Shown: positions 1 through 64,000 of the stretch, in pieces
Numbering within the stretch: position 1 is the first letter of the stretch
Layout of the letters: the number at the start of each line of letters is the position of its first letter
Sequence record: PZ151149.1
Length of the DNA: 64,000 nt
Source: a phage
Direction: 5' to 3' (one strand)
Notes under the pieces: model-generated
The model's input: the letters and a program-made list of their open reading frames with translations, nothing else
What the model was told of the DNA's origin: nothing
The model's database searches: none
Made by a program: the position numbers and the translations under genes

Positions 1-731
1 TCCGCATTCAGGATAAAATCATAGCCAGTAATTTCGGTTCCTTCTTTCTGCTGACGACGACCAATAATGAAAACTTCATTGGCTGAATACATCGCGCCCG
101 TACCGCCGGACATAACGGTCTTACTAAACATTTCTTGCGTTTCGTAAGTGTGGTTAATAGCGATGCACGGGATATCATTCATAGTCAGATACGGCGTAAC
201 CATACGGAACAAGCCTTTAAGTGCTTTCGCTCGCGTCATATCCTGTGCGGATTTCTCATTAATCGCGTCTTCAACTTCTTTTTTACTTGCTAAGTTACCG
301 ATTGAGTCAATAAAGATGATCACTTTATCTTCACGGGTAATTTGCTCAAGCTGGTTCATGATTTCAAATTTAAGTTCTTCGATGTTCTTGATTGGAACAT
401 GCACTACGCGATCAGGATCTACACCCATAGATTCAAGATAAGCGGGTGTAATACCGAACTCAGAATCAAAGAACAAACAAGCCGCATCTGTATTCTGTTT
501 CATGTATGCACTAACACAAGTTAATCCCATGTTTGATTTAAAGTGCTTAGACGGACCAGCAAAGAAAATCAGACCAGATTGAAAGCCCTTTTTAAGATCA
601 CCTGAAAACGCAATATTCAGCATCGGGATCTTAGTGCGAGTATTTGTTTTTTCGTTAAAGAAGCTGGATTTAGACAGTACCGCAGTAGTTTTCAGGGTAG
701 AGTTCTTTTTCAGTTTTTCCAGTACAGACAT
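1..731 (-). CDS. uvsX: UvsX RecA-like recombinase, partial (C-terminus lies before window start)
   Basis: Translation matches T4 UvsX over N-terminal ~243 aa incl. Walker A GPSKHFKS; ATG at 731 with GAGG SD; reading frame runs off the window edge. Confidence 0.9.
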   Translation of the reverse strand, partial: MSVLEKLKKNSTLKTTAVLSKSSFFNEKTNTRTKIPMLNIAFSGDLKKGFQSGLIFFAGPSKHFKSNMGLTCVSAYMKQNTDAACLFFDSEFGITPAYLESMGVDPDRVVHVPIKNIEELKFEIMNQLEQITREDKVIIFIDSIGNLASKKEVEDAINEKSAQDMTRAKALKGLFRMVTPYLTMNDIPCIAINHTYETQEMFSKTVMSGGTGAMYSANEVFIIGRRQQKEGTEITGYDFILNA

Positions 732-742
732 TATTAATACCT

Positions 743-931
743 CTATTCAGTTAATCCGTAATACTTTAATTGCTTCATTGTTATTCGATCTTTGTAGTGC
801 TCTTGAATTAACTTTTTCATCGCACCAACATCGATCGTCACAAATACTTCGTTGCTGTGATTTCCGTGAACTTTCTTGAAATGCTCTATGCCTTCCTCAC
901 GTTCACGTTTAATCTTTTCAATGTCTCTCAT
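743..931 (-). CDS. hypothetical small protein between uvsX and gene 43
   Basis: ORF track 743..970; first in-frame ATG at 931; weak SD; no recognisable motif. Confidence 0.35.
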   Translation of the reverse strand: MRDIEKIKREREEGIEHFKKVHGNHSNEVFVTIDVGAMKKLIQEHYKDRITMKQLKYYGLTE

Positions 932-992
932 CGTATATTTCTCACAACGGCGGGTATCGTCACCCAACACCCGCCATTATACACACTTTATC

Positions 993-2469
993 TTAAATGT
1001 CAAACAGGTCTGTAAGAGATGCCACTTTTTCATATTGCAGCTTTGCAGCCGTGGTAATGTTCTCCAGTGGTTTGACGAAAGTCTTATTAAACAACAAAGG
1101 CCAGTCTAACCACTTTAACACCTCTGATTCAATTTCTGGTGGAATACGAGTACCAGACAACCAGCCAAAACAGATTTCTCCAAACGGATTTCGATCTTTC
1201 AGCGGTACGATCATAACTTTCTCGCCTTCGCGGATCGGATCTAGTCCATATTTGCGAGCATTGCGATTATAGCACAATACACTCTTAACCGCATACGGAC
1301 AACCCTTAATCGGATACCCGTTTGAATCGCTGTATTTCTGTAGGTTGTTTGCAGATGACACCGCAGCAACCTCAAGATAGTCAAGTTTTCTAAATTCTTG
1401 CTCAAAAATACCGTAGTATTCCTGCAATGACTCTTCACCTTCCTGCAACATACGACGAATACATTCTTTCAGTGATTTCTGACATGCTTTAGGGGTGGAG
1501 CTACGTTGCGTTTCCAAGCCCATGATTTTTAGCTTAGGTTCAGCAAAGCGCGTTCCTTCCATATCCCAAACATTAAGAGCATAACGCTTTTTACCAGTCC
1601 AGAATCCACCGATACCCGCAGATTTCAACGGAGGACCAGCAATTGCCTCGCGGTCCATAAACATCAAGTGCTCATAATTGTTCATGTACTCGCATAACTC
1701 GCGATATCCTTTGTCGATAATCGGTTCCATTCTATGTTTACCGAAATTATCAAGGAAGTCAACAAGTTTTTCGGTATCGTCGAAACGATCTTCCCCGCCA
1801 ACCTTATCAACAACATTGTTAACCAGCACATAAACGGAGTCAGTATCACAATAACGAACATATGCAAAATCGGTTGTTCCGCAAAGCTCGTTTAAGTATT
1901 CGTTAATCTTACGCTCAATCCACTGAATTGCAAGCTGACCGAACAAGGTGATCGCACTAGCGTTACGGAGATCATAAAAACGGAATTTAGGATTCCCCAA
2001 CGCACCATAAAGGGAGTTGATCAAAACTTTTCGAGAAAGCTGGTTTGTATTGCACAAGATCGACTCGTCTTTACATTCTTCCAGCAATTTCTCTAAGGCA
2101 TCTTTGCTTAATTCCGAAAGCATCGATTTAAACGCTTCATCGAAGTCATGACGCACTTCAACGCTATAGCTAATGGTTCCCCCATAAACATGATTTTCAT
2201 CGTGTAGAATCGCTTTACATAGTTCAGCATTGCGATCACATGCCAACATCATGTTTTTGTACTGCTTACGCTGATCGAATACCTTTTTAATCTCAATCGG
2301 TACGATACCATGAATATCTTTTCTATACATCCATCCGTTAGGCGAGCAAGAATACTCATCACTCGGACGTGGTGCAGTTTTATTGATATACTCGTGCATC
2401 GGTGCAGCATCAAAAGATCCAGCGATTGTTTCCGGCGAAATGTTAACCTGACGGATGATTGATGGATAC
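993..2469 (-). CDS. 43: DNA polymerase gp43, exon 2 (C-terminal part, family B polymerase)
   Basis: Translation has YGALGN and YCDTDS polymerase motifs and aligns to T4 gp43 from ~residue 410; reading frame stays open upstream of the annotated Met as YPSIIRQVNISPETIAG, matching T4 gp43 across the junction. Confidence 0.85.
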
Positions 2470-3583
2470 CATTATGTTCAGCGCGGTTCGCTACTCCCGC
2501 GCCCGTTCTCTTGCGAACTGCTACATGTCACCATGTAGATCAGACTATATCACATTCTCATAGAGAATCCTGCCATTTCGAATCGCTTGATTCTACTCTA
2601 CTCGGTTCGTTACCCTTTCGATAGTCGTTGAACAACTGCATCTTTAAGCTCATTTTGATCAAACGGTGTTCTCTTACAGTATCCGCTATAATTCTTAGCA
2701 AAAGGTTTCTTCTTACCAAAAATCTCTTTTCCTGAATTGTGTGCTTCAACAAGAAAATTCACCATTTCATCAAATGTGAAACTTGCAAATTTAGCATAAG
2801 TTTCATTACGTTTTGACATTATTTTACTCATAACTTCCGGTCGTTTAGACGCTGAATTTTCGCGTTTCTCGCCAGTATTAAATGATACCAACTCACCGGA
2901 AACATATCTAGGATCATCACAACTAACTCTAAACCGATTTCCTTCCTTATCCTTAACGATAACAGTATTCTTTAGCTTTTCTGCCATAGAATCAAGACCT
3001 TTTCGTATAGTGTCCTCATCAGCCCCGAAATATTTCTTTCCGCTCATATCGGTTCTGGCTTTTCCGGTCTTGTTTTCGGATATTTTCAGTCTAACTTCCT
3101 CTCGCTTGGCTGGGTTATTGTCTCCAGCGAATGCATCTTTGGTTAACGCCTTCACTTTATCGTCATAAGATCCTCTAGAGATGAAAGCATATGCTCTCTT
3201 GCATTCACCGTTATTGAATATTAAGCACAATAACCGATGCGCCTCGACGTGGTCTTCAAACTTAAGCCTAACAAGATTCCATTTATCTAACCGATATTCA
3301 GGGAACATTGACTTCGGGCATATATGATGCACCTCGGAATATTCTTCACCCTGATACGGATTAGACACCAGTTTAATGTAGTCGTTTAATGCTTCCTCGT
3401 TATGTATTTCGTACTTTCTTAAAATGTCTTTCATCTCGCGCCTCCAATGTATATCAATATCTATATACATTATAAGACACGTTAGCTCAAAATGCAACTG
3501 CTGCTGATTGTCTCCTTAGAGATTTCCCAGCAATTAAGCAGGTTATTCGATCACTGTCACCAGTGAAAGCCCCATATCAGTTT
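2470..3583 (-). ncRNA. Group I (IA2, T4 td/nrdB-like) self-splicing intron interrupting gene 43
   Basis: 5' exon ends ...CCCU with intron GGGG internal guide 10 nt downstream (P1); 3' part has AACGACUAUC ... GAUAUAGUCUG ... CAUGGUGACAUG ... CUGAACAUAAUG-G nearly identical to the T4 td intron core/3' end; exon joining restores SL-YPSIIRQ reading frame. Confidence 0.8.
2610..3434 (-). CDS. Intron-encoded HNH homing endonuclease
   Basis: ORF inside the intron; motif EVHHICPKSMFPEY...N...HVEAH typical of HNH; ATG at 3434 preceded by GGAGG. Confidence 0.75.
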   Translation of the reverse strand: MKDILRKYEIHNEEALNDYIKLVSNPYQGEEYSEVHHICPKSMFPEYRLDKWNLVRLKFEDHVEAHRLLCLIFNNGECKRAYAFISRGSYDDKVKALTKDAFAGDNNPAKREEVRLKISENKTGKARTDMSGKKYFGADEDTIRKGLDSMAEKLKNTVIVKDKEGNRFRVSCDDPRYVSGELVSFNTGEKRENSASKRPEVMSKIMSKRNETYAKFASFTFDEMVNFLVEAHNSGKEIFGKKKPFAKNYSGYCKRTPFDQNELKDAVVQRLSKG

Positions 3584-4785
3584 AGGGAAGTAAGGTCAAA
3601 GCTCATCATCCAACGGTAAGCATTCGGCACAGGTTCTTTTACAAATGCGCCTGGATACGTCTGCTTAGGCTGTATCTTATTTTCCGGTACTACTTTACCC
3701 TCTGCTTTCAGAGATCCGAAGATAATAGCATCCCATACTTTCATCGGATTATAAACATGGTTAAATTTAATCTTTGCATAGAAACATAGGCTATACACCA
3801 GATCAATAAAACCACGCTTTTTATCAATCGCCAGCACACGGTCAACGTCGCCGATGTTATAATCGATGTAAAGTTGATGGTTGTCATCACGCAATTTCTT
3901 TAATGGACCATCATAATCAACCTTACCGATTCCTGTCTCATATTCAGCAACATAATCTAATGCATATGTTGGTTGAGTCGTAAAGCTAAATTTCTTGTAC
4001 AGGTCAATATAATCAAGGCTTTCGATCCCCATGATCGTAAATGCTTCACGCTCATTGCCAAAATCATCCTGTGAGATTCGGGATTTAATCTTACCGCACG
4101 GGCTTAATCGGTTTGCCGTTCGACTTCCAAACTTATTACTGATACGCTTAATGATATACGGGATATCGAATGTTTCTGTGTTCCAGCCAGTGAAGCCAAC
4201 TGGTCGGTTTTCCTCAAAGAATCGGATGTATTCTAATAGCAATTCATCTTCTGTATCATAGACGTTATAAACAACGCGCTCTACAATATCAGGTCGAAGA
4301 ATAGATTTGTTTGCTTCCCAGATTTCACCGTTTTTTCCTTTCAAATCAAATACAAAGAAACGATCATGTACGGAATCATAATGCGTAATTGCATCGATAG
4401 GATATTTCGCCTCTTCTGGTTTAGGAAATTCCGGTGCGGTGACCTCAATATCAACCCACGCTACACGGATTTTATTTCGGTCATATCGAATCTCACCTTT
4501 ATATGCATCAGACAGATAGGAGATGATAAAATCATCCATACCTAGTGCCTCTTGCCCCATTTCCCCCATCCTTTTACGCCATTTGTTGGCCTCGTTCATA
4601 GATGGGAATTTTTTAGCAATGCAAGGCTTGCCATAGATATCTTTATAATTTGTAACCATACCAGGCGCGGCATGATGAAATAATGTTGGCGTATATTCAA
4701 CGTAACGCTCTTGTTCTTGTCCAGCATCATCAATATAACGCTCGTAGATCTTATCACCTACTCGCTCACATGACAGAAAATACAT
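3584..4785 (-). CDS. 43: DNA polymerase gp43, exon 1 (N-terminal exonuclease part)
   Basis: Translation ERYID...AITHYDS...FTGWN...MSFDLTSL aligns to T4 gp43 N-terminus; ATG at 4785 with AGGAG SD (longest ORF starts at GTG 4815); the in-frame stop at 3577 is inside the intron. Confidence 0.85.
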
Positions 4786-4817
4786 AATATAAACTCCTTC
4801 ACTTACGAAAGACACTC

Positions 4818-4846
4818 ATTATAGGGGAATCGACTTAGTTTGTCAA
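4818..4846 (-). promoter_or_regulatory. sigma70-type early promoter upstream of gene 43 (TTGACA-17-TATAAT) embedded in an inverted repeat
   Basis: Exact -35 and -10 hexamers on minus strand; flanked by ATAGGGG/CCCCTAT inverted repeat. Confidence 0.5.
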
Positions 4847-4867
4847 TACCCCTATCCCATCAGTATC

Positions 4868-5230
4868 TTATCGCCCGATCTGATATTTCTCGATCAGAGT
4901 CCACTCTTCTTTCTGTTTAAAAGACAGTACACGGAAATTATTAACTTCGGTAGTTTCAAAATCACTATCAATCAGGGTACACAGATTCCACTGCGCAAGA
5001 AGTTTTGCAATGTTATTACGGCGCAATTCATCTTCCCACGTCATCTTAACACTACGACCATCTAATTTCAACAACTCCTTGAAATGAACGATGTAATAAC
5101 GCCCCTTCTTCTGGAGAATATGACAAGACTGATACAGCGTCTTGTCTCGATTGTTGGCAATGCCGCAGCGGGTTAAAGTCTCCTTAATTTTAAGGAAGTT
5201 TTCAGGATTAATCAAATTAATTTCAATCAT
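4868..5230 (-). CDS. regA: RegA translational repressor
   Basis: 120 aa; strong identity to T4 RegA (MIEI..LKKPE.FLK.KETLTR.GIANN.DK.LYQSCHILQKKG.YYIVHFKE). Confidence 0.9.
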   Translation of the reverse strand: MIEINLINPENFLKIKETLTRCGIANNRDKTLYQSCHILQKKGRYYIVHFKELLKLDGRSVKMTWEDELRRNNIAKLLAQWNLCTLIDSDFETTEVNNFRVLSFKQKEEWTLIEKYQIGR

Positions 5231-5231
5231 T

Positions 5232-5810
5232 TTACCACCTTTCTATAATCTTTTTAAGTCGTTTCCTTTCTGTCTGATTCTTAGTAACACCCGCCAAAAG
5301 TTCATCGGTCGCATACGGTTTAATGTGCTTCAATAACTTGTCCATATATCCCTTTTCATTAGCCAAATCGAGATAAAATCGGGCGTCATCCATATTTACA
5401 CAATATGCTTTCGCCACTGCCATTAAAACCAATTTTTGGTCCAATTCTTCTGTTAGTTTAGCCCATTTACCGTATCGTTTCCCCTTAGAAATACTCTGTA
5501 AGAGATAATCAAAGTGCATTTGATCTGGGAGGCCATGACCGATTAAATTCATCACATACGCGCTATATAGACAATCTGCGTGCTGGGAAAGAGCGGTGTT
5601 AATCCATCTCTGGTTATATGCAGAATTGTTTCCCACATTAACGCGCTGTTTATCTAAGGTGATATGATCCATCAGAGCAAATAATGCATTGTCGGTTTTC
5701 TCGGTGAATGTGTCCGCTAATTCAGACACTTTTTCCCAATCACGAGAGCGCCATGCAATTTCATGCTCGTTTAATTGTGTATCATCTTCACCGAAAAATT
5801 GACCTAACAT
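5232..5810 (-). CDS. 62: Clamp loader small subunit gp62
   Basis: 192 aa; synteny regA-62-44 and sequence similarity to T4 gp62 (QLNEH..AW.S.DW, KGKRYGKWAKL). Confidence 0.85.
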   Translation of the reverse strand: MLGQFFGEDDTQLNEHEIAWRSRDWEKVSELADTFTEKTDNALFALMDHITLDKQRVNVGNNSAYNQRWINTALSQHADCLYSAYVMNLIGHGLPDQMHFDYLLQSISKGKRYGKWAKLTEELDQKLVLMAVAKAYCVNMDDARFYLDLANEKGYMDKLLKHIKPYATDELLAGVTKNQTERKRLKKIIERW

Positions 5811-6784
5811 TATACGAACTCCAATTCAACCATTAATTGCATTAACAAAAAGACAATGTGAATCTCTTTATCAGCCGCGTGTGCAAACATCTGATTATTT
5901 TCACCGATGATCTCAGTGAGACGAATAATCGACGCTGGCTTAACTTGAGTATATAACTCATTATAAAGTTTCTTGACAAATTGAGCGTATGTATTGGTAT
6001 ATCGTGGCGCAAGTTTACGCACATTAGCAAACTGTTTAGTTTTAAGTGCTTCCACCACATCGGTTACTTCGGTATTGCTACTTTCGATAACCATGCTCAA
6101 TACGCCAGCATCAATTTTACCGTGTTTTGCGTAACGGTCCAAAAGTTTCATTACGCGCCGGAAGTCTGGGAAATTTTGCTTAACCAGTTCCGCTAATACT
6201 CGCATCTCTTCTACTGGCACACCTTCTTTATCAAGAATTGCTTTACACCGGACGATCATTTCTTTCATCATGCGAAGCTGATCATCTTTAGTCGGAGATC
6301 CAAACGTGATGGGGTCAAATCTAGATCGCAACGCTGGGATAATACCTTCTAGATCATTTGCTGTAATGATGAACGTCACATTGTTTGAGTATGCCTCAGA
6401 GAAACTACGCAAGTGTCTTTGAGCATCAGCCAGCCCCGCTCGGTCATACTCATCGATAATAACAACTTTGCCTTTTTCTCTTTTTTCTTCATCGAGCGAT
6501 ACACTCTGCGCAAAGCGTGTAATCTCATCGCGGATAAAATCAATCTTACAATCTGCGCCGTTAACAAACAGATAATCAACACCCACATCTTCGCAAAGCG
6601 CCTTAGCAACGGTTGTTTTACCAGTACCCGGCGATGGGCTATGCAGGATCATAGAAGGGATTCGGCCTTGCTTAACAATCTGCGCGAAGATCTTTTTATC
6701 TGCTTCCGGCAGAATACATTCAGAAATTGATTTCGGACGGTATTTCTGTTCCCACTGAAACTCATTTTCATTAACACTCAGCAT
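5810..6784 (-). CDS. 44: Clamp loader ATPase gp44 (AAA+)
   Basis: Walker A SPSPGTGKTTVAKAL, high identity to T4 gp44; ATG at 6784 with GAGGTGA SD. Confidence 0.9.
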   Translation of the reverse strand: MLSVNENEFQWEQKYRPKSISECILPEADKKIFAQIVKQGRIPSMILHSPSPGTGKTTVAKALCEDVGVDYLFVNGADCKIDFIRDEITRFAQSVSLDEEKREKGKVVIIDEYDRAGLADAQRHLRSFSEAYSNNVTFIITANDLEGIIPALRSRFDPITFGSPTKDDQLRMMKEMIVRCKAILDKEGVPVEEMRVLAELVKQNFPDFRRVMKLLDRYAKHGKIDAGVLSMVIESSNTEVTDVVEALKTKQFANVRKLAPRYTNTYAQFVKKLYNELYTQVKPASIIRLTEIIGENNQMFAHAADKEIHIVFLLMQLMVELEFV

Positions 6785-6807
6785 ATAATCACCTCTCACA
6801 AATTACA

Positions 6808-6837
6808 TCATTAAAACGGGGAGTATTTACACTCCCC
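6808..6837 (-). terminator. Hairpin GGGGAGU-loop-ACUCCCC followed by U-rich tract between genes 45 and 44 (possible attenuator)
   Basis: 7-bp GC-rich stem then GUUUUAAUGA on minus strand. Confidence 0.35.
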
Positions 6838-6850
6838 CACAAACATTATA

Positions 6851-7537
6851 TTAGTCGGTGTAGCTGGAGTCAAGGTCACACGCGATCATATAAGATACGG
6901 TTTCACTTGCCAGCCATACAGCTTTACGGCGAGTGAAGCTCAATTTGTAATCGCCGAAGTCAGTAGCAACCAGTTTCATATTATCTTTACGAATAAAGAA
7001 ATGGAAGTCGGCGGTTCCGGCATATTCGCCCATGTCAAGACAAAACATCTCATTAGGATTATTTTTGTCAATCTCTTCCCAACCTTTGATCATCAGACGA
7101 CCATCAATCGGTAGAAACTCAAGGCGATCCACTTTAAGCTGATTGCTCATTTTCATAAGCTGTTTCAGATCGTCGTTGCTCAGTTCGTAATCTACATCGC
7201 TTGCAGGTGGAGTAACTCGGCCTTTCGGTGATACGATAGCAGCAGCACTAGCACCAGGGTAATTAATTTTCAGACGATCATTAGACACACGAATGTTACC
7301 AGTGCGGTCATCAACCGTAATATCTGCTTCATCGCCTACCAGATTCAGAATACCCAGGAAAGAGTTAAGATCATAGATCCCGATTTCGTGTTCCAGTTCT
7401 TGATTCAGAGTCGCTTCACCATATACAACGTTTGTCATGTTTTTGGTGATCAGGACGTTTCCTTTTTTCAGGATGATACCTGGGTTAATAGCGGAAAAGT
7501 TTTTAAGGATCGCAACAGTTTCTTTAGTTAGTTTCAT
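6851..7537 (-). CDS. 45: Sliding clamp gp45
   Basis: High identity to T4 gp45 (MKL.K.T.A.LKNF..INSGI.LK); ATG at 7537 with AAGGTGA SD (longest ORF starts at TTG 7543). Confidence 0.9.
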   Translation of the reverse strand: MKLTKETVAILKNFSAINPGIILKKGNVLITKNMTNVVYGEATLNQELEHEIGIYDLNSFLGILNLVGDEADITVDDRTGNIRVSNDRLKINYPGASAAAIVSPKGRVTPPASDVDYELSNDDLKQLMKMSNQLKVDRLEFLPIDGRLMIKGWEEIDKNNPNEMFCLDMGEYAGTADFHFFIRKDNMKLVATDFGDYKLSFTRRKAVWLASETVSYMIACDLDSSYTD

Positions 7538-7577
7538 ATTCAAATCACCTTATCATGTTAATCAATTAATCAATTAA

Positions 7578-7946
7578 TTATGGGTTTACTGCGTGTTCGT
7601 TACGAATCTTGAGCATTTTGTTTTGGAAGTTTTCCGCAGCTTGCTCATCAATAGCATGAGTATACTTAAATCCAATGTATGCTGTCAAGTATTGTTGCAG
7701 AGCATAGACAGTAACAGGATTCTTTGCGGTCTTCTTACCTTCGAGATATACCAGATCACCACGAACATCAAACGCAAGTTTACGACGAATCACATTATCA
7801 ACAAACTCATCAACAACAAAATGCCAAATGTTGCTATCGGTTCCAATATCAAAATTAACCACACAACCATGTTTGACATAATCAAACGGTATCGGGAATA
7901 GTTTATAGTCAAGTTCGATAAACATTAATTGTTCTTTTAAGCTCAT
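7578..7946 (-). CDS. rpbA: RNA polymerase-binding protein RpbA-like
   Basis: Position between 45 and 46 as in T4; ~122 aa starting MSLKEQLMFIELDY; identity by synteny and recalled similarity. Confidence 0.55.
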   Translation of the reverse strand: MSLKEQLMFIELDYKLFPIPFDYVKHGCVVNFDIGTDSNIWHFVVDEFVDNVIRRKLAFDVRGDLVYLEGKKTAKNPVTVYALQQYLTAYIGFKYTHAIDEQAAENFQNKMLKIRNEHAVNP

Positions 7947-7959
7947 ACGTTTCATTCTA

Positions 7960-8337
7960 TCACTTCCCATCAGCAATTGCGATCAGACGAGTTACTACTA
8001 CGCTAGCGGCTTCAATCAGCAGTTCATCAGTGTCAATCTGATAACCCTTTTCGAGAATATCTTTACCTCGAATAGTTTTAGCGCCTTTAGCAATTGAATC
8101 ATCGTAATATTTGCGCATTGCCGCGATCCATTCTTTTTGCACCATATCATCAATATGCGCGTACAGTTCAAAGCGTGCTTGCTGCGGGATAACCTTCATT
8201 TTAGCTTTCTCGCTTTCCGGCATTTGTAGTACCCACGCTTTACGGATCTTGTTCATTGCTCGGTCAAATTCGAGACTGGTTTTCTTGTTCTGAATGTCTG
8301 CTACAGTAATTTTAGCCAGGTTTGCGGAAGTAGTCAT
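7960..8337 (-). CDS. hypothetical protein
   Basis: ORF with ATG at 8337 preceded by GGAGA (longest ORF starts at TTG 8352). Confidence 0.45.
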   Translation of the reverse strand: MTTSANLAKITVADIQNKKTSLEFDRAMNKIRKAWVLQMPESEKAKMKVIPQQARFELYAHIDDMVQKEWIAAMRKYYDDSIAKGAKTIRGKDILEKGYQIDTDELLIEAASVVVTRLIAIADGK

Positions 8338-8367
8338 AATATTAATCTCCAAAATAAAATCAGTATA

Positions 8368-8598
8368 TCACGTTCTAAAGTTTGTTGCAACCCCAGCATC
8401 AGGGTAATCAAGTTTATCAAAGTTGGGGACCAGCATAAACTCATGATGACGACAAGACAACATTTTTGTTATGTCTTCATCGCTGTATATGCTGTTTTTC
8501 ATATCCCCCATACTAACTACATATTCTTCACCGGAATATAGATTGATTAAGGTATACAATTCTAACTCCGGCTGCGTTACTCTGTCAAATGTTAACAT
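8368..8598 (-). CDS. hypothetical protein
   Basis: 76-aa ORF, start overlaps end of gene 46 (translational coupling). Confidence 0.4.
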   Translation of the reverse strand: MLTFDRVTQPELELYTLINLYSGEEYVVSMGDMKNSIYSDEDITKMLSCRHHEFMLVPNFDKLDYPDAGVATNFRT

Positions 8599-10267
8599 TC
8601 ATTTCAGTGAATCGCCCACGTTTAACCATCTTGAGATGACGGCTAAAATCATCAGGGTTATGGTCACGATGGCTGATAATATACACGTTATCATCTAACT
8701 TGTCAATGATGGAATCAAGTGCTTTTACGCCTTGAACGTCCGTAGCCCCATCATAAATTTCGTCGAGTACCAACAAAGAAATATTAGTACCAGATACTTT
8801 ACCAGCAACATCACGCCATGTAAAGAGCATCGCAAGGTCAATACGTGCTTTTTCGCCTTGACTGAATGATGTATACGAAAACGATTCACGCCCCCGTGAT
8901 TTGATTGTTTCATTAAACTCTTCATCTAGCGTAAAGATATAATCCGCTTCCATGATATCAAGATAATATGCAATCCGATCATTGAAATATGGAATATATT
9001 TCTTGACGATAGACGCCTTAACACCGGAATCCTTCAACATTTCTGTTACAAATCCACGGTGATATTTTTCAAGAACTAGCTTTGATTTTTCGTTAGTGAT
9101 CTCTACCAGTTCGTGTTCCAGTTTAGCAAGTTCTTCGGAATTGTCAACCCTTTCTTTTTGTAATTCCTGAATTGCTTTCTGGATCTGTTTAGCACGACCT
9201 ACAGATGCCGTTAAATTCGCTCTCTGTGACTCTATAGCGCGTTTAATTTCCAAGACCTTAGTTTGTGCTGTCTGAAAAGAATTGGCCTTCTCTGCGTATT
9301 CTACGCGTTTCTCGTCAATCAGAGACAGTTTATGTTCTGCTTGTGCTTTTTGTTCGCGTACAGCCTGATCATTACCCTGAATGATCGGTTGTGTACACGT
9401 CGGACAAACCCCGCCTTTCTCGTGCATATGGATAACACGATCAAAGTTCTGGATCTGTGCCCCAATCTGTGCGATAGCCGTATTAATTTTAGCCAATGCC
9501 GCGCTGGGGTCTTCCGGCATAACAACAGCCAATAGCTCATCGGTCAAGCGCGTTTCTTCGGCTTTAAATGCTTTAGCCGATTCTACCTCTTTATCATACA
9601 TATTCTGTAAACGCTGGAGATTCTCGGCACTCGCCTTGCTAGCGTCTTCTATGTACTTTTTATGAGTGTTGATTTGTTGCTGAACGTGATTAGCTTTCAT
9701 TTCCTGCATTTGGATATTCTGGGTAATCTCGCGCACATATGCTTTATTCAGTTTATCCATTTCGCCTAGCGTAGCAATATCAAGCAAATCCTCGACCAGC
9801 TTACGGCGACCCGCTGCCGGAAGACTCATAAACGGAACATAACCAGCAGTGCCTAAAACAACGATCTGTTTGAAGCTGGCTAGATTCATGCCTATGATAC
9901 CTTCAAAATATTCCTGAAAGTCTTTGGTGCTTGCGCTCTCGTCGATCTTTTGACCGTCGCGATACACTTCGAATACTTCCGGCTTTTGTCCACGTTTAAT
10001 ATAAAATTCTTTCCCATCCAGTTCAAACCAGACTTCGACTAACAGTTTCTTTTTGTTGACGCTGTTAATCAATTGGCCTTTCTTGATACTACGAAACGGT
10101 TTACCGAACAACACAAAGCAAAGCGCCTCGATCATTGTTGATTTACCAGCACCGTTAACACCAGTGATTAGTGTCTTTTTGAATCCGTCTAGCTGAATCT
10201 CTACAGGTTCAGCACCTACGCTCATTATATTTTGATAGCGCAAGGTTTTAAAATTTAACTTTGCCAT
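8585..10267 (-). CDS. 46: Recombination endonuclease subunit gp46 (SbcC/Rad50-like)
   Basis: N-terminal Walker A GVNGAGKST, long coiled coil, C-terminal LLVLDE signature; high identity to T4 gp46; ATG at 10267. Confidence 0.9.
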   Translation of the reverse strand: MAKLNFKTLRYQNIMSVGAEPVEIQLDGFKKTLITGVNGAGKSTMIEALCFVLFGKPFRSIKKGQLINSVNKKKLLVEVWFELDGKEFYIKRGQKPEVFEVYRDGQKIDESASTKDFQEYFEGIIGMNLASFKQIVVLGTAGYVPFMSLPAAGRRKLVEDLLDIATLGEMDKLNKAYVREITQNIQMQEMKANHVQQQINTHKKYIEDASKASAENLQRLQNMYDKEVESAKAFKAEETRLTDELLAVVMPEDPSAALAKINTAIAQIGAQIQNFDRVIHMHEKGGVCPTCTQPIIQGNDQAVREQKAQAEHKLSLIDEKRVEYAEKANSFQTAQTKVLEIKRAIESQRANLTASVGRAKQIQKAIQELQKERVDNSEELAKLEHELVEITNEKSKLVLEKYHRGFVTEMLKDSGVKASIVKKYIPYFNDRIAYYLDIMEADYIFTLDEEFNETIKSRGRESFSYTSFSQGEKARIDLAMLFTWRDVAGKVSGTNISLLVLDEIYDGATDVQGVKALDSIIDKLDDNVYIISHRDHNPDDFSRHLKMVKRGRFTEMNVNI

Positions 10268-10511
10268 TAAGCCACTCCGCAATCACACATTCCATAATAT
10301 TAAATGCTAACACATCTTCATCAATGTTGTAAACACTTGCCGCCTTCACTTTAACTAATGTGTCTCTGCGATCTGGCAACATGATCACATAATCCAGTGT
10401 CGCCGGATCATATGTCATAAAGGGATCAACATAAATCCCTTTATTCAATGCCAGATATTCGCGAAGACCTTCTATAACCCTGTGTCTAAGGTAGGTCATC
10501 GATAGAATCAT
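10248..10511 (-). CDS. hypothetical protein (46.1 position)
   Basis: 87-aa ORF, ATGA overlap with upstream gene. Confidence 0.45.
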   Translation of the reverse strand: MILSMTYLRHRVIEGLREYLALNKGIYVDPFMTYDPATLDYVIMLPDRRDTLVKVKAASVYNIDEDVLAFNIMECVIAEWLNGKVKF

Positions 10512-11080
10512 TTTAGTTTATGTTCCTCTAAAAATTCTTCAATTTCACCTTGCAGGTCTTCCGCTTGTTGTTCCAGAATATCGCGAAATTCACCTACCGT
10601 CAAGCGGTGATCACATTTCACCAGTCGATGCGGGAGAATATACCCTTTATACATTGTCTCTGACGCTTCCAGGAATACCCCACTATGCATGACAGAGATC
10701 CAACCTGTTAACGTCAATGGAGTATTCGGAAAATAATACTTGCTGGATTGTTTCCACTGTACGAAAGCACCATATACAATCGGATTATATTCACCAACCA
10801 CACTCTTAATAATGGATTCTACTTTGTCTTTTACAAAGTCGCCAATGTCCATAGTTACCATCAAATCCTGTGGATGAATCACTTTAAGGTAACGACGATA
10901 ACCGTCATCATACCACATCTTAACCACTGGCTGACCCCACATTTTAGCAATACGCGCTTTCAGATAGCCATAGATCGGATTCTTGCAATGTGATTGTTTT
11001 AGTGTGTATGTGTGCACCAATTTAATAAAATGTTCCATTACCAACCAATCAGAATCAGCCGCGACCATAGTCGTATTCAT
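10508..11080 (-). CDS. hypothetical protein (46.2 position)
   Basis: ATG at 11080 with GAGGAA SD. Confidence 0.5.
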   Translation of the reverse strand: MNTTMVAADSDWLVMEHFIKLVHTYTLKQSHCKNPIYGYLKARIAKMWGQPVVKMWYDDGYRRYLKVIHPQDLMVTMDIGDFVKDKVESIIKSVVGEYNPIVYGAFVQWKQSSKYYFPNTPLTLTGWISVMHSGVFLEASETMYKGYILPHRLVKCDHRLTVGEFRDILEQQAEDLQGEIEEFLEEHKLK

Positions 11081-11372
11081 AATATGTTCCTCGTTCAATC
11101 TCATATTGTTTCAGGTCTTCTAAAAGTTCATCCACTGCTTGTTTCAGCACATGACGCAGCGTAAAGTAATAGCTTTCATCAAATTCTATTTCCGCGCGAG
11201 GAATAGAGCGAATCTTACACTTAACAGTAGTATCGGTGAGTCGCTTTTCGACCATCATCCGAACTTCTTCATGCTCTTTAGAATACCATACATCAACGGA
11301 GATCCCCTTACGTCGAGCAAACATAGGCAAAGCTGCATTAAATTCTACTACTTTTTGTGCAAGTGTTTTCAT
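11055..11372 (-). CDS. hypothetical protein
   Basis: ATG at 11372 with GGAG SD. Confidence 0.45.
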   Translation of the reverse strand: MKTLAQKVVEFNAALPMFARRKGISVDVWYSKEHEEVRMMVEKRLTDTTVKCKIRSIPRAEIEFDESYYFTLRHVLKQAVDELLEDLKQYEIERGTYYEYDYGRG

Positions 11373-11373
11373 T

Positions 11374-11619
11374 TTACATACTCCACGATTCACGAGCAAT
11401 AACATTCTGGGTAATATCAGCAACCTTACGGGATACGATGTTTGTTAGCCCCTCTTTGGTGATATTTTCACGATCAAATGGGATTTCGTCATGAGTCCAT
11501 AAACCATAGTTAGACCGAAATGATAGCATATACTGACCATCTCGCACAACCTCAAATACATGGATCTTAGTGAATTTCGACAAACCTTCGTTGATTTCTT
11601 TCAGTGCATTAGTAATCAT
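11374..11619 (-). CDS. hypothetical protein
   Basis: ATG at 11619 with GGAGG SD. Confidence 0.45.
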   Translation of the reverse strand: MITNALKEINEGLSKFTKIHVFEVVRDGQYMLSFRSNYGLWTHDEIPFDRENITKEGLTNIVSRKVADITQNVIARESWSM

Positions 11620-11640
11620 AACAACCTCCAATCAATTTTT

Positions 11641-11668
11641 AGAGAGTATAACGGGGATTTCTCCCCGC
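11641..11668 (-). terminator. Hairpin CGGGGAGAAAUCCCCG downstream of gene 47
   Basis: 6-bp GC stem with 4-nt loop; weak U tract. Confidence 0.35.
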
Positions 11669-11673
11669 GTCAA

Positions 11674-12699
11674 CTAACTTTTTGCGTTATTTACTTCGGC
11701 TAAAAGTTCATCAGAAATACGCTTGACCGCCGCAAGTTCTTCCGGTTCTAGGTTTTGTTCTTCCAGATATTCATAGACCATCTGAATAGTGCTTTTAACT
11801 TCAATAACACCTGTTTCCTGTGATGCGCTACTCTCCAGCTTATGGACCACTTTTAGCTTGTGTACAACGGCCTCTAACGCGCTTTCTAACTTAGTTAATC
11901 CATTATCAGCGACCGTTGCGATAAGACGCACACTAAGCCCTTTAAAGCGTTCTACATCGATTTTATCATCTGACGGGTAAGTGATACGCACATGATAAGT
12001 TTTGTCATTCTGAATAAACTCTTTTTTGTGTGTATCGGTATCGAATACCCAAAAACCACGCGGATCGTTTTCGTCACCCGCCGTTAGTGTGTATGGTGTA
12101 CCAATATATGTTACGTTACCGCCATCACTGATAGTATGAAAGTGACCCGAAAACACTTCACGGTATTTCTTTAGGAAGTCCGCGCTATAACCTTCGGATT
12201 TTAACCCTTTATAGAAATAGTAGCCAGACAATTCCCAATGGCCTACACAATATTCGCTGAATGAATTTTGAATAAACTCTAAAACCTCTGATTTATTATC
12301 ATCACAAAACCACGGGAACAGATCGAACGATACCCCATCAAAGGTAACTGTTTCCGGCTTATCAATGACCTTAATGCAATCATACTGGCTTAACACTTCA
12401 CGCGGCGCGTTAGGCTGGATCTTATTGCGCTTAAACATATCATGATTCCCGACCGTGATATAACAAGTAATGCCAGCCTCTTCCAGTAATGGGATGACCT
12501 TAGTACGGTTAAATTTCATGGTTTCATGGGTAATTGCTTTTCGGCAATCAAACCAATCCCCTGTTTGAATCCATGTCTTAATATTATGCTCTTTGGAGTA
12601 TTCAACCGCTTTCTTGATGGTATCAAGAATATACTCATGCACCCACGGATCATCGCCACCGATACCAGTATGCAGATCACCTAAAAGCAAAATTTTCAT
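11674..12699 (-). CDS. 47: Recombination endonuclease subunit gp47 (Mre11/SbcD-like phosphoesterase)
   Basis: N-terminal LLGDLH metallophosphatase motif; identity to T4 gp47; 341 aa. Confidence 0.9.
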   Translation of the reverse strand: MKILLLGDLHTGIGGDDPWVHEYILDTIKKAVEYSKEHNIKTWIQTGDWFDCRKAITHETMKFNRTKVIPLLEEAGITCYITVGNHDMFKRNKIQPNAPREVLSQYDCIKVIDKPETVTFDGVSFDLFPWFCDDNKSEVLEFIQNSFSEYCVGHWELSGYYFYKGLKSEGYSADFLKKYREVFSGHFHTISDGGNVTYIGTPYTLTAGDENDPRGFWVFDTDTHKKEFIQNDKTYHVRITYPSDDKIDVERFKGLSVRLIATVADNGLTKLESALEAVVHKLKVVHKLESSASQETGVIEVKSTIQMVYEYLEEQNLEPEELAAVKRISDELLAEVNNAKS

Positions 12700-12789
12700 A
12701 GTCTCTTCCTCTCTTCGTTTTCGATGCTCTCACTATATCACAGAAAAATAAAAAGGGAAACCCTTTTCAGAGTCTCCCTTATAAAGCCA

Positions 12790-13077
12790 TTACAGCATAC
12801 TTAATACCGTTTGCCGTGTACTAATCCACATAGCAGAAAGCAGTTCTGGCGTGTGTGGCTGTTTGTAGATATCACGTAATTTTCCGATAGCGTAGATATA
12901 CGCATCACGATTATCATCGATGATAGCTTGTTCAGCCCACCGCTTAAGGCGTGCAATCTCTCGCGAGTTCTTACGCAAGATCTTTTCCGCTTTCTTAGCG
13001 GCTTTAGCCTCTAGTTCTGCTTGAACTTTGTCTACTTCATTCACTGCAATCTGGTCATGCTGTTCATTGCAAGTCAT
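12790..13077 (-). CDS. hypothetical protein
   Basis: 95-aa ORF with ATG start. Confidence 0.45.
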   Translation of the reverse strand: MTCNEQHDQIAVNEVDKVQAELEAKAAKKAEKILRKNSREIARLKRWAEQAIIDDNRDAYIYAIGKLRDIYKQPHTPELLSAMWISTRQTVLSML

Positions 13078-13078
13078 A

Positions 13079-13312
13079 TTATTTTACCTCTGGGATATAA
13101 TCAATTATTAAAGAAAATTCATCTTCTGATACATTATAGCTATGTGAGATTGTACCCGTAAAGACCTCAAGATCCGGTGATTTGATATTGCAAGGATCGA
13201 TAATCACCGGAACGCCGCAATCTCTCAAAAATAATTTGGCGAAATACGGCACGAGGTCAGTTTCAAACTCTGCTTCTTCCAGCAAACGGGAAATGTTAAT
13301 TTTCAATCTCAT
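13079..13312 (-). CDS. hypothetical protein
   Basis: 77-aa ORF overlapping start of gene 55. Confidence 0.4.
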
Positions 13313-13829
13313 AAAATTGGTCCAGGCTAGGCAATTCCTCGGTCAATACATCTTCAACCTTTGGCGCTTTCGGTTTATTGACCGATTCCTCGTAGTTGTT
13401 GATTTTATCGTAAATGTCCTGTATGAATGCCTCATCCGCAATCTGGCACATATCAGCGTCGCGTTCGTCATATACATGATGCACAAAATATTTGTATTTT
13501 GCGGCTGTCGCTGTTCTCTCTTTTTTAATGCGCTGTACAAAAGCATTAAAGCACGCTTGCGTGATGTAAGCATGAGGATTTTTATACTTTGTCTCGTCAA
13601 AATTAATCAAACCCTTGACCGCCGCTTCGATTCCGTCGTCGATCATTTCTTCGCGCCATGTTTGACTATAACCAGAAAAGTTAAAACGACGTGATAGATT
13701 TTTAGAGATTTGCATAATTGCTAGGCCGATTTGATCGCTCATTGGAACTTGCCGACCTTCTGCTGCAATTTGTTGTTTCCAACGGCAAATTTCTTCGTAA
13801 AGCTCTTTATTGTTTACATAATCAGACAC
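13296..13829 (-). CDS. 55: Late transcription sigma factor gp55
   Basis: High identity to T4 gp55 ([59 protein letters not shown]); apparent GTG start with GAGGGTG SD. Confidence 0.9.
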
Positions 13830-13869
13830 TTCGCACCCTCGCTATTATTTAGGAAATAACCCTTTCGGG

Positions 13870-15339
13870 CTATTCCCCATTACCATTATACTTTCTTTGC
13901 TTAGTTATCCACACTCTAACCATCTCTACTGATTCACCGTCAGACGGATCAAGAGTTTTTCCTTTTTTCTTCATGCGATACTTAAATCCGTTAAATCTTG
14001 CATTCTCTTGCTCGTTAAAGTCGAACATCTTTTTAAATGATTTTCGCCCTTTACGCTCACCACATTCTAGCGGAATCATTCGGTCTGTTATTACATTGGC
14101 ATTAGGTAGAAACGTTTTTAGATAATCCACCAAAGCCCAATCAGGAACATATAGATTAACATTCTCCTTGCTATCGTTGTCTCTCAGGTTACAACGCAAA
14201 CATAATTGAAATGCTGGTTCCAGATAATCAGACACATGACGCGCTTTCAAAAACTCGTTTGTCGGGAGATCACAACTATTAGCAAGACCTTTTAAAATAT
14301 CAATCTCCCATCGTTGAGGGTTAAAGCTGAACATCACAGCAACATTTTTATGATGAATGTAAGAGTTAAGACCATAAGATCCGTAAGGTATCCGCTCACC
14401 AATACCATTTGTGCACGCTTCACGGTCCCGATTCACTGTATAAATGAAGTTATCACCACATTCATTTTTAACCATATCAACAAGACGTTCAAAGGTATTG
14501 TTTGTTTCTGACTGGTGACGCGACCATCGTTCGGAGTCCGTCATAAGGATGATGTTAACTCTATCTGTATTTTTATACTCTTTGAAATATAGTCTGGATT
14601 CTAGCGCACTCGGAACAAAATCGCAATTTGCATAGTATCGTAGATACTTCCCACTATATGTATCAAAGAGATTTGCACATGCTATCGTAACCTTTTTAAA
14701 GTCTCCCCATGTACCGTGTTTGTTATCGTTCAAGAAAACAATTTTCGACCCATTCTTCCGGTGTCCTTCGTTATGTTTTACCATAACGTTGATTTTCTTC
14801 TCTAATAACGCCTCATAAAGCCCTCTAAGAGAAGAATCGATCATATCAGTACCATCCTTTGCACTTTCTATCTTTTCTTTGATAGCGGCCTTCTCGGAGT
14901 CTTTTAGAACTAAGTTCTGTAGACATTCCGATTCGTCGGCGATTGGTTCGCAATGCTTCGTGATAAGTTCAAGATTAGACTTAAACGGATACTCATTAAA
15001 TTCAACCAGTTGAGGAACTTCATCAATGTAAAGCGCATAATCACCAAACATTTTTGAACGTTCCATATTAGATAACGCTGTATGTGTAATGAATATCACA
15101 TCAGCACCATCTTTAACTGATTGCATTATCGACGCTTGCACTGTCTTAAGGCTTCTTAGTCTTGTGCTATCAATCAAGACAGCACGACCGCCCATTCTTT
15201 TAAACTTATTGTAAGATTGTTCACTTAAAACACGAGATGGCGAAGCAATAACCGCTTTTTCTTTTGTCTCTAGGACGTGGGAAAGTATAGCATCAGTTTT
15301 CCCCGCCGCTGGCAATGCGATTAATGTTTCAATCTTCAT
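13870..15339 (-). CDS. Uncharacterised P-loop NTPase, helicase-like N-terminal domain
   Basis: 489 aa; Walker A ALPAAGKT, VIASPSRVL (motif Ia-like) and YIDEVPQ (Walker B-like); no match recalled to known T4 genes at this locus. Confidence 0.6.
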   Translation of the reverse strand: MKIETLIALPAAGKTDAILSHVLETKEKAVIASPSRVLSEQSYNKFKRMGGRAVLIDSTRLRSLKTVQASIMQSVKDGADVIFITHTALSNMERSKMFGDYALYIDEVPQLVEFNEYPFKSNLELITKHCEPIADESECLQNLVLKDSEKAAIKEKIESAKDGTDMIDSSLRGLYEALLEKKINVMVKHNEGHRKNGSKIVFLNDNKHGTWGDFKKVTIACANLFDTYSGKYLRYYANCDFVPSALESRLYFKEYKNTDRVNIILMTDSERWSRHQSETNNTFERLVDMVKNECGDNFIYTVNRDREACTNGIGERIPYGSYGLNSYIHHKNVAVMFSFNPQRWEIDILKGLANSCDLPTNEFLKARHVSDYLEPAFQLCLRCNLRDNDSKENVNLYVPDWALVDYLKTFLPNANVITDRMIPLECGERKGRKSFKKMFDFNEQENARFNGFKYRMKKKGKTLDPSDGESVEMVRVWITKQRKYNGNGE

Positions 15340-15626
15340 TAGAAACCCTTACGTCGTGCTTTCTGGCATTTCTTGATCATTTTATCAGAAATTTCGCGCT
15401 TAGGTGCAATCTCTTTCACACCGAAAGCACTAATGCCAAATTCAGAGAGAATATATTCAACCAACAATTCACGCACACGCGTTTTACCGATATTCACGCC
15501 GTTATTTTTCAGATATGTCTGGCCTTCGACTTGCATCAGATCTAAATCTGCGTCGGTAATATTGATTTCTTCCATGCGCCCAAATCGAGAATAAACCATG
15601 TGTGCGATTGCATTGTGTACTAACAT
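15339..15626 (-). CDS. hypothetical protein
   Basis: ATG at 15626 with GAGGAA SD. Confidence 0.45.
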   Translation of the reverse strand: MLVHNAIAHMVYSRFGRMEEINITDADLDLMQVEGQTYLKNNGVNIGKTRVRELLVEYILSEFGISAFGVKEIAPKREISDKMIKKCQKARRKGF

Positions 15627-15650
15627 AATATATTCCTCACTCAAGAATTA

Positions 15651-15806
15651 CTTAATGATACTTACTTTACCAGATCCATGACAATGAGCGCAACACCCAT
15701 CACCACGCAATCCTGTTCCGTTACAGTGTTTACACTTCTTCAACGGTAAAGTCATTATAGCAAATAAAGCAATAATGAACACCGAAACTAAATTCTCAAT
15801 AATCAT
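15651..15806 (-). CDS. possible small Cys-rich membrane-anchored protein (51 aa)
   Basis: Unlisted short ORF MIIENLVSVFIIALFAIMTLPLKKCKHCNGTGLRGDGCCAHCHGSGK; start overlaps upstream stop. Confidence 0.25.
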
Positions 15807-16065
15807 AAATCGCCCTCAGTTCTTTATAGCCTCCAATGTGCTCGTTGTCAATGAATATCTGGGGGTATACAAACCGGAGGCTCTTTGAGTTTAGCCTCCC
15901 CGCCAGTTCTTCAATCATATCACGGTCGGGAATAATGTCAACCCCGACCTGCTTGAATACTGGTTTAAGTGTATACGGAATACCCAGATCATCCAGTAGC
16001 TTCATTGCACCAATACAACCATAACAATGATAAGCCTCTTTCGGTATGCCGTATATCTCGATCAT
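15796..16065 (-). CDS. nrdH: Glutaredoxin-like protein (NrdH-like)
   Basis: 89 aa, CYGC redox motif near N-terminus, position between 55 and nrdG as in T4. Confidence 0.65.
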   Translation of the reverse strand: MIEIYGIPKEAYHCYGCIGAMKLLDDLGIPYTLKPVFKQVGVDIIPDRDMIEELAGRLNSKSLRFVYPQIFIDNEHIGGYKELRAIYDY

Positions 16066-16538
16066 TTCTCAGCCTTTAATCTTTCTAGTTCTTCTTCCAG
16101 TTCCTTGATCCGTTGGTCACGTTCAAAGTCACGCTGTAGCTTAGTGGCAAATACTCGCTTAAACTGATTGTAATCATCGATTTTAAACACTTCTTCTTCG
16201 CCATAGCGACGCACAGAAACTTCGTAGTTATTGAAGAATTGTTGCATCATTGCTTCGGATGATAGCTCTGCTGATACCACTTTAAAATATTGATCTTCTG
16301 TAGGCGAAAACCAATTACAAGCATAAAGATAAACCTTTTCATTGTCTGGACACTGGTAAGCCTTACCATCGATTTCAATCACAGAAACATATTCAGGTAT
16401 ACTAGATGAATCAATAGCTAAGACTTTAAACGCACGGTCCCCGATAAACTCGGAGATCACACGATTCGCATCACTGGTTGCAAATGCTTTACGCGCTTGT
16501 TCGTTTTTCCACTGATAGGTCATACCAACAACAAACAT
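16062..16538 (-). CDS. Member of expanded paralogous domain family (one repeat + coiled-coil tail)
   Basis: MFVVGMTYQWKNEQARKAF...VIEIDGKAY...YF motif shared with neighbouring ORFs; ATG at 16538. Confidence 0.6.
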   Translation of the reverse strand: MFVVGMTYQWKNEQARKAFATSDANRVISEFIGDRAFKVLAIDSSSIPEYVSVIEIDGKAYQCPDNEKVYLYACNWFSPTEDQYFKVVSAELSSEAMMQQFFNNYEVSVRRYGEEEVFKIDDYNQFKRVFATKLQRDFERDQRIKELEEELERLKAEK

Positions 16539-16539
16539 A

Positions 16540-17364
16540 TTACCAACCTCGCTCTTTACCAATCAAAAATTCAACTTCACGACGTTTAATGTCTTCTTGA
16601 AGGTCTTTAATCTTCTGGCGATCTTGCATGATTTCATCCATCTTGTCAAGTGCTGTAATGAAGTCATCGAAACGTTCAAAGGTTTTACCTTCATTTGCTT
16701 CGCCAAATTTAACCATTGTCAGGCCGTAACGACTACTAAACAGACGTTTCAACTGTCCAACGATTTTAGAATCAGTGGTTATAACTTCCAATTCTTCTAC
16801 TTCACGAAAGAATTTTCTATCAGAATCAATAAACCAGCTAGTTCCTTTATGGTCTCTATCTTCGGTTGCGCTCATTAGAGTATGGTCTTTACCATCAATT
16901 TCAATTACATCAATTTGCCCACATGGACTAACATTTTTAACAGTAAAAGGTCTATAATTTATTGCTCGTGCAATAACATAATTAAGGTTAGATACGTTTT
17001 CAGCATAATGACAGAAGTCGGTCATAGCCTTATCATCTTTCCAAGTATAAGTTTTACCAACTTCCCATTTCTGGGGAACTTCTTCAACTTCACGAAAGAA
17101 TTTTCTATCAAATGGACTAAACAAATATGTTGACTTCCAAATGTCTTTTCCTGTAGCAGTTTTCGCCGTATGATAAACACCGTCTAGCTCTATTGCATCA
17201 ATCCAACCGTTACCCTCGATCTCGATGATGGTAAATGGCTTGTCACCAATAGCTGCACTAATATCGCTGTTAAGTGGAGAAAGAACACCTTCTCCGTTAG
17301 TAATAAACTCAGTTTTAGCGTTTTCGTCTTTCCAAGTGTAAGTTTTACCAATTTCCCATTTCAT
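16540..17364 (-). CDS. Member of expanded paralogous domain family (two tandem repeats + coiled-coil tail)
   Basis: Two internal copies: MKWEIGKTYTWKDENAKTEF...IELDGVYHT...DRKFFREVEEV and QKWEVGKTYTWKDDKAMTDF...IEIDGKDHT...DRKFFREVEELE. Confidence 0.65.
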   Translation of the reverse strand: MKWEIGKTYTWKDENAKTEFITNGEGVLSPLNSDISAAIGDKPFTIIEIEGNGWIDAIELDGVYHTAKTATGKDIWKSTYLFSPFDRKFFREVEEVPQKWEVGKTYTWKDDKAMTDFCHYAENVSNLNYVIARAINYRPFTVKNVSPCGQIDVIEIDGKDHTLMSATEDRDHKGTSWFIDSDRKFFREVEELEVITTDSKIVGQLKRLFSSRYGLTMVKFGEANEGKTFERFDDFITALDKMDEIMQDRQKIKDLQEDIKRREVEFLIGKERGW

Positions 17365-17376
17365 AATATATTCCCC

Positions 17377-17862
17377 TTAACCGATTTTATCAAGTTCGTT
17401 TAACGCTTTCTCTGCTTCCTGTATAGCTTGCACCCTTTCCGGCATTTTGTCAAGAAAATCTTTCAACTCTTCAAAACTGGAGATATGACGCAAGGCGTTA
17501 GCACCGATAGCCGCATGTGATTTGCATTCAAAGCGGATTTTATAATTATCCATAGCCAATTTGAGAAGATCAATTAGATCATGTTCATGACCAGGCAATA
17601 AAACTTCTTTGAAGCACGCTCGGTCGGCATCGGAAAACCATATATTATCACCAACATCGATAGAACTAATATAATCCCCTTCGTGATTATAGATTGAACG
17701 TACATTACCCCAACGGTCTACCGTAGCGACAGTAAATGGTTTATCTAGATATGTAAACACACCATCAATATTAGGTTTTTGTTCGTAACGCCAACCATCA
17801 CGCAAAATACGCTTTTCGTCCTCACCAACCAACTTATATGTCTTCCCTTCTTCCCATTTCAT
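17377..17862 (-). CDS. Member of expanded paralogous domain family
   Basis: MKWEEGKTYKL...DADRACFKEV; start at ATG 17862. Confidence 0.6.
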   Translation of the reverse strand: MKWEEGKTYKLVGEDEKRILRDGWRYEQKPNIDGVFTYLDKPFTVATVDRWGNVRSIYNHEGDYISSIDVGDNIWFSDADRACFKEVLLPGHEHDLIDLLKLAMDNYKIRFECKSHAAIGANALRHISSFEELKDFLDKMPERVQAIQEAEKALNELDKIG

Positions 17863-17866
17863 AATA

Positions 17867-18394
17867 TCATCTCTCATTTTTGATACGTGATTCTAATTGG
17901 ATCATACGGTCGCGCGTTTGCTTATATTCGCGGATAGCACCGATTCGGCTAGGCATACCATCCAGTACGCTCTTAATACCTTCTAGGGTAGTGATTTTAG
18001 CAATGCTATTATGCAATCCTGTCTTATCGATCAACTGAATGTCGTAGGCTTCCATAAGCAGACCCAGACGTTCTAAAGTTAGGTCTTCTTCTTTTTCTTC
18101 CGATTCTGGAATCTTAGGTTCAATAGTAACTTCGGTAAAGAAACGACGCTCACCCGACCAAAACCACACGCCGGAACAGCCAATAGGGGATTCTTTTAAC
18201 GTCATAGAGTCGAAATTACTACCAATAATAGTAATTTCTCTAACATCACCATCATCATCAAGGTCTTCTACCCTAAACGGGCGACCAGCCAACAAGTCAA
18301 CAATACATCTGTTAATAGACGACGAAAATTTAGTCAGTTCGGCTTTCGACGCTTCGCATTCAATCTTGTAAGTTTTACCAACTTCCCATTCCAT
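17867..18394 (-). CDS. Member of expanded paralogous domain family
   Basis: MEWEVGKTYKIECEASKAEL...GERRFFTEV; ATG at 18394 with GAGGTGA SD. Confidence 0.6.
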   Translation of the reverse strand: MEWEVGKTYKIECEASKAELTKFSSSINRCIVDLLAGRPFRVEDLDDDGDVREITIIGSNFDSMTLKESPIGCSGVWFWSGERRFFTEVTIEPKIPESEEKEEDLTLERLGLLMEAYDIQLIDKTGLHNSIAKITTLEGIKSVLDGMPSRIGAIREYKQTRDRMIQLESRIKNER

Positions 18395-18404
18395 AATAAT
18401 CACC

Positions 18405-18908
18405 TCAAATAATTTTCACTGGAATACTATTAACAATCTTGTATTGTACTTGATTGTCAGACCCCCGCCACGGCTTCTTCGTTGGCATATCTTTAATATA
18501 ACGCCCATCGATGAACATGTCAACTGATTCTACAATTTTTCTTTGCTCATCATTCAATTGGTCAAGGGTATAACCAGACCATAGCCAAATATCTTTATTT
18601 GGCATCCATGATTTTACTTCATCGATGATCCGCTGTACACCCTTTAAATTGCGTTTATACAGTGGATCACCGCCTAAGAATGTTAGCCCCTGAATAAAAT
18701 CAGGTCTAAGCAGATCCAGAATCAATCCCATTGTGTCATCAGTGAATGGTTCCCCGTTCTTAGGATTGAGTAGACTGGAATTAAAGCAACCATCACATGC
18801 GTGTGAACATCCGGTAACGTAAAGGGAGACTCTCACTCCCTCACCGTTAACCATATCACAATCTTTAATATCGGCATAGCGTAGTTTGCCGTATGTATCA
18901 GAACTCAT
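18405..18908 (-). CDS. nrdG: Anaerobic ribonucleotide reductase activating protein NrdG (radical SAM)
   Basis: CxxxCxxC-type cluster VTGCSHACDGC, LTFLGGDPLY, DIWLWSGY, KKPWRGSDNQ; strong similarity to T4 NrdG. Confidence 0.85.
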   Translation of the reverse strand: MSSDTYGKLRYADIKDCDMVNGEGVRVSLYVTGCSHACDGCFNSSLLNPKNGEPFTDDTMGLILDLLRPDFIQGLTFLGGDPLYKRNLKGVQRIIDEVKSWMPNKDIWLWSGYTLDQLNDEQRKIVESVDMFIDGRYIKDMPTKKPWRGSDNQVQYKIVNSIPVKII

Positions 18909-19125
18909 ATTCAATTACCCCGAACTCGTTTACAATCTGCGCTTTATAGTAACCGCCGCGAGATGCTAATAGATAAGCTGGGCTTAGGTATTCGTATTCA
19001 CGGATTTCTACTTGTGCGTTTTCAGTTTCCCAAATCAGTAAAGTCCACATATTTGATTCTCCTGTAAAGTTGTATCTCGTCTTGATGAATATAGTATAGG
19101 GGATCTCGCGATCCCCGTCAAGCAT
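18898..19125 (-). CDS. hypothetical protein
   Basis: 75-aa ORF. Confidence 0.4.
   Translation of the reverse strand: MLDGDREIPYTIFIKTRYNFTGESNMWTLLIWETENAQVEIREYEYLSPAYLLASRGGYYKAQIVNEFGVIEYEF
19093..19121 (-). promoter_or_regulatory. Early-type promoter TTGACG-17-TATACT with hairpin-forming spacer
   Basis: Spacer GGGATCGCGAGATCCCC is self-complementary; lies just upstream of 18898..19125 ORF. Confidence 0.4.
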
Positions 19126-19653
19126 TTATTTTAAATTTTTTCGAATGTATTCAGACCATTCCTTCCCCGTCATTTCGGACCCATTCTGGAAACTGAAATA
19201 TTCATACGGCATCGAGTCAAGATAAAACAGGATCATACATCGCGCCATATAATACCAATCACGATTAAAGTAAACTACGTTATCACCAGTACCATCAACC
19301 CCTTTATCATAACCATCGCGGGTACGGGCTACCCATTGAATAGTATCATTTTTCTCACGGATAGTAACAGGTTCCCAATATCCAGCACATCCAGCATGAC
19401 CACACGAACAAGTAAGGAAGTATTGGCCTTTTGCTTTGTTGTCATCCCATTCACGATGGATTGGTTTGATCTCGTGAAACAGTGCCAAGCAATCATGATT
19501 ATGCAACACTGGCTTACCATCAATCAATGCATGGAATGTATACAAACGACCAGTAGACAAATAGCTATCCTCACGCTCACAGAGTTCAATAGCAATCTTT
19601 TTAGCTTGTTCTTTGTGCCGTTGTGCTTTACGCTTACGGTTTAATGATTTCAT
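19126..19653 (-). CDS. hypothetical protein (Cys-rich CSCGHAGCAGYW segment)
   Basis: ATG at 19653 with GAGGTGA SD. Confidence 0.5.
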   Translation of the reverse strand: MKSLNRKRKAQRHKEQAKKIAIELCEREDSYLSTGRLYTFHALIDGKPVLHNHDCLALFHEIKPIHREWDDNKAKGQYFLTCSCGHAGCAGYWEPVTIREKNDTIQWVARTRDGYDKGVDGTGDNVVYFNRDWYYMARCMILFYLDSMPYEYFSFQNGSEMTGKEWSEYIRKNLK

Positions 19654-19670
19654 ATTCACCTCACACATTA

Positions 19671-20216
19671 TCAAAGGTCGCGATATAGCACATTATGAAA
19701 ATGAGAACTTGCATTACCAATATTGTAGATAATAAATTCTTCATCCGGCGCTTGCGCTACAAATTGAGTATGAGCAACCGCTACAACCTTAAAAATACGA
19801 TCCGTAATCTTGTGTTTAATTTCTGCTCCTACTTCCATAGGAACATATTCATGTGTTTCTGTTTCAGTCGCAAAACAGCTATCTTCTTCATAAGCACGAA
19901 CAAATCGATCGCAATCAGTACGCTTAACAAATTCAAGAGTATATAATTCTCGTGAATTGTCGGTATAGACCAATACAGAATTATTCTGATAGCGAATCAC
20001 ATACAGGTTATTATCATCGTCAAGTACACAAAAGCTACGGATTTGTGTTCCTTCGCCTTTACTCCAGCAGATATTAACCACGGTTCCTCTAATAAAAAAA
20101 CTTTCCTTTAAATTAAAACTAGCCAATGTGCTAGCGTGCATTTTAACAACAACACCATCACCAATTTCCAGTTTACGAAGTTTAACTTCTTTGCTCAGTA
20201 CACAAAACATCATCAT
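19671..20216 (-). CDS. hypothetical protein
   Basis: 181-aa ORF starting MMMF. Confidence 0.5.
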   Translation of the reverse strand: MMMFCVLSKEVKLRKLEIGDGVVVKMHASTLASFNLKESFFIRGTVVNICWSKGEGTQIRSFCVLDDDNNLYVIRYQNNSVLVYTDNSRELYTLEFVKRTDCDRFVRAYEEDSCFATETETHEYVPMEVGAEIKHKITDRIFKVVAVAHTQFVAQAPDEEFIIYNIGNASSHFHNVLYRDL

Positions 20217-20244
20217 GTTGTCCTCTCGTTGTTTTCGATGTGAG

Positions 20245-20272
20245 CATTATACATTAGCTAATCAGGTTGTCA
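20245..20272 (-). promoter_or_regulatory. sigma70-type early promoter (TTGACA-16-TATAAT)
   Basis: Exact hexamers on minus strand upstream of 19671..20216. Confidence 0.45.
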
Positions 20273-20280
20273 ACACCCCA

Positions 20281-20311
20281 AAACGAAAAAGCCGACCCTT
20301 TCGGATCGGCT
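20281..20311 (-). terminator. Rho-independent terminator after nrdD
   Basis: Minus-strand hairpin AGCCGAUCC-GAAA-GGGUCGGCU followed by UUUUUCGUUUU. Confidence 0.6.
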
Positions 20312-20316
20312 AAAAA

Positions 20317-22179
20317 TTACATGTGCTTAACGCGGTTTACCATCTCGGAGTGTTTCCCGTGGTTAAATGGACGCAGATCAACAGATCCAAGATATCCACT
20401 AACGCGACGGATAACATTCATCTTTTCCAGATTGTCGTTGCCGCAATCAGGACAAACAAAACCAGACTCGGTCGCTCTCATTTCCTTATTAGATCCGCAT
20501 ACATGACATACATCAGAAGGAGTATTAACACCGAAGTAGTGCAATTTATCCATTGCATAGTCTACTACAGTTTCAAGACCTTTCAGGTTGTTTTTCATGT
20601 CTGGGAACTCAACATAAGAGATCATGCCACCGGACGCCAGCCAGTGATAATCTTTCTCAAAGTCAATTTTCTCAAATGGAGTGACTTTCCGGTCTACGTC
20701 AAGGTGGAATGAGTTGGTGTACCAGTCTTTATCGGTAGCACCCTTAACAATACCAAATTGCTCTCGGTCCAGTCGATTAAATCGATAGCAAAGGCTCTCG
20801 GCTGGCGTACCGTAAAGACTAAACCCAAGTCCGGTTTCTTCCTTCCATTTGTCAGTATAATGACGCAGGATTTTAAGAATATGTTTACCGTATCGCTGCG
20901 CATCTTCCGAATCAAACGGATGAACACCAAACAGGACGCTCAATACCTCATGTAAACCAATATACCCAAGAGAGATACTAGCGCGACCATCTTTCAACAC
21001 TTCCAAAATTTCATCGTTTTGATGAATACGGAAAAATGCACCTTCTGTATACAGCACCGGAGCAACATTGGCTTTAGCCCCTTTTAAAGCGTCTACGCGA
21101 CTCATGAGCGCATCAAAGCAAATAGGCATACGATTAGCTAGCTCTTGTTCGAATAGCTCAATTCTGCGCATTACAGACGCTTTACCAGCACGACGAGCGG
21201 CAATAAGGGCAATACGCGGAAGATTCAGAGTCACAACACCTAAGTTATTACGTCCGTCTAATACTTCCTCGCCTTTCTCATTATGCCACACACCCAGGAA
21301 GCTACGACAACCCATCGGGCTAACCGGAACACTAGATCCGGTGATACTACGGTTATTCTTCGCAGAGATATAATCAGGGTAAAGACGCTTACTAGAACAT
21401 TCCAATGCAAGTTGCTTAATGTCGTAGTTCGGATCTTCCGGTTTAAGGTTTAATCCTTCTTCTAAGAACATCACCAGCTTAGGAAACACCGGAGTGATAC
21501 CATCTTTACCTAAACCTTTAGTTCGAACTTTCAGGATCGCTTTCTGAATCAGTTTTTCTTCCCAGCTAGTCCCCATACCAAATGTTAAAGTCACAAAAGG
21601 TGTTTGACCGTTGGTGGAGAACAAAGTGTTGATTTCATATTCCAACGCTTGATACCCGTCTAGCGTTTCTTTTTCTGTCTTCTCTTGTGCATAGAGAGTA
21701 TCCGCTTTGATTCCGTAGGTTTCGGCATCAGCAAGGTGTTTATGATATGTTTTCTCAACGTATGGCGCTAAAACCTGATCGATGTTTGCAATTGTGGTCC
21801 CGCCATATTGATGACTTGCCACCTGTGCGATAATTTGAGCGGTTACAGCACAAGCAACGCCGATTGATTTCGGACTTTCGATTTGTGCGCTACCCAATTT
21901 AAAACCATTCTCTAACATGTCTTTGAGATTAACAAGACAGCAGTTAGTAAACGGCATAGCGGGTGCATAATCCATATCATGATAATGAATGTCACCGTCT
22001 ACATGCGCTTTATAGATGTGCTCAGGTAACACGGTTTTAGCAATCTGTTTAGACACAGCACCAGCAATCAGATCTCGACGTGTCGGGAATGTTCGCGCGT
22101 CTTTGTTCGCGTTCTCTTTGCTTACTTCGTTTTCTTTACCCGTTGCGATCTCTGTAATGTCTTTGATTAGTTTTTCCAT
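20317..22179 (-). CDS. nrdD: Anaerobic ribonucleoside-triphosphate reductase NrdD (glycyl radical enzyme), uninterrupted
   Basis: 620 aa; C-terminal glycyl radical motif RVSGYLG; strong similarity to T4 NrdD; no intron apparent. Confidence 0.9.
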   Translation of the reverse strand: MEKLIKDITEIATGKENEVSKENANKDARTFPTRRDLIAGAVSKQIAKTVLPEHIYKAHVDGDIHYHDMDYAPAMPFTNCCLVNLKDMLENGFKLGSAQIESPKSIGVACAVTAQIIAQVASHQYGGTTIANIDQVLAPYVEKTYHKHLADAETYGIKADTLYAQEKTEKETLDGYQALEYEINTLFSTNGQTPFVTLTFGMGTSWEEKLIQKAILKVRTKGLGKDGITPVFPKLVMFLEEGLNLKPEDPNYDIKQLALECSSKRLYPDYISAKNNRSITGSSVPVSPMGCRSFLGVWHNEKGEEVLDGRNNLGVVTLNLPRIALIAARRAGKASVMRRIELFEQELANRMPICFDALMSRVDALKGAKANVAPVLYTEGAFFRIHQNDEILEVLKDGRASISLGYIGLHEVLSVLFGVHPFDSEDAQRYGKHILKILRHYTDKWKEETGLGFSLYGTPAESLCYRFNRLDREQFGIVKGATDKDWYTNSFHLDVDRKVTPFEKIDFEKDYHWLASGGMISYVEFPDMKNNLKGLETVVDYAMDKLHYFGVNTPSDVCHVCGSNKEMRATESGFVCPDCGNDNLEKMNVIRRVSGYLGSVDLRPFNHGKHSEMVNRVKHM

Positions 22180-22190
22180 TGTATCACCTA

Positions 22191-22214
22191 TGAAAAAGCG
22201 GGATTTCTCCCGCT
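22191..22214 (-). terminator. Hairpin AGCGGGAGAAAUCCCGCU + UUUUU immediately upstream of nrdD RBS
   Basis: 7-bp stem, U tract; lies between 22224..22718 ORF and nrdD. Confidence 0.5.
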
Positions 22215-22223
22215 CGTTGATAG

Positions 22224-22718
22224 TTATTTTACCAGTTCTGCTAATTCTTTTTCCGCCGCTTCCAGTTCAGCTTTCAGTTGTTTGATCTCTTGTCGCTTCT
22301 TATTAGCGGCTTCCTGCTTACTATTTCGGATAATCTGATCTAGATACAACTCCCAATCCTGAATATTTTTGATAATGTAGCCGTCAACATTAATTGGTCG
22401 GAGATTCAGTACAGCTTCCAGTTTAGTTGCAAAAACTTTAATTGCTGGTGTGAAGTATTCATATTCGTTATCTTCAAACCAATAACCTAGACTTGCATTA
22501 TCAATACTAAGACGAAGTTCAAGATCAAGGTCTTTATCTTCGGTGTATAGGTCTTTTACACCCCCCATCGAACCAACAACAACTTTAAAACGAATTTTAT
22601 CAACACCACCAAACACATCAGTAAGGATACCAGCAATTGAGCTATTAGCGCAAGATTGGTCGCTGAATGCGTCAAGGTTTTCTTTAGTTACAGTATACCA
22701 AACATCTTGTTTCCACAT
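22224..22718 (-). CDS. hypothetical protein with C-terminal coiled coil (distant relative of the expanded family)
   Basis: 164 aa; N-terminal WKQDVWYTVTKENLDAF and C-terminal KQLKAELEAAEKELAEL. Confidence 0.5.
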   Translation of the reverse strand: MWKQDVWYTVTKENLDAFSDQSCANSSIAGILTDVFGGVDKIRFKVVVGSMGGVKDLYTEDKDLDLELRLSIDNASLGYWFEDNEYEYFTPAIKVFATKLEAVLNLRPINVDGYIIKNIQDWELYLDQIIRNSKQEAANKKRQEIKQLKAELEAAEKELAELVK

Positions 22719-22748
22719 AATATAATCCTCTCGTTGTTAAGTGGGAGT

Positions 22749-22776
22749 ATTATAGCATACTCCCTTCGCATGTCAA
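22749..22776 (-). promoter_or_regulatory. Early promoter with stem-loop (TTGACA-16-TATAAT)
   Basis: -10 embedded in GGGAGUAUGCUAUAAUACUCCC hairpin. Confidence 0.45.
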
Positions 22777-23951
22777 GCACTAACTTTTTTCTTTACTGCT
22801 TTCACCTTCTGGCGAATTGCTCGAATCTCTTCGATCTCTTTTTCAGTCTCTTTAACAATTTCTTTGCGATTCTGAATATCTGTATCGAGATTATCATCAA
22901 GTTTAGGCAGCATGTCAATCAAGAACTTTTTAAAGTCTTTCAGGTTTCGAATAACAGCACCTTCGCCCATTACCGCAACACCCACACCATCCGGCAGATC
23001 ACCAAACAGCTTAACCAGTTCAGACAGATGATCATGATCTTCTAGTGCTTCTTCCGGTTCAGATGGCAGTTCAACAAAGTTATAACGTTCATCATTGCTG
23101 ATCAAGTGATACCAGCAAAGCCCGAAAGATTTCGGTGTATATTCTACACCATCAATTTCAACCGCGTCAACACTTCCATAATCATCTACTTTAGTTACCT
23201 TAAATCCTTGTCCCAGCTTTTGAACAATTTCAACAACATGACTTGATACAGTTTCAGCGGTAAACCAATATGGCAAATTATGCTGATTTGGCTTGTAGCG
23301 TTCACCTACTTTAAATCTCTGACCATCCGCTTGCATAGAATGAAATTGTTGTTTCGTGATTTCCGCGAAGTATTCAAATTCGCCACCATCAAACACACAA
23401 GCCCATTGATCACAAAAACGATCTGCCTTAACAGTTTCACCTTTCGCGGTGATCATGGTAGCTGATCCGTGCAATTCTTCTTCAACTAAAAAGCCATATT
23501 CGACAAAATCAACAAGTTTCATAGCTTCTTTGTGATCTGGATCATGCTCTCCCCAGAATCGCTTAAATTCTTGCAAACCTTCTGGGGTAAACGAATAACA
23601 TTTACCTTTTTCAAAGTAAGTCGGCATTGCATCCTCTTTCTTGTTCATCGCTTCGTATGCCTCTTTTGAGATACGTTTAAAGTATTTGCGCTCATTGTGC
23701 ATAATCATAGTAGACCAATAATAAACGATATCCTCAGCGGAATAAACTACATCTCCAGCTTCAATAGTAATAACATGACCGTGGTCATCTTTTTCTAATA
23801 CTTTAAAGCCCTTTTCTACGATTTCAGCAACCCGAATATGACCACGGCGCGAAGCATCGGTCAGATTAATTGAATAGCGAGAAAAGTCTAGAAACTCATC
23901 TTTACCACCTTCACGGAATGCATAGTAATGACCTTCAAAGAATTTAGCCAT
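22773..23951 (-). CDS. Multi-repeat member of expanded paralogous domain family (about 3 repeats + charged tail)
   Basis: 392 aa; repeats contain GFKVL, V.AVEIDG.EYT, NERKYFKRI-type motifs shared with 24008..24861 ORFs. Confidence 0.6.
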   Translation of the reverse strand: MAKFFEGHYYAFREGGKDEFLDFSRYSINLTDASRRGHIRVAEIVEKGFKVLEKDDHGHVITIEAGDVVYSAEDIVYYWSTMIMHNERKYFKRISKEAYEAMNKKEDAMPTYFEKGKCYSFTPEGLQEFKRFWGEHDPDHKEAMKLVDFVEYGFLVEEELHGSATMITAKGETVKADRFCDQWACVFDGGEFEYFAEITKQQFHSMQADGQRFKVGERYKPNQHNLPYWFTAETVSSHVVEIVQKLGQGFKVTKVDDYGSVDAVEIDGVEYTPKSFGLCWYHLISNDERYNFVELPSEPEEALEDHDHLSELVKLFGDLPDGVGVAVMGEGAVIRNLKDFKKFLIDMLPKLDDNLDTDIQNRKEIVKETEKEIEEIRAIRQKVKAVKKKVSA

Positions 23952-23982
23952 AATATAATCCTCTCGTTGTTTAAATGGGAGT

Positions 23983-24011
23983 ATCTTACTACTCCCGTTT
24001 CATCATGTCAA
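23983..24011 (-). promoter_or_regulatory. Early promoter with stem-loop (TTGACA-17-TAAGAT)
   Basis: GGGAGUAGUAAGAUACUCCC hairpin spans the -10. Confidence 0.45.
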
Positions 24012-24574
24012 GCGTTAAATGACTTTTGGATCTCTTTCAGTTCAGCTACTTTATCGGCGCTGAATTTAGCGTAGGTATCATGTCGAATAATTTCACTTTC
24101 GAGAAAGGTTTCCAGCCGAGATCTATTTTCAATAAGGAACTCTTTCAGGTCTTCCGCGTTCTTGATAAAGATTTTATTGTCAGTAATGTCATCTTCAATC
24201 GCAAAGGAGATCGAGCGAACTTTACCAAACAAGTTAATCAGATCTTCCAGAGATTCTTCTTTCTTAATTGGTTTCATTTCTTCAAACTGCTTTTTAGTGA
24301 TTCGTTTAAAGTATTTGCGCTCGTTTGCAGCAATCAGAACAGATGCACCTTCATACTCATGAGTTTCTACCAGATACACACGCCCCATCGCATCAACAGT
24401 GAGAACTTTAAAGCCGTTACAAAGCACGTCATACAAGAACTTATTATGTTGCGGACATCGTTTGATAAATTCCTCTGCGGACTCAGCATTACGGAAAGTG
24501 TAATAACGACCTCGTTCAAAAACAGCATCAGTTGAAGACTTAGCCGGATACAATTTATACGTTTTCTGTACCAT
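24008..24574 (-). CDS. Member of expanded paralogous domain family
   Basis: MVQKTYKLY..., NGFKVLTVD, ANERKYFKRI; ATG at 24574 with AGAGGA SD. Confidence 0.55.
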   Translation of the reverse strand: MVQKTYKLYPAKSSTDAVFERGRYYTFRNAESAEEFIKRCPQHNKFLYDVLCNGFKVLTVDAMGRVYLVETHEYEGASVLIAANERKYFKRITKKQFEEMKPIKKEESLEDLINLFGKVRSISFAIEDDITDNKIFIKNAEDLKEFLIENRSRLETFLESEIIRHDTYAKFSADKVAELKEIQKSFNA

Positions 24575-24588
24575 AATATAATCCTCTA

Positions 24589-24861
24589 TCATTTCACTAA
24601 TTGAACAGCACGAAACAGAATGCGGTCACACGGAAGAAGCATAAATTCCCAACGCGAATCAAAGTCTTTAGCGGTATATGTTTTCCCATCAACCGAGATT
24701 TCACTTACATAACCAATAGGTGACACTTTAAGAACAGTAAACCCATTCTTGATGACTTCGTAGGTATCTTTCAAACCTTCGTAGTCATCCTCTAGGAAGT
24801 CTTTACGTGCTTGCTCAGATTTAAAAACATAGGCCACACCGGATTTAAACATCTTACGCAT
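24589..24861 (-). CDS. Member of expanded paralogous domain family (single domain)
   Basis: GVAYVFKSEQARKDF...NGFTVLKV...ISVDGKTYTA...ILFRAV. Confidence 0.55.
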   Translation of the reverse strand: MRKMFKSGVAYVFKSEQARKDFLEDDYEGLKDTYEVIKNGFTVLKVSPIGYVSEISVDGKTYTAKDFDSRWEFMLLPCDRILFRAVQLVK

Positions 24862-24892
24862 TGTTGATTCTCCTTCTTGATTAGATGGGAGT

Positions 24893-24921
24893 ATTTTACT
24901 ACTCCCATTTCATGCTGTCAA
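24893..24921 (-). promoter_or_regulatory. Early promoter with stem-loop (TTGACA-17-TAAAAT)
   Basis: GGGAGUAGUAAAAUACUCCC hairpin spans the -10; followed by conserved leader ending AGGAGAATCAA-ATG. Confidence 0.45.
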
Positions 24922-24924
24922 CTA

Positions 24925-25398
24925 CTATCTTAATCTTTGTATAAATTGTTTCTTATACTTCTTCGTGATCTCTTCTCTTGTATCCGCGTCACAATAATCG
25001 AAACCTTCTGCGTCCATAATAGCAACCATCTCCGCGCGTGTCAAGCGTGAAAATCGTTTTACTTTATCAACAGCATATTGAGGATGTAAATGATTGTTGG
25101 TGTAGTCTCCTTTGATGTAATTAACATAGTTTGTAGCCCAAACAACGAAGTCAGCACCTAAAGCACCAACACCAAACCGTTTAAAGTCTCCGGTCAACGA
25201 TCCTTCTAGGCGGTTGCAACACGAATGAAGCAATCCCCTTACGCGGCCTTGCCCTTTCCCATCTAGATCGTGATCATGGTCAAGATGGTTTTTGCTCATA
25301 TCCTCAAAAAGTGGCAATTGACAAAGGGGGCAAATGCCCCCTTGTTTTTCGAATAGTTCTTGTTTGTACTCTTTAGCACTCTTAGCAGTCAGTAACAT
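24925..25398 (-). CDS. 49: Endonuclease VII (Holliday junction resolvase) gp49
   Basis: 157 aa from ATG 25398; strong similarity to T4 EndoVII (MLLT.K...CPLCQ...NHLDHDH.L.G...G.VRGLL...CN). Confidence 0.85.
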   Translation of the reverse strand: MLLTAKSAKEYKQELFEKQGGICPLCQLPLFEDMSKNHLDHDHDLDGKGQGRVRGLLHSCCNRLEGSLTGDFKRFGVGALGADFVVWATNYVNYIKGDYTNNHLHPQYAVDKVKRFSRLTRAEMVAIMDAEGFDYCDADTREEITKKYKKQFIQRLR

Positions 25399-25422
25399 AA
25401 ATTCACCCTCCAAAGAAGGTAT

Positions 25423-25703
25423 TTAACCATTAATCTTGTTTTTGACTACAAAGGAACGGAACTCATCAAAACCACCAATATAATCACCATTATAGAAAAT
25501 CTGCGGCATGGTGGCAATAACTTCTACCCCTGCGCGATCCTGAATATCGGCAATGATAGAATCAATCTTTACAGGGCGACCGTTTTCGTCCACACCATCA
25601 TTAACCGGAATGTAGATGTAAGGGATCTTACGCGATTCACAAAGTCGCTTTGCATTCTGGCAATACTTACAGTTGTAACCTTCAAAACCAAAAATTTCTA
25701 CCA
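25423..25703 (-). CDS. nrdC: Thioredoxin/glutaredoxin NrdC
   Basis: CKYC redox motif, MPQ.F..G..IGGFDE; similarity to T4 NrdC. Confidence 0.75.
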
Positions 25704-25712
25704 TGTTATACC

Positions 25713-26525
25713 TCAATCTACGTTAGTTACATAAACTTCTTGCGTATCAGAAGACTTACCACCTGAACGATCTAGGCAATAGGTCTTATTCAACAGGACG
25801 CAGTTTAAATCATTCCGCTTGATAAAGTCAAGAAGATGATCATTTACCTTTCCCTTATGATGTGTGACATTACTGATACCAAACTGAAAACCACGCGCCA
25901 TAATAGATTCTACCCACTGATAGAATTTAATCTCTTCCTCGTCACTCCAGAACTTATTGTATTCCGCAGAAGTGATAAGGTACGGCGGGTCCAAATAAAC
26001 GAAATCACCTGGCAAGATCTCGATCTCGTCATAGCGACCAGACGTAAAACTGATTCGACCGTCTTTGTTTTCTTCCTTAAAATTCAGGACACGCTCTACC
26101 GCGTTTTCGTTAAAAGTCCGGCGACCAAAATTAGCATTAAATTCGCCCTTCCGGTTATGGCGGTTAATGTTGCTAAAACTATGCTGGATCAGAACAAACA
26201 GAGATAGCGGATCTGGATTCTCGTTATACTTCTTACGGAATGCCATGTAAGCATCTTTATCATCACGAGACAAACCATTCTCGGCAATAATCCGCTTGAT
26301 CGTAGAAACCGGATCAGGACACGCATCAATGGCCTTGTAAGCGTCAATTAAACGATGGTCATAGTCATTAGCCAGCACATCACCTTCAACATACAGAGAC
26401 ACGCTCAAGCCACCGCAAAAGGCATCAACAAAGCGGTTGTAGTGCTTAGGGAAATACTTACTAACACCGGGCAATAACTTTTCCTTATTGCCAGTATAGG
26501 GAATTAAACCTAATGCTTTCTTCAT
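25713..26525 (-). CDS. dam: DNA adenine methyltransferase Dam
   Basis: FxGxG-type SAM motif FCGGLSVSL and DPPY catalytic motif; collinear similarity to T4 Dam. Confidence 0.85.
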   Translation of the reverse strand: MKKALGLIPYTGNKEKLLPGVSKYFPKHYNRFVDAFCGGLSVSLYVEGDVLANDYDHRLIDAYKAIDACPDPVSTIKRIIAENGLSRDDKDAYMAFRKKYNENPDPLSLFVLIQHSFSNINRHNRKGEFNANFGRRTFNENAVERVLNFKEENKDGRISFTSGRYDEIEILPGDFVYLDPPYLITSAEYNKFWSDEEEIKFYQWVESIMARGFQFGISNVTHHKGKVNDHLLDFIKRNDLNCVLLNKTYCLDRSGGKSSDTQEVYVTNVD

Positions 26526-26956
26526 TATCCCTTCCTTAAATAAGTTCTTTCAGTTTCTACCAGTTCGAAAAATTCATCCCAATCACACGGAAAGTTGCAG
26601 TTTCCAAAATGGTCTTCGTTATAGAGTTCTTTACCGGATGGCAACTTAATATCTGTTACACTATACCAACCGCAGCAATCGCAATCACCCTCAGCAACAG
26701 AAACCTTCGTAGGAATTTGCATCATTGCCAGATAGGTTGGTACGTCAGACTGTTCAAAGATCATGTAACCTTCATGGTCAAACGAGACAAAATTGTCATC
26801 ACCCAAAAAAGGAATGTAATGGTCATAGTCAGTGACAGGTTGACCGTGCAATTCCCATTCTACAATTTTAACAATACCACTAAACTTTATACCCATCATA
26901 TCAACCATAAAATGGGTATCATCAATGTAAATCTTACTAGGAGTTGGATAAACCAT
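26525..26956 (-). CDS. hypothetical protein
   Basis: 143-aa ORF with ATG start. Confidence 0.5.
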   Translation of the reverse strand: MVYPTPSKIYIDDTHFMVDMMGIKFSGIVKIVEWELHGQPVTDYDHYIPFLGDDNFVSFDHEGYMIFEQSDVPTYLAMMQIPTKVSVAEGDCDCCGWYSVTDIKLPSGKELYNEDHFGNCNFPCDWDEFFELVETERTYLRKG

Positions 26957-26966
26957 TATATAATCC

Positions 26967-27260
26967 TCATATCTCAGAGAATAGAATCTCGGTTAGCTTC
27001 ACTGACTGCTCTCTGAATGTTAGCGTATACTCGAAAGGAAAGTCAACACCTAATTTCAGAAGAGAATAACCTACCGCCTCTTTATGCTTGTCGGTTAGGG
27101 CAATCCTAACCAATTCCCGTTGAATCTCTTTAGGCGGTGAATGGATAGTAACACGGGTATCGTGTAATGTCCAGTCACCATTTCGAATTAAGATTAACGG
27201 TTTATCGTCACTAAAGATCACCGACCCCTTTCCGGTCGGTGAGTGTTTTATACTAATCAT
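26967..27260 (-). CDS. hypothetical protein
   Basis: ORF with ATG at 27260. Confidence 0.45.
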   Translation of the reverse strand: MISIKHSPTGKGSVIFSDDKPLILIRNGDWTLHDTRVTIHSPPKEIQRELVRIALTDKHKEAVGYSLLKLGVDFPFEYTLTFREQSVKLTEILFSEI

Positions 27261-27474
27261 CAAATTCTAAGAAATATTCTGGAACGATATAACCGTTAAA
27301 GTCATTGCACTTATAAAAATGTGGTGCATTCAATGCTGGATGAGCATTAGTAAAGAGTTTACCCTCTAGAAACAGAATGTAATTAATAGGTCTAATACCG
27401 ACAGAATCAGGATCTAAACCTTTTTCTTTCAGTTCAGCCAGCGTTAAAACTCGTCCAGATCGTAACTTAGCCAT
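27253..27474 (-). CDS. hypothetical protein
   Basis: 73-aa ORF. Confidence 0.4.
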   Translation of the reverse strand: MAKLRSGRVLTLAELKEKGLDPDSVGIRPINYILFLEGKLFTNAHPALNAPHFYKCNDFNGYIVPEYFLEFDD

Positions 27475-27760
27475 GATTTACCCCCAATTCATCAAGATTA
27501 TGTCGCAGCATTTCAGAGTATTTCTCTACTTCCTTAATCTTAGTGTGGATCTCCACGATCTCATCTTCACTATCAGAAAGTTTAATGGCAATCGCGAGCG
27601 TGCTTTTACCAGCTTTCATAGTCTCTTTCAGTTCAACCAACAGATCCGCGTGTTTCAGTAGCAGATCTTCACGTCGAACATAAGCGACGGTCAAAGCCTC
27701 ATCAGCGATTTCTAAAGCGTTTTCAGCGACACCAACAACCATTTTACGAGTAGACAGCAT
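27467..27760 (-). CDS. hypothetical protein (helical/coiled-coil)
   Basis: 97-aa ORF. Confidence 0.45.
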   Translation of the reverse strand: MLSTRKMVVGVAENALEIADEALTVAYVRREDLLLKHADLLVELKETMKAGKSTLAIAIKLSDSEDEIVEIHTKIKEVEKYSEMLRHNLDELGVNHG

Positions 27761-27774
27761 AAATTCACCTCACA

Positions 27775-28083
27775 TTATTTCACGTTAACGCCGTCATCAA
27801 TCCAGCCGACGCTATTTGGTTTAACAGTTTTACCATAGGATGCATACTTAATCAAGCATGGTTTAACATCATTATCAAATCTTCCTAAGCGTACTCCCAA
27901 ATCAGGAATATCCATGTATGCGGCTTTATATCCCCATGTACAATATTCAGCATCAATCTCAACCGGACGGCCTTTAAAAGCATATACATCACTGTAACGG
28001 TCAACGATAACATAGCGATAGCCAGCCGGAAGATACACAGTTTCGCCGTAAACTTTAACTGGAGTAGCAGAAGAGATAAACAT
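27775..28083 (-). CDS. hypothetical protein
   Basis: 102-aa ORF. Confidence 0.45.
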   Translation of the reverse strand: MFISSATPVKVYGETVYLPAGYRYVIVDRYSDVYAFKGRPVEIDAEYCTWGYKAAYMDIPDLGVRLGRFDNDVKPCLIKYASYGKTVKPNSVGWIDDGVNVK

Positions 28084-28117
28084 AATATAATCCTCACATC
28101 GTTCATTTGATGCGGCT

Positions 28118-28146
28118 ATTATAGGATAACCGCATTTTCATGTCAA
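28118..28146 (-). promoter_or_regulatory. Early promoter TTGACA-17-TATAAT with hairpin
   Basis: Exact hexamers; UGCGG/CCGCA stem encloses -10. Confidence 0.4.
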
Positions 28147-28152
28147 CAGTTT

Positions 28153-28461
28153 TTAAAAATCTTCTTCCGGTTTATATCGACCGTCGTCTTCTTGTTTTGG
28201 GCTGAATCCGGTATGTTTGCGCGGTTTAGCTTCCGGCTTACCAGCAATTGATAGACCAAAACATTTCAATCCTTTATAGATCATGACAATTTCTACAATA
28301 ATCCACGTTATAGGCCAGACGATCGCAGCAATACAAAATGCTCCTGTATCGACCTCTTTAGTGTCCTTGTCGAATCTGGCATACAAGCAGAATACAAGAT
28401 ACGAGATCATTGCACCTACCGCCCAGATAGAAAGATTTCTGCCTAACGCGTTTAAATCCAT
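28153..28461 (-). CDS. hypothetical membrane protein
   Basis: Two hydrophobic segments. Confidence 0.5.
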   Translation of the reverse strand: MDLNALGRNLSIWAVGAMISYLVFCLYARFDKDTKEVDTGAFCIAAIVWPITWIIVEIVMIYKGLKCFGLSIAGKPEAKPRKHTGFSPKQEDDGRYKPEEDF

Positions 28462-28470
28462 AATACCTCC

Positions 28471-28749
28471 TTACATGTCTTGCAGTGCATAAAAGCATTT
28501 TTCTTCGTAGTCGTAGAAAATGTCAAAGTATGCTTTTTCTACATACTCGCCATTGATCCAAGCGGCAGTAACAATCAGGGTAGTCCAGTTAGATCCGCTC
28601 TCAACGGTAAAGGTTTTAATACCCAGCTTCACAGCAAGGTCACGCGCAAACTGGTCGCAACCACGGCAGGAAGTGATATTGGAAGTTTTGATTTTAAAGC
28701 CACCGCGAGTTTTAGAAATTTCTACTTTAGCGAAAGACAGGTTGCTCAT
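28471..28749 (-). CDS. hypothetical protein
   Basis: 92-aa ORF preceded by conserved leader/RBS. Confidence 0.45.
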   Translation of the reverse strand: MSNLSFAKVEISKTRGGFKIKTSNITSCRGCDQFARDLAVKLGIKTFTVESGSNWTTLIVTAAWINGEYVEKAYFDIFYDYEEKCFYALQDM

Positions 28750-28790
28750 TTTGATTCTCCTTAAGAAGTGTGTTTCGTTTTGATGTGTGT

Positions 28791-28819
28791 AGTATAGGGG
28801 ATACGTGATCCCCTGTCAA
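28791..28819 (-). promoter_or_regulatory. Early promoter TTGACA-17-TATACT with hairpin-forming spacer
   Basis: Spacer GGGGATCACGTATCCCC. Confidence 0.45.
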
Positions 28820-28827
28820 CAACTTTT

Positions 28828-29157
28828 TTATGATTTTAGTGAATTAACTACTACATCAAAATGAGGCACAGAGAACACCTTACGAAACACGTATTCATCA
28901 TGTTTAGGAATCGCCCCTAGCCGCTCTATTTCGCTCGCTAACACGATAAACTGTTTATCTGGCGCATCTGTCTTATATGCTTCAACAACGCACGGAAAAC
29001 TCGTTTTAGCGAGTTCGGGATAGTTTTCGGACTCCATCAGGACGATGAATACTCTGTTACATTGATTGTAGAATCCTGTTTTTGATTTCATCAAGTTTTC
29101 TTCTATGTACATTTCGTGCAATCTTCCTTTCATGATTTCGTTGGTTCTTGTCTTCAC
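28828..29157 (-). CDS. hypothetical protein (true start uncertain)
   Basis: Longest ORF; overlaps upstream ORF by 100 nt so start is probably internal. Confidence 0.35.
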   Translation of the reverse strand: MKTRTNEIMKGRLHEMYIEENLMKSKTGFYNQCNRVFIVLMESENYPELAKTSFPCVVEAYKTDAPDKQFIVLASEIERLGAIPKHDEYVFRKVFSVPHFDVVVNSLKS

Positions 29158-29395
29158 AGTTTACCCATTCAACAAGATCTTTACCTAACTCGAAAGCCCA
29201 TTCTCGGTCTTGCTTTACGTTTTGTAGGTATGGACTTTCCGACACTCGACGAAGTGATGTTGTTGTAACAAGAATGATCCCAGGAATGGTCGGGTGTTCC
29301 TTTCCGTATACAATCGGACGGGAATCACGCTCAACACCTTGTAAGAAGGTATATCCTGAATCATTCAGCAACAAATACATTTTCAGTTCGTTCAT
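29057..29395 (-). CDS. hypothetical protein
   Basis: 112-aa ORF. Confidence 0.4.
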   Translation of the reverse strand: MNELKMYLLLNDSGYTFLQGVERDSRPIVYGKEHPTIPGIILVTTTSLRRVSESPYLQNVKQDREWAFELGKDLVEWVNCEDKNQRNHERKIARNVHRRKLDEIKNRILQSM

Positions 29396-29652
29396 TACAG
29401 CTTCCTCAACCAGTTATTAAAACGAGCAAACAATGATGCTTTTCGTGCTTCTTCTGCTTTACGGGCAAACCTATCCAAGAAACACCATTCATAATCATCA
29501 TTATAAATTCCCTCAAAGGAAGCGCCAGCTTTGCGTAGTTCTCTTGTTGGTATCAAGAAACTATCATAGAAGGGAGTTCCTCTAACAATAATCGGAAGTT
29601 TAACACCTTTCATGAAAGAATATCCGCCATCACCAAAAATTTCAATCTTCAT
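29395..29652 (-). CDS. hypothetical protein, tandem paralog A
   Basis: MKIEIFGDGGYSFMKGVKLPIIV... nearly collinear with the next ORF. Confidence 0.5.
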   Translation of the reverse strand: MKIEIFGDGGYSFMKGVKLPIIVRGTPFYDSFLIPTRELRKAGASFEGIYNDDYEWCFLDRFARKAEEARKASLFARFNNWLRKL

Positions 29653-29670
29653 AATATAATCCTCAATTAA

Positions 29671-29874
29671 TTACACTTCCCAGGCTTCTTTGCTAAGAAA
29701 ACACCATTTATACTCAGGAGAATAACCTTTAATCGGTACGCCAGCTTTGCGTAATTCCTGCGTTTCAACAAGATAATCATGCCCATACGGTCGACCTTCC
29801 ACGATGATAGGAAGTTCAACGCCTTTCATGAAAGAATATCCGCCATTGTCAAAAATTTCAATTTTAATTTTCAT
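29671..29874 (-). CDS. hypothetical protein, tandem paralog B
   Basis: MKIKIEIFDNGGYSFMKGVELPIIV... Confidence 0.5.
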   Translation of the reverse strand: MKIKIEIFDNGGYSFMKGVELPIIVEGRPYGHDYLVETQELRKAGVPIKGYSPEYKWCFLSKEAWEV

Positions 29875-30119
29875 TTTACATTATCTCCATAGATCTTTCC
29901 ATCAATATCAATTTCACCAGCGCGAACATCCAGTATAAGATGCGGTAGGTGTATGCAGTTTTCCCAGCCTACGCGCTTCATTTCTTCTACGGTAACGTAA
30001 GCCCATCCGTTCGCTGTAATAAAGTCTACTTCAACCTTAAGAGGAAAGCAAGACTTTTCTATGTCTTCGAATCCAACAATATGTTTTGTTGTTGAATATG
30101 GGATGTATCCGACGATCAT
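29871..30119 (-). CDS. hypothetical protein
   Basis: ATG with AAGGAG SD. Confidence 0.45.
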   Translation of the reverse strand: MIVGYIPYSTTKHIVGFEDIEKSCFPLKVEVDFITANGWAYVTVEEMKRVGWENCIHLPHLILDVRAGEIDIDGKIYGDNVK

Positions 30120-30334
30120 TTTGTGATCTCCTTATACTCAACACACCATAAGCGGGTAGCCCATGATAAACGCTCGTAACGCTGGCAGAAATCGGACCAT
30201 AGATATTGTGTGCCGTCCTGCATAGTTGAAATATGCGTTTTCTCTCCCACTTTCACGAAAGAAGTATTAGATTTTGTGATCTCGACCGGAGTATATCCGA
30301 AAGCTGGCGGTATTACTGATTCGTTGGTCTTCAT
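30116..30334 (-). CDS. hypothetical protein
   Basis: ATG at 30334 with GAGGAA SD. Confidence 0.45.
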   Translation of the reverse strand: MKTNESVIPPAFGYTPVEITKSNTSFVKVGEKTHISTMQDGTQYLWSDFCQRYERLSWATRLWCVEYKEITK

Positions 30335-30344
30335 TCTATATTCC

Positions 30345-30542
30345 TCACTCTTCTGTTTCATTTCTTTTATATGGTACTATAACAGGATTAATACAGCAAG
30401 CACCAATTACGTTATGAGCACCACAATTTAAACATTTATAATCATGGAACTTATTAAGGAATCGACCAAACTCATAACCGACTAACGCCGCATGTACTTG
30501 AGTCTCGATCTCATCCATATCAGCTAATGTTTTAACCTTCAT
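30345..30542 (-). CDS. hypothetical protein (Cys-rich)
   Basis: ATG at 30542 with GAGGA SD. Confidence 0.4.
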   Translation of the reverse strand: MKVKTLADMDEIETQVHAALVGYEFGRFLNKFHDYKCLNCGAHNVIGACCINPVIVPYKRNETEE

Positions 30543-30552
30543 AATATAATCC

Positions 30553-30843
30553 TCAAATGGTAGTTTTGCGAAGATGGTCATTACATGCTTTTAATGCATC
30601 AGTCGAGGTGTCATAGCGAGTATTATCATAGCACCAGTAACCATCTGTCAACTGATAAATTAATCCATCCTTTTTAGCTTCGATGAAAGACAATTCTTTG
30701 AAAGTTTCTACTTTCTTTGCTGATACTCCACGATCGCGGCGTTTATACAGTTTAGCTAAAATGCGTTCGGCTTGTTCCTCTTTATCGCCAGACAGATCCC
30801 AGATAATACTGCGGATATGTTTGATTAATTGTTCAGTGGTCAT
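30553..30843 (-). CDS. hypothetical protein
   Basis: ATG at 30843 preceded by conserved leader AGGAGAATCAACA. Confidence 0.5.
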   Translation of the reverse strand: MTTEQLIKHIRSIIWDLSGDKEEQAERILAKLYKRRDRGVSAKKVETFKELSFIEAKKDGLIYQLTDGYWCYDNTRYDTSTDALKACNDHLRKTTI

Positions 30844-30929
30844 TGTTGATTCTCCTAGAAAGTGTCGTGCTTCGATGTGTGTATTGTGCAATAACACCGG
30901 ATCGCTGTCAACACTTTCTAAGAAAAATT

Positions 30930-31214
30930 TTAAATTAATCGAATATAGCCCAGAATTTCAGCACTTTTAGCCAGGTCTAAAACTTCCCATTCAAGGTCGC
31001 CGTAGTCATAATTTGCAACCATCAACTGATCATTTTTCATGCAGCAATCATGAGAGAAAATTTGCCCCGCATAAACTACGATAGTGATAAACTTTCCTGA
31101 TTCTGGCGGTGTGGAAGACAAAGCGACCATATGACCATTCAGCTTAGTCACCAGTGATGGAACAATAAAATTCGGGCTTACCTGAATGCTGTTAAATCCG
31201 TTTGTGTCTTTCAT
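30930..31214 (-). CDS. hypothetical protein
   Basis: 94-aa ORF. Confidence 0.45.
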   Translation of the reverse strand: MKDTNGFNSIQVSPNFIVPSLVTKLNGHMVALSSTPPESGKFITIVVYAGQIFSHDCCMKNDQLMVANYDYGDLEWEVLDLAKSAEILGYIRLI

Positions 31215-31561
31215 GCCAGACCTCGCAAAACACTAATAGCATAATCATGCTGGTTATTCATAATATCAATTGCGTTGTGATAGCGAGCTAAACCATCAAG
31301 GATAAATTCTTGTTTATCCTGTTTCAGTTTGGTATCACGCGCAGCCATAAGAGCATCAAGAACAGGTCCAAAGTGATTATCTAATTCATCTTCGGTTGCA
31401 ATGTTTCCTATTGCCTCGTCGATCCGTGATTCTAATGCTTGCTTTTCGTTGATCACTTGCTGGGTATATTCCAACACATCAAGAATATCGCGGGTAACGT
31501 CGCCATGATAAGGTATTCCCGCGTGAATATGATCAATTAATCGCTGAATATCAATGTTCAA
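31211..31561 (-). CDS. hypothetical protein
   Basis: 116-aa ORF; apparent TTG start after GAGGAGGG. Confidence 0.4.
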   Translation of the reverse strand: MNIDIQRLIDHIHAGIPYHGDVTRDILDVLEYTQQVINEKQALESRIDEAIGNIATEDELDNHFGPVLDALMAARDTKLKQDKQEFILDGLARYHNAIDIMNNQHDYAISVLRGLA

Positions 31562-31880
31562 TTGTAACCCTCCTCTGAAAGTACATCCCAGATCGTTGCG
31601 TCAAGGTGCATTAAATTCCACATAATAGAGTCATAACTACCGAAGCCAGAAGTAAAAATTACATCACACTGACGATAGGTCTTATGAAAATCGGTAGCTG
31701 TCTCTGCATCAATCGGCATATCGTCACCTGAAAGCACCAGACAGAATCATAACCCTGTTAGCCGTTGGCGCTTGCTTAGTCTTTTCAGCATATTTTTCGA
31801 TGATCCGTTTTGCCTTTTCTTCTTTGATACGTCCAGACCAAATCCGGTTTCGGTATTGATTCATAATAATTTCAATCACA

Positions 31881-32090
31881 TCATTTTGCATTCTTCACGG
31901 TCTCCATAATTGTTTTGTAAGCCAGTTTAAGATGATCACCGAAAAACTTTGCGGTGTTACCCTTCGGATCGCGGAGCATGGTTTCTACGATCTCATCGGC
32001 AGTAACAATTTCTCCTTTCTTTGCTGCATGTTCTACCATATACTTCAAAGTTTCTTCGGAAGCAAGTGCTGCCGCTACTGGATTAATCAT
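31881..32090 (-). CDS. hypothetical protein
   Basis: 69-aa ORF preceded by conserved leader and promoter. Confidence 0.45.
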   Translation of the reverse strand: MINPVAAALASEETLKYMVEHAAKKGEIVTADEIVETMLRDPKGNTAKFFGDHLKLAYKTIMETVKNAK

Positions 32091-32120
32091 TTTTGATTCT
32101 CCTTTGTTGTCGATGTGTGC

Positions 32121-32149
32121 ATTATGCTATACACTATTCCGGTTGTCAA
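32121..32149 (-). promoter_or_regulatory. Early promoter TTGACA-17-CATAAT
   Basis: On minus strand upstream of 31881..32090. Confidence 0.45.
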
Positions 32150-32157
32150 CACCTAAA

Positions 32158-32186
32158 AACAAAAAAGCCACCCTTTCGGATGGCTT
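32158..32186 (-). terminator. Rho-independent terminator
   Basis: Minus-strand hairpin AGCCAUCC-GAAA-GGGUGGCU + UUUUUUG. Confidence 0.6.
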
Positions 32187-32418
32187 TTGATTATATTTTA
32201 TTCACGTCCATTTGTATAGTAGTGTTTGAATCGACCTTTGCTAAACTAGTTAAACATAGTAACCAATTCACCATCCCTTTCCAATGATAACCCTTCCTCG
32301 TCTTAGACGGGTCTTCCGATTCGGCAGTAATTGAACACGCGAAAGTATGAGGAAGCCAAATAGTTGTGTTAATGCTAGTATTCTTTTACTTATGGTATGC
32401 ATCCCACGGTGACTAACA

Positions 32419-32817
32419 TTAAGCCAGTCGAGTGAGTTTATAAATTGTTTTAAAGCATAGAGCTTTGATATCGTCTAAAATGCTCTGTAACGAGCTATCA
32501 ACATCATTATAAATCTCACTAGCCATTTGCGTTAACTCTTGCAAATAGGCAATTTCGCTAATCTCCTTGCGGACGACCAACTTTGGCTGATAACGACCAG
32601 TGATCCCAATATTGGTTTCAGTGAAATTATCAACCAATTCTTGCATTTCAAGATAGAACTCTTCTAGAGCCTTATGTTTTGCATAAGATCCAGGACCAGT
32701 TACCCCAAAATGCGCAGAATGCATATAAGTAACACTCATCAGACATTCACCGATAAAGCGGTCAACTTTATTAGCCTTTCCCTCTTCGGAAGTCTTTAGA
32801 AAATCACTGAATTTCAT
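32419..32817 (-). CDS. Dps/ferritin-like protein
   Basis: HSAHFGVTGPGSYAKHKALEEFY matches the Dps ferroxidase-site signature (H[WF].V.GP.F...H...EE.Y); ATG at 32817 with GGAGAATC SD. Confidence 0.55.
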   Translation of the reverse strand: MKFSDFLKTSEEGKANKVDRFIGECLMSVTYMHSAHFGVTGPGSYAKHKALEEFYLEMQELVDNFTETNIGITGRYQPKLVVRKEISEIAYLQELTQMASEIYNDVDSSLQSILDDIKALCFKTIYKLTRLA

Positions 32818-33106
32818 GTTCTCGATTCTCCATATTATGCAACAGAACAAATTGTTGTGCGGCATATCCCCCCATAATAAAACACTGCCTAGAATCCATA
32901 CATTTACTACGAGCATACATCTTCATAATATGGGCATGAAATTTCTGGCTGGTTTCAATGGAAGGAGATATTTTGTTTACATATACTATCATTGCGCCGT
33001 CGAAATAATCAGTAAAGTCACCAGTTGGATCATATTGATCAGCACTGACACTTCCGACCGCAGTCAAGCATATTGCCGCTGTTAGAGTTTTACGAATAAA
33101 TGACAT
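32804..33106 (-). CDS. hypothetical secreted protein (N-terminal signal peptide)
   Basis: MSFIRKTLTAAICLTAVGSVSA-DQ... typical Sec signal. Confidence 0.5.
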   Translation of the reverse strand: MSFIRKTLTAAICLTAVGSVSADQYDPTGDFTDYFDGAMIVYVNKISPSIETSQKFHAHIMKMYARSKCMDSRQCFIMGGYAAQQFVLLHNMENREHEIQ

Positions 33107-33174
33107 AAGTCATTCCCCCAGATTGAAAATATTCAGTTATATTTATAATCCGGGGCTTTATTTATGATTAACTC

Positions 33175-33771
33175 TTATTTGGTAGTACCATCAATAAAAT
33201 GTTTACGACACACAGAAACATATTTATCCTCTGCACCAACTTCTATTTGAGCACCATCGCGAATAACATTACCATCTTTATCTACGCGAAGGACCATAGT
33301 CGCTTTCTTGCCACAATGACAAATACCCTTCATTTCGACCAGTTTATCAGCAAATGCCATTAATGCCGCAGATCCTTCAAATAGATTGCCCTGAAAGTCA
33401 GTGCGAAGGCCATAGCACAGTACAGGGATATTAGCATCATCAACAAGCGCACACAAGCCTAAAACATGCTCTTTAGTCATAAATTGGGCTTCATCTACAA
33501 ATACAGCATCAGGACGCCAGCGATCCGTTCTACGCTTACCTAACGATTCACGATAAACCAAGTCGAAAAGATCATCCGATTTAGTGAAGGTGATCGCTGG
33601 AGCACTTAGGCCAATTCGGGAAACGACTTCACTTTCTGAATCTCGATTATCAATCGCTGGCTTAAGAATTAATACTCGCATATCACGTTCTGTATAGTTA
33701 TAAGCACTTTGTAACAGAGAAGTTGATTTGCCAGCGTTCATAGATGCATAGTAGAAATATAATTGCGCCAT
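33175..33771 (-). CDS. tk: Thymidine kinase
   Basis: Walker A AMNAGKST, VDEAQF, CYGLRTDF, VCR.H; strong similarity to T4 Tk. Confidence 0.9.
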   Translation of the reverse strand: MAQLYFYYASMNAGKSTSLLQSAYNYTERDMRVLILKPAIDNRDSESEVVSRIGLSAPAITFTKSDDLFDLVYRESLGKRRTDRWRPDAVFVDEAQFMTKEHVLGLCALVDDANIPVLCYGLRTDFQGNLFEGSAALMAFADKLVEMKGICHCGKKATMVLRVDKDGNVIRDGAQIEVGAEDKYVSVCRKHFIDGTTK

Positions 33772-34064
33772 TAATTAATCTCCAAAAATCCAACAAGACC
33801 TAAACCGATATAAGTCCAGATACCAATAAAAAAGATGTTAATGCTCATGGCAAGGATAAACCCTTTCAGCGTTTTGGGATACCCGACCCAATATTCCCGA
33901 CCATCTTCTAACCGGATCAGTTTATTGCCTTGCGAGTCCATATCAACTACAACATGTTTATTTCGAGATTGCAATAGATATTGTTTTACAATCTCTACAC
34001 CCGCCATAATAACAATAACGAAAATAAAAGTCCACACAACAAGATTAATGATAGTCTCAAGCAT
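33771..34064 (-). CDS. hypothetical membrane protein
   Basis: Two predicted TM segments. Confidence 0.5.
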   Translation of the reverse strand: MLETIINLVVWTFIFVIVIMAGVEIVKQYLLQSRNKHVVVDMDSQGNKLIRLEDGREYWVGYPKTLKGFILAMSINIFFIGIWTYIGLGLVGFLEIN

Positions 34065-34275
34065 TTTCTATCACCTCCACCCAATCAGGTGTTTCCTGAA
34101 AGACTCCTTCACCTTCATGATGGTCGCAACCTTTATTGCTACAATACATCCACCAATCCCACATTCCCCACGGTAAACGCTGCATATCGTCGTTACAGCA
34201 AGTGAAGATAATAGGCCAACCACATCTAACACATCGGCAGTTTTCTTTCATGTGAGCGGTATTAGGCTTCTTCAT
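34057..34275 (-). CDS. hypothetical Cys-rich protein
   Basis: CRCVRCGW...CC...C...GCDHH; ATGA overlap with upstream stop. Confidence 0.4.
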   Translation of the reverse strand: MKKPNTAHMKENCRCVRCGWPIIFTCCNDDMQRLPWGMWDWWMYCSNKGCDHHEGEGVFQETPDWVEVIENA

Positions 34276-34466
34276 AGATGACTCCAATATAATCGACATT
34301 TACATTTAGGGCAATGCGGTTCTTTAATATAATACCCGTCTGTCTTTGGAACACTAACAGGAGCGGTTTTTATATTGTATTCAGTGAAACAACGAAAACA
34401 AGTTACGTTTTCTACAGACTGACGTTTCACCCAATCACCGGAATATAGATCATTTTTATTTGTCAT
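34272..34466 (-). CDS. hypothetical zinc-ribbon-like protein
   Basis: CFRC ... CPKCKC pairs; ATG at 34466. Confidence 0.4.
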   Translation of the reverse strand: MTNKNDLYSGDWVKRQSVENVTCFRCFTEYNIKTAPVSVPKTDGYYIKEPHCPKCKCRLYWSHL

Positions 34467-34911
34467 ATTCAACCACCACAATATTGATATCTGGAGTAGC
34501 AATATTAATGATCTCTTCTACACATTCCCACTCAAGGCCACCGATACCGCAACCGATTTTAGGAATATAGAAAGGCTGTATAGCACCTTCAAAAACATCA
34601 TTGATAGTCTCAAATCCTTTCAGGATAGCACCATATTCAGCATTTGGACCCGGTCGGAATTGGGTATAGAGATTAACCCCGCACCAGTTATAACCATTAA
34701 CTTGATGCGTCCAGACACTAAACCCACCCAGCTTTTCTACCTTACCGCGAGAAGTTTGCTTGTCAATCTCTAACGCTTGTGGGAACTCTTTCGCGATCTT
34801 CGCAGCAATACCAGCGCCCATAGTATGAAAACAATTACAACCATGAATTAAATGACCGTTTCCTTGTTTAAACAGGGCGATGAGATCGCCCTTTACAGTA
34901 TCAATAATCAT
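34456..34911 (-). CDS. Macro-domain protein (ADP-ribose binding/processing)
   Basis: HGCNC, MGAGIAAKIA, GCGIGGL motifs characteristic of macro domains; ATG at 34911 with GGAGG SD. Confidence 0.6.
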   Translation of the reverse strand: MIIDTVKGDLIALFKQGNGHLIHGCNCFHTMGAGIAAKIAKEFPQALEIDKQTSRGKVEKLGGFSVWTHQVNGYNWCGVNLYTQFRPGPNAEYGAILKGFETINDVFEGAIQPFYIPKIGCGIGGLEWECVEEIINIATPDINIVVVEYDK

Positions 34912-34926
34912 AATATAAACCTCCAA

Positions 34927-35286
34927 TTAGTCACGGGAAGACAACCCAGCCATAAAACGGCTTAAAAGCGTGTCACGATAAGCAAAGCATAATTGCTTAT
35001 CAGGGGCAGTATCACACAGGTTGCGTTTTGTTTTAGCGAAACTGGCAATACTAAGATCCCATGCTCGATTTTTTCGTTTTTCATCTCGGCCTTGTTTATA
35101 GGCTTCGTCGAGTTCAAGTGCGATAAAATCGCTACACATGTTATCATCATCACAGAAGGTTTTAATGATCTTTTTGTTGATCTCAAATCCTTTGTATTCG
35201 AACTTTGGATAAGGTCGCTCATTACTAGCAAGCGCACCAGCAGAGAACATCATAGCAATCATAGCAATTATTGTCAACTTTTTCAT
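34927..35286 (-). CDS. hypothetical secreted protein
   Basis: N-terminal signal peptide MKKLTIIAMIAMMFSAGALA. Confidence 0.5.
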   Translation of the reverse strand: MKKLTIIAMIAMMFSAGALASNERPYPKFEYKGFEINKKIIKTFCDDDNMCSDFIALELDEAYKQGRDEKRKNRAWDLSIASFAKTKRNLCDTAPDKQLCFAYRDTLLSRFMAGLSSRD

Positions 35287-35293
35287 ACATTCC

Positions 35294-35884
35294 TCAATAG
35301 CGTTTAGTTTTAAGAATGCCTTTACTCTTTAGATGGTTAGCTTTTTTTAGTACGTCATCAGCATAACCTAAACCGGCTTTATAGTTCCACCCTGCATTGT
35401 AAGAAGCTAGCGCGAGTCGGATATTACCGTTTCGAACATCCAGCCAGTATGCTAACTCATCCATCGCGTAGAATGCAGAAACCTCGCGATTCATGATAAA
35501 GTTGATAGTCTGGCGATCACTCATTTTAACACCGCGCTTTGCATTTTTCGCTTTCACCGTTTTAAGGTAATTTTGAAATAATCCATAAGCATGATGATTT
35601 TTCTTTGGTGATAAGTTTGCACCCGCGCTTGATTCTTGCCATGCGATACCCGCCAAGATGTGACCTAAACCCTTTCCGTTATAGCGAATATTCGGATGGT
35701 CCTTTTTCAACTTACCGCTTTTCTCGAATTGCTCGCCGTATTGATAGGCGAAATGTAAATTATCTAGTTGGTGTGCTGTAAAGTTGTCTATCGGCGCTTT
35801 TTTGATCGGTGCGCTAGTCGATGCGTGTGTAGCACCAACGGCTAGTGACAGACTCAATACTATCGCTTTTAGAACTTTTAACAT
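35294..35884 (-). CDS. Secreted lytic transglycosylase (SLT-domain) protein
   Basis: Signal peptide then GIAWQESS ... YGLFQ ... SYNAG motifs of family-1 lytic transglycosylases. Confidence 0.6.
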   Translation of the reverse strand: MLKVLKAIVLSLSLAVGATHASTSAPIKKAPIDNFTAHQLDNLHFAYQYGEQFEKSGKLKKDHPNIRYNGKGLGHILAGIAWQESSAGANLSPKKNHHAYGLFQNYLKTVKAKNAKRGVKMSDRQTINFIMNREVSAFYAMDELAYWLDVRNGNIRLALASYNAGWNYKAGLGYADDVLKKANHLKSKGILKTKRY

Positions 35885-35969
35885 TAATTTCTCCTGTTTG
35901 GCTTAACTTTCTGATTCCATAATATAGCCCTATCACCAGAAAGTCAAGCATTAATTTAACAAATTTCCA

Positions 35970-36392
35970 TTATTGGTCTACCCTCAAAACAACAGCCGAC
36001 ATTTTACCCGCAAGTCGTTTTGGATTCTCTATAATCATTCGGCAGCATAGACCGTGATACGGTTTACCCTCTTCGATTAGATCTACTGTCATTCCGATCC
36101 ACATGTTACCGTCAGTAATTTCTAATCGATTAGGTCGGTCTTCCATTTTCAGGAAGTCGAAGATCTCCGGCAAACGAGTTTCTACCTTATTGAATAGTTC
36201 CATTGTCTTATGTTCATCGATATGACGATCGGTTAATCTGTCGATCATATGTGGACTAAAGCGAATGAAAATATACTCGCCGTAACCATCATTCAAGCAC
36301 TTTTCTTTGATCTGCGCATTGGTTTTGCGCATTTCGGTTTCGAAGAATCTGCGCAGCTTACTACGGCGAACATGTACGTTAATTGTTTCCAT
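35970..36392 (-). CDS. hypothetical protein
   Basis: ATG at 36392 with AAGGAG SD. Confidence 0.45.
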   Translation of the reverse strand: METINVHVRRSKLRRFFETEMRKTNAQIKEKCLNDGYGEYIFIRFSPHMIDRLTDRHIDEHKTMELFNKVETRLPEIFDFLKMEDRPNRLEITDGNMWIGMTVDLIEEGKPYHGLCCRMIIENPKRLAGKMSAVVLRVDQ

Positions 36393-36393
36393 T

Positions 36394-36732
36394 TTATTCT
36401 CCTTTCTTGAACAAATTGCGAAGCCAGTATACAAACGGGATTTCTTTAAACTTGAATTTCTCTATAGTTAATTCTTTAGTAGCAAGATGAATACCATAAG
36501 AATCATGTGTCACGATATGCCATTTTCTATAGTCCAAATGTGAACAACCATTTGAATCTAGGTTAATAATAGTTTCTCGCTCACTAGGATTGTTTTTCCA
36601 CGATTTTGTAATCGGATCGCACATAATTCGACCTAGCGTACCATGAATAATCTCGCATTTGTAAACCTTTCCGGCAGTGATATAAGCGCAACCGTCATAG
36701 TCGGTATAAACAAACACTTCTTTAACACTCAT
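36394..36732 (-). CDS. hypothetical protein, tandem paralog 1 of 3
   Basis: GCSHLDYRKWHIV motif shared with next two ORFs; ATG at 36732. Confidence 0.45.
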   Translation of the reverse strand: MSVKEVFVYTDYDGCAYITAGKVYKCEIIHGTLGRIMCDPITKSWKNNPSERETIINLDSNGCSHLDYRKWHIVTHDSYGIHLATKELTIEKFKFKEIPFVYWLRNLFKKGE

Positions 36733-36763
36733 TTTAATACTCCTTTGTAGTTTCGATGGGGGT

Positions 36764-36792
36764 ATATTACTACCCCCGTTTTGACGTGTCAA
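36764..36792 (-). promoter_or_regulatory. Early promoter with stem-loop (TTGACA-17-TAATAT)
   Basis: GGGGGUAGUAAUAUACCCCC hairpin spans -10. Confidence 0.45.
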
Positions 36793-37038
36793 CTACTTTT
36801 TCAAGAATTTTTTGAGTACATTCCAAAGACCTTTATTCTCGGCTTGTTTTGGTTCTTCGATCAGTGTCCATGTTCGACCGTCTAAGTGTGCACAATTTTT
36901 AAGGCAAATAAAAATCTGGTGTCCCTTATCATCACGGATATAACCACTATTCGCAAATCTTTCATGTGGTGTATATTCATACAGTGTATTCGGTGTAATA
37001 TACTTGCGGTTACTATAAGGTGTCGTTACATATTTCAT
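36793..37038 (-). CDS. hypothetical protein, tandem paralog 2 of 3
   Basis: YEYTPHERF..GYIRDDKGHQIFICL..CAHLDGRTWTL. Confidence 0.45.
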   Translation of the reverse strand: MKYVTTPYSNRKYITPNTLYEYTPHERFANSGYIRDDKGHQIFICLKNCAHLDGRTWTLIEEPKQAENKGLWNVLKKFLKK

Positions 37039-37229
37039 GGTACTAACTCCCAACGATCACCGCGAAGATGAGAACATCCACCATCAAGAAGGATCGTAAT
37101 ACGAAACCCCGCATCATCTTCAATATACCCGATAGTCGGTGGATGTTCGTCGTCTCGTGTCGGGGTAAAATCATACATCTTTCCCGGTGTGATATCATTG
37201 CCTTTATTGCTATTGGTATAAACTTGCAT
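37035..37229 (-). CDS. hypothetical protein, tandem paralog 3 of 3
   Basis: YDFTPTRDD..GYIEDDAGFRITILL..CSHLRGDRWEL. Confidence 0.45.
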   Translation of the reverse strand: MQVYTNSNKGNDITPGKMYDFTPTRDDEHPPTIGYIEDDAGFRITILLDGGCSHLRGDRWELVP

Positions 37230-37250
37230 TTTCTTAATCTCCTACATTAA

Positions 37251-37949
37251 CTAACCACGGGTATAGTGTTCCAGAACAACGGTCAGATGAATATATTCTA
37301 ATAAATCTTTCCAAAAGTCAACATCTGGTTCTTCCGGCATACCGTTTTTCTTTGCCTCTTCACGCGCGAGTTTAACACGCTCGTAGAGATCTTTCAATTC
37401 TTCCCGCACATTATCAAAGGTTCTTTCTCCTAACTTACACGCTAAAATAGAAGAACGTCGCGCGAGAGGGAATTGTAGATCACCAGTCTGATAGATTTCA
37501 AGTAGCTGATAACCAACACGCAGAGCATGAGAAAGGTCTTTCCAGTTACTGAAATACTTTTCAGATTTGGCTACCTGCTTTTTGAGATAACCGGAGCACC
37601 CCCACATACCAACATGATAGAATTTATCGCGATGTGTTCGGATGTATTCCCATTCTCTGGAGGATTCAATCAACATGTTACTAGGCGCGTGCACCATGTC
37701 AATAGCGCCGATATCACCTTTACATGCCAGATTGATAAACCGTTTTAGACTGAACATATTAACGTCAATATCGTCTTTGGTGTTCTTGATACCTTGACCG
37801 CTAGTGCTTTGGTCATAGTGTTCTTTCATCGATCCTAAGATAATTTCTTTCGCAGTCGGAACAAAGATACCACGATAATCTTTATCGGAATTTTCAGTAT
37901 CAAGGCCGTATAAGTGAGATCCGAAGACCATTTTAACCATTGTATGCAT
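37251..37949 (-). CDS. Predicted nucleotidyltransferase (pol-beta superfamily)
   Basis: N-terminal FGSHLYGLDTENSDKDYRGIF matches the GS-x9-13-D-x-D nucleotidyltransferase signature. Confidence 0.55.
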   Translation of the reverse strand: MHTMVKMVFGSHLYGLDTENSDKDYRGIFVPTAKEIILGSMKEHYDQSTSGQGIKNTKDDIDVNMFSLKRFINLACKGDIGAIDMVHAPSNMLIESSREWEYIRTHRDKFYHVGMWGCSGYLKKQVAKSEKYFSNWKDLSHALRVGYQLLEIYQTGDLQFPLARRSSILACKLGERTFDNVREELKDLYERVKLAREEAKKNGMPEEPDVDFWKDLLEYIHLTVVLEHYTRG

Positions 37950-37962
37950 AATTAAACCCTCA

Positions 37963-38493
37963 TTAGTATTTTACGTTACGTCGAACGCCTTTTCGAATCT
38001 GACAAATAGCAGACGGTGAAACATTATATTTTCTTGCAAGTTCTACACCCTTCATATGGGGAGAAGATAAAATCTCTTCCACTTGGTCGTCGGTAAGTTT
38101 TGCGTTTCCGTGGTTCTCTCCCCAATTGTTGTTTAATCCTTCTTCCTTCGCATGAACAAGATTTCGGGTATCTGTCGTCCATTCAAGATTATAAAGGTCA
38201 TAGTTTTGTTTGTTTCCATCCTTATGATTAACTACACGGTAGTTATTTGGATTCGGAATAAACGCAACCGCCATAGCTTTATGCATGTTCACGGTTTTTC
38301 TAAATCCATCCGGCTTATAACATACTGTAAATTTAGAATAACCAGTTTTACCATAAACACTAATATAATTTCCGGTCTCTGTATTTCTAACCCTACCATG
38401 AGAGCTAATCTCAAATTGAGTGTAGGGCAACAGCGCATCAATCACTTTCCATTCTTCGACAGGATGGTCATCACAATATCTTTTAATCATCAT
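37963..38493 (-). CDS. Free-standing HNH homing endonuclease
   Basis: EISSHGRVRN (NUMOD4-like) and NHKDGNKQNYDLYNLEW (HNH) motifs. Confidence 0.7.
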   Translation of the reverse strand: MMIKRYCDDHPVEEWKVIDALLPYTQFEISSHGRVRNTETGNYISVYGKTGYSKFTVCYKPDGFRKTVNMHKAMAVAFIPNPNNYRVVNHKDGNKQNYDLYNLEWTTDTRNLVHAKEEGLNNNWGENHGNAKLTDDQVEEILSSPHMKGVELARKYNVSPSAICQIRKGVRRNVKY

Positions 38494-38502
38494 ATCACCT
38501 CA

Positions 38503-38534
38503 TAAAAATAAAGCCAACCCTTTCGGATTGGCTT
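38503..38534 (-). terminator. Rho-independent terminator
   Basis: Minus-strand hairpin AAGCCAAUCC-GAAA-GGGUUGGCUU + UUAUUUUUAU. Confidence 0.55.
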
Positions 38535-38540
38535 AAAAAA

Positions 38541-38957
38541 TTACATTGCTTCCGTAAAGGTGCGCGAAATAACGTCACGTTGTTGGTCTGGAGTCAGACT
38601 ATTGAATCTTACGGCATATCCGCTAACGCGAATGGTTAGTTGCGGATACTTATCAGGATTAGCAACCGCATCAAGAAGAAGATCGCGACTCATCACATTG
38701 ATATTCGCGTGCTGACCACCTTCGACAACCGGAGCGCCATTATCTACAACAACCGGACGGAAGCTAGTTGTGTGCAGTGCCAGCGAATCGACGTCTTCGG
38801 CGGTGATCACATGTTCTTCTGCGAAAGTTTTACTAACAATTACTTTAGCGCCGATCAGTGCTTTCGGTTCGGATACCAGAATCATAGGCGCGAAGTGTCC
38901 ACCGATAATAGTACCTTTATGCTCACCTTTCATGATTTGAATTGCTTTAAATTCCAT
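38541..38957 (-). CDS. Autonomous glycyl-radical cofactor (GrcA/YfiD-like)
   Basis: C-terminal [29 protein letters not shown] is the glycyl-radical signature. Confidence 0.75.
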
Positions 38958-39092
38958 AATTCACCTCTTATAGATCAGGACGTTCGTCATTAACTTTTCC
39001 AACCAAAACCCCATAGAGCCTATCAGGTTGGACTTTACGATTCTTTTTAATTGTAGCACGAAATCGACGAGCTACGCTATCTTTATTTTTCA

Positions 39093-39578
39093 TCAGTTGA
39101 TACCTAAGCCAATGAAAATAGGTTGGTCTTCTACATTACCCATCCCAACACTAAGTCGATTTACTTCTAAAAACTGCAATACGCTGTCAGTAAATCCTCG
39201 CATGGTAGTATCTAGGATAAAGATTGTTTTGTCAAGACTACGACCTCGCCAAGTGATCGGATTCAGGAAAGTTCGGATCGAAGTGCAATCTACATTTGAA
39301 ATGTTGATATTTTCACCGCGACCGCGTTCTCGGATCGTTTTGGCATGTTCCCGCGTTGTTGAAACGATAAAAACACTATATCCTTTTCGCGTATAATGGT
39401 CATATAACTTGATTGTAGCGTCTGTATGCCCTGTTTGACGGCCTAAATTGATTGAGACGATGGAATCTAGGTCATCAGCAAAATTACGTCGCTTACGGCG
39501 TTCTATGATGCCATCTACGGCAGATACACACGCAGCATAAATCAAATCTTTACTTTCTAATTTTACATCAATATTCAT
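39093..39578 (-). CDS. hypothetical protein
   Basis: 161-aa ORF. Confidence 0.45.
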   Translation of the reverse strand: MNIDVKLESKDLIYAACVSAVDGIIERRKRRNFADDLDSIVSINLGRQTGHTDATIKLYDHYTRKGYSVFIVSTTREHAKTIRERGRGENINISNVDCTSIRTFLNPITWRGRSLDKTIFILDTTMRGFTDSVLQFLEVNRLSVGMGNVEDQPIFIGLGIN

Positions 39579-39640
39579 GGTAAAGTCTCCAGTGAACGGG
39601 GAGAGATCCTTAGATTGTCTCCCCGTTGATGGTTAATATT

Positions 39641-40030
39641 TTATTTTGGATCTGGGTATTTGCTGTGTGGCAATTGTAGATGAGGACCATCTTTGAAACT
39701 AGACCAATCCCCACCCCATTCAACAGGAACACCCAATTCTCGACCAGCTTGTTTAAATGCATCAGCGATCATGCGGTAATATTTCATGTTCCATGTATCC
39801 TTATCTTTAGGATACGCTACAACGTCAACCGCGAAACCGTGAAGATGACGAGATTTCATAGTCTTAGATTTACCTTCCGCAACATATTTCTTTTGCGTTT
39901 CTAGACTACGCACACCTTCCGTAATACCAAAATCGACCGGAGTCAGTTCTAATGCACGATGAACGACTTTTACCAGGTCTGGATGTACACCAACAAGCCG
40001 ATCTTTGCTTCTTTGAGATAATTTAAACAT
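39641..40030 (-). CDS. Peptidase M15-like cell-wall hydrolase (candidate endolysin)
   Basis: SRHLHGFAVDV ... WGGDW ... DGPHLQL zinc-peptidase motifs. Confidence 0.6.
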   Translation of the reverse strand: MFKLSQRSKDRLVGVHPDLVKVVHRALELTPVDFGITEGVRSLETQKKYVAEGKSKTMKSRHLHGFAVDVVAYPKDKDTWNMKYYRMIADAFKQAGRELGVPVEWGGDWSSFKDGPHLQLPHSKYPDPK

Positions 40031-40058
40031 TATTCACCCCCTTTGTGAGTGATAATAT

Positions 40059-40250
40059 TTAGATTCCTGTGATCCTGCATAGAGTTCTTGTATTAGCACC
40101 AATCAGGATCGCATTAACGGCAACCATTCCCCAATCAACCCACGGATTATTATAAATGCTAAATCCGTTTGCTAGGCCAAATACAAGCATTCCGGTACAC
40201 ATACTCAGAGCAATAATCAACATCACGGTAAAACCAAATGCAAATCTCAT
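40059..40250 (-). CDS. small hydrophobic membrane protein
   Basis: 63 aa, two TM-like segments. Confidence 0.4.
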   Translation of the reverse strand: MRFAFGFTVMLIIALSMCTGMLVFGLANGFSIYNNPWVDWGMVAVNAILIGANTRTLCRITGI

Positions 40251-40251
40251 A

Positions 40252-40467
40252 TTATTTTCCTTTTCTCTGTTTACGTTTATAAAAGTAATACATTACCTCA
40301 TCGCGTCCGGTGATCCAACATGCTAGGGCGGTAAACAGGTTTACAATTCCCAACACACCTACGGATGCGGCGCTGTCAACAGACATAGGAACAGTAAAGG
40401 CCATAACTAACATAGCAACGCCACAAATGACATTAAGCACCATTATAATAAGACCGAAGAAAACCAT
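40252..40467 (-). CDS. small hydrophobic membrane protein
   Basis: ATG at 40467. Confidence 0.4.
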   Translation of the reverse strand: MVFFGLIIMVLNVICGVAMLVMAFTVPMSVDSAASVGVLGIVNLFTALACWITGRDEVMYYFYKRKQRKGK

Positions 40468-40469
40468 TG

Positions 40470-40649
40470 TCAATCCTCCGACACAAGAAAACCAACAATC
40501 ACGCCAGTGATAAGACATGATGCACCGCTAATAAGACAACCCGCGCCAAGTGATTCCCACCATATAAGGGAAGCGACGATAACACAGAGTCCCCAGACTA
40601 CAGCAATCACAACATAGGCAATGGTCGCCCAAAACATATATTTGTTCAT
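40470..40649 (-). CDS. small hydrophobic membrane protein
   Basis: ATG at 40649. Confidence 0.4.
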   Translation of the reverse strand: MNKYMFWATIAYVVIAVVWGLCVIVASLIWWESLGAGCLISGASCLITGVIVGFLVSED

Positions 40650-40834
40650 AATAAATCCCATTCACCAAACAAATAAGAAAAAAGCCATATCAACAGAAAC
40701 GAGGCGATTGATCCAGCAAGCAAAATGATATTAGAGAATCCGCCGTCTATCCAGCCAATCAAACAGAATACGCCAGTATAGAAGCACAACCCCAGCACAA
40801 AGCATACTATAATCAACCATAGATAAAACGCCAT
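40646..40834 (-). CDS. small hydrophobic membrane protein
   Basis: 62 aa, GGAGGG SD. Confidence 0.4.
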   Translation of the reverse strand: MAFYLWLIIVCFVLGLCFYTGVFCLIGWIDGGFSNIILLAGSIASFLLIWLFSYLFGEWDLL

Positions 40835-40895
40835 AGAAAGCCCTCCAGTTAGCTAATTTAGTGCGGGTAGTACATTCCCCTACCCGCTTTGTTAA

Positions 40896-41054
40896 TCAAC
40901 GTAGAGCTTGTTCTAAAGCGATTCCAAACCATCCGCAAACAACACCCATACAGACAGCGACAAGAAGACTCATTCTCTCTTTAGGGATCATTGCAATCAT
41001 AACAACAACCATACAGAAAGCCATTACCATTGCAGTTAACATTTGTTCAATCAT
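40896..41054 (-). CDS. possible small membrane protein (52 aa, below ORF-track cutoff)
   Basis: MIEQMLTAMVMAFCMVVVMIAMIPKERMSLLVAVCMGVVCGWFGIALEQALR read from minus strand. Confidence 0.3.
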   Translation of the reverse strand: MIEQMLTAMVMAFCMVVVMIAMIPKERMSLLVAVCMGVVCGWFGIALEQALR

Positions 41055-41056
41055 TA

Positions 41057-41377
41057 TCACACCTTCAAAGTCATAGACGCATAGACATTAATACCAGGCC
41101 AGTTAGGATCGCAATTATACTCAACATCCCATAGATAAAGCGGTTTAGATGTATCAGCCAGGTTTTTAAAATCTTCTACCCACATTTCAAGGCTATATGA
41201 AGGATAAACTAGGCTATCATACCCTCCGTAACGTTGGCCTACTGGTCGGTCAGTAAAGACTACCTCAAGATCCGGTAATTCTTTTTCTAGGATAACCGCC
41301 AGCGCATAAATCAGGCGGTCTTCCTTGTTACGCTGCCGTAGGACCGTTGTCAGTTGGTTCGTCTGGTTCACTAGCAA
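41057..41377 (-). CDS. hypothetical protein (start uncertain, overlaps upstream ORF)
   Basis: Longest ORF starts at TTG; GTG two codons in with GGAGG SD is plausible. Confidence 0.4.
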   Translation of the reverse strand: MLVNQTNQLTTVLRQRNKEDRLIYALAVILEKELPDLEVVFTDRPVGQRYGGYDSLVYPSYSLEMWVEDFKNLADTSKPLYLWDVEYNCDPNWPGINVYASMTLKV

Positions 41378-41648
41378 CTACCTCCACATTTTCACAGAAT
41401 GAAATTTTCACAGACACAATTTTACCATAAGTGAAGAATGAATATACATTATCGAGATATTCAACGTCACCTACAATCACATCAAACTGCGGATCAGCAA
41501 CTGCCGCAACATATTCTACCAGTTCATCAAGAGAATGCAACTTAATTTCATCAATTCGGCTGTATTTGGTTGCATCTTTGATCTTAAAACCACGTTCTTT
41601 CAGTTTATCGATCAGAATTTCGCGCGGAGTTTCAAACAGTTTACTCAT
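41328..41648 (-). CDS. hypothetical protein
   Basis: 106-aa ORF with ATG start. Confidence 0.45.
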   Translation of the reverse strand: MSKLFETPREILIDKLKERGFKIKDATKYSRIDEIKLHSLDELVEYVAAVADPQFDVIVGDVEYLDNVYSFFTYGKIVSVKISFCENVEVVASEPDEPTDNGPTAA

Positions 41649-41666
41649 AATATAATCCTCACACAG

Positions 41667-41867
41667 TTAATCAGTATAGTCAATAATCTTGCACATTACA
41701 ATTGAAAGAACAAAGACCGCAACCCACATATAGATCCCAGCAATCAATGCTACTTCAATATCACAATATCCAAGAAGTACAACAGGAATAAAAACAAACA
41801 TACAGACCAGCGCAATGAAACTAGCATATACGCTCGAAAATATGATGGCACTATTATTAATTTTCAT
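41667..41867 (-). CDS. small hydrophobic membrane protein
   Basis: 66 aa. Confidence 0.4.
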   Translation of the reverse strand: MKINNSAIIFSSVYASFIALVCMFVFIPVVLLGYCDIEVALIAGIYMWVAVFVLSIVMCKIIDYTD

Positions 41868-41868
41868 A

Positions 41869-42051
41869 TTAACAATCCTCGCGGTTTAAGTCAACTATAA
41901 TTGCATACAGCATAATGAAAACACTAGCAGATCCTAGAATCAATGCACCGTCACATTTTGAAACGCGCTCATCAAAATGTAACATTATCCATCCGAGGAT
42001 GTTAAAGGCGCAGACCGCGCCTATGTTCGCTAACCAATTAATCTTTTTCAT
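41869..42051 (-). CDS. small hydrophobic membrane protein
   Basis: 60 aa. Confidence 0.4.
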   Translation of the reverse strand: MKKINWLANIGAVCAFNILGWIMLHFDERVSKCDGALILGSASVFIMLYAIIVDLNREDC

Positions 42052-42059
42052 AATATACC

Positions 42060-42386
42060 TTAGAAAGAAACAGTTTTCAAGAAATCCAGATTTTCAGTAC
42101 CGAAAACAGAAAAGTAGTGTTTTCCTTTTTCGGTTTTAGAGAAAGCGATTGTCTTCTCTACATGGTGACGGAAGCCAGACAGACGATCACCCAGGTCAAG
42201 GCGGCAAGCGTAAGTAGTGCCGTTTTCGAAAGTAACCTCGATTTGAGTTTTGTCATATTCGCTTTCATAGGCTTTTGCTGCCGCGTCCTGTGCTTTACGC
42301 TCGAAGTCTTCGAAGTGGAATACTTCGTTTGCGTTAGCGAATACAGAAGATTCAGAGAAGATAACTTTAACAGATACTGGTTTCAT
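42060..42386 (-). CDS. hypothetical protein
   Basis: 108 aa; preceded by promoter and conserved leader. Confidence 0.5.
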   Translation of the reverse strand: MKPVSVKVIFSESSVFANANEVFHFEDFERKAQDAAAKAYESEYDKTQIEVTFENGTTYACRLDLGDRLSGFRHHVEKTIAFSKTEKGKHYFSVFGTENLDFLKTVSF

Positions 42387-42428
42387 TTTGATACTCCTTA
42401 GTAGTTCGTGTTTCGTTTCGATGGGTGT

Positions 42429-42457
42429 ATTATGATATACACCCTATCGTGTGTCAA
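42429..42457 (-). promoter_or_regulatory. Early promoter TTGACA-17-CATAAT
   Basis: Minus-strand hexamers upstream of 42060..42386. Confidence 0.45.
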
Positions 42458-42465
42458 CAACTTTT

Positions 42466-42654
42466 TTAGTCTTTTTTCATAATTTCTAGGGCAGTTTCTA
42501 CCGCACCTTTCCAACCTTCCCACATAATGGACATAGTGATGAAGGTAAAGCACCCGCAGGAATCAGCCTTTTTAGAAATAAACCATTCTACAAACTCTTC
42601 GCTCATACCATGCTCTTTAGCGGATTCGCGTAATTGTTCAATTTTGTCTTCCAT
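42466..42654 (-). CDS. hypothetical small protein
   Basis: 62 aa. Confidence 0.4.
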   Translation of the reverse strand: MEDKIEQLRESAKEHGMSEEFVEWFISKKADSCGCFTFITMSIMWEGWKGAVETALEIMKKD

Positions 42655-42663
42655 AGTATCACC

Positions 42664-42852
42664 TCAACACTTAACGTTATTCAATCGATTTTGAAAGTAC
42701 ATATAACAAGCATAGTTCTGTTTTGGTTGTACCGTATCAGATAGACACGCTTTTACAGCCTCGCGGTCCGATGGATCTACACCCTCAGCTTTAAGTAATG
42801 CTAAAATCTGGTTATAGCGTACTCTTAGTTGTACTAATGGTTTCTCCCCCAT
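42664..42852 (-). CDS. hypothetical small protein
   Basis: 62 aa. Confidence 0.4.
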   Translation of the reverse strand: MGEKPLVQLRVRYNQILALLKAEGVDPSDREAVKACLSDTVQPKQNYACYMYFQNRLNNVKC

Positions 42853-42863
42853 AATATACCCTC

Positions 42864-43091
42864 TTACAGTTGATCAGCAATGTATGCGGTGCATTTGCGG
42901 AGTTTAGCCATAGCACCACCTTTCATGTCGCTTGCGCCTACAATGTTCATGATCTCTAAGCGATCAGCCGGATTCAGTCTAGTAGCCCAGATCTGGTTAG
43001 CCAGTTCCATTTTACCCATCTGCGGTTCCATCTCAAACAGTTCACGCTCAAAGTCGATAATTTCTTTTGCTGCGTCTTTAAAGTTAATCAT
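42864..43091 (-). CDS. hypothetical small protein
   Basis: 75 aa. Confidence 0.45.
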   Translation of the reverse strand: MINFKDAAKEIIDFERELFEMEPQMGKMELANQIWATRLNPADRLEIMNIVGASDMKGGAMAKLRKCTAYIADQL

Positions 43092-43120
43092 TTTGATTCT
43101 CCCGTTTCGTTGATGGTTGT

Positions 43121-43149
43121 ATTGTAGGGGAGTTATCCTCCCCTGTCAA
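43121..43149 (-). promoter_or_regulatory. Early promoter TTGACA-17-TACAAT with hairpin-forming spacer
   Basis: Spacer GGGGAGGATAACTCCCC. Confidence 0.45.
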
Positions 43150-43157
43150 CACTTTTA

Positions 43158-43343
43158 TCAGAAATATGCAATATAGTTTGCCAGTCCTACAGAGTCATCA
43201 TTCGGCATTGCTTTTACTGCCAGTTCAAACCCTGCTTCAACTTTCTGTTTAGCGGATTCTTCGTTATAACCCCAAATTACCAGAATAGCTACTACGTTTT
43301 CTTTGCTTACTGCTTTCAGTGCTTTAGTGATGCGACGTGCCAT
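43158..43343 (-). CDS. hypothetical small protein
   Basis: 61 aa. Confidence 0.4.
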   Translation of the reverse strand: MARRITKALKAVSKENVVAILVIWGYNEESAKQKVEAGFELAVKAMPNDDSVGLANYIAYF

Positions 43344-43389
43344 AATTTGATTCTCCGTTTAAGAAAGTGTGTTTCGTTTCGATGGGTGT

Positions 43390-43418
43390 ATTATGCTATA
43401 GGCGGGGTCTGGTGTCAA
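43390..43418 (-). promoter_or_regulatory. Early promoter TTGACA-17-CATAAT
   Basis: Minus strand; followed by conserved leader. Confidence 0.45.
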
Positions 43419-43444
43419 CAACTTTTTTCAAAAAAATTTAGGCA

Positions 43445-43471
43445 ATAAAAAAGCCACTCCGAAGAGTGGCT
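43445..43471 (-). terminator. Rho-independent terminator
   Basis: Minus-strand hairpin AGCCACUC-UUCG-GAGUGGCU + UUUUUUAUU. Confidence 0.55.
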
Positions 43472-43621
43472 TATAGGGGAAGGTAGCGAATCTTCCTTGT
43501 CTCCAACCTGCTAGCGGCCTAGCAAGTGAATGCTTTAGCGTACCGGATCACCCCATACGCTGCAATAAATGCGGCTAGGTGACGTCCAAATCATTCTAAC
43601 CGCGCTGTCTTTAGTTCACTA

Positions 43622-43840
43622 TTATTTATATCGCTTTCTCTCGCGACGTTTTTGATCTTCTTCCTTGATAGAGTTAAATGCATCAAAAAGACACATGACA
43701 CTGATCAGGAACATAACCGTATTTTCTACGATATCCCACGGCTTCGCATCAGTACAGATCCCCCAAACGGTAAGAAATGCAAATAGTGCAGAAGAGATCA
43801 CAAGCATGATACTTGCTAAGATATAAAAAGTCATCTTCAT
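43622..43840 (-). CDS. small membrane protein
   Basis: 72 aa, two hydrophobic segments, basic C-terminus. Confidence 0.45.
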   Translation of the reverse strand: MKMTFYILASIMLVISSALFAFLTVWGICTDAKPWDIVENTVMFLISVMCLFDAFNSIKEEDQKRRERKRYK

Positions 43841-44019
43841 GGTTTTACCTCAATTCTTCGATATTCATCACACATCCACGCAGTAAGCAAGAATCCCAAC
43901 ACATAAGCAACAAAATACGTTAATGCTTCTTCTGGTTCCGTGCTATGTGTCATCAGTAAACCAGCGAGAACAGTCTTAATAATTACATTTAAAATAATTA
44001 GCCACGCAAATAGTTTCAT
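43837..44019 (-). CDS. small membrane protein
   Basis: 60 aa. Confidence 0.4.
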   Translation of the reverse strand: MKLFAWLIILNVIIKTVLAGLLMTHSTEPEEALTYFVAYVLGFLLTAWMCDEYRRIEVKP

Positions 44020-44240
44020 CGTTTGCCCAATTTCGGCCGAGTCTTTTCAAACTTATACATTCCGTAACAATCTCGAATCATCCACGTAACAAGAGCACCA
44101 GTCAACACCGACAACACACAGAAGAAGTAAAACGGTCCGGTTGCATTATCAACATGAGCAAGCCATGTAAAGAAAACACATGCTAAGAATGTAAAGAACA
44201 TCATAAAGCACAAGAAAGCGAAATATTTTATACTACTCAT
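44016..44240 (-). CDS. small membrane protein
   Basis: ATG at 44240 with GGTGG SD. Confidence 0.4.
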   Translation of the reverse strand: MSSIKYFAFLCFMMFFTFLACVFFTWLAHVDNATGPFYFFCVLSVLTGALVTWMIRDCYGMYKFEKTRPKLGKR

Positions 44241-44343
44241 AGAGCCACCATACAACAGATCATAAGAAAACCCAACGCAATAAGAATTGCATCAAATTTA
44301 GTGAACTCAGGTCCACCTATCAACATCATTCGTTCCTGTTCAG

Positions 44344-44541
44344 TCATAGATCACAGATCCATCTAACAACACCACATACAGCGATCAGGAGTGTAGGACC
44401 ACTTGAGAAGAAAACCAATGTACAAAAATCATCTAGTGTAATACCGGAATAACTACCGACTGCAATCACACCGATGATCAGACACAGAAAGAAAACAAAT
44501 GCAATCAGAAACAAAGTATTACTAAACAGTTTAGTGATCAT
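44344..44541 (-). CDS. small membrane protein
   Basis: ATG at 44541. Confidence 0.35.
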   Translation of the reverse strand: MITKLFSNTLFLIAFVFFLCLIIGVIAVGSYSGITLDDFCTLVFFSSGPTLLIAVCGVVRWICDL

Positions 44542-44734
44542 TAGACACCCCACGACGGTCAATTTCAAAAACTTTCTTATCACCAACGAAGCATGTCACA
44601 ACTGCCTCGTTGACTTCCGCAAATTGTTGTGTTACCCACTTAAGGTCAGATCGAAACAATGTTTTGTTAATAACAAATGTTTTACCGATCTTATCCTTAC
44701 CCATAAATTTTGCGTTAACCATATCCAATTCCAT
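44531..44734 (-). CDS. hypothetical small protein
   Basis: 67 aa. Confidence 0.4.
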   Translation of the reverse strand: MELDMVNAKFMGKDKIGKTFVINKTLFRSDLKWVTQQFAEVNEAVVTCFVGDKKVFEIDRRGVSNDH

Positions 44735-44743
44735 ATTATAGCC

Positions 44744-44902
44744 TTATTTGCTAATCGCTAAACCTAATCCGAAGAGAGCACCCGACGCTACAGTATACCC
44801 GAAAGTTTCAAATGCAGTAAAGATATCTAAGCCACCAGCTAACAGAGTTGCAGTAAACAGAGTACCAGCTACGAACATAAAAGTTTTACCGATAAATTTC
44901 AT
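44744..44902 (-). CDS. possible small membrane protein (52 aa, below ORF-track cutoff)
   Basis: MKFIGKTFMFVAGTLFTATLLAGGLDIFTAFETFGYTVASGALFGLGLAISK; preceded by AGGAGAATCAAG leader and promoter. Confidence 0.35.
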   Translation of the reverse strand: MKFIGKTFMFVAGTLFTATLLAGGLDIFTAFETFGYTVASGALFGLGLAISK

Positions 44903-44933
44903 CTTGATTCTCCTTTCGTTTGTTTGTGGGGGT

Positions 44934-44962
44934 ATCTTACTACCCCCGTTTCATGTTGTCAA
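44934..44962 (-). promoter_or_regulatory. Early promoter with stem-loop (TTGACA-17-TAAGAT)
   Basis: GGGGGUAGUAAGAUACCCCC hairpin spans -10. Confidence 0.45.
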
Positions 44963-44968
44963 CTGTTT

Positions 44969-45346
44969 TTAAGAAAATTTTACTTCGTCTACAATGTCTT
45001 TCATGACATTGATTTCCATTCCGGTCAGAACACGTTGGAACATGTGCTGCACATACGCTTTCAGGTATTCATTTGATGGCTTACTATCGAAAGTCTTTTT
45101 AGTGTAGTAGTCATCACCGAAAGCTACTGTAATTACATTTTCGTCGTCGTTCCAAGCGATATAAGCAAATTTGCCGTTATCCCAGAAGCGAGCACTAATT
45201 GCTACTTTTGTTGAATCGAATCCTACTTCGCTGTGAGATTCAAGAACTACTTGCGTACCAGTTTCTTTATGAATGTAGTAGCGGGATACTAAGTCAAAGT
45301 TACGGGTGTAGTGACATTCGAATTTATCTTTAAACATCATCATCAT
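44969..45346 (-). CDS. hypothetical protein
   Basis: Starts MMMMFKDKFE at ATG 45346 with AGGAG SD. Confidence 0.5.
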   Translation of the reverse strand: MMMMFKDKFECHYTRNFDLVSRYYIHKETGTQVVLESHSEVGFDSTKVAISARFWDNGKFAYIAWNDDENVITVAFGDDYYTKKTFDSKPSNEYLKAYVQHMFQRVLTGMEINVMKDIVDEVKFS

Positions 45347-45383
45347 TTTGATTCTCCTAAGTGTGTTTCGTTTCGATATGTGC

Positions 45384-45412
45384 ATTATGCTATAGTCGTT
45401 TATGGTTGTCAA
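45384..45412 (-). promoter_or_regulatory. Early promoter TTGACA-17-CATAAT
   Basis: Minus strand upstream of 44969..45346. Confidence 0.45.
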
Positions 45413-45417
45413 CAACT

Positions 45418-45448
45418 AAAAACAAAAAACCCCGAAAAATTTTCGGGG
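45418..45448 (-). terminator. Rho-independent terminator after 57B
   Basis: Minus-strand hairpin CCCCGAAAAUUUUUCGGGG + UUUUUUGUUUUU. Confidence 0.6.
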
Positions 45449-45455
45449 TATAAAA

Positions 45456-45920
45456 TTACAGTTTGGTCGTCCACTCCAGGTCTAGATCTTCGACATACTC
45501 ATGAGATCGGACAATCTCTAAATCGAACTCTAGGTCAGTGCCAAATTTACGCGCACCAACATCATAAGAAAGCGTGATATGCGGTACATATTCAGGATAA
45601 TCCCACGTCGCACCTAAAGCAGTGCCGATATCGTGTCTGAATTGCATGTAGTCGCTTTCAAATGCCAACACAAGTGCATTAGTACCGGATTGAGTTTCAA
45701 ACACTTTCAAATGGCATAGAGAGCCTAAGAACTTCTCCCCTTCTTCTGGGATAAACGGAACATAAACACGAGAATATAAGATAGTGCTATGCAGTTTATC
45801 ACGAGTAACGGCATTAGGCAGATCGTAGAACTCCTGCAATTTTTCAATGCGGTCTAGTGTATCCTCAGTGAATTTAACCGCCGCATATGTACCTTTAACG
45901 GATTCTCGAAACGGGGTCAT
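45456..45920 (-). CDS. 57B: 2H-phosphoesterase family protein, gene 57B position (Acb1-like anti-CBASS nuclease candidate)
   Basis: Two H-x-T/S motifs (HSTILYS and HITLSY) ~80 aa apart; 154 aa; lies next to 57A and gene 1 as T4 57B does. Confidence 0.55.
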   Translation of the reverse strand: MTPFRESVKGTYAAVKFTEDTLDRIEKLQEFYDLPNAVTRDKLHSTILYSRVYVPFIPEEGEKFLGSLCHLKVFETQSGTNALVLAFESDYMQFRHDIGTALGATWDYPEYVPHITLSYDVGARKFGTDLEFDLEIVRSHEYVEDLDLEWTTKL

Positions 45921-45922
45921 AA

Positions 45923-46183
45923 TCAAGCCTCCGTGATCAGTTCTACTTCCTCTTTAGCGTCTTCTGCTGCTTCGTCTTTAGGGAGAAGTTCTTTTACTTC
46001 TTCGACAATAGCATCAAGGGAAACAGTGCCATTTTCATCTGGCTGAATACCCAGAATGCGTACCAGTTCCATCAAGACACGCTCACGATCTTTCAGTTGG
46101 CCTTCTAAGAATGCGGCTTTTTCTTGAGTGTCGAACAGACGTACTTTCAGGACATTAATCATTTGTTCATGCTGATTGGACAT
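45923..46183 (-). CDS. 57A: Tail-fibre assembly chaperone gp57A
   Basis: Small acidic coiled-coil protein upstream of gene 1; similarity to T4 gp57A. Confidence 0.7.
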   Translation of the reverse strand: MSNQHEQMINVLKVRLFDTQEKAAFLEGQLKDRERVLMELVRILGIQPDENGTVSLDAIVEEVKELLPKDEAAEDAKEEVELITEA

Positions 46184-46215
46184 ATTCACATCTCCTACTT
46201 GTTGATAACTTTTTA

Positions 46216-46872
46216 TTAAATGTTCGCGAGAATCGCGCTTTCAAATTCTTCTAATGTACCATTATTTATGATAATGGTTTCACCGTCAATAGGCAAAATT
46301 CCTTTTTCGGTGGAGTGAGTCGATACAATACCGGTATCACGCTGAATATGCAACACCTTAGCACGCATAGCACGCATGAGAGCAATTTCAATAGGCTGAC
46401 GCACATCAACTACTACAAAATACCCTTCTTCACTTTTGCGCTTCATAAACTCATTCACGAAGAGATTACACCAATAAAGCGGATTAATCAAGTTAACCAT
46501 TATCTCAGTACCGAGAGTGGTTAACATAAGACGAATAGACCAGACGTTATTATGTTTTTCGCCGATCTCATTAACGACCTTGTAAATCTCAGCCAGACTA
46601 TCACAAGTAAAGGAACTACCGCCATACTTCGAATCTAGCATAAGCAGACACTGAATAAACCACTTATGCGCGGTATAGGTATCAATACCTAGATCGGCTT
46701 CTCTGTCACGCCCCAACCCGTCAAAGTCAAGATAAGTCAGACCTAAGTCTGGTTGGCATTCGCATAAGATTTCTTTGATCGGTGCTGCCAGTTGATAACT
46801 GTGTCCATCAATGATTAACGCGGCAGTGTCTTTTCCTACGCGCTTTTTACCACAAAGTGCAATCAATTTCAT
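46216..46872 (-). CDS. 1: Deoxynucleoside monophosphate kinase gp1
   Basis: Walker A GKKRVGKDT and collinear similarity to T4 gp1. Confidence 0.85.
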   Translation of the reverse strand: MKLIALCGKKRVGKDTAALIIDGHSYQLAAPIKEILCECQPDLGLTYLDFDGLGRDREADLGIDTYTAHKWFIQCLLMLDSKYGGSSFTCDSLAEIYKVVNEIGEKHNNVWSIRLMLTTLGTEIMVNLINPLYWCNLFVNEFMKRKSEEGYFVVVDVRQPIEIALMRAMRAKVLHIQRDTGIVSTHSTEKGILPIDGETIIINNGTLEEFESAILANI

Positions 46873-46887
46873 AATATAAGCCTCTTG

Positions 46888-47478
46888 TTACTTTCTAAAT
46901 GCAGGGTGCATAGCTTTAATACCTTCCACTCGCTGACGATCCGCCGCCTGAATTGCTGGGCGAGGAACGATCAGTTGACCATCACGTTCAATGCTCATTG
47001 TTTTAAATGGAAGAATTGCAGTACACACCAGAGATTCATGCATGTCATCGGTGTATGTTAACTCAAGTTCCCCCAATTGTGAACACCAACAACCATAAAA
47101 GTTAAAGGTGCATACAATGTTACGGCGTTCATTGTCCAGCATGTGAACTTGAACGGCTTCCGGCATTGAATCCTTCCACGCGGTGGAGTTACCGTTATTG
47201 TAGTCTACTATAGAAAGCATCCATGTGTAAAGGTTTAGATAGCTTTCCAAATGCTCATCGACAATAAACCGGACTACCAACGGGTCAAACTCTACATGAC
47301 TGGAAGGATAATCAGCGACCGCCAAACCATATTGACCAGCAACTTGTTTAGTCGGTGGAATGGTTATAGCCGGAAGTGTAACACCTTGACAGTTTAAAGT
47401 AAAGCCTTTTGTTAGTTGACCATCTGGAATGGCAATCTGCCAGTTGCTAGGGTTAGCATAGTTAAAGAGATTGGACAT
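46888..47478 (-). CDS. 3: Tail completion / sheath stabiliser protein gp3
   Basis: Synteny (adjacent to gene 1) and recalled similarity to T4 gp3. Confidence 0.6.
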   Translation of the reverse strand: MSNLFNYANPSNWQIAIPDGQLTKGFTLNCQGVTLPAITIPPTKQVAGQYGLAVADYPSSHVEFDPLVVRFIVDEHLESYLNLYTWMLSIVDYNNGNSTAWKDSMPEAVQVHMLDNERRNIVCTFNFYGCWCSQLGELELTYTDDMHESLVCTAILPFKTMSIERDGQLIVPRPAIQAADRQRVEGIKAMHPAFRK

Positions 47479-47508
47479 TACGATTCCTTAAATGAAAATA
47501 TTTATCAA

Positions 47509-48042
47509 CTAAAAATTTAAACTAGCATAATCTCCAAAATGTTCCTTTGCTGCTTCGTCATAAGCCTTTGCAGCATCAACTTCGTCAAGAAAGACGCCCA
47601 AATGGACCTTTCTACGATTGATTGATATCTGAGCACACCATTTGTTATTCTGTGTTCTAATCACTCCTTTATACTTACTCTTACAACCATCAAGTTTTCC
47701 GCGATTGAATGCATTTTCCTGAGAAGTGGATTCTCTCAAGTTATCCGGTGCATTATTTTCTCGGTTTCTATCTATATGGTCGATCATTTTAACTTGCGTA
47801 CCATGTTCAAGATACCAAACAACCCTATGAACTTTAATGACCAAAGAATAGCCATCACTGCGCCAAAACTTAAAACATAGATAACCTCGACTATTTTTAT
47901 AAACTTTAACCGGGTCTCCTGCCTTATACCATCGACCATTCTTTCCACTATCTTTCAAATGGTACAATATACCATTAACGTGTTTATACTTATCTCTAAT
48001 TTCTTTTTGTGTAAAATCATCCCACATCTTAAACCCAGACAT
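47509..48042 (-). CDS. Free-standing HNH-AP2 homing endonuclease
   Basis: HNH motif IDHIDRNRENNAPDNL and AP2-type DNA-binding domain YKGVIR...WCAQI...VHLGVF...AAKAYDEAA; ATG with AGGAG SD. Confidence 0.7.
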   Translation of the reverse strand: MSGFKMWDDFTQKEIRDKYKHVNGILYHLKDSGKNGRWYKAGDPVKVYKNSRGYLCFKFWRSDGYSLVIKVHRVVWYLEHGTQVKMIDHIDRNRENNAPDNLRESTSQENAFNRGKLDGCKSKYKGVIRTQNNKWCAQISINRRKVHLGVFLDEVDAAKAYDEAAKEHFGDYASLNF

Positions 48043-48262
48043 ACATTTTCTCCTGATAATATTATTAATAACAACATCAATCTAACATATCTAGTATATA
48101 ATGTCAATTGTCGCTTTGCGACGTGCCGTAGGCACTGACTACTTTTTAACCGAAACAAATTTTCTATATTCTAAAGATCTTTCTTCGTTTTGGTTATGTT
48201 TTAACCAATAACTATATTTTTATACAGTAATAAATAAAACTGGTACTATACGAGGACTTCTT

Positions 48263-48517
48263 ATGACAGAAGACATTTTGTTAAAACTCTATGATCGTTT
48301 GGATAACGAATTAGCAACATTGCGGGGTGAAGTTCTCTATTTGTCTAAATGCAATACAGATCTGATTAAGCAGATTGCCGAAAGGGATGACCAAATAAAA
48401 TCCCTTTCAGGCGCATTACGTGATCGCGACAAGGCATTAGAGATTTTACAGCGTGTAACCAATAAAGAAGAGTTGAAAGACTTTCTACATGGTTATGCTC
48501 ACGCCATCGATCTATAA
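48263..48517 (+). CDS. hypothetical coiled-coil protein (isolated plus-strand gene)
   Basis: 84-aa ORF, GAGGA SD 6 nt upstream, followed directly by a hairpin terminator. Confidence 0.45.
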   Translation: MTEDILLKLYDRLDNELATLRGEVLYLSKCNTDLIKQIAERDDQIKSLSGALRDRDKALEILQRVTNKEELKDFLHGYAHAIDL

Positions 48518-48520
48518 TAA

Positions 48521-48548
48521 AAAGCCCGTCAATGACGGGCTTAATTTT
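48521..48548. terminator. Bidirectional hairpin terminator
   Basis: GCCCGUC-AAUG-ACGGGC flanked by U tracts on both strands; sits between convergent genes. Confidence 0.55.
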
Positions 48549-49575
48549 AATATGTATCAGCTAATTTAATTATGTTATCAAGTTCCGTGATTGGTAAAGT
48601 TTCTGTGTATCCATCTTTCAACATGGATTTATCAACAACGCCACAATGATAAGTTCTCTTTATTTCCTTTTCAAGTTCCCACGGAATCCAGCCATCAACA
48701 CTTTGTTTGACGTAAACAAGTTTGTGAACAAACTTAGATTTCTGCATATGTTGTTTCATTCTGGTTTCCGGTAATTCATTGGTTACACCAAACTTTATAA
48801 ATTTATCATCTAACGTCTGGATATAAAAATATCCCATCTCAGATGGACGATAGCCAGAAGAACTACATTTCGGACACCCTTTAGCATTTCTGTTGAACGT
48901 ACAATATCTTACAGAAAATTCGGCGTCATGTTTTGTACATTTAAGTTTTATCCATGAATTTGCAGTACCTATCCATTCACCATCGACACCTATATATTCA
49001 TACCCTAACTTTTTACATTTATCTTCTATTCTAGATAGTGCATCTTCCACGGGAACGACATATTCCGTCTTAAATTGTTCAGCCGCACATTTCTTACAAC
49101 CACATGTACCATGATTTTTAAAATCAAAGAACTTTGTATTCTTCCAAATATGGTCATGTTTCTTGCATCTAAGAATCATCTTAGTAATTTGTGATTTCCA
49201 GCCACCAACAAATCCCAAAAATTCATAATCAAGATCTTTACATTTTTCTTCAATGAATTTGGTTGCTTCATCTTCTGTCATAACTCCCCTACATTGAGGG
49301 CAACCAACAATAACCTTTTTAGCATAGAAACTATTACTGGAAACATCATAGACAGTTCCATGCTTATTGCATTGGATAACAGATCTAGTCAATTTTCCTT
49401 TCCATTCTCCAGTAAATCCTAAGAATGTATGGTCGACAAGTTTACATCTTTCAATAACTTTATCTGCAAACTCTCTAGGAGATTTTGTTACCTTGTTTAC
49501 TCTGTATTCTATTTCTTCCGGTTGACGAAGATCATAAACGTGGGGATTTCTCCCCACGGAATTAATATTAAGCAT
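48547..49575 (-). CDS. Zinc-finger-repeat protein with C-terminal T5orf172/GIY-YIG-like domain (putative homing endonuclease or DNA-binding protein)
   Basis: Three ~45-aa repeats each with C..H ... C.KH ... GCP.C; C-terminal GYFYIQTLDDKFIKFGVTNELPETR resembles T5orf172; start ATG 49575 overlaps stop of gene 2. Confidence 0.55.
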   Translation of the reverse strand: MLNINSVGRNPHVYDLRQPEEIEYRVNKVTKSPREFADKVIERCKLVDHTFLGFTGEWKGKLTRSVIQCNKHGTVYDVSSNSFYAKKVIVGCPQCRGVMTEDEATKFIEEKCKDLDYEFLGFVGGWKSQITKMILRCKKHDHIWKNTKFFDFKNHGTCGCKKCAAEQFKTEYVVPVEDALSRIEDKCKKLGYEYIGVDGEWIGTANSWIKLKCTKHDAEFSVRYCTFNRNAKGCPKCSSSGYRPSEMGYFYIQTLDDKFIKFGVTNELPETRMKQHMQKSKFVHKLVYVKQSVDGWIPWELEKEIKRTYHCGVVDKSMLKDGYTETLPITELDNIIKLADTY

Positions 49576-50389
49576 CTTTCCACACCTTCCTTGCATCATA
49601 GTTTTTACCTTTAGAAACAAATTTATATGTGTTAAGGTAGATAATATTGCTCCAGTCTTTCGGGCTAATCTCAACAAGTTTTGTTTTAATGTGTCCCGGT
49701 AGATATGCTTTGATCATGTGGTCACTACCACGCATACCTTTTACATCACTCCATTTAATCTTCAAGCGTGTTTTATTGCTCAAGGTAGGAGTAGATGCAT
49801 ATTGCTTTAAAAGTGCTTCCAGAAACTGCTGACGGGCTTTAGGCGTTACATAGTGTAAGTTAAGACCCAGCATTACAGTATTACCCGCCTTTGTCTTAGA
49901 ATCACCCAGACAAATGATCAGCGGGAAAACATCCCAATATGGCAAAGTATCTTTATACTTCGCATCATACATAAAGGTATAGATTCGCCCTACTTGCGGT
50001 TTTACAATCTGGTGTCCCTTTATTCCAGCTTTTATTGTTTTAGTAAACCACTCCTGTGATTTTTCTTTAGGACGACTCTTTGATACAGCACGCATAGACG
50101 CACGAAAATCATTAATCATCATCATTGCGCGTTGCTGCTTATTGAGACCCTTTGCACCTTTCCCTTTTAGTTTTTCAACTTCTATTGCTGTTTTAATTTC
50201 GCTGGCATAACGAGACATACTTTTAGTGAAAGTCGCATAGGCTATTCCCTTAGAATCTGCAAATGCTTTAGCTGTCATTCCTTTGGCTTTTGCTTTCGCA
50301 AATTCTACACCCAATTCGACCCACTGTTTAGACTTTCGCTTTTGGGGAGACGGCTTTTCGTCTTCTGTGATTATTTCAAATACGCTCAT
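49568..50389 (-). CDS. 2: DNA end-protector protein gp2 (by synteny and length)
   Basis: 273 aa from ATG 50389 with GAGGA SD; position between gene 3 and gene 4; call rests mainly on gene order. Confidence 0.5.
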   Translation of the reverse strand: MSVFEIITEDEKPSPQKRKSKQWVELGVEFAKAKAKGMTAKAFADSKGIAYATFTKSMSRYASEIKTAIEVEKLKGKGAKGLNKQQRAMMMINDFRASMRAVSKSRPKEKSQEWFTKTIKAGIKGHQIVKPQVGRIYTFMYDAKYKDTLPYWDVFPLIICLGDSKTKAGNTVMLGLNLHYVTPKARQQFLEALLKQYASTPTLSNKTRLKIKWSDVKGMRGSDHMIKAYLPGHIKTKLVEISPKDWSNIIYLNTYKFVSKGKNYDARKVWKDA

Positions 50390-50423
50390 AATATTGTCCT
50401 CTATGTTTATGTTTGTTACACAC

Positions 50424-50452
50424 TTGACAATCCTCTTTGCTATTGCTAAAAT
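50424..50452 (+). promoter_or_regulatory. sigma70-type promoter TTGACA-17-TAAAAT for plus-strand HNH gene
   Basis: Exact -35; plus strand; 60 nt upstream of ATG 50516. Confidence 0.45.
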
Positions 50453-50515
50453 GCAGACGAAAATAAACAGCGATACTTGTTGATAAATATCATTATAACA
50501 CAGGAGGAACATTAG

Positions 50516-51538
50516 ATGCAAGATATTAAGAACAAAATTTTGATGCAGTTTCCGAATGCAGATATCAAGTATTTAGAAAAGTATCTAGAAATTTGTGCAA
50601 ACCCAGATAAGGATGGGGAATTAGAGAGGCATCATATTCTACCAAAATCAATTTGGAAGGAATATGAAGACCTTAAAATTCATGATTTTAATGCTGTTCA
50701 CTTGAACACCGTTCGTCATATGATGGCACACTACTATTTCAGTAAAGCAACAAATTCCATTTGGAAGTCTGTTGTTATGATGTTTAATACCAGAATTGAT
50801 ATTATGAAGGAATTGCCAGAAGATATTGTGTTGAAACTTGCTGGTATATCAGAAGAGGCAAAGCGAAAACATGTATACACGGAAGAATCTAGACTGAAAA
50901 TGTCGGAATCACAAAAACGTTTCATGGCTTCTCTTGATGAAGAAGAATTAAAACGTCGCCATAAGAAAAGAACTGATTCCGTTAAAGAACATTTTAGAAA
51001 CTTGAGCGATGAAGAACGAGAAAGAAAGTATAAAGAACGTGGCAAGAAAATATCAAAGGCGTTAAGTAATAGATCAGAGGAAAAACTTAAATTACGAAGA
51101 GAAAGGCTTCTACAAACTATAAACTCAAAGTCAGACGAAGAAAAACAAAGAATCGCCAAACTACTTTCAGATTCACAAAAACCGAAAGAAACATGGGGAA
51201 AATTTGATGAGTTATATGCATTATGGATTGATCTGAATATGCCGGGTCAATATGTATTCAAGCGCGAGGCCATTAAACGTGGATACCCAGATAGGTCATA
51301 TGATTACATCGTTAAAGAAATGAAAAATAAGTACATAAAGGAGAATGGAAACGACATAATAAAATTAAATCCCAGAAAAAATTCTGGTGTCTGGGTATAT
51401 TATGACGAAATATATAAGCTGTGGAAAGAAAATGGTATGCCTAGCGATAGAAAAACAAGAAAAATAGCGGTCGAGAATGGTTATCCCGACCAATGCTATC
51501 AAACTATAGTAAAAGACTTTAAGAACTCACTTATTTAA
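50516..51538 (+). CDS. Free-standing HNH endonuclease with C-terminal repeat domain
   Basis: N-terminal ERHHILPKSIW...N..HLNTVRHMMAH HNH motif; two C-terminal repeats (YDEIYKLWKENGMP...ENGYPD and FDELYALWIDLNMP...KRGYPD). Confidence 0.65.
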   Translation: MQDIKNKILMQFPNADIKYLEKYLEICANPDKDGELERHHILPKSIWKEYEDLKIHDFNAVHLNTVRHMMAHYYFSKATNSIWKSVVMMFNTRIDIMKELPEDIVLKLAGISEEAKRKHVYTEESRLKMSESQKRFMASLDEEELKRRHKKRTDSVKEHFRNLSDEERERKYKERGKKISKALSNRSEEKLKLRRERLLQTINSKSDEEKQRIAKLLSDSQKPKETWGKFDELYALWIDLNMPGQYVFKREAIKRGYPDRSYDYIVKEMKNKYIKENGNDIIKLNPRKNSGVWVYYDEIYKLWKENGMPSDRKTRKIAVENGYPDQCYQTIVKDFKNSLI

Positions 51539-52000
51539 ACCTTTAAAACCGAACACCTTTTTTAATGTGTGTTCGGTTATGATTTTAAATTCCATATTAT
51601 GTTTTTTACACAATGCTACTGCCGCTGCCCACTTTTCGGTATTTTTCGTCCACGTCCAAGCCTCCATCATATAACGCTGCTTTGTTTTAGTCGTTAATCG
51701 CTTTGGCTTTTCTGGTGGTCTAGTCTCTTTGGCTGGCTTAATTTCCCATAAATGCTCTTTTCCATCATCAAACTTAACATAAACATCAACAAAATATCTG
51801 TGACGCTTACCGTCTGTTGATGAATTGTAAGGAATTACAACGGTCTCAGATCCCCATTTAACCACATGAGGATTACGGTCACACCATTTAAAAACATGCA
51901 ATTCCCAGCTTGAACGGTATGTGATTTTCCGTATATCCCCTTTATACTTTTCCTTATTCTCAGGAACATACTTGCCCTTATAAGTGTTAGATCCTCCCAT
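51527..52000 (-). CDS. 4: Head completion protein gp4 (by synteny)
   Basis: 157 aa; divergent from gene 53 as in T4; YRSSWE...KWG...YFVDVYVKFDDGKEHLWEIKP. Confidence 0.5.
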   Translation of the reverse strand: MGGSNTYKGKYVPENKEKYKGDIRKITYRSSWELHVFKWCDRNPHVVKWGSETVVIPYNSSTDGKRHRYFVDVYVKFDDGKEHLWEIKPAKETRPPEKPKRLTTKTKQRYMMEAWTWTKNTEKWAAAVALCKKHNMEFKIITEHTLKKVFGFKGLNK

Positions 52001-52015
52001 TTTAGCACCCTTTAT

Positions 52016-52023
52016 TATAAATA
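52016..52023 (+). promoter_or_regulatory. T4-type late promoter box TATAAATA upstream of gene 53
   Basis: Exact TATAAATA about 33 nt upstream of the gene 53 ATG. Confidence 0.5.
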
Positions 52024-52055
52024 CATAATACTATTTATCAATTGAGGGTGCTAAA

Positions 52056-52610
52056 ATGCTCTTTTCTTTCTTCCCTGCCATTGAATACAACGGCAAGATG
52101 ATTACTGACATTGTGCGCAATTACCGCGCATATTTCAATGCAATAATTTCTGATTATAACATACAAACATATTACATTCAAGGTAGTCCACGACCGGAAC
52201 AGGTTGCATATGAAGTATACGGAAACCAGCAACTTTATTGGATCTTGCTGATGCTTAATGACGTATACGATCCGTTTCATGACTGGATCACCGATCAAGA
52301 GACAGCATACGAATCAGCCGAACAACGATATGCAAACGTAGGAGGAAATCAAGTATTATACCACGTTGATATTGACGGAAACAAGTATTGGAATCTTACC
52401 GAATATCCGAAAGGATCAAGCAATTGGTATGATAAAGGGGATATTCATCATCGTCATTTGCAGTTTCATGGTGCACTGTCGGCGGTAGACACACTGGAAG
52501 ATGCGATCCTCCGCAACGAGGAACGACGCAAGATCAAGATCATAGATCCTACACAAATTAAACAATTTATTAACGCATTCATTCGAGAAATGGAAAAGGC
52601 TGATGTGTAA
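52056..52610 (+). CDS. 53: Baseplate wedge protein gp53
   Basis: Similarity to T4 gp53 (MLF.FF..IEY, YYI.GSPRPE, YG N.QLYW.LLM.ND.YDP, KIKII). Confidence 0.85.
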   Translation: MLFSFFPAIEYNGKMITDIVRNYRAYFNAIISDYNIQTYYIQGSPRPEQVAYEVYGNQQLYWILLMLNDVYDPFHDWITDQETAYESAEQRYANVGGNQVLYHVDIDGNKYWNLTEYPKGSSNWYDKGDIHHRHLQFHGALSAVDTLEDAILRNEERRKIKIIDPTQIKQFINAFIREMEKADV

Positions 52611-52621
52611 GGTGATTAATT

Positions 52622-54421
52622 ATGCTAATGTTTAATAACTCCGTTAAATGGTTTACCGGAATTGTAGAAAACAGGGAAGATCCATTAATGCTGGGGCGCG
52701 TTCAGGTTAGGATTCATGGTATACATCCTTCGCTATCCGCACACGGTGACATTCAAGGTCTCCCAACCGAAGATCTATTATGGATTACGCCAGTACAAGA
52801 CATTACAAGCGCGGCGATCTCCGGTATAGGTCAAAGTCCTACTGGTATTGTTGAAGGTTCAATGGTATTTGGATTGGCTTTAGATGAACGTTATTTAAAC
52901 TGCGTTATTCTGGGTACTATTGCCGGACAATATACAGAGAAACCACTCACTACAGAAGGTTTTTGTGACCCTTCGGGTGCATATCCTCGTTATATTGGTA
53001 ATGATGTTAATATTCTTGCCCGTGGCGGTATTAACCCAGAAACCGGACAAACAACAAAACCTGATAGTGTCTATATTCGAGATGAAAACACTGGAGTTGC
53101 AGTAAATCCAGACGACGAGCCATTAGATCAAATTCCGGTTGATGATAATCCTGATTTTACAATAGAAAAAATGCTTCGTGGCGATGAGGGATATCGTGAG
53201 AAATGGTATCTTGATTCAGAAGGATATCCGACAATAGGCATCGGGCATTTGATCATTTATAAGAAAACCAGTGATCTGGGTATTATCAATAATGAACTTT
53301 CTAAGCTGGTAGGGCGTGAAGTTACAAACGGAAGACTTACCGCCGAAGAAGTTAGTAAAGTATTTGCCGACGATATAGAAAAGACCCGTCGTGATATGCG
53401 CAAACATCCACGAATTGCACCTGTCTATAATAAATGTAATGCTTCTCGTCGTATGGCATTAGAAAATATGGCGTTTCAAATGGGCGTTGGTGGATTGGGT
53501 AAATTTAAGAATAGCCTTGCTGCAATGCTAGCAGAAGAATGGAAACAAGCCTATGATGGATTACGTCAATCGGTATGGGCTAACCAAACTCCAGGACGCG
53601 CCAACCGTGTTTCTAAAATTATTCTTACTGGTAACTTAGAATCATATGGCGTAATTGCTCCTAAGAAAGAGGAATCAATTTCTGATGATCCGAGAGCACG
53701 TTTGAGAAAAACCCGTATTGCTGCATATAAGACGCAGAGAGCAGAAGAAGACCCAGAAGCACCGTTTACCCCACAAGATACACGAATCATGTTTAAAGAG
53801 CCTAAGAGTTCGTATTCTGCAAGGTATCCATATAACCATGTGTACGAGTCAGAGAGCGGTCATATTATCGAGATTGATGATACTCCTTCTCATGAGCGAT
53901 ATCATCGTAAACATCCTTCTGGTACATTTGAAGAAACCAGACCGGACGGAACGAGGGTAGAAAAGATTGAAGGTGATGATTATCTGATCGTTAAACAAGG
54001 CCGGAAAGTAAACGTTAAGGGTAATTTGCAAGTTGTTGTTGAAGGTGACGCGCAAGTTTATTATATGGGTAATGTGATGCAAACCGTTGATGGTAACGTC
54101 ACGGAATTTATTCGTGGTAATGTTAATCAGACCGTTGAGGGTACAGCTAATATGCATGTTGTAGGTGATGTTACCGCTCAGCTTGACGCTAATTTAACGG
54201 CTAATGTCAAGGGTAATGCTGAATTAATGATCGAGGGTAACACTACCGAAACAATTAAAGGTAACTATGATTTAACCGTTGAGGGTAATTTTAATATGAC
54301 CGTCAATGGCACTAAATCAGATCAGGTTAATGGTGACTGGTCCCGTAATTGTGGTGCAAGCGTTAAAGATATTGCATCGGGTACAGTTAAAATTGATGGT
54401 AGCCGTATTGATCTTGGGTGA
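52622..54421 (+). CDS. 5: Baseplate hub / tail lysozyme gp5
   Basis: N-terminal OB domain similar to T4 gp5, central T4-lysozyme-like domain (GYPTIGIGHLI), C-terminal VxGxxxxx beta-helix repeats. Confidence 0.9.
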   Translation: MLMFNNSVKWFTGIVENREDPLMLGRVQVRIHGIHPSLSAHGDIQGLPTEDLLWITPVQDITSAAISGIGQSPTGIVEGSMVFGLALDERYLNCVILGTIAGQYTEKPLTTEGFCDPSGAYPRYIGNDVNILARGGINPETGQTTKPDSVYIRDENTGVAVNPDDEPLDQIPVDDNPDFTIEKMLRGDEGYREKWYLDSEGYPTIGIGHLIIYKKTSDLGIINNELSKLVGREVTNGRLTAEEVSKVFADDIEKTRRDMRKHPRIAPVYNKCNASRRMALENMAFQMGVGGLGKFKNSLAAMLAEEWKQAYDGLRQSVWANQTPGRANRVSKIILTGNLESYGVIAPKKEESISDDPRARLRKTRIAAYKTQRAEEDPEAPFTPQDTRIMFKEPKSSYSARYPYNHVYESESGHIIEIDDTPSHERYHRKHPSGTFEETRPDGTRVEKIEGDDYLIVKQGRKVNVKGNLQVVVEGDAQVYYMGNVMQTVDGNVTEFIRGNVNQTVEGTANMHVVGDVTAQLDANLTANVKGNAELMIEGNTTETIKGNYDLTVEGNFNMTVNGTKSDQVNGDWSRNCGASVKDIASGTVKIDGSRIDLG

Positions 54422-54429
54422 GGTAATTG

Positions 54430-54996
54430 ATGGTTGAAATTCTTCCTATGAGTTCAAAATTGGAGGATATCAGCGAGCGAGAAATCTTTGAGGTGGTGTT
54501 CTCTTATAAAGCAACGCCACCGGATGCAAATACCACATACACGATTAAAGAGTTTAAGATCAGCGAGTATCGCCCTAATAAGGGCGTTACCGTTGAAGAA
54601 ACTAAAATATCTGGTGAGTATCGGGATAGTTTTTCGCTTGGCGCGGATTCTCTTAAATATATAACGAAAGATAGAATTAAAAAATCTGCCGGAAGTTTTG
54701 ACGATTTACCAGATCCAACTACAGCAGATCTATATTATTTTAACGCTCCTACACGTCTACAGGAGGTTTATACTTATAAAGTAACCCTAACCTATATCCA
54801 ATCTGTTTCAGAGTCTTCTGGCGGTTCTGGTGAAGGAAATAGTGGTGGTTCCAATAGCCGAGAGGGTGCTGGTGAAACTAATACTCCTCCGGTAGTAACC
54901 GAGCACACAATAGAGAAAGTTTATACTCAAACCGTTTTTGGAAATTGGGATGTGTGGGCGCAACAACTAAGAGATTATGTACATAGGGGTGTTTAA
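54430..54996 (+). CDS. hypothetical protein (5.1 position)
   Basis: ORF between gene 5 and PAAR gene; ATG at 54430. Confidence 0.5.
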
Positions 54997-55289
54997 TGGC
55001 TGGATTATCCTACGATAAAGCTAAAACTACAGGGCATGGTAATTACGGTCCTACGGTAATTAATGCAACTCAATCTAAGGTATTTGTTGAGGGTATCCCT
55101 GTATTAGTCGAAGGAGACCCAATTACACCACACACAAAAACAACAAAGCCTTATGATACACACGGGGGAACTACGGTCGCCAGTACCCCGAAAGTATTTG
55201 TTACCGGAAAGAAAGCAATTCAAATGGCAGATCGTATTAGCTGTGGCGATACCGTCGCTATGGCATCACCGAAGGTATTCATAAAATGA
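54996..55289 (+). CDS. 5.4: PAAR-repeat spike tip protein (gp5.4-like)
   Basis: 97 aa; position and size match T4 gp5.4; small repeat-fold protein downstream of gene 5. Confidence 0.7.
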
Positions 55290-57190
55290 CAAAGCAAAAG
55301 ATTACACAAATTCCTGATATTTTTAATGCTGCTACATTCGATGAAATTAAAAGCGCATTAACAGACTGGATGAGAAACCAGGAAGAATTTAAAGATTTTG
55401 ATTTTAATGGTGCTGGTATTAACGTATTGATGGACTTGCTCGCATATAACACTCTGTATATTCAGCAATTCGCTAACGCCGCGCTATATGAATCTTTTAT
55501 CAGAACGGCAATTAAGCGTAGTTCAGTTGTTCAAGCCGCGCAAGATTTAGGATATTTGCCAGCGAGTAAAACTAGTGCATCAACTACTATTATGTTGCAC
55601 GTATCACATCCACGAAATCCGGCAAGTATTCGAATCCCACGAGGAACTAAATTTATTGCAAGTGTGGATCGCCAGACGTCTTACCCGTTTGTGACTACAG
55701 AAGACGTCGTGAGTGTTTTAGGTTCAAATGGTTTATATACGCCTATGCTTAAAGTCGCACAAGGTCGTATTGTTCGTACAGAAATGTTATTTGATCCGAA
55801 GAAACAAATTCTGATCCGCGATCCTGATATTGACCGCGCTCAGGTTAAGTTGTGGGTAGACGGTGCTGAATGGAAAGACTGGACACGAGAAAGTATTGTT
55901 AATGCAACTGGTGCAAGCAATATTTTCTATATGCGTGAAACCGTAGACGGTCATACAGAAATCTTCTTTGGTGAAGGTGAATCAACTTTATCTGCTGCTG
56001 GCGGTGCACTGGAAGCAAATTATATTGGTGGACTTAAGCCGTCAACTGGTGCTAATATTGTTATCGAATATATCAGCACTAAAGGCGCGGAAGCAAACGG
56101 TTCAGTTAATTTCACATACGCGGATACCCTTGCATCTATCTCTATTGTTACAATTATTGAGAATCCGACAAATGACCGTGATTATGTCGGTGCAGATGGT
56201 GGCGGTGATCCTGAATCAATCGAACGTATCCGTGAACTTGCTCCGGTAATGCGTGAATCTCAGCGTCGTTGTGTTACTGCTTCCGACTATGAGGCTTTTG
56301 TGTCTAGCCGTTTTGGTAGTATTGTTCAGGCGGTACAATGTTTCACCGACCGAGAAAAACCGGGTTATGCTTTTGTTGCTGTTAAGCCGAAATCTGGCTT
56401 GCGCTTGACAACTGTTCAAAAAGAAGATATGCGTGATTATCTGGCAAAATATAACCTTGCCCCTATCACACCGAGCATCATTGACCCCAGCTATCTGTAT
56501 ATTAAACAGAATATTAAAGTTTCCTATTCGATCAATGACTTATCAGAATCAGAGCAGTGGTTGCGCGGTGCGGTTATTGATCAGATTGACGCATATTATA
56601 CCGACGAAGTGGAAATTTTTAACCAGACCTTTAGTAAGTCTAAAATGCTTGCGCGTATTGACAAAGCTGATGTATCGGTGATAGGTTCTAGTGCAGAGAT
56701 CGAGATGGTGCGAGAGATCGACAACTTCTATAAAGCGCCTATGGCTGGAATCAAGTTTTTAAACCAGTATAAGAGCGGAATCAAGTCTAGTTCATTCAAC
56801 TTCGAAAAGGACGACAAGCAATATCCGATCCATTATGTAAGTACAGAAATGAACAAAGAATCCGGTTTAGCTAAATTGCTGGTTGGACCTTTCCCTGTTG
56901 GTTCTGTAATCGCTTTACCGCACTATTCCGGCACTGATTTTGATAAAGAGGTTATCGACGGTGCGGACCTATACTTTGAGGTTGGAGAGGTTCAGCATTA
57001 TGAAGACCTTATTTCATGGGATCTGGGTAAACTGAATATCAATAGCGATCGCTTTACTGGTTCATATATTGAGTTGACAGCTAAACCGATTGCTGATAAC
57101 ATCTTTACTAAAGACGGTTCTTTGATCGTGTTTGAAAACGATCTCCGTCCTCAGTACACAACTATTAGTCTGGAGGCAATTGCTCAATGA
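55286..57190 (+). CDS. 6: Baseplate wedge protein gp6
   Basis: 634 aa; N-terminal similarity to T4 gp6 ([36 protein letters not shown]). Confidence 0.9.
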
Positions 57191-60100
57191 TTAAAGCGCC
57201 TAGTGTAACTAGCTTGACAATAGAAAAATTGTCTGCTAATCAGGCGTATATCACATGGGATGACGTAGGTGAAAACTTCTTTTATTTTGTGGAGTTAGCC
57301 GAAACCAGAACACGAGACGGGGAGATCATCCCCGTCGATGAGTTAAGCTGGGTAAACCTGGGATATACTGCCGAACAAAACTGGTTTGAGGATAAAAACC
57401 TTTTTCCAGAATATTATTACAAGTTTCGTGTAGCAGTAGCCGCAGAAGGATTTGAACAAAGTAAATGGGTTGAGACAGAAGAGTTTCAGACATTTAAAAC
57501 AAACGCATATAATTTTTCTATGATGCGAGAGTTCAACCTTGCAAACGAGTTTATAAAGGAAAAATTTACATACGATAATCGAGAGTATGTCAAGTTTAAT
57601 ACCGACCTTATTCAAGCATCATTGATGAAGGAAGATTTTGTCTTTAGTCCTGAATATGCAAACATGACAAATATCTCAAACTACATTGTAGTTGATGAGA
57701 ACTTTCATGAAATACAGGACCACATAGAAAAAGTTTGTACCGATATAAACCGCACCATGTTAGCGGAAATGAACGGTGTTTTGTACCTTTTCGAAAGGTT
57801 TCAGCCGATCGTGAAAGTATCAAACGATAAAGGTCAATCATGGAAAGCATACAAGGCTTTTAATGACCGTGTAGGCAATCCGGTTTCCAGTACATGCGTT
57901 TATCAGTCTAAGACTACTACTTACGTTTTAGGTTATGACCGAATCTTTTACGGACGACAAGCGAGCGATACCCGATGGAGTGCGGACGATGTTCGATTTA
58001 GTGATGATACGATCACTTTTGCAAAGGTTGGTGACGAAAACGACTTAGGGTTTGATGTTGAGGTCTTTGGTGTATTTTCCAGATTAACAGGTGATACCAC
58101 AAAATACGCCGAAGCTATGGCGTGTAGTGACGATTATTTGTGGGTTGGTGCTAAAGATGTTATTCGCCGGATTCGTCTTAAGAATACTCCTGTTGATACC
58201 GTACAGGGTTCGCCTACGTTTGGAGAAAAAATATTCGATCCTGATGTTATCCGAGTAACAGGAAATGATAAAGCTGTCATTCAGAAAATGGATGTGATCG
58301 ACGGTAAATTGCTTGTATTTGTTACTGGTGAAGTTAAACAGCGTTATCAAGATCCAACTAAACCAGAAAACGTTGTTCCGTCAGATGATGCGGGTGTATA
58401 CTTAATCGAGAGTGATGGTCTGTCTTTTCAGAGAGTATTTGGCAACACTCCGCAGGAAAGGGAATATATTCAGCATGGGTTCAGTAATATGTCAACCAAT
58501 GGTGATGAGGTGTTCATAAGCCATTATAATCATCACTTCGAAAGCATTTTACCTGATCCAGAAACTGCCGCGAAATATGAATTAAGCGAAGCTGTAAAAT
58601 ATTCTCAGGAGCCAACTTATCTAACTGATAAGAAAATACATCAAACTACTTTCAGGGCAAGTTATGATGATTTGCGTATCTGGGAGTTAGGACCGCAAGC
58701 GTATTATAATGAGGCCGATTATACATGGATGCGTCGAAACGGTGTCCGTGTGTGGATCACAAATGATAATCGCCCGTTGGTTGTTTATCCAGAGGTTATC
58801 TATACTCAAGAAGTTGATACGTCTGGCATTCTTGACCAAAATAGGGTTAACCGAGAAGTTTATGATAAAGGGACCGTGACCTGTTATCTGAACAATGTTA
58901 AATTTGAAGGATTCAAACAATATGCATCCGGCGTAATGTTCCATAAAAACACGGGAGAGATCATAGGATTCTATCAATTTAATTACCGTGTTCGTGATCA
59001 AGTTGGTGTATATTGGAAGCCAACAAATGTAGCATTTGTTGCAGAACTGCAAAATCAGGTTCGGGAGGTTCCCTGGGTTCCGGTTCACTACGATCAAGAG
59101 CAAGTTCCAGATTTACGGCCTTTATTGAATAAAATGACGCCGGACAGCTTTTTGCTTGAAAATGAAAATTTCAGAAAATTCTCTGAATATTATCTGCAAT
59201 TCTTAAGTGATGGTTCAGGAACATATTATAATAAACTAAAAAATCTGATTAAAAACAAATACCCACGCGAGCAAGATGCATATGAGTATCTTTGGTCAGA
59301 GATGAACAAACGAAACATCTATGCAGATAAAAACAAGCGAGATGCGGTAGTAAGATTCTTTGAATCCCGCAAATCAGATTTTTATTCCACTAAGGGCGTG
59401 GAGGCTTCTTATAAGTTCTTGTTTAAGTTACTTTATAATGAAGATGTGGAAATTGAGGTTGAATCACAAGCCGGACTAGAGTATGATATTGTTGTTAGTT
59501 CAACGAACATTGACGAGGATATCGTAGGTCGCACTATTTATACTCCAACCGGACGGGCTAACGTGACGTATCTTGAAAGGGAATATGAAGGTGGTCGCCT
59601 ACGCTGGCGAGTAACCATTCATAACCTGATCGGGCGGTTTGAAGAAGGTCAAGTGATCAAATCAGAGAAAACAGCGTTTGAGGGGATGATCCTTGTTGGT
59701 GTACGTGGTAAAGAGTTGTTGAGTAGTTCAATCGACTATATCAACCGCTCACGAAGCCAATACACCATGAAGATTAAAAGTGCATTGCCAGTTTCTCGCT
59801 ATGCAAATGATGTAATGCGATTCGTTCATCCTGTCGGCTTTGGGTTTATCGGTGTTACCCTGCTTACGATGTTCATTAACAGCGGGTTAAGCATGAAACA
59901 CACAGAGACGATAATTCAATCTCTAAAAAATTATAAGTTTGACAGCGGATTGCCTAGCGTGTATCCTGATCGGGTGGCAGACCTTGACGTTGACGGAAAC
60001 ATTAAGAAAGACCCGCTTACCGGAAAAGCATTATATTTGACTTCACCTTTAATTGGTGAAGAATTTCCGGTTCCCCCTGAATATGATCAGGAGAACAGCG

Positions 60101-60273
60101 AATTGTTCCACGGACTTAAAGCAAGCGAACGAAGATTTGCAATGAGTCCACTGTTTGACCAGTCGGCGGTAACATTCTCTATGTTCCGTGAACTTGTAGA
60201 TAAACGGTTGAAGGATAATATAGGGAATCCACGCGATCCGAAGAATCCGACACAGAGGAAAATTAATGGCTAA
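57187..60273 (+). CDS. 7: Baseplate wedge protein gp7
   Basis: 1028 aa; size and position match T4 gp7. Confidence 0.8.
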   Translation: MIKAPSVTSLTIEKLSANQAYITWDDVGENFFYFVELAETRTRDGEIIPVDELSWVNLGYTAEQNWFEDKNLFPEYYYKFRVAVAAEGFEQSKWVETEEFQTFKTNAYNFSMMREFNLANEFIKEKFTYDNREYVKFNTDLIQASLMKEDFVFSPEYANMTNISNYIVVDENFHEIQDHIEKVCTDINRTMLAEMNGVLYLFERFQPIVKVSNDKGQSWKAYKAFNDRVGNPVSSTCVYQSKTTTYVLGYDRIFYGRQASDTRWSADDVRFSDDTITFAKVGDENDLGFDVEVFGVFSRLTGDTTKYAEAMACSDDYLWVGAKDVIRRIRLKNTPVDTVQGSPTFGEKIFDPDVIRVTGNDKAVIQKMDVIDGKLLVFVTGEVKQRYQDPTKPENVVPSDDAGVYLIESDGLSFQRVFGNTPQEREYIQHGFSNMSTNGDEVFISHYNHHFESILPDPETAAKYELSEAVKYSQEPTYLTDKKIHQTTFRASYDDLRIWELGPQAYYNEADYTWMRRNGVRVWITNDNRPLVVYPEVIYTQEVDTSGILDQNRVNREVYDKGTVTCYLNNVKFEGFKQYASGVMFHKNTGEIIGFYQFNYRVRDQVGVYWKPTNVAFVAELQNQVREVPWVPVHYDQEQVPDLRPLLNKMTPDSFLLENENFRKFSEYYLQFLSDGSGTYYNKLKNLIKNKYPREQDAYEYLWSEMNKRNIYADKNKRDAVVRFFESRKSDFYSTKGVEASYKFLFKLLYNEDVEIEVESQAGLEYDIVVSSTNIDEDIVGRTIYTPTGRANVTYLEREYEGGRLRWRVTIHNLIGRFEEGQVIKSEKTAFEGMILVGVRGKELLSSSIDYINRSRSQYTMKIKSALPVSRYANDVMRFVHPVGFGFIGVTLLTMFINSGLSMKHTETIIQSLKNYKFDSGLPSVYPDRVADLDVDGNIKKDPLTGKALYLTSPLIGEEFPVPPEYDQENSELFHGLKASERRFAMSPLFDQSAVTFSMFRELVDKRLKDNIGNPRDPKNPTQRKING

Positions 60274-61261
60274 TGAAAATAGTGTGATCTATCGCTCAAT
60301 CATTACTAGTAAATTCAGAACGGAAAAACTTCTGAATTTCTATAATTCTGTAGGCGATGGAGCAAATCAAATTACAATTTATGGAACGTTTGGACGTTCG
60401 GAGCCGTGGTCAGAAAACGAAAAAGAGGTGGGCTTTGCCCCACCTTATCCGACCGATTCAACGGCTGGCGTTGTTGATATGTGGACCCATATGATGGGTG
60501 CGGTTAAGATTAACAAATCACTTCTTGATGCGGTCATCCCCCGTAAAGATTGGGGTGATACCGGACAGGATAACCCGCGCACGTTCTTTATCAATGACAT
60601 TGTTGTTGTAAACTCAGCACCATATAACCGTACAGATGTTGGTAGCGGCTGGATGGTGTATCGCGTAACCGATGTTCCTGATCGCGGTTACTGCTCGATT
60701 TCAAGCATTGATGCTAAAGTAGAGTGTTTGAAGTTGGGCGGAAAGTGGACCCCAACTCATGAATCAATTGCGCCACCTGTAGGAAAGGGCGATTCTATTG
60801 ATATGGGTGATGGGTATCGTTGGGAATATCTGTACACAATTCCACCTGATGCGGCGATCAACCGTTGCACCAATGAACATATTGTTGTACCGTTCCCCGA
60901 TGAACTGCGACAAGATCCGGCGCGTTGGGGCTATGACAATGTGATCACCTGGTATAATGACTATAATCTGCTTTATCGGCTGAAAGTAGTAACTTTGCGT
61001 TTTCAGGCTTATATGGACTCTGCGCAATTCCCAACTACCGCGTTAGTGGGTAATACTGGTTTCCGTCAGTTAAGCATTATCCTTAACCCATTGGAAAAGA
61101 AAGCACGCCCTAGCGATCCAGACGTTAAAGCGGTTAACGATAAGTACCGACCGCAAGACTTAGAGCCACACTCAGGAGAAATGATCTACATGGAAAACCG
61201 ACAACCTATCGTTCGTTCACTGGATCAAACAGAACTTGTTTCTGTATTATTTGAGTTCTAA
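60266..61261 (+). CDS. 8: Baseplate wedge protein gp8
   Basis: High identity to T4 gp8 (SVIYR.I.TSKFRTEK.LNFYNS, GDGY.WEYL, GEMIYMENR). Confidence 0.9.
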   Translation: MANENSVIYRSIITSKFRTEKLLNFYNSVGDGANQITIYGTFGRSEPWSENEKEVGFAPPYPTDSTAGVVDMWTHMMGAVKINKSLLDAVIPRKDWGDTGQDNPRTFFINDIVVVNSAPYNRTDVGSGWMVYRVTDVPDRGYCSISSIDAKVECLKLGGKWTPTHESIAPPVGKGDSIDMGDGYRWEYLYTIPPDAAINRCTNEHIVVPFPDELRQDPARWGYDNVITWYNDYNLLYRLKVVTLRFQAYMDSAQFPTTALVGNTGFRQLSIILNPLEKKARPSDPDVKAVNDKYRPQDLEPHSGEMIYMENRQPIVRSLDQTELVSVLFEF

Positions 61262-61274
61262 GTATATGATTTTA

Positions 61275-61307
61275 AAGCCAATTCGTGAGAATTGGCTTTT
61301 TCTATTT
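61275..61307 (+). terminator. Rho-independent terminator after gene 8
   Basis: Hairpin AAGCCAAUUC-GUGA-GAAUUGGCUU followed by UUUUCUAUUUUG. Confidence 0.6.
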
Positions 61308-61313
61308 TGGGTG

Positions 61314-61341
61314 TTGACAATCTTGTCTGGTGAGGTATAAT
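61314..61341 (+). promoter_or_regulatory. Consensus sigma70 promoter (TTGACA-16-TATAAT) inside the late baseplate cluster
   Basis: Exact -35 and -10 on plus strand about 30 nt upstream of ATG 61371. Confidence 0.55.
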
Positions 61342-61370
61342 GCTCACATCTAAACAACGGAGGATAAATT

Positions 61371-61628
61371 ATGGCACGTCGTAAATTTACAGATAATTGT
61401 GAAGCAATTCAGGTATCCCCTTGCGGTTGGGATGTGATTGCGAACGGTGAAAAGATCGGAGAGATCATCGATCATACTCATTCATCATTAGCTGATTACA
61501 CCGATGAACTGTGGGAAGGTATCAACTTCATGAATGACACTAAGCGATTCAAGACTATTGACGAAGCTATCTATTTTGTATACAATCCAACTTTCGGTAT
61601 GTGGAGTGATAGAAAATGGCACGCGTAA
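61371..61628 (+). CDS. hypothetical protein (cassette gene 1)
   Basis: 85 aa; GGAGGA SD; starts MAR like the next two genes. Confidence 0.5.
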   Translation: MARRKFTDNCEAIQVSPCGWDVIANGEKIGEIIDHTHSSLADYTDELWEGINFMNDTKRFKTIDEAIYFVYNPTFGMWSDRKWHA

Positions 61629-61948
61629 ATATTAAATTGCATTACACAATGAATAAAGCTAAGTTCCCAATGCAAAAGCATTACTATGGTCTACGTGCAC
61701 AAGATCCTAAACTCTATGGTACTCATTGGTTTTGTAAACATGATAACCAATGGCACACATACGAAGAAATGCACGAGATGATGAAACAGGGTATTGAATT
61801 TAGTTATTCTAATTATGACCATCGTATAACTTGCATTCGAAAATTGAAACGATGGATTCGTAAGAATCCGCAATTTAAAAACTATGTGTTCTTTATGTCT
61901 CATACTTATCTGGGGCATAGCGTTACCGTAACAGCAAAGGTTAAATAA
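61616..61948 (+). CDS. hypothetical protein (cassette gene 2)
   Basis: 110 aa; overlapping start/stop. Confidence 0.5.
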   Translation: MARVNIKLHYTMNKAKFPMQKHYYGLRAQDPKLYGTHWFCKHDNQWHTYEEMHEMMKQGIEFSYSNYDHRITCIRKLKRWIRKNPQFKNYVFFMSHTYLGHSVTVTAKVK

Positions 61949-62787
61949 TGGCACGACTTTCTAAACAAGAACAAAAATTACACGACCGAGCAATGGAGTT
62001 GATTAATTCAGATCGTCCATTGACATTTGAAGAAAAAGAATTTTGCTATAATAACTATCATGGCGATGGGCTAGGTGGTTCCGGTGCATTCTTTACCCCA
62101 GAATGGCTTGCCTGGGATTTTACCATTGACGCACACTGCACAGGAAAAGTATTGGACCTTTGTGCTGGGATCGGTCGTTTATCTTTTTGTATGTTGCATC
62201 GTTGTAAGCCAGAAAAGATCGTATGCGTCGAACTCAATCCAGAATTTGCGCGGATTGGCAAGCGACTATTACCGGAGGCAGAATGGATCACCAGCGATGT
62301 ATTCGAATTTGAGTCAAACGAGAAATTCGATGTTGTAATTAGCAATCCACCTTTCGGGAAAATCAATACTACCAACACAAAGGATGTATTTGAATATACT
62401 GGCGGTGAGTTTGAATTTAAGGTTATGACGTTAGGCCAGAAGTTTGCCGATGTAGGTTACTTTATTGTTCCTTCTAGTTCCGCTGGTTTTGCCTATTCCG
62501 GCAGACCTTATTATGATGAATCAGTGAAGTCTAATAAATATCTAAAATGGAGCAAACAAACTGGTTTGGTGACTTATGCCGGATGTGGGATCGATACATC
62601 AGTCTATCGCGATGAATGGCATAATACCAACGTTTTAACAGAAGTGGTTGAGGTTCGGTATTACGAGAAAGAAGCCGTAGAAGCGCCTAAATCGCGTCCT
62701 AACGAACAAATAGAAGAAAGTAAGGAGATTACCTTACCGAAACAGGAAAGCGAGTCTGGGACGCTCTCAGATTTGTTTGACATTTAA
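61948..62787 (+). CDS. Putative N6-adenine (amino) DNA methyltransferase, gamma-class motif order
   Basis: FFTPEW then SAM-binding VLDLCAGIGRL then catalytic VISNPPFGK (motif order X-I-IV as in TaqI-like MTases). Confidence 0.6.
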   Translation: MARLSKQEQKLHDRAMELINSDRPLTFEEKEFCYNNYHGDGLGGSGAFFTPEWLAWDFTIDAHCTGKVLDLCAGIGRLSFCMLHRCKPEKIVCVELNPEFARIGKRLLPEAEWITSDVFEFESNEKFDVVISNPPFGKINTTNTKDVFEYTGGEFEFKVMTLGQKFADVGYFIVPSSSAGFAYSGRPYYDESVKSNKYLKWSKQTGLVTYAGCGIDTSVYRDEWHNTNVLTEVVEVRYYEKEAVEAPKSRPNEQIEESKEITLPKQESESGTLSDLFDI

Positions 62788-62792
62788 TTATA

Positions 62793-62818
62793 AGCCGTCC
62801 TTGTGGGCGGCTTTTTTG
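62793..62818 (+). terminator. Rho-independent terminator after methyltransferase cassette
   Basis: Hairpin GCCGUCC-UUGU-GGGCGGC + UUUUUUG. Confidence 0.55.
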
Positions 62819-62827
62819 TATGTATTT

Positions 62828-62835
62828 TATAAATA
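62828..62835 (+). promoter_or_regulatory. T4-type late promoter box TATAAATA upstream of gene 9
   Basis: Exact TATAAATA about 28 nt upstream of the gene 9 ATG. Confidence 0.5.
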
Positions 62836-62862
62836 ATACATCATAACATGAGGAATTAAACA

Positions 62863-63717
62863 ATGGCACAAGTTCCAAAGAAAAGAATAGACACAGGTAC
62901 GGTCGGCAATCCATCGACTGGCGATATCTTATATGATGGCGGTAATAAAATTAACGATAACTTTGATTCAATATATGACGCATTTGCTGATCAACGGTTT
63001 AAAGACGTAGACCACGGCGTAGGAAGAATGGTTATTCATGCAACCGGATACTATCAGAAGCATCCACGTCAAAGCTACTCGGGTTCCGCTGTTGAGATTG
63101 GGAGTCTACACGATATCGATACAACTCAAGGCGCACTTATTGCTATTCTACCTAAAGCAAAGGTCGGAGAGGGTGTTGTATTCATAAATAGTAACGGTAG
63201 CCTTTCAACGACGACACCGCTCAATATTCGAACTCAAGCAGGTGATTCTATTAGCGGTTATTCCGGTGATGCTACAATAACACAACCATTTTCAAAAGTC
63301 ACTGTTTGGTGTACTGCCGTTGAAGGTAGTCGCGTAACATGGCGATTGGGTATCGAAAGTATGTTTACCGATACAACAACGCCAGTAGATAAAACTGTTA
63401 ACGTAACTGGAGTAGCAACAAACGTTGCTATTGCCGCAAAAACAGAATATGTTTCCATCAAATTATTAACTACCGCTAGCAATACATCCGGTTCAAAAAT
63501 GCGTTCAAGTGAAACGCTACTGATGATTGATTCTAAAGCCGGAAAAGTTTATGCGACGGAATATGCAGTTTTGCAGAAGACAGAAGATGAACTATACACG
63601 GTTCGTTATTTCATCGGTTCCGGCGATAAAGTATATGCAGAGTATAAGGCTACTGGCGAAAATATTCGTTTAGCAGTTAAAGCCGTAGACACTATTAAAA
63701 TCGGGGTTGCTACATGA
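62863..63717 (+). CDS. 9: Baseplate wedge / long tail fibre attachment protein gp9
   Basis: Similarity to T4 gp9 (IDTG..GN.STGDIL.DGGNKIN..F, HATGYYQKH, FINSNGS, KIGVA). Confidence 0.85.
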   Translation: MAQVPKKRIDTGTVGNPSTGDILYDGGNKINDNFDSIYDAFADQRFKDVDHGVGRMVIHATGYYQKHPRQSYSGSAVEIGSLHDIDTTQGALIAILPKAKVGEGVVFINSNGSLSTTTPLNIRTQAGDSISGYSGDATITQPFSKVTVWCTAVEGSRVTWRLGIESMFTDTTTPVDKTVNVTGVATNVAIAAKTEYVSIKLLTTASNTSGSKMRSSETLLMIDSKAGKVYATEYAVLQKTEDELYTVRYFIGSGDKVYAEYKATGENIRLAVKAVDTIKIGVAT

Positions 63718-64000
63718 AACAATTAATTAATATCGGTAACGTTGTTGATGACGGTACAGGTGATTATCTAAGAAAAGGCGGTCAAAAGATTAATGACAAC
63801 TTTTCTGAACTTTATACTAAGCTGGGGGATGGTGATATCCCTCACGCATCCGGTGCATGGAAAACGCACACAGATCCATTATTAAAGCCTAATTTTGGTG
63901 ATGCGTGGGCGATTAATACAACGAACAACGCTGTTTCTGTTGAATTGCCTAAAGGAAGCGCGAGTGATTACAATAAAACAATTAAACTTCGTGATGTTTG
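63714..64000 (+). CDS. 10: Baseplate wedge protein gp10, partial (continues beyond window end)
   Basis: MKQLINIGNVVDDGTGDYLRKGGQKINDNF nearly identical to T4 gp10 N-terminus; ATGA overlap with gene 9 stop. Confidence 0.85.
   Translation, partial: MKQLINIGNVVDDGTGDYLRKGGQKINDNFSELYTKLGDGDIPHASGAWKTHTDPLLKPNFGDAWAINTTNNAVSVELPKGSASDYNKTIKLRDV

What the first reader, a model, noticed from the sequence alone, without database searches (positions are those of the whole stretch)
37251..37949. Predicted pol-beta-type nucleotidyltransferase of unknown substrate
FGSHLYGLDTENSDKDYRGIF is a clean GS...SD.D nucleotidyltransferase motif followed by a ~150-aa helical domain. Enzymes of this superfamily include nucleotide-signal synthases and modifiers of proteins or nucleic acids. 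In a phage accessory region it is a candidate for host takeover or immune interference.
Basis: partly seen in the sequence, partly recalled or inferred. Interest (0 to 1): 0.5.

Follow-up and report, generated by a model that had tools for sequence, protein, structure and literature searches.

The report
Phage RlaP-type RNA-end nucleotidyltransferase (NrdC.11)

The parts
37251..37949 (-). nrdC.11 / RlaP-family nucleotidyltransferase ORF, 232 aa, 27.0 kDa
   Evidence: ORF list. Pfam PF10127 at 53 bits. PHROG 388. The same 699-nt ORF is annotated nrdC.11 'nucleotidyltransferase' in JSE, which is 96% identical over the 4-kb region searched. dN/dS is 0.02-0.06 against JSE, GEC-3S and phiS.
37957..37961 (-). 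Shine-Dalgarno GAGGG, 7 nt upstream of the ATG
   Evidence: Read directly from the sequence.
37878..37922 (-). Pol-beta motif G10-S11 ... D22-x-D24 (GSHLYGLDTENSDKD): nucleotide-binding turn plus the first two metal-binding carboxylates
   Evidence: Translation. Invariant in alignments A1 and A2. 99-100% conserved in the 101-sequence family alignment.
37764..37784 (-). N56-T-K-D-D60-I-D62 motif leading into strand 62-67. It supplies the third catalytic carboxylate, either D60 or D62; which one is not resolved.
   Evidence: Translation. N56, D60 and D62 are invariant in A2 and 95-99% conserved family-wide. Strand E62-67 is seen in the model.
37605..37949 (-). N-terminal NTase domain plus connecting helices (residues 1-115)
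   Evidence: AF2 secondary structure: E2-9, E24-30, E44-48, E62-67, E93-96 with interleaved helices.
37260..37604 (-). C-terminal helical bundle (residues 116-230: helices 116-131, 136-155, 165-172, 178-201, 210-230), HEPN-like / KNTase-C-like
37518..37541 (-). K137-x3-H141-x2-R144 (KDLSHALR), family-wide conserved basic cluster on helix 136-155. Inferred to be the NTP-triphosphate or RNA-binding site.
   Evidence: K137 is conserved in 100%, H141 in 100% and R144 in 99% of 101 sequences. Y121 (99%) and Q125 (97%) lie on the preceding helix. The function of these residues is inferred, not tested.
37542..37568 (-). Deletion scar (K128-SEKYFSN-W136). About 100 residues present in other NrdC.11-type proteins are missing here. 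The missing segment is flanked in the long forms by conserved YGxKGS and YGERARxAExN motifs.
   Evidence: Alignments A1 and A2. The Pfam profile aligns contiguously to the short form but only to the N-terminal part of the long form. In the long-form AF2 model the missing segment is an alpha/beta subdomain, about residues 131-240.
38489..38534 (-). Upstream signals: a terminator-like hairpin after vs.6 (38534..38511), overlapped by a promoter-like TTGGCT-17-TATGAT element (38517..38489). In relatives lacking the homing endonuclease this element sits directly in front of the NTase gene.
   Evidence: Consensus scans only. Comparison with GEC-3S shows the homing-endonuclease gene as a clean insertion of about 520 bp between this element and the NTase ribosome-binding site. 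GEC-3S annotates a terminator here.

Best explanation
The ORF encodes an active RlaP-family (PF10127) Pol-beta-type nucleotidyltransferase, the Krischvirus orthologue of T4 NrdC.11. Proposed mechanism: the N-terminal minimal NTase domain (G10-S11, D22, D24, D60/D62) binds two divalent metals, probably Mn2+. The HEPN-like helical bundle contributes Y121, Q125, K137, H141 and R144 to hold the NTP and the RNA end in the inter-domain cleft. The enzyme then transfers one or two (d)NMPs, without a template, to an RNA 3'-OH. In the infected cell this would patch tRNA halves that have lost nucleotides, for example after attack by RloC-type anticodon nucleases that excise the wobble base. Patching would follow 3'-end healing by phage Pnk and precede resealing by phage Rnl1. 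What is shown here: family membership, conservation of the active site, purifying selection, and Pnk and Rnl1 genes in the close relative JSE, with equal counts of near-identical matches for all three proteins among phage records. What is shown elsewhere, for bacterial RlaPs only: addition of 1-2 nt to RNA 3'-OH. What is inferred: that the phage clade has the same substrate, and the tRNA-repair role in vivo. The Krischvirus enzyme is a derived, insert-less version of the T4-type protein and shares the compact domain layout of canonical bacterial RlaPs.
For: Pfam RlaP at 53 bits against a cutoff of 23, aligned contiguously over residues 7-191. PHROG 388 at E 5e-80. Annotated nrdC.11 'nucleotidyltransferase' in JSE and GEC-3S RefSeq records. 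All 17 family-wide conserved residues are present in the window protein, including the four Asp and the K/H/R cluster. dN/dS is 0.02-0.06. The AF2 model is confident (pLDDT 92) and shows an NTase domain plus a helical bundle, matching the two-domain description of the PfRlaP crystal structure. Preprint 10.64898/2025.12.29.696909 reports that PfRlaP and PaRlaP label RNA only, not DNA or protein. They need a 3'-OH, add 1-2 NMP or dNMP, prefer Mn2+ and prefer the 5' half of a cleaved-tRNA mimic. Pre-treatment raises aminoacylation of a repaired tRNA lacking one anticodon-loop nucleotide. The preprint places T4 NrdC.11 in the same Pfam family, SSN cluster 5. Iyer et al. 2021 (PMC7824862) report that RlaP distribution in jumbo phages mirrors RNA ligases, and predict that it restores nucleotides lost to RloC-type nucleases before ligation. 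JSE encodes pseT (Pnk) and rnlA (Rnl1). For each of the three proteins, tblastn finds 59 phage records at >=95% identity, matching the 59 records found by the regional DNA search. Genus-level counts for RlaP and Rnl1 are nearly identical (Escherichia 607/637, Klebsiella 285/287, Shigella 83/83, Acinetobacter 69/69). The T4-type ligase needs 3'-OH and 5'-P ends, which is chemically compatible with an RlaP product. Compatibility is problematic for RtcB operons, as the preprint itself notes.
Against: No phage RlaP/NrdC.11 has been assayed, and the preprint labels the T4 protein 'unknown function'. The window protein is only 23-30% identical to the bacterial short RlaPs sampled here. The characterised Pseudomonas enzymes lie in a different SSN cluster and were not compared directly. 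The gene is not adjacent to an RNA ligase: its neighbours are a homing endonuclease, vs.6 and small ORFs, and Pnk and Rnl1 lie outside the window. No Pnk or Rnl1 homologue lies within 6 kb of any of 80 bacterial or MAG homologues. Sampled neighbourhoods, including two other phages, showed no ligases. Co-occurrence with Rnl1 may simply reflect both genes being common in T4-like phages. T4 nrdC.11 is dispensable in the laboratory (PMC9825161). That fits an accessory counter-defence role but does not prove one. The short form lacks a conserved module, so its specificity may differ from T4 NrdC.11.
Confidence: 0.55

Rival explanations
1. General RNA 3'-end tailing for phage-directed RNA metabolism rather than repair. 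Short untemplated tails would be added to host or early phage mRNA fragments to give 3'-exonucleases a toehold. Candidate substrates are fragments made by RegB, whose gene lies four ORFs downstream, after 3'-dephosphorylation by Pnk.
For: Bacterial RlaP labels many RNA species in total E. coli RNA, including rRNA-sized and full-length tRNA bands, with little NTP specificity. In Krischvirus the gene sits in a cluster with regB, at 35970..36434. There is no ligase adjacency.
Against: Only 1-2 nt are added by the characterised enzymes, and they prefer a cleaved-tRNA mimic. Proximity to regB is specific to Krischvirus; T4 nrdC.11 sits in the nrdC-mobD region. No experimental link is known.
Confidence: 0.15
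2. Repair of tRNA 3' acceptor ends, acting as a CCA-like patch after damage by host nucleases, rather than repair of anticodon-loop breaks.
For: Full-length tRNA-sized species are labelled by bacterial RlaP. The reaction is template-independent 3' addition. Phages are known to carry CCA-adding enzymes for this purpose (PMC7824862).
Against: No Pfam match to CCA-adding/poly(A) polymerase families at E<=1. The characterised RlaPs show little NTP specificity, so faithful CCA restoration is unlikely. In the annealed tRNA mimic the acceptor-side 3' end was the disfavoured substrate.
Confidence: 0.1
3. Nucleotidylation of a protein or small molecule, as in ANT/LinB antibiotic NTases, MNT antitoxins that AMPylate HEPN toxins, or DrrA-type AMPylators. 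The target might be a host defence protein, which would be inactivated.
Against: These are fold-level matches only: 7-13% identity, TM-scores 0.3-0.45, and no sequence-level hit in the PDB even with family profiles. Bacterial RlaPs did not label E. coli proteins. Sequence membership is in RlaP, not NTP_transf_2 or KNTase_C.
Confidence: 0.07
4. HalB-like template-independent oligo(deoxy)nucleotide synthase. The phage would make a nucleic-acid signal or decoy, for example oligo-dA that keeps a Hailong HalA channel closed while phage exonucleases are active.
Against: Identity is only 13-14%, with no sequence-level relationship detectable. The characterised RlaPs stop after 1-2 nt and do not act on DNA. 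There are no PADLOC hits. Nothing links T4-like phages to Hailong in the sources read.
Confidence: 0.05
5. CD-NTase/cGAS-like or other cyclic-nucleotide signal synthase, or a sponge or mimic of one.
Against: No Pfam, NCBIfam or PADLOC match to such families. None appears among the top 50-60 fold matches.
Confidence: 0.02

Closest known systems
T4 NrdC.11 and its orthologues in T4-like phages (Straboviridae); PHROG 388
   Same: Orthologous gene, annotated nrdC.11 in JSE and Phi1. Identity is 41-49% over the shared N- and C-terminal parts, and all conserved motifs are shared. In NJ trees the window protein nests inside the long-form T4-type clade. A free-standing HNH homing endonuclease sits next to the gene here, as mobD does in T4.
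   Different: 232 aa against about 305-345 aa. It lacks the ~100-residue alpha/beta insert and its conserved flanks YGxKGS and YGERARxAExN. Of the 150 best cluster representatives, only the one representing this short lineage (P0002) is short apart from two truncated entries. The genome position also differs: between vs.6 and regB here, but in the nrdC-mobD region in T4.
Bacterial RlaP (PF10127), characterised for Pseudomonas fluorescens and P. aeruginosa (preprint 10.64898/2025.12.29.696909)
   Same: Same Pfam family, above the gathering threshold. Same two-domain plan of an N-terminal NTase, a C-terminal helical domain and three conserved Asp. The compact insert-less layout matches the Pfam profile and the Bacillaceae and Zavarzinella RlaPs, with the same boundaries.
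   Different: Identity to the bacterial short forms sampled is only 23-30%. T4-type proteins fall in a different SSN cluster, 5 rather than 1a. The gene is not in an rtcB/rtcA or other RNA-ligase operon. Activity is untested. The PfRlaP coordinates were not in the PDB copy searched, so no direct superposition was possible.
Hailong HalB (PDB 9dbh, 9dbi, 9dbj)
   Different: 13-14% identity and no detectable sequence homology. HalB is a host defence component that makes long tyrosine-primed poly-dA and works with the HalA channel. No such partner is evident here.
Kanamycin nucleotidyltransferase ANT(4') and related ANT/LinB enzymes (MNT + HEPN-like fusion)
   Same: Domain architecture of a minimal NTase plus a four/five-helix HEPN-like substrate-binding domain. 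These are the top Foldseek hits (E 4e-5).
   Different: TM-scores 0.37-0.42 and 11-12% identity. They have small-molecule acceptors. There is no sequence-family match.

Membership tests
[quoted passage not shown] | Match to the Pfam PF10127 profile above its gathering score | tested here: met
   53.1 bits against a cutoff of 23, E 4.7e-14, residues 7-191 on profile positions 24-198 of 249. The closest short relative P0002 covers profile positions 23-229.
[quoted passage not shown] | Pol-beta catalytic signature: hG[GS] turn, DxD pair and a third carboxylate, all conserved | tested here: met
   G10-S11, D22, D24 and D60/D62 are present and 95-100% conserved in 101 phage and bacterial family members.
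[quoted passage not shown] | Two-domain fold: N-terminal NTase plus C-terminal helical domain forming a cleft lined by the most conserved residues | tested here: inconclusive
   The AF2 model (pLDDT 92.4) shows the two domains. The conserved Y121, Q125, K137, H141 and R144 lie on the first two helices of the bundle. This agrees with the text description of PfRlaP.
[quoted passage not shown] | Gene neighbourhood with an RNA ligase (RtcB or a 5'-P ligase), the origin of the family name | tested here: not met
   The neighbours are an HNH homing endonuclease, vs.6 (Gly_radical) and small ORFs. Pnk and Rnl1 are absent from the 64-kb window. At genome level the close relative JSE does encode both, and each of the three proteins has 59 near-identical phage-record matches. 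This feature names the family but does not define the Pfam model; many members lack it.
[quoted passage not shown] | Adds 1-2 (d)NMP to the 3'-OH of RNA, Mn2+-stimulated | not testable with these tools
   Shown only for PfRlaP and PaRlaP. Needs biochemistry on this protein.
T4 NrdC.11 orthologous group (PHROG 388) | Strong profile match and nesting within T4-like phage sequences | tested here: met
   PHROG 388 at E 4.9e-80. MRCA(window, T4-type P0036) excludes all bacterial short forms in 90 of 100 NJ bootstraps.
T4 NrdC.11 orthologous group (PHROG 388) | Full-length architecture of about 310-345 aa with the central alpha/beta insert (conserved YGxKGS ... YGERARxAExN) | tested here: not met
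   The insert is absent: the PHROG match is split into two stretches, and alignment gaps span about 100 columns. This is a truncated-architecture variant of the group.
Hailong HalB-type NTase | Detectable sequence homology to HalB | tested here: not met
Hailong HalB-type NTase | Operon partner HalA (transmembrane DNA-gated channel) | not tested
   The adjacent ORFs are an HNH endonuclease and small ORFs of 64-132 aa with no Pfam match. No explicit HalA comparison or transmembrane prediction was run.
CD-NTase / cGAS-like signalling synthases | Sequence or fold match to CD-NTase families | tested here: not met
   No Pfam hit at E<=1 other than RlaP and a sub-threshold DUF1266 match. No meaningful PADLOC hit. 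Absent from the top fold matches.
CCA-adding enzyme / poly(A) polymerase (PF01743) | Pfam PolyA_pol head-domain match | tested here: not met
   Not reported at E<=1.

The most novel reading that the evidence does not exclude
The Krischvirus NrdC.11 is a naturally minimised enzyme. It lost a ~100-residue alpha/beta module that is otherwise near-universal in the NrdC.11 clade, where it carries its own near-invariant motifs, yet the short gene remains under strong purifying selection. If that module is the substrate-specificity element, the short form may act on a different acceptor than T4 NrdC.11. In the most novel reading, it behaves like its closest solved fold, Hailong HalB, making untemplated oligo(deoxy)nucleotides that serve as a decoy or replacement signal against a host defence, rather than patching tRNA.
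Probability: 0.06. Interest if true: 0.7.

Novelty: already known. Interest (0 to 1): 0.27.

Why it matters
RlaP-type enzymes are proposed as the answer to "smart" anticodon nucleases such as RloC. These nucleases excise a nucleotide so that the classic T4 Pnk/Rnl1 repair reseals a defective tRNA. T4-like phages are the setting where that arms race was discovered, and their ligase chemistry (3'-OH plus 5'-P) fits an RlaP product directly. A phage orthologue is therefore a good place to test the idea. The gene itself is catalogued, and the hypothesis is already in print (PMC7824862; preprint 10.64898/2025.12.29.696909). This window adds only two things. It confirms that the gene is intact, conserved and selected. 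It also shows that the RB49/JSE lineage carries a compact, insert-less version, which could serve as a natural minimal construct for biochemistry and for asking what the T4-type insert does.

Tried and rejected
- NCBIfam scan: no family.
- PADLOC scan: only noise (E 0.028 and 0.0045 on short stretches).
- Sequence searches of the PDB with the protein and with three family profiles (A1 long+short, A4 short forms): only spurious hits at E>=0.085. No RlaP structure, and no HalB or KNTase, is reachable by sequence.
- Foldseek against afdb50: library unavailable. The Hailong primary paper (PMC12360457) is not held, so HalB details come from a review and from PDB entry titles.
- RNA-ligase linkage: phmmer with JSE Pnk, Rnl1 and a second Pnk-like protein against six-frame ORFs of 80 bacterial/MAG loci found nothing. 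Pfam scans of neighbours at six loci found a prophage-like ProQ_C/NadR-NUDIX/C5-methylase context, an abutting HD_4 gene, SNF2 helicase, an AbiEii-like ATPase, and nucleoside hydrolase/DegV, but no ligases. Bacillus phage 0524phi7-1 and mycobacteriophage Wildcat likewise have no adjacent ligase.
- Late-promoter motif TATAAATA: not enriched, and none lies near the gene.
- tRNA genes in the window: none.
- Scripts: the first tree script timed out. The first monophyly criterion was badly posed and gave 0/60. It was replaced by an MRCA-exclusion test.
- Model coordinates are not exposed to scripts, so active-site geometry and electrostatics were not examined.

Full report
**1. The observation**

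- Window 37251..37949 holds an ATG-initiated ORF of 232 codons on the minus strand.
- A GAGGG Shine-Dalgarno sequence lies 7 nt upstream.
G10-S11 and D22-x-D24 form the canonical Pol-beta signature.
- A second acidic motif, N56-T-K-D-D60-I-D62, leads into a beta-strand and supplies the third carboxylate.
- An AlphaFold2 model built on 44 homologues is confident (pLDDT 92.4, pTM 0.88). It shows an N-terminal alpha/beta domain followed by a bundle of helices at 116-131, 136-155, 165-172, 178-201 and 210-230.
Two corrections apply: the gene is on the minus strand, and the helical part is about 115-130 residues rather than about 150.

**2. What the window is**

- The surrounding 4 kb is 95-96% identical to Krischvirus phages (JSE, Whisky, 011D4, GEC-3S, Phi1), the RB49-like branch of the T4-like Straboviridae.
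- The window corresponds to roughly JSE positions 16-80 kb.
- In JSE and Phi1 the same 699-nt ORF is named nrdC.11, and RefSeq calls it "nucleotidyltransferase".
- The neighbours, all on the minus strand, are:
  - upstream: vs.6 (glycyl-radical cofactor) and a free-standing HNH_3/NUMOD4 homing endonuclease;
  - downstream: three small ORFs, then regB, vs.1 (SLT), vs and tk.4 (Macro domain).

**3. Family assignment**

- The protein matches Pfam PF10127, "RlaP, RNA repair pathway DNA polymerase beta family", at 53 bits against a cutoff of 23. It matches PHROG 388 at E 5e-80. NCBIfam and PADLOC give nothing.
- Homologues are abundant: 287 in the indexed search, almost all NrdC.11 proteins of T4-like phages; 1584 phage records by tblastn; and 6968 50%-identity cluster representatives at E<=1e-3, of which 1577 are at E<=1e-30.
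- I aligned 101 sequences spanning phage long forms, bacterial long forms and bacterial short forms. The residues conserved in at least 90% are G10, S11, G15, S21, D22, D24, P31, N56, D60, D62, G78, Y121, Q125, K137, H141, R144 and G174. All are present in the window protein.
- Pairwise dN/dS among four Krischvirus orthologues is 0.02-0.06. The gene is functional and constrained.

**4. What the family does**

- NrdC.11 was recognised as a COG3541 nucleotidyltransferase in 2006 (PMC1524935).
- In T4 the gene lies on a fragment that can be deleted without loss of viability (PMC9825161).
- Comparative work on jumbo phages reports that RlaP distribution mirrors RNA ligases. It predicts that RlaP restores nucleotides removed by nucleases such as RloC before ligation (PMC7824862).
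- A December 2025 preprint (10.64898/2025.12.29.696909) characterised two Pseudomonas RlaPs:
  - they label RNA, but not DNA or protein;
  - they require a 3'-OH and add one or two NMPs or dNMPs, with little base specificity;
  - they prefer Mn2+ and favour the 5' half of a cleaved-tRNA mimic;
  - pre-treatment raises aminoacylation of a re-ligated tRNA that lacked one anticodon-loop nucleotide;
  - the 2.1 A structure is an N-terminal NTase domain plus a C-terminal helical domain with a conserved, partly basic cleft.
- The preprint places T4 NrdC.11 in a different sequence-similarity cluster and labels its function unknown.

**5. Fit to this phage**

- The end chemistry suits T4-type repair. 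Pnk converts 2',3'-cyclic or 3'-phosphate ends to 3'-OH and phosphorylates 5'-OH ends. An RlaP can then extend the 3'-OH, and Rnl1 joins 3'-OH to 5'-P.
- JSE encodes pseT and rnlA about 75 kb from nrdC.11. They are not in the window.
- For each of NrdC.11, Rnl1 and Pnk, tblastn finds 59 phage records at >=95% identity, the same number as the records matched by the regional DNA search. Per-record overlap was not checked.
- Genus-level counts for RlaP and Rnl1 are almost identical across the phage collection. This is co-occurrence, not linkage, and both genes are simply common in T4-like phages.
- I found no RNA-ligase adjacency for this gene. The same holds for 80 bacterial or MAG homologues, for six sampled neighbourhoods, and for a Bacillus phage and a mycobacteriophage.
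- The tRNA-patching role is therefore the best-supported inference, but it remains an inference.

**6. What is particular here**

- Nearly all NrdC.11-type proteins are 305-345 aa. The window protein and one relative (P0002, 57% identical, 234 aa) lack about 100 central residues.
- Among the 150 best representatives, only P0002 is a full-length short form.
- The Pfam profile aligns contiguously to the short form, but only to the N-terminal part of the long form.
- Bacillaceae and Zavarzinella RlaPs are also short, with the same boundaries. The compact layout is thus the canonical RlaP plan.
- The window protein is nevertheless much closer to the phage long forms (mean 43% identity) than to the bacterial short forms (28%). 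It nests inside the long-form clade in 90 of 100 NJ bootstraps. The residual "EKYFS" aligns with the long forms' "EYGER". Loss of the insert is therefore secondary.
- P0002's 5.8-kb contig is syntenic: endolysin, vs.8, vs.6, HNH endonuclease, RlaP. The short form is thus old within this lineage.

**7. Structural neighbours**

- No solved structure is reachable by sequence. The PfRlaP coordinates are evidently not in the PDB copy.
- By fold, Foldseek ranks ANT(4') kanamycin NTase, Hailong HalB, 3c18, LinB and AadA (E 4e-5 to 1e-3, TM-scores 0.3-0.5).
- The architecture is therefore the minimal-NTase plus HEPN-like-bundle fusion seen in KNTase and HalB.
- HalB is a template-independent, tyrosine-primed poly-dA synthase of a host defence system (PMC13434031). 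The resemblance is consistent with terminal-transferase chemistry. At this level of similarity it is not evidence for a Hailong-related role, and I keep that as a low-probability rival.
- CD-NTase-like signalling, CCA-adding and antibiotic-NTase memberships all fail their tests.

**8. Verdict**

- The gene is real, intact and selected, and it is correctly recognised as a Pol-beta-type NTase. It is an already annotated member of an already named family.
- Bacterial members of that family have a demonstrated RNA 3'-end nucleotidyl-addition activity, and a phage role in RNA repair has already been proposed in print.
- The modest new point is the derived, insert-less architecture in Krischvirus.
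- Approximate confidence:
  - active RlaP-family NTase: 0.9;
  - acceptor is an RNA 3'-OH: 0.6;
  - physiological role is patching nuclease-damaged tRNA ahead of Rnl1: 0.35-0.4.

Noticed in passing
window 37963..38493 (-), with junctions near 37964 and 38488: A free-standing HNH_3/NUMOD4 homing endonuclease (176 aa) lies directly upstream of nrdC.11. It is a clean insertion of about 520 bp relative to GEC-3S, Phi1 and Makalu-type relatives, which lack it. It is present in JSE, Whisky, 011D4 and phiS, and also at the same spot in the distant relative contig L086. T4's HNH endonuclease mobD also abuts nrdC.11, although the T4 gene is elsewhere in the genome. This suggests nrdC.11 or its flank may be a recurrent homing target.
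   Followed up: partly
window 38489..38534 (-): A terminator-like hairpin after vs.6 (10-bp stem, T-run) overlaps a promoter-like TTGGCT-17-TATGAT element. In endonuclease-less relatives this element sits about 30 nt upstream of the NTase start codon. Here the endonuclease's ATG (38493) lies inside the -10 hexamer. Transcripts from this promoter would therefore lack the endonuclease start codon but still carry the NTase. These are consensus matches only.
   Followed up: partly
window 37035..37229, 36793..37053, 36394..36792 (all -): Tandem small paralogues lie immediately downstream of the NTase, with overlapping stop and start codons. The 64-aa and 86-aa ORFs share 43% identity over 51 aa (E 7e-12), with a GYIxDDxG...C[SA]HLxGxxWxL motif. 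The third ORF shares only the CSHLDxxxW motif (E 0.002). None has a Pfam match, and their function is unknown.
   Followed up: partly
window 34456..34926 (-): Tk.4 is a Macro-domain protein (Pfam E 1.5e-6), in the same early gene cluster as regB and nrdC.11. Macro domains process ADP-ribose derivatives, including by-products of RNA 2'-phosphate removal, or reverse ADP-ribosylation. A possible link to RNA repair or counter-defence was not examined.
   Followed up: no
window 38541..38957 (-) and 35294..35884 (-): vs.6 is a small glycyl-radical (GrcA/YfiD-like) protein (Gly_radical E 4.9e-15). vs.1 carries an SLT transglycosylase domain. Both agree with published T4-like annotations.
   Followed up: no
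L084 5480..6990 (Asaia siamensis) and L006 3203..8696 (Flagellimonas marina): Long-form bacterial RlaP homologues occur in contexts without a ligase. In Asaia an HD_4 (RelA/SpoT-type HD) gene ends exactly where the RlaP gene starts, suggesting a two-gene operon. In Flagellimonas the gene sits in a prophage-like block with a phage ProQ-C-like protein, a NadR-like NMNAT-NUDIX protein and a C5 DNA methylase.
   Followed up: no
L088 1..5711 (Bacillus phage 0524phi7-1): The RlaP gene of this Herelleviridae phage lies just downstream of nrdA, nrdB, flavodoxin and thioredoxin genes. This echoes the placement of T4 nrdC.11 in the nrdC (thioredoxin) region. It may explain why many databases mislabel NrdC.11 orthologues as 'thioredoxin'.
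   Followed up: no

Follow-up and report, generated by a model that had tools for sequence, protein, structure and literature searches.

A run of small membrane-protein genes between the endolysin gene and 57B of a Krischvirus: a candidate early accessory island

The window analysed here, a stretch of 64,000 nucleotides of phage DNA (PZ151149.1), belongs to a Krischvirus, a T4-type coliphage of the RB49/Phi1/JSE kind, with 95-97 % identity to 59 deposited genomes. Between the endolysin gene and 57B/Acb1, at 40059-44902, lie 21 minus-strand genes coding for 36-108 aa, 13 of them hydrophobic and eight soluble, with Dmd among the soluble ones. A preliminary description had noticed a peptidase and a run of tiny hydrophobic ORFs, an observation borne out by the reading frames, their conservation and third-position variation. 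The run itself and the tiny ORFs stood, while the count of about 15 hydrophobic ORFs was slightly high and the size of 50-90 aa too narrow. Three ORFs below 60 aa proved real, at 40896-41054 (52 aa), 44744-44902 (52 aa) and 44237-44347 (36 aa), and all are annotated in RefSeq relatives. The transcription order had to be reversed: because every gene, peptidase and small ORFs alike, is on the minus strand, the small genes precede the peptidase instead of following it. The genes are:

39641..40030, minus strand: endolysin, EndoRB49-type M15C L-alanyl-D-glutamate peptidase, 129 aa (phrog_465, 9e-69; Pfam; PDB)
40059..40250, minus strand: g02, 63 aa, one or two TM helices (phrog_15016, full length; pN/pS 0.26)
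40252..40467, minus strand: g03, 71 aa, two-TM hairpin, basic C-terminal tail with 7 K/R (phrog_15232; pN/pS 0.11)
40470..40649, minus strand: g04, 59 aa, two-TM hairpin (phrog_16151; pN/pS 0.24)
40646..40834, minus strand: g05, 62 aa, two-TM hairpin, least constrained (phrog_19354; pN/pS 0.65)
40896..41054, minus strand: g06, 52 aa, two-TM hairpin (phrog_16035; pN/pS 0.22)
41057..41371, minus strand: g07, 104 aa, soluble, GTG start, 44-nt overlap with g08 (phrog_16246; pN/pS 0.10)
41328..41648, minus strand: g08, 106 aa, soluble (phrog_16584; pN/pS 0.10)
41667..41867, minus strand: g09, 66 aa, two-TM hairpin, replaceable cassette (weaker phrog_15379 match)
41869..42051, minus strand: g10, 60 aa, two-TM hairpin (phrog_16425; pN/pS 0.36)
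42060..42386, minus strand: g11, 108 aa, soluble, LPD25 domain (Pfam PF18840, 3.2e-14)
42466..42654, minus strand: g12, 62 aa, soluble, gp55.3/DUF5490-like (25.3 bits, just below the 27-bit cut-off)
42664..42852, minus strand: g13, 62 aa, soluble (phrog_18624)
42864..43091, minus strand: g14, 75 aa, soluble (phrog_10996)
43158..43343, minus strand: g15, 61 aa, soluble, DUF7421, most conserved gene in the region (pN/pS 0.02)
43622..43840, minus strand: g16, 72 aa, two-TM hairpin, N-terminal MKM, very basic C-terminal tail (phrog_15168; pN/pS 0.12)
43837..44019, minus strand: g17, 60 aa, two-TM hairpin, 4-nt overlap with g18 (pN/pS 0.27)
44016..44240, minus strand: g18, 74 aa, two-TM hairpin, basic C-terminal tail, 4-nt overlap with g19 (pN/pS 0.09)
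44237..44347, minus strand: g19, 36 aa, one C-terminal TM helix, 4-nt overlap with g20 (phrog_15282)
44344..44541, minus strand: g20, 65 aa, two-TM hairpin, start overlapping the dmd stop by 11 nt (pN/pS 0.62)
44531..44734, minus strand: dmd, 67 aa, antitoxin 'discriminator of mRNA degradation' (Pfam Dmd, 1.8e-13; phrog_2102)
44744..44902, minus strand: g22, 52 aa, Gly-rich two-TM hairpin, heading the predicted dmd operon (phrog_16462; pN/pS 0.08)
44969..45346, minus strand: g23, 125 aa, soluble (phrog_15253; weak Gp30.7 match below cut-off)
45456..45926, minus strand: 57B, the Acb1 anti-CBASS phosphodiesterase, 156 aa, conserved flank (Pfam Acb1, 3.4e-51)

The peptidase, correctly recognized before as a zinc peptidase-like wall hydrolase from SRHLHGFAVDV and WGGDW, is assigned to EndoRB49, a characterised L-alanyl-D-glutamate endolysin: 128 of 129 residues are identical to PDB 23ri_A, 8q2g was also matched, and Pfam Peptidase_M15_4 was hit with 6e-12. 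Zinc ligands H62, D69 and H117, the catalytic D114 and W109 have been described for this enzyme (PMC10487532). Topology prediction agreed with the 'one or two transmembrane-like segments' reported for most ORFs, which apply to 13 of the 21 small genes: eleven two-TM hairpins, g19 with one helix and g02 with one or two. The N termini carry K/R, the loops are acidic or neutral and the C-terminal tails basic; most of the 13 products (36-74 aa) are N-in/C-in two-helix hairpins. Paralogues were not detectable among these small TM proteins. The small genes are already annotated in relatives (g19 in JSE, SSG23, phiS and others; g12 as gp55.3), and TM predictions have been in print since 2006. Among the soluble products, Dmd has 43 % identity to T4 Dmd, which T4 needs immediately after infection to neutralise RnlA/LsoA.

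The gene order matches that of T4, vs.8...e...57B-57A-1-3-2, and the interval between the e side and 57B is the Krischvirus form of a hyperplastic (variable, non-core) region of T4-type genomes. The positional counterpart in T4, bounded by vs.8/endolysin and 57B-57A-1-3-2, holds e.1-e.8, rnaC/rnaD, tRNAs, trna.2-4 and ipI; only the flanks are homologous, and unlike in T4 no tRNAs were found in the Krischvirus interval. Membrane ORFs occur in the T4 interval as well (e.3, e.4, trna.4, with C-terminal hydrophobic segments in e.2 and e.7). Hydrophobic segments are present there in 5 of 12 ORFs, which are larger, versus 13 of 21 in Krischvirus and 5 of 17 and 3 of 22 in two other genera. Signals for transcription and translation were located at:

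40018..40066, minus strand: predicted translation-initiation hairpin of the endolysin (folding, conservation)
42429..42457, minus strand: early sigma-70 promoter TTGACA-17-CATAAT, stem-loop over the -10 box, PeSL type (RB49 Pe:57746)
43121..43149, minus strand: early promoter at 43149 (RB49 Pe:58430)
43390..43418, minus strand: early promoter TTGACA-17-CATAAT (RB49 Pe:58699, score 43.6)
43445..43630, minus strand: TATAAATA, folded non-coding stretch and intrinsic terminator at 43451-43472 (folding, conservation)
44934..44962, minus strand: early promoter (10/12 match), GGGGGTA...TACCCCC stem-loop over the -10 box, PeSL (RB49 Pe:60244)
45384..45449, minus strand: intrinsic terminator (45429-45449), then early promoter (45384-45412; RB49 Pe:60694)

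The five sigma-70 promoter matches in intergenic gaps (four at 11/12, one at 10/12) correspond to the early promoters that Nolan 2006 (Additional file 3) predicted for RB49, and three of the five have stem-loops over or between the promoter boxes, the early promoter/stem-loop (PeSL) defined in PMC2839356. Neither a motif scan nor the 2006 RB49 predictions for the interval gave a late promoter upstream of any small gene. From these promoter motifs we infer early expression of the small genes. The layout of promoters and terminators was read from the nucleotide sequence. Operon A would start at about 44962, comprise g22, dmd and g20-g16, and end at the terminator 43451-43472. Operon B would be transcribed from promoters at 43418, 43149 and 42457 through g15 to g02, with the promoter at 42429..42457 driving g11 through g02, and would read through into the endolysin gene. 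The terminator/promoter pair at 45384..45449 is the upstream boundary of the island. An additional sigma-70-like 11/12 match within g04/g03 (40445-40473) is not accounted for by the proposed layout. The only exact TATAAATA (43623-43630) lies over the stop of g16, the last gene of operon A; the following non-coding stretch of about 150 nt folds strongly (MFE -64.8 kcal/mol, z = -4.1). The stretch 43445..43630 is 96.8-100 % identical among the Krischvirus records listed and about 97 % in L017, and tRNA and Rfam searches of it gave no match. A ribosome-binding site had been ascribed to each ORF; 16 of 22 small genes (g02 to g23) have a Shine-Dalgarno core of 4 nt or more at a spacing of 5-9 nt. 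Of the other six, dmd shows only a weak AAGG, and the remaining five have starts that overlap the stop of the gene upstream by 4 or 11 nt. The overlapping starts and stops were recovered, seven in total, including 4 nt between the g04 start and the g05 stop, 11 nt between dmd and g20, and 4 nt each along g20-g16, and these five genes are predicted to be translationally coupled to dmd.

The endolysin gene has signals of its own. The predicted hairpin buries its Shine-Dalgarno sequence (GGGGGUG) and AUG with a folding energy of -12.5 kcal/mol (z = -5.3; none of 200 shuffles equal). A late-promoter-type box, TCTAAATA, lies in the 5' arm at 40056-40063; the -10 box of the annotated 'late RB49 promoter' is likewise TCTAAATA. 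In a transcript from about 40050 the fold weakens to -3.8 kcal/mol (z = 0.03). The hairpin is present and conserved: its sequence has no differences among 12 genomes, and the 88 %-identical L017 keeps it in a stronger form (-17.8). It would silence the endolysin on early read-through transcripts, and translation probably occurs only from a late transcript starting within the hairpin. The putative late box and RBS-sequestering hairpin uncouple the endolysin from the small ORFs. In T4, a hairpin on early read-through mRNA of the lysozyme gene e sequesters the Shine-Dalgarno sequence and AUG (McPheeters et al. 1986, reviewed in PMC3014915), and the late promoter is placed so that late transcripts lose the 5' arm (PMC3014915). 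The putative Krischvirus layout resembles this control, but the gene concerned encodes an M15 peptidase that is no orthologue of the T4 lysozyme, and the box is TCTAAATA instead of TATAAATA. PMC3014915 lists RB49 and phi-1 under 'no apparent gene e'; neither was examined there.

Regions of the same type in the same genus, the hyperplastic ORFan regions of RB49 and phi1 with their promoter/stem-loop cassettes, have been described (Arbiol et al. 2010, PMC2839356; Comeau et al. 2014, PMC4122927). Shared features are near-consensus sigma-70 promoters, G-run/C-run stem-loops, the leader CATCGAAACGAAACAC...GGAGAATCAA, small ORFans and a gene content that differs between close relatives. Those papers treat the shuffling mechanism, versus the encoded products considered here; searching the text of PMC2839356 for membrane proteins or transmembrane segments gave no match. 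RB49/GEC-3S-type genomes have a g09 allele of about 31 % identity plus an extra 65-aa TM gene, and in L017 tblastn found no g09 match and two other genes occupy the position. This swap is bordered by coding genes without PeSLs at its edges, unlike the PeSL-flanked cassettes of RB49/phi1. Among 50,697 phage records the TM proteins were found only in 59 Krischvirus records. A search of 5.8 billion proteins gave only six clusters for g16, all at least 82 % identical, one of 1.84 billion proteins only two true representatives of g18, and neither contained a relative outside Krischvirus. Judged by these searches, the distribution is restricted to one genus.

Could most of the tiny ORFs be spurious annotations, or the decaying remains of genes that no longer have a function? 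They are very short and have neither homologues beyond the genus nor known domains. Constraint is relaxed in g05 and g20 (pN/pS 0.62-0.65), so some members may be decaying; ELT4 carries a broken g05, Whisky a g05-g04 fusion, and both W115 and ELT4 have a shortened copy of the extra TM gene. Against this, the frames remain open in nearly all of 12 related genomes, and most of the variation falls on third codon positions; of the 12 TM genes that were scored (g09 could not be), 10 have a pN/pS of 0.08-0.36. Relative to L017, most TM genes have a dN/dS of 0.13-0.28 (dS up to 1.1), the pooled values being 0.24 for TM genes and 0.17 for their neighbours and the small genes overall ranging from about 0.1 to 0.4. 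Nearly all genes have a Shine-Dalgarno motif or a 4-nt coupling overlap. RB49 has 20 novel ORFs that TMHMM scores as positive, and 13 of them lie among ORFs 103-124, an enrichment with a hypergeometric P of about 5e-9 to 6e-12. On these sequence statistics the small genes are genuine, beyond chance, and a run of noise or remnants is scarcely credible.

The small ORFs adjoin the endolysin, and a function in lysis, as extra holins, pinholins, antiholins or spanin-like proteins, had been suggested. The products of g03, g16 and g18, each near 70 aa in length, combine two TM helices with a strongly basic C-terminal tail, as in class II holins or pinholins (phage 21 S21), the MKM start of g16 resembles a dual-start holin, and Pfam holin matches were obtained below threshold (E 0.03-0.06, 14-15 bits versus cut-offs of 27-28). 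Yet no small ORF matched a holin, spanin or Imm family above threshold in Pfam, NCBIfam or PHROGs, and sequence inspection found a lipobox or periplasmic coiled-coil domain in none. RB49 is already equipped with the T-type holin t, the antiholin rI and the spanins pseT.3/pseT.2 at other loci, lysis genes of T4-like phages are unclustered, and the proposed comparison with the T4-like holin locus placed t apart from the small ORFs. The promoters are of the early type, none of the TM ORFs has a late promoter upstream, and phages that are viable carry variable or broken versions of several members. The endolysin is served by a late box and hairpin of its own; therefore the interval is better seen as an early accessory membrane-protein island, and the lysis cassette was rejected. 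Lysis genes are unlikely here, and lysis factors serving the adjacent endolysin very improbable. Effectors of host physiology outside phage competition and defence deserve more weight, as inner-membrane modulators or toxins (transport, division, energy) or membrane stabilisers. Early promoters, membrane hairpins and purifying selection are equally compatible with them, and the under-representation of novel-ORF regions in plasmid libraries suggests toxicity (Nolan et al.). Variable-region ORFans can have host-takeover roles, e.g., the J-domain protein of RB43 (PMC3486835). Core takeover functions are usually found across genera, however, whereas the TM proteins are confined to one genus with replaceable, more arms-race-like alleles, and their neighbours are counter-defence genes. 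Such a host-directed function is possible, but we regard it with considerable doubt.

Our preferred reading, held with confidence a little above even, is an early accessory membrane-protein island in the hyperplastic region with exclusion or counter-defence as its putative role; the earlier wording 'exclusion proteins or small membrane effectors' agrees with these findings. T4 Imm is an early, non-essential superinfection immunity protein of 83 aa in the inner membrane that blocks DNA entry. It resembles the Krischvirus proteins in size class, in early context and, for g03, g16 and g18, in having a charged C-terminal tail after two hydrophobic helices. Sequence similarity is absent (best E 5.9), no TM ORF has a Pfam family at threshold, and T4 imm sits between genes 42 and 43, unlike the island. 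Among small membrane proteins an Imm-like architecture is nothing specific, and it is equally holin-like. Functional or structural homology of the TM ORFs to known exclusion or anti-defence proteins was not found. No T4 Imm or Sp homologue was detectable in 119 kb of RB49 (including all early regions) or in the window, which leaves room for an exclusion role. The 13 hydrophobic products would enter the inner membrane within the first few minutes after infection, where they probably serve as accessory effectors that target the host envelope. Our best guess is that they block DNA entry of competing phages, as T4 Imm does, or neutralise membrane-associated host defences. A counter-defence role, if true, would match the neighbouring genes dmd and acb1.

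From 38.5 to 47 kb every credible gene is encoded on the minus strand, thus the series of small ORFs is situated upstream of the peptidase gene in the direction of transcription, and does not follow it as the preliminary description had it. Twenty-one genes encoding 36-108 aa occupy positions 40059-44902 (g02 to g22, numbered from the endolysin side, with dmd between g20 and g22); then come g23 (125 aa) and 57B. The features of this region are:

Features of the region around the small-gene island
38541-38957, minus strand: vs.6, downstream neighbour of the endolysin gene, order as in T4
39093-39578, minus strand: vs.8, downstream neighbour of the endolysin gene, order as in T4
39641-40030, minus strand: endolysin, 129 aa (Pfam Peptidase_M15_4, PHROG endolysin family phrog_465)
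40018-40066, minus strand: predicted hairpin over the endolysin start, 49 nt, -12.5 kcal/mol, z = -5.3
43445-43630, minus strand: non-coding element with late-promoter consensus, about 150 nt of non-coding sequence and intrinsic terminator
43451-43472, minus strand: strong intrinsic terminator
45429-45449, minus strand: strong intrinsic terminator
45456-45926, minus strand: Acb1 (57B), anti-CBASS phosphodiesterase (Pfam Acb1, 173 bits, cut-off 27, 3.4e-51)

Topology was predicted by hydropathy analysis. Thirteen of the 21 products were hydrophobic: eleven with two helices (g03, g04, g05, g06, g09, g10, g16, g17, g18, g20 and g22), g19 with a single C-terminal helix and g02 with one or two. An N-in/C-in hairpin topology is suggested by the distribution of charges: the N termini bear K/R, the loops are acidic or neutral, and g03, g16 and g18 have a basic tail. 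The remaining eight genes encode soluble proteins, namely Dmd, g11 (LPD25 domain), g12 (gp55.3/DUF5490-like), g15 (DUF7421) and four without a family. A series of tiny hydrophobic ORFs is therefore present, but by hydropathy it comprises 13 members rather than about 15 and is interspersed with soluble products. Start codons were picked from Shine-Dalgarno (SD) motifs and the annotation of relatives. A suitably spaced SD core preceded 16 of the 22 small genes; five of the six others overlap the end of the preceding gene by 4 or 11 nt, thus translational coupling is to be expected. Such overlaps link dmd, g20, g19, g18, g17 and g16 along the whole chain.

Sequence identity of the 6-kb region to 59 deposited phage genomes was 95-97 %; all of these belong to Krischvirus (RB49, Phi1, JSE, GEC-3S and others), and Shigella phage SSG23 was the closest match (96.6 % over 100 % of the query). 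For each ORF of the preliminary description, including the three below 60 aa, one or more of these records has an annotation, namely 'hypothetical protein' or, in W115, 'putative membrane protein'. The small genes are thus already in the databases, and this type of region is well described. In 11 relatives the reading frames were almost always intact and variable sites were concentrated at third codon positions; pN/pS was 0.08-0.36 in 10 of 12 scorable membrane-protein genes, the same range as for the endolysin (0.25) and dNMP kinase (0.09), and only g05 (0.65) and g20 (0.62) look relaxed. A metagenome-assembled relative (L017, 170 kb, 88 % identical) keeps the whole island except g09, with a pooled dN/dS of 0.24 for membrane-protein genes and 0.17 for other genes. 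Judged by these substitution patterns, the small genes are real genes.

Their products appear confined to the genus. Each ORF matched its own small PHROG over the full length, all of 'unknown function', and the sole matches of the transmembrane ORFs to known families in Pfam, PHROGs and NCBIfam were sub-threshold and compositional. Tblastn with the 13 transmembrane proteins against 50,697 phage records retrieved only the same 59 Krischvirus genomes; g16 was represented by six clusters, each at least 82 % identical, among 5.8 billion proteins, and g18 had two true representatives among 1.84 billion. All-against-all blastp and phmmer among 23 products revealed no paralogues below E = 0.03, and a recent tandem gene family was rejected. 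The transmembrane character of these ORFs was already documented in 2006, though solely in supplementary material in tabular form: Nolan et al. (2006) listed 20 TMHMM-positive novel ORFs in RB49, of which 13 are ORFs 103-124, i.e., the island (clustering P of about 5e-9 to 6e-12). A literature search found no published discussion of this character. Membrane ORFs are far less frequent in the syntenic interval of T4 (5 of 12), Aeromonas phage 25 (5 of 17) and Citrobacter phage IME-CF2 (3 of 22), so that a membrane-protein-rich e-57B interval as a general trait of T4-type phages was rejected. T4 carries eight tRNAs in this interval, whereas ARAGORN detected no tRNA gene in the 64-kb window, in agreement with the published count of zero for RB49.

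The content of the island varies within the genus. Gene g09 occurs as two alleles whose proteins are only about 31 % identical; the RB49/GEC-3S-type locus has an additional 65-aa gene with two transmembrane segments, truncated in W115 and ELT4, and the 88 %-identical relative carries yet another gene pair at this position. Gene g05 is broken in ELT4, and in Whisky it forms a fusion with g04. Viable phages thus tolerate the loss or exchange of single members.

The neighbouring zinc peptidase-like wall hydrolase was recognized correctly. It matched Pfam Peptidase_M15_4 with 46.4 bits (cut-off 25), was identical at 128 of 129 positions to PDB chain 23ri_A, with 8q2g as a close structure, and was related to EndoT5 (2mxz, E 3.5e-21). 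EndoRB49 is a biochemically characterised L-alanoyl-D-glutamate peptidase (PMC10487532), from whose description the residue roles were taken; the zinc ligands H62, D69 and H117, the catalytic D114 and the conserved W109 were all present in the translation. By homology the enzyme is assigned to the M15C L-alanyl-D-glutamate peptidases (EndoT5/EndoRB49), as already known. Downstream, vs.6 has a glycyl-radical GrcA-like domain (Pfam 4.9e-15). The gap between vs.8 and the endolysin lacks denV, ipII and ipIII of T4; gene order is otherwise alike. In JSE (locus L004, 1642-2217), phiS, Whisky and JK32 an extra 191-aa ORF, absent from the window, lies between endolysin and vs.8. The JK32 record labels it 'pathogenesis-related transcriptional factor and ERF protein'; this AP2-type label suggests a putative homing endonuclease, in which case a mobile element would have inserted beside the endolysin.

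The upstream arm of the hairpin over the endolysin start pairs with the SD sequence and the AUG in the predicted fold, and holds TCTAAATA, an octamer that, according to the annotation of RB49, also forms the -10 box of the 'late RB49 promoter' preceding gene 32. A late transcript beginning at about 40050, six bases downstream, would lose the hairpin: its predicted fold (-3.8 kcal/mol, z = 0.03) was comparable in stability to shuffled sequence. Twelve genomes shared one sequence from the first codons back to about 45 nt before the start codon, while the coding sequence farther upstream varies; in the 88 %-identical relative the hairpin is kept and a coding change there closes a bulge (-17.8 kcal/mol). 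The endolysin is accordingly predicted to be uncoupled from the small genes by its own late box and hairpin. The arrangement reproduces the established logic of T4 gene e, but on a non-orthologous enzyme. A review of post-transcriptional control in T4 lists RB49 and phi-1 as lacking gene e and hence skipped them (PMC3014915), and no published description of such a switch for this endolysin was found in a literature search. A translational switch like that of gene e on a non-orthologous endolysin may deserve a short experimental look.

The small genes themselves are preceded by promoters of the early type. Four minus-strand sigma-70 matches (11 of 12 positions) were located exactly in intergenic gaps, from 45412, 43418, 43149 and 42457, and a fifth from 44962 (10 of 12). 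G-run/C-run stem-loops lie between or over the promoter boxes at three of the five sites, and four share a leader sequence. Early promoter/stem-loop cassettes (PeSL), defined for RB49 and phi1 as an intergenic sigma-70 consensus promoter with AT-rich upstream sequence, an adjacent or overlapping G/C stem-loop, an SD motif and an ATG (PMC2839356), were present at 43121-43149, 44934-44962, 42429-42457 and 45384-45449; at 43390-43472 a terminator is followed by the promoter, an arrangement counted under this definition. The sites correspond one-to-one to the RB49 early promoters of Nolan et al. (2006), 45412 to Pe:60694, 43418 to 58699, 43149 to 58430, 42457 to 57746 and 44962 to 60244, while no late promoter was predicted there for the corresponding RB49 interval. 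A further sigma-70-like match (TTGACA-17-TATTAT, 11 of 12; 40445-40473, minus strand) falls within coding sequence where g04 and g03 meet, a position at whose RB49 counterpart Nolan et al. predicted no early promoter; it may be a chance match or an internal promoter.

The layout of promoters and terminators gives two putative early operons, A with g22, dmd and g20-g16, and B running from g15 to g02 and on into the endolysin. T4 Dmd must act immediately after infection. By analogy, the five membrane ORFs tightly coupled to dmd would be synthesized immediate-early as well. No transcriptome or proteome of a Krischvirus was found in the literature.

Between the two putative operons, the exact late-promoter consensus TATAAATA overlaps the stop of g16. 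The downstream stretch of about 150 nt folds at -64.8 kcal/mol (z = -4.1) and was 96.8-100 % identical among the Krischvirus matches listed and about 97 % in the 88 %-identical relative. Neither a tRNA nor an Rfam family was recognized in it (best Rfam E 0.32), and it showed no similarity to T4 rnaC or rnaD. Only four of 104 paired columns vary, none compensatory; with so little variation covariation is uninformative. The element may give rise to a late small RNA of about 170 nt, and as a highly conserved structured element behind a late-promoter consensus it may deserve a short experimental look.

Lysis factors such as holins, antiholins or spanins were initially considered for the hydrophobic ORFs, and their architecture gives some reason for it: g03, g16 and g18 are small and combine transmembrane helices with a charged C-terminal tail, a pattern that is generic and not discriminating; going by sequence, a holin-like build is conceivable, above all for g16. 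However, context argues against holins. Late expression coordinated with the endolysin is expected of a holin, and at the motif level only early-type promoters are found upstream. The best Pfam matches to holin families reached 14-15 bits (cut-offs 27-28) with none in NCBIfam, and no holin, spanin or Imm family threshold was reached in either database. Spanins of the T4 PseT.3/PseT.2 type consist of an i-spanin with an N-terminal transmembrane helix and a periplasmic helical domain of about 90 aa, and an o-spanin with a lipoprotein signal and lipobox cysteine; the hydrophobic ORFs have 36-74 aa and loops no longer than 19 aa, and sequence inspection revealed neither a canonical lipobox nor a long periplasmic domain. 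The T-type holin gene t of RB49 was located elsewhere (154972-155628), as were the antiholin gene rI (48388-48690) and the spanin genes pseT.2/pseT.3 (128606-129321). Kongari et al. assigned RB49, Phi1 and JSE to the spanin families of T4 and described the lysis genes of T4-like phages as not clustered. A lysis function is thus unlikely; in a genome of the T4 type, being neighbours of an endolysin gene is not enough to make a lysis cassette of these ORFs.

The neighbouring genes dmd and acb1 act in counter-defence. Dmd scored 51.1 bits (Pfam, cut-off 27) and is 43 % identical to T4 Dmd; Acb1, labelled 'RNA ligase' or 57B in most relatives, has homologues in 1459 phage records. When the T4 dmd neighbours (61.4, Sp, 61.2, 61.1), the e.x/trna.4 membrane ORFs and Imm were compared with the island, only Dmd matched. 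In tblastn and blastp over 119 kb of RB49, including all early regions, and the window, Imm gave no match better than E 1.3; for Sp, the best E in the same sequences was 0.088, a likely spurious match inside gene 41. Since Imm and Sp homologues were not detectable, exclusion functions, if present in Krischvirus, would be exerted by unrelated proteins, and the hydrophobic ORFs are plausible candidates; they may likewise act in counter-defence. Exclusion proteins or small membrane effectors, as also proposed in the preliminary description, are thus a plausible reading. A literature search found no paper on their function. The island is best explained as part of a hyperplastic region that encodes a set of early, accessory, genus-specific small proteins of the inner membrane, with dmd and acb1 as flanking genes. 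Tentatively, and with rather more against it than for it, one may go further and regard the island as a non-homologous substitute for the missing functions of Imm and Sp, and as more than that: a battery of early inner-membrane hairpins, each blocking the DNA entry of a different competitor or another membrane-embedded host defence. The coupled products from dmd through g16 would then be synthesized in constant proportions and perhaps join in a single complex, and the g09 swap and broken g05 would be traces of an arms race still under way.

About one-eighth of the ORFs in the 64-kb stretch encode tiny uncharacterised membrane proteins. Krischviruses, among them phi1 and JSE, are used in phage-therapy cocktails. 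If the transmembrane ORFs mediate exclusion or counter-defence, they would affect the interference between phages in such cocktails and the range of strains that can be infected.

Follow-up and report, generated by a model that had tools for sequence, protein, structure and literature searches.

Three putative homing endonuclease genes interspersed among genes 3, 2 and 4 of an RB49-like T4-type coliphage

The window analysed here, a 64,000-nucleotide stretch of record PZ151149.1, belongs to a Krischvirus (RB49-like T4-type coliphage) whose best match is phage Cognac (97.9%), and it contains three intact nuclease genes interspersed among gp3, gp2 and gp4 (Table 1), within insertions flanked by gp3, gp2, gp4 and gp53. 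An initial annotation, made from the sequence alone, had given the coordinates and strands of the three open reading frames correctly. Its statement that genes 3, 2 and 4 are neighbours in T4 was borne out, and the gp2|gp4 gap of T4 holds no endonuclease gene. RB49 ORF130, absent from that annotation, sits between insertions 1 and 2; this resident gene, which is not an endonuclease gene and lies outside all insertions, is kept in every relative including the outgroup. The hairpin beside it is an annotated terminator in GEC-3S, G2248 and Makalu_002.

Table 1 Features of the gene 3-2-4 region and other endonuclease loci in the window (a point marks features given without strand)
Feature	Position	Strand	Basis or remark
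Insertion in DNA polymerase gene 43	2470..3594	-	HNH-type ORF inside at 2610-3434 (-)
NUMOD4 + HNH_3 endonuclease gene, free-standing	37963..38493	-	nrdC.11 to vs.6 gap; missing in RB49
Gene 3 (tail completion/sheath stabilizer)	46888..47478	-	PHROG 45 at 3e-44, Pfam gp19 family; RB49 gene 3 syntenic; flanks insertion 1
gp3 5′ end and leader patch co-varying with insertion 1	47431..47506	.	~10 positions; comparison of genomes with and without insertion 1
HNH_3 + AP2 endonuclease gene, 177 aa	47509..48042	-	Pfam, PHROG and PDB sequence matches
Insertion 1, 596 bp	47510..48104	.	Boundary ambiguity 1 bp; adjoins two small hairpins; gp3 start codon 31 nt downstream
ORF130, 84 aa, resident gene	48263..48517	+	PHROG 17832 at 5e-57
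Bidirectional terminator-like hairpin	48522..48542	.	Common to ORF130 and the gp2/insertion 2 transcription unit
Insertion 2, 1022 bp in place of 1 bp	48546..49567	.	Exactly between gp2 stop codon and gp2 terminator; junction reading and alignment
CapR-repeat + T5orf172/GIY-YIG-type endonuclease gene, 342 aa	48547..49575	-	Family-level domain evidence
GGGG...CCCC hairpin, then TTTAT	49539..49558	-	Codons 6-12 of insertion 2 gene, directly past gp2 stop
Dense divergent gp2 3′ end patch linked to insertion 2	49567..49637	.	~20 differences in 70 bp, 5 aa changes
Gene 2 (DNA end protector)	49568..50389	-	PHROG 429 at 2.7e-71; RB49 gene 2 syntenic
Insertion 3, net +1126 bp	50405..51530	.	gp2 ribosome-binding site to gp4 stop codon
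Sigma70-type promoter-like site, TTGACA-17-TG-n-TAAAAT	50424..50452	+	Inside insertion 3, ATG 64 nt downstream
MobE-like HNH endonuclease gene, 340 aa	50516..51538	+	PHROG, motif, profile match to MobE
Gene 4 (head completion)	51527..52000	-	PHROG 218 at 1.2e-60; Pfam TnsA-like N at 5e-21
Divergent gp4 tract strictly linked to insertion 3	51533..51896	.	56 fixed differences

The insertion 1 protein matched both Pfam families implied by its earlier HNH-AP2 label (HNH_3 at 6.8e-14, AP2 at 8e-4), belongs to PHROG 99 'HNH endonuclease' (1e-46) and, among PDB sequences, matched plant AP2 domains (2.9e-7) and I-HmuI (1u3e, 6e-4). The HNH_3 family and the 1u3e match liken it to I-HmuI, which is intron-encoded, whereas the insertion 1 gene is free-standing. 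[quoted passage not shown] Insertion 1 is missing as a single clean block in Cognac, RB49 and 9 further genomes; its carriers beyond the window are AV108, phiS and an IMG/VR contig (L009), with the ORF intact in all three and 176 of 177 residues identical. Within the co-varying gp3 patch, positions 47489 and 47506 are fixed between genomes with the insertion (window, AV108, phiS) and those without it, and six further positions (47431-47434, 47473 and 47481) are fixed bar one exception.

The insertion 2 protein contains three CapR zinc-ribbon repeats, encoded by internal repeats of ~225 nt, followed by a C-terminal T5orf172/GIY-YIG-type domain in which Y251, G263, R272 and E302 are invariant. 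It scored below the Pfam thresholds for T5orf172, MUG113 and GIY-YIG, and indeed for any GIY-YIG-clan model; of its earlier description as a zinc-finger/T5orf172 protein, the CapR zinc ribbons stand, while the T5orf172 label holds at family and fold level only and found no direct Pfam match. The ATG of the gene, as read from the sequence, lies within the last gp2 codons (ATGCTTAA overlap), through which its translation appears to be coupled to that of gp2. The hairpin directly past the gp2 stop is a possible attenuator, its stem being kept in the Phi1 and ECD7 copies, and the alternative gene at this site in AV108 carries, in the corresponding position, a terminator-like hairpin of its own.

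This architecture is reminiscent of the putative homing endonuclease genes (HEGs) of the CapR/T5orf172 type in ICP1 and many other phages, which occur near essential genes (Barth, Dunham & Seed 2023, PMC10448857). In these, as in insertion 2, CapR 'beads on a string' precede a T5orf172/MUG113-type GIY-YIG domain, presence is variable, the neighbouring genes are essential structural ones, and DNA-binding repeats are swapped between alleles with the nuclease domain unchanged; a tblastn search with the insertion 2 protein extended to ICP1 tcgB, a 'putative homing endonuclease'. Insertion 2 differs from them in its Krischvirus host lineage, its site at the gp2 3′ end, its sub-threshold Pfam scores and its apparent translational coupling to gp2. 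By contrast, no sequence relationship was detected to the canonical GIY-YIG enzymes I-TevI and SegC or the other T4 Seg proteins, in which the domain order is reversed, with the nuclease domain N-terminal, and the DNA-binding module is different.

Insertion 2 was found at full length in 11 records, and the gp2-proximal site holds three CapR/T5orf172 alleles (window, Phi1 and AV108 types), each accompanied by a distinct gp2 3′ patch. The nuclease domains of the window and Phi1 types are 100% identical, whereas CapR repeats 2-3 are only 47-77% identical; the AV108 gene belongs to the same family but is distinct, at 27% aa identity. The gp2 patch is a candidate target or immunity region. It is present in MIZ4 without insertion 2, which fits either loss of the HEG or a resistant empty allele, and the linkage is thus not absolute.

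The insertion 3 protein had no match in Pfam but belongs to PHROG 655 'homing endonuclease' (6e-15) and contains an invariant E37-H39-H40...N59...H68...H72 motif and a predicted beta-beta-alpha unit (pLDDT 78-95). Aligned by hhalign, its family profile matched T4 MobE at 97.1% probability (E=5.7e-11, 99 columns), over the E-HH-I-P...N-V-L...H..AH motif and the next SEE-R-KMS segment, and its last ~50 residues share 47% identity with the C-terminal ends of MobE and SegA proteins from other T4-like phages. The family is very rare, with 6 clusters in 5.8 billion proteins, and the insertion was found only in PHB13, Makalu_002 and Cognac. Like T4 mobE, the gene is intergenic between two essential genes, but it occupies the gp2|gp4 site, where T4 has none; its product is longer (340 aa, compared with 141 aa for MobE), with a duplicated module at the C-terminus and a long linker of helices, and it lies on the strand opposite its neighbours with a sigma70-like promoter to itself, whereas T4 mobE has been described as promoter-less (PMC2988022). 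The earlier reading as a plus-strand HNH endonuclease gene with its own sigma70 promoter stands for the HNH motif and the near-consensus site (11 of 12 positions, among the two best in 5.9 kb), the promoter itself being a consensus match only. The same limit applies to a late-promoter-like octamer, GATAAATA, at 50482-50489, and the promoter-like sequences point at both the HEG and gp2.

The insertion 3 gene is convergent with gp4 and overlaps its 3′ end by 12 nt, and recoding at the end of gp4 blurs the right boundary of the insertion. Apart from the 56 fixed differences in the gp4 tract, only one difference linked to insertion 3 occurs elsewhere in the alignment outside the insertions. Identity of the linked gp4 allele reaches 99% or more only among the three phages carrying the insertion and is ~80% or less to other Krischvirus gp4, against a backbone identity of 95-99%.

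Two further polymorphic endonuclease genes that had been proposed elsewhere in the window are both real. The first lies in an insertion that splits gene 43 within the DxxSLYPS motif and is probably a group I intron, with a sub-threshold match to the group I intron model (33.9 bits, E=1.5e-6); the second is the free-standing gene at 37963-38493. Compared with RB49, large insertions with endonuclease ORFs number exactly five in the window, so the earlier count of 'at least five' holds.

Comparison with relatives, including a base-by-base alignment covering 14 genomes, revealed no insertion at any of the three sites in RB49, GEC-3S, MIZ4, G2494 or an outgroup contig (L010, gp2 79% identical), which share the order gp3-ORF130-gp2-gp4. 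Among ~60 Krischvirus records, insertions 1, 2 and 3 occur in 2, 11 and 3, respectively, in differing combinations: 2 and 3 in Cognac, 2 in Phi1 and ECD7, 3 in Makalu_002 and PHB13, 1 in phiS, and 1 with the different site 2 gene in AV108. None of these records has all three insertions, nor does any contig with the exact insertion 3 protein. The presence/absence comparison proposed at the outset thus yielded empty sites and patchy carriers; together with the adjacency of the genes in T4, this refutes the reading of the ORFs as conserved core genes of the phage group, for which no support was found and to which we assign almost no probability. Gene content, domain families, clean presence/absence polymorphism, empty ancestral sites and one-sided linked haplotypes are direct observations. 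Terminal inverted repeats and target-site duplications were found at none of the three insertions, so these are not transposons.

An insertion accompanied by a patch of divergence in the essential gene next to it is what homing with co-conversion predicts, although such flanks could also reflect ordinary homologous recombination of an HEG and its neighbouring block from an unsampled lineage, without nuclease action. More broadly, the genes might be passive cargo of general homologous or illegitimate recombination or of promoter-stem-loop (PeSL) cassette shuffling, their nucleases inactive or irrelevant to spread. PeSL shuffling has been proposed for RB49 and phi1, accounting for most of their indels (Arbiol et al., PMC2839356), and would accommodate the consensus sigma70 promoter in insertion 3 and the PeSL-type hairpin at the beginning of insertion 2, with the 80%-identity gp4 block as a foreign piece of backbone arriving with insertion 3. 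However, the sites lie in a conserved structural module rather than in hyperplastic regions, flanking PeSL-like repeat pairs were not found around the insertions, all three genes encode HEG-family nucleases whose catalytic residues do not vary even among distant homologues, their ORFs are intact in every carrier examined, and the linked divergence borders the insertion on one side only, as it does in co-conversion, making passive carriage very unlikely.

It is very unlikely, in our judgement, that one or more of the genes is not purely selfish but has been domesticated for phage competition (marker exclusion of co-infecting relatives), anti-satellite or anti-defence functions, or local gene regulation. 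T5orf172/CapR proteins (Odn, CapR) have been recruited into the ICP1-PLE conflict and HEG activity underlies marker exclusion when T2 is crossed with T4 (PMC10448857, PMC2988022), and insertion 3 brings promoter-like sequences toward the HEG and gp2. Yet most close relatives are viable phages without these genes, the only defence-system models matched were generic 'homing endonuclease' ones, and neither a satellite nor a defence context was seen; domestication is, moreover, largely compatible with the homing mechanism and not a true alternative to it.

Taking these observations together, which support the earlier interpretation, we consider it highly probable that the three genes are independent free-standing HEGs in the gaps gp3|ORF130, ORF130|gp2 and gp2|gp4, their nuclease families all being typical of phage HEGs. 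From the sequences we infer their homing, along with nuclease activity, target positions, the directionality of inheritance and regulatory roles of the promoter and hairpins. The process would follow the 'intronless homing' of T4, where the same biology has been described (PMC2988022). In a mixed infection with a relative lacking the HEG, each enzyme would cut or nick the genome of that relative within or close to the neighbouring essential gene, with the 5′ end of gp3, the 3′ end of gp2 and gp4 as likely targets; after resection, the phage recombination machinery would repair the break from the HEG-bearing template, copying the HEG along with an adjacent stretch of host gene, and the carrier would be protected by the recoding of its own target region. 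Near-identical copies have already been deposited and annotated as (putative) homing endonucleases, which makes this locus a clear, ordinary and well-documented instance of a known phenomenon, the homing endonucleases of phages.

Three nuclease-gene insertions, here called INS1, INS2 and INS3, lie amid genes 3, 2 and 4 of the window, in a region where T4 has genes 1, 3, 2, 4 and 53 contiguous with no gene intervening. Approximately 60 Krischvirus (RB49-like, Straboviridae) coliphage records match the 7-kb stretch around the locus at 93-98% identity, with phage Cognac being the closest match (97.9% identity, 92% query coverage of this stretch). We derived the gene order from the ORF listing together with Pfam and PHROG scans, and all three endonuclease-like ORFs were found where the initial annotation had placed them. 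The resident plus-strand gene ORF130 (84 aa, PHROG 17832), wedged amid the minus-strand genes gp3 and gp2, is conserved genus-wide and has no T4 counterpart at the same position. In addition, gp4 strongly matches the Pfam model of a TnsA-like endonuclease N-terminal domain (5e-21) and is labelled 'head completion nuclease' in some recent records.

Genes around the three insertions, and the extents of the insertions, in the window
Feature	Coordinates	Strand	Basis	Remarks
gp1, dNMP kinase	46216-46872	-	ORF listing, Pfam/PHROG	
gp3	46888-47478	-	ORF listing, Pfam/PHROG	
INS1	47509-48042	-	ORF listing, Pfam/PHROG	
INS1 extent	47510-48104		junction reading	596 bp, 1-bp ambiguity; 31 nt upstream of gp3 ATG
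ORF130	48263-48517	+	ORF listing, Pfam/PHROG	
INS2	48547-49575	-	ORF listing, Pfam/PHROG	
INS2 extent	48546-49567		junction reading	exactly between gp2 stop codon and bidirectional terminator
gp2	49568-50389	-	ORF listing, Pfam/PHROG	
INS3	50516-51538	+	ORF listing, Pfam/PHROG	
INS3 extent	50405 to ~51530		junction reading	net +1126 bp; gp2 ribosome-binding site to gp4 stop codon
gp4	51527-52000	-	ORF listing, Pfam/PHROG	
gp53	52056-52610	+	ORF listing, Pfam/PHROG	
gp5	52622-54421	+	ORF listing, Pfam/PHROG	

A presence/absence comparison of the gene 3-2-4 region revealed that each insertion is patchily distributed and that its site is empty in relatives. RB49 reads gp3-ORF130-gp2-gp4, contains none of the three genes and has 11 bp separating gp2 from gp4, and GEC-3S, MIZ4 and G2494 share this arrangement with all three sites empty. 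Scanning IMG/VR with gp2 recovered six loci, including one extra INS1 carrier (L009) and one outgroup (L010, gp2 only 79% identical), in which all three sites are likewise empty, making the empty state the ancestral one. The possibility that the ORFs are core genes, which the initial annotation had set against its own reading, is refuted by RB49, GEC-3S, MIZ4, G2494 and L010, all of which are without them. In the phage collection, full-length copies of INS1, INS2 and INS3 occur in 2, 11 and 3 records, respectively, and none of its ~60 Krischvirus records holds all three together. INS2 alone is present in Phi1, ECD7, G2248 and ELT3, INS3 alone in Makalu_002 and PHB13, and INS1 alone in phiS and the IMG/VR contig L009, while Cognac combines INS2 with INS3 and AV108 carries INS1 and has its INS2 site occupied by another gene. 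Contigs encoding the exact INS3 protein lack INS2 wherever the INS2 site is visible. All three insertions are intergenic, clean indels varying in presence among collinear close relatives, the pattern of free-standing homing endonuclease genes (HEGs). Four independent metagenome INS3 carriers among the Logan contigs (L026-L029) break off at the same place, 84 nt upstream of ORF130 and near where INS1 inserts; the assemblies may have broken there because INS1 is present in only part of the phage population within a sample.

At the junctions, the terminator beside INS2 is common to ORF130, the INS2 ATG lies inside the final gp2 codons, and the 3' ends of INS3 and gp4 overlap by 12 nt. Inverted terminal repeats and target duplications were found at none of the INS1, INS2 or INS3 junctions, and Pfam and PHROG scans detected no transposase domains, which rules out a transposon or insertion sequence. 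A pair of short GC-rich hairpins next to each other (GTCGC-TTTG-GCGAC and GTGCC-GTAG-GGCAC, 48106-48140) marks the exact point of INS1 insertion and is conserved in all relatives. Alternatively, the genes may have been imported passively, through general recombination or through the promoter-stem-loop (PeSL) cassette shuffling proposed for RB49 and phi1, in which homologous promoter and GGGG/CCCC stem-loop motifs stand on both sides of the gene (Arbiol et al. 2010, PMC2839356). Single promoter-like or hairpin elements are indeed present, but the flanking repeat pairs are absent, the insertions sit in a conserved module, and every cargo gene is an intact nuclease with conserved catalytic residues, so that passive import is disfavoured, although it could still account for the original arrival of the genes.

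All three insertions code for nucleases that belong to recognised HEG families, for INS2 at the level of family and fold. INS1 (177 aa) combines a catalytic HNH_3 domain (Pfam 6.8e-14, 51.7 bits, cut-off 24.8) with a following AP2 DNA-binding domain, whose match is weaker (20.1 bits, under the Pfam cut-off of 33.3); among PDB sequences it matched AP2 domain structures at 2.9e-7 and the HNH homing endonuclease I-HmuI at 6e-4. INS3 (340 aa) has no match in Pfam and nothing in a PDB sequence search, and matches PHROG 655 'homing endonuclease' at 6e-15. Within its small family the motif E37-H39-H40...N59...H68...H72 is invariant, and exactly these residues are spanned by a confidently predicted beta-beta-alpha unit in the AF2 model (strands 37-40 and 60-63, helix 65-79, pLDDT 78-95), as expected of an HNH (beta-beta-alpha-metal) nuclease, whose unit bears histidines for catalysis and metal binding and a structural Asn. 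A profile-profile comparison matched INS3 to T4 MobE, whose annotation places it in the H-N-H family (hhalign probability 97.1%, E=5.7e-11), and its C-terminal ~50-residue module, which occurs twice in the protein, resembles the C-termini of MobE/SegA proteins of other T4-like phages (47% identity). NCBIfam returned no match for any of the window's five endonucleases.

INS2 (342 aa) contains repeated CxxC...CxxC zinc-ribbon modules of the CapR type, with 2-3 stretches matching PF21817 at 1.2e-14, and matches PHROG 681 'endonuclease' at 1.6e-79. Its DNA has internal repeats of ~225 nt, its structure model has three alpha+beta modules, and the homologue alignment shows invariant C137, C160, C163 and C213 and nearly invariant C69, C92, C95, C234 and C237. 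The label T5orf172 given to this gene holds through homologues and fold but not through a direct Pfam match: INS2 itself matches neither PF10544 (T5orf172) nor PF13455 (MUG113), its isolated C-terminus matches only PF01541 GIY-YIG (E=0.04, 14.7 bits), and its family profile found nothing among PDB sequences, whereas the 25 aligned full-length homologues match CapR in all cases, MUG113 in 12 and T5orf172 in eight. In this alignment Y251, K261, G263, R272 and E302 are invariant and F262 nearly so, with GIY-YIG-like spacing, namely 11 residues from Y251 to F262 and nine from G263 to R272, which is near the spacings of I-TevI. The C-terminal domain was modelled at pLDDT 87-96, and it displays the conserved Tyr...(Tyr/Phe)-Gly...Arg...Glu of the GIY-YIG fold. 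A direct comparison of INS2 with T4 SegC and I-TevI detected no relationship; the 'phi1 segC' of Arbiol et al. therefore cannot be equated with INS2 on sequence.

We aligned 14 genomes and scored positions for separating carriers from non-carriers. For INS3, 56 fixed differences all fall within gp4 (51533-51896), with only one elsewhere in the aligned backbone. This segment is found at >=99% identity only in the three INS3-bearing phages and at ~80% or less in every other Krischvirus, while the sequence flanking it on both sides is 95-100% identical; in gp4, 93 of 468 nt differ between the window and RB49, but only 24 of 157 residues. INS2 is linked to ~20 differences within 70 bp at the gp2 3' end (49567-49637), causing five amino-acid changes, and every genome without INS2 differs at these positions apart from MIZ4, where the patch occurs without the HEG. 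INS1 is linked to ~10 differences in the gp3 5' end and leader (47431-47506). The linked tracts are graded in length (~75, 70 and 365 bp for INS1, INS2 and INS3). One-sided divergent tracts abutting an insertion are the expected product of co-conversion in double-strand-break repair, a mechanism reviewed for T4 (PMC2988022), and the one-sided haplotypes in gp3, gp2 and gp4 would represent its population-level signature. INS1-INS3 have probably spread by homing with co-conversion of this kind, and the divergent tracts would also furnish the target that a HEG carrier should have under the T4 mechanism, one recoded so as to resist cleavage (PMC2988022). Nuclease families, empty sites and linked haplotypes together support the proposed mobile homing-endonuclease-type insertions and, as judged from comparative genomics, point to clear, textbook-like free-standing HEGs in a T4-type phage.

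The gp2 3' site is held by three alleles, window-type, Phi1-type and AV108-type, each with its own gp2 patch. AV108 encodes a 380-aa CapR+T5orf172 protein at the INS2 position (T5orf172 at E=0.0075) that shares only 27% identity with INS2, and none of the similarity extends to the DNA; a ~450-bp divergent gp2 tract accompanies this gene. The Phi1 copy of INS2 is mosaic, with a nuclease domain (residues 241-342) 100% identical to that of the window, a first CapR repeat 90-97% identical and repeats 2-3 only 47-77% identical, and the gp2 patch of Phi1 is likewise a distinct version. The same modular exchange of DNA-binding repeats has been described for T5orf172 HEGs (PMC10448857). Since each allele is paired with its own recoded patch, the DNA-binding repeats may have co-evolved with the sequence that serves as target or confers immunity, and CapR repeat composition may covary with that sequence. 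Whether the locus amounts to a small 'HEG island' and to a series of naturally arisen specificities among CapR-repeat/T5orf172 nucleases is a speculation we hold only tentatively and regard as rather doubtful; on such a reading the MobE-like HEG may have moved most of the essential gp4 (~80% identity) across lineage boundaries. If true, HEGs would be actively replacing alleles of Krischvirus head- and tail-completion genes, and a CapR repeat-to-DNA recognition code would be readable from natural allele/patch pairs.

INS3 is antisense to its neighbours, parts gp2 from gp4 and brings its own promoter-like elements. The sigma70 promoter ascribed to it corresponds to a near-consensus site at 50424-50452 (TTGACA-17-(TG)-TAAAAT, 11/12 consensus positions), among the two best sigma70 matches in 5.9 kb, making it a candidate promoter by consensus match; 3' of this site lie a GATAAATA octamer and then an AGGAGG ribosome-binding site. 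On the minus strand, a TGTTATAAT extended -10-like element (50492-50500) could drive gp2. INS2 appears to be translationally coupled to gp2, and a conserved GGGG...CCCC hairpin followed by TTTAT at its start (49539-49558) could attenuate read-through; in AV108 a terminator-like hairpin distinct from this one occupies the corresponding position of the alternative gene. The GATAAATA octamer occurs at 47499-47506(-), 52032-52039(-) and 50482-50489(+), usually inside TTGATAAATA, 20-30 nt upstream of the gp3, gp4 and INS3 start codons. The perfect T4 late consensus TATAAATA has a single occurrence in the region, upstream of gp53 (52016-52023), and GATAAATA could be a variant late promoter of the genus.

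Compared with RB49, the window contains exactly five large insertions with endonuclease ORFs, in agreement with the proposed minimum of five homing-endonuclease-type genes (gene 43, 37963-38493, INS1, INS2 and INS3). A 1125-bp element (2470-3594), found in 12 Krischvirus records, splits DNA polymerase gene 43 inside its DxxSLYPS motif, and encodes an HNH-type ORF (2610-3434, minus strand) with similarity to INS3 (E=2e-9). The element's match to an Rfam group I intron stays below threshold (33.9 bits, gathering score 50, E=1.5e-6), and JSE has just 43% of the element, apparently the intron form that lacks the ORF. The free-standing NUMOD4+HNH_3 gene at 37963-38493 lies directly beside nrdC.11, the same neighbour that flanks T4 mobD (Table 1, PMC2988022), and is present at >=99% in four records, with 011D4, Whisky and JSE among them, and at 78% in phiS. 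Conversely, the RB49 HNH-AP2 gene ORF040, between gene 47 and a-gt.4, is missing from the window (12696-12700 versus RB49 26366-26930), and INS1 is a 51%-identical paralogue of it at a different, new site. At 30307-30856 (RB49 44513-46397), two RB49 segments of 240 bp and ~1.1 kb are absent, the latter containing RB49p079 (annotated gp38-like adhesin/host-specificity protein) and p080, possibly a host-range cassette difference. At 41664-41863 (RB49 56742-57138), 200 bp replaces ~400 bp in a small-ORF region.

Domestication of INS1-INS3 for competition or defence is conceivable but lacks support: most relatives do without the genes, which match no defence models, and we rejected their membership in a defence system on the latter ground. 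INS1-INS3 reveal no new kind of element, and near-identical copies in the deposited records of Makalu_002, AV108, phiS, Phi1 and Skers already bear the annotation (putative) homing endonuclease; the filling of three sites in one genome, the gp4 replacement and the three-allele gp2 series are details rather than surprises. The locus offers a natural case of probable intronless homing outside T4 that is both compact and well controlled, with three unrelated HEG types in 4 kb, empty-site controls, graded tracts and a three-allele site, and it offers candidate target regions for the uncharacterised T5orf172/CapR and MobE-like enzymes. The apparent import of foreign alleles of essential virion genes by HEGs bears on phage taxonomy and on recombination analyses of therapeutic Krischviruses.
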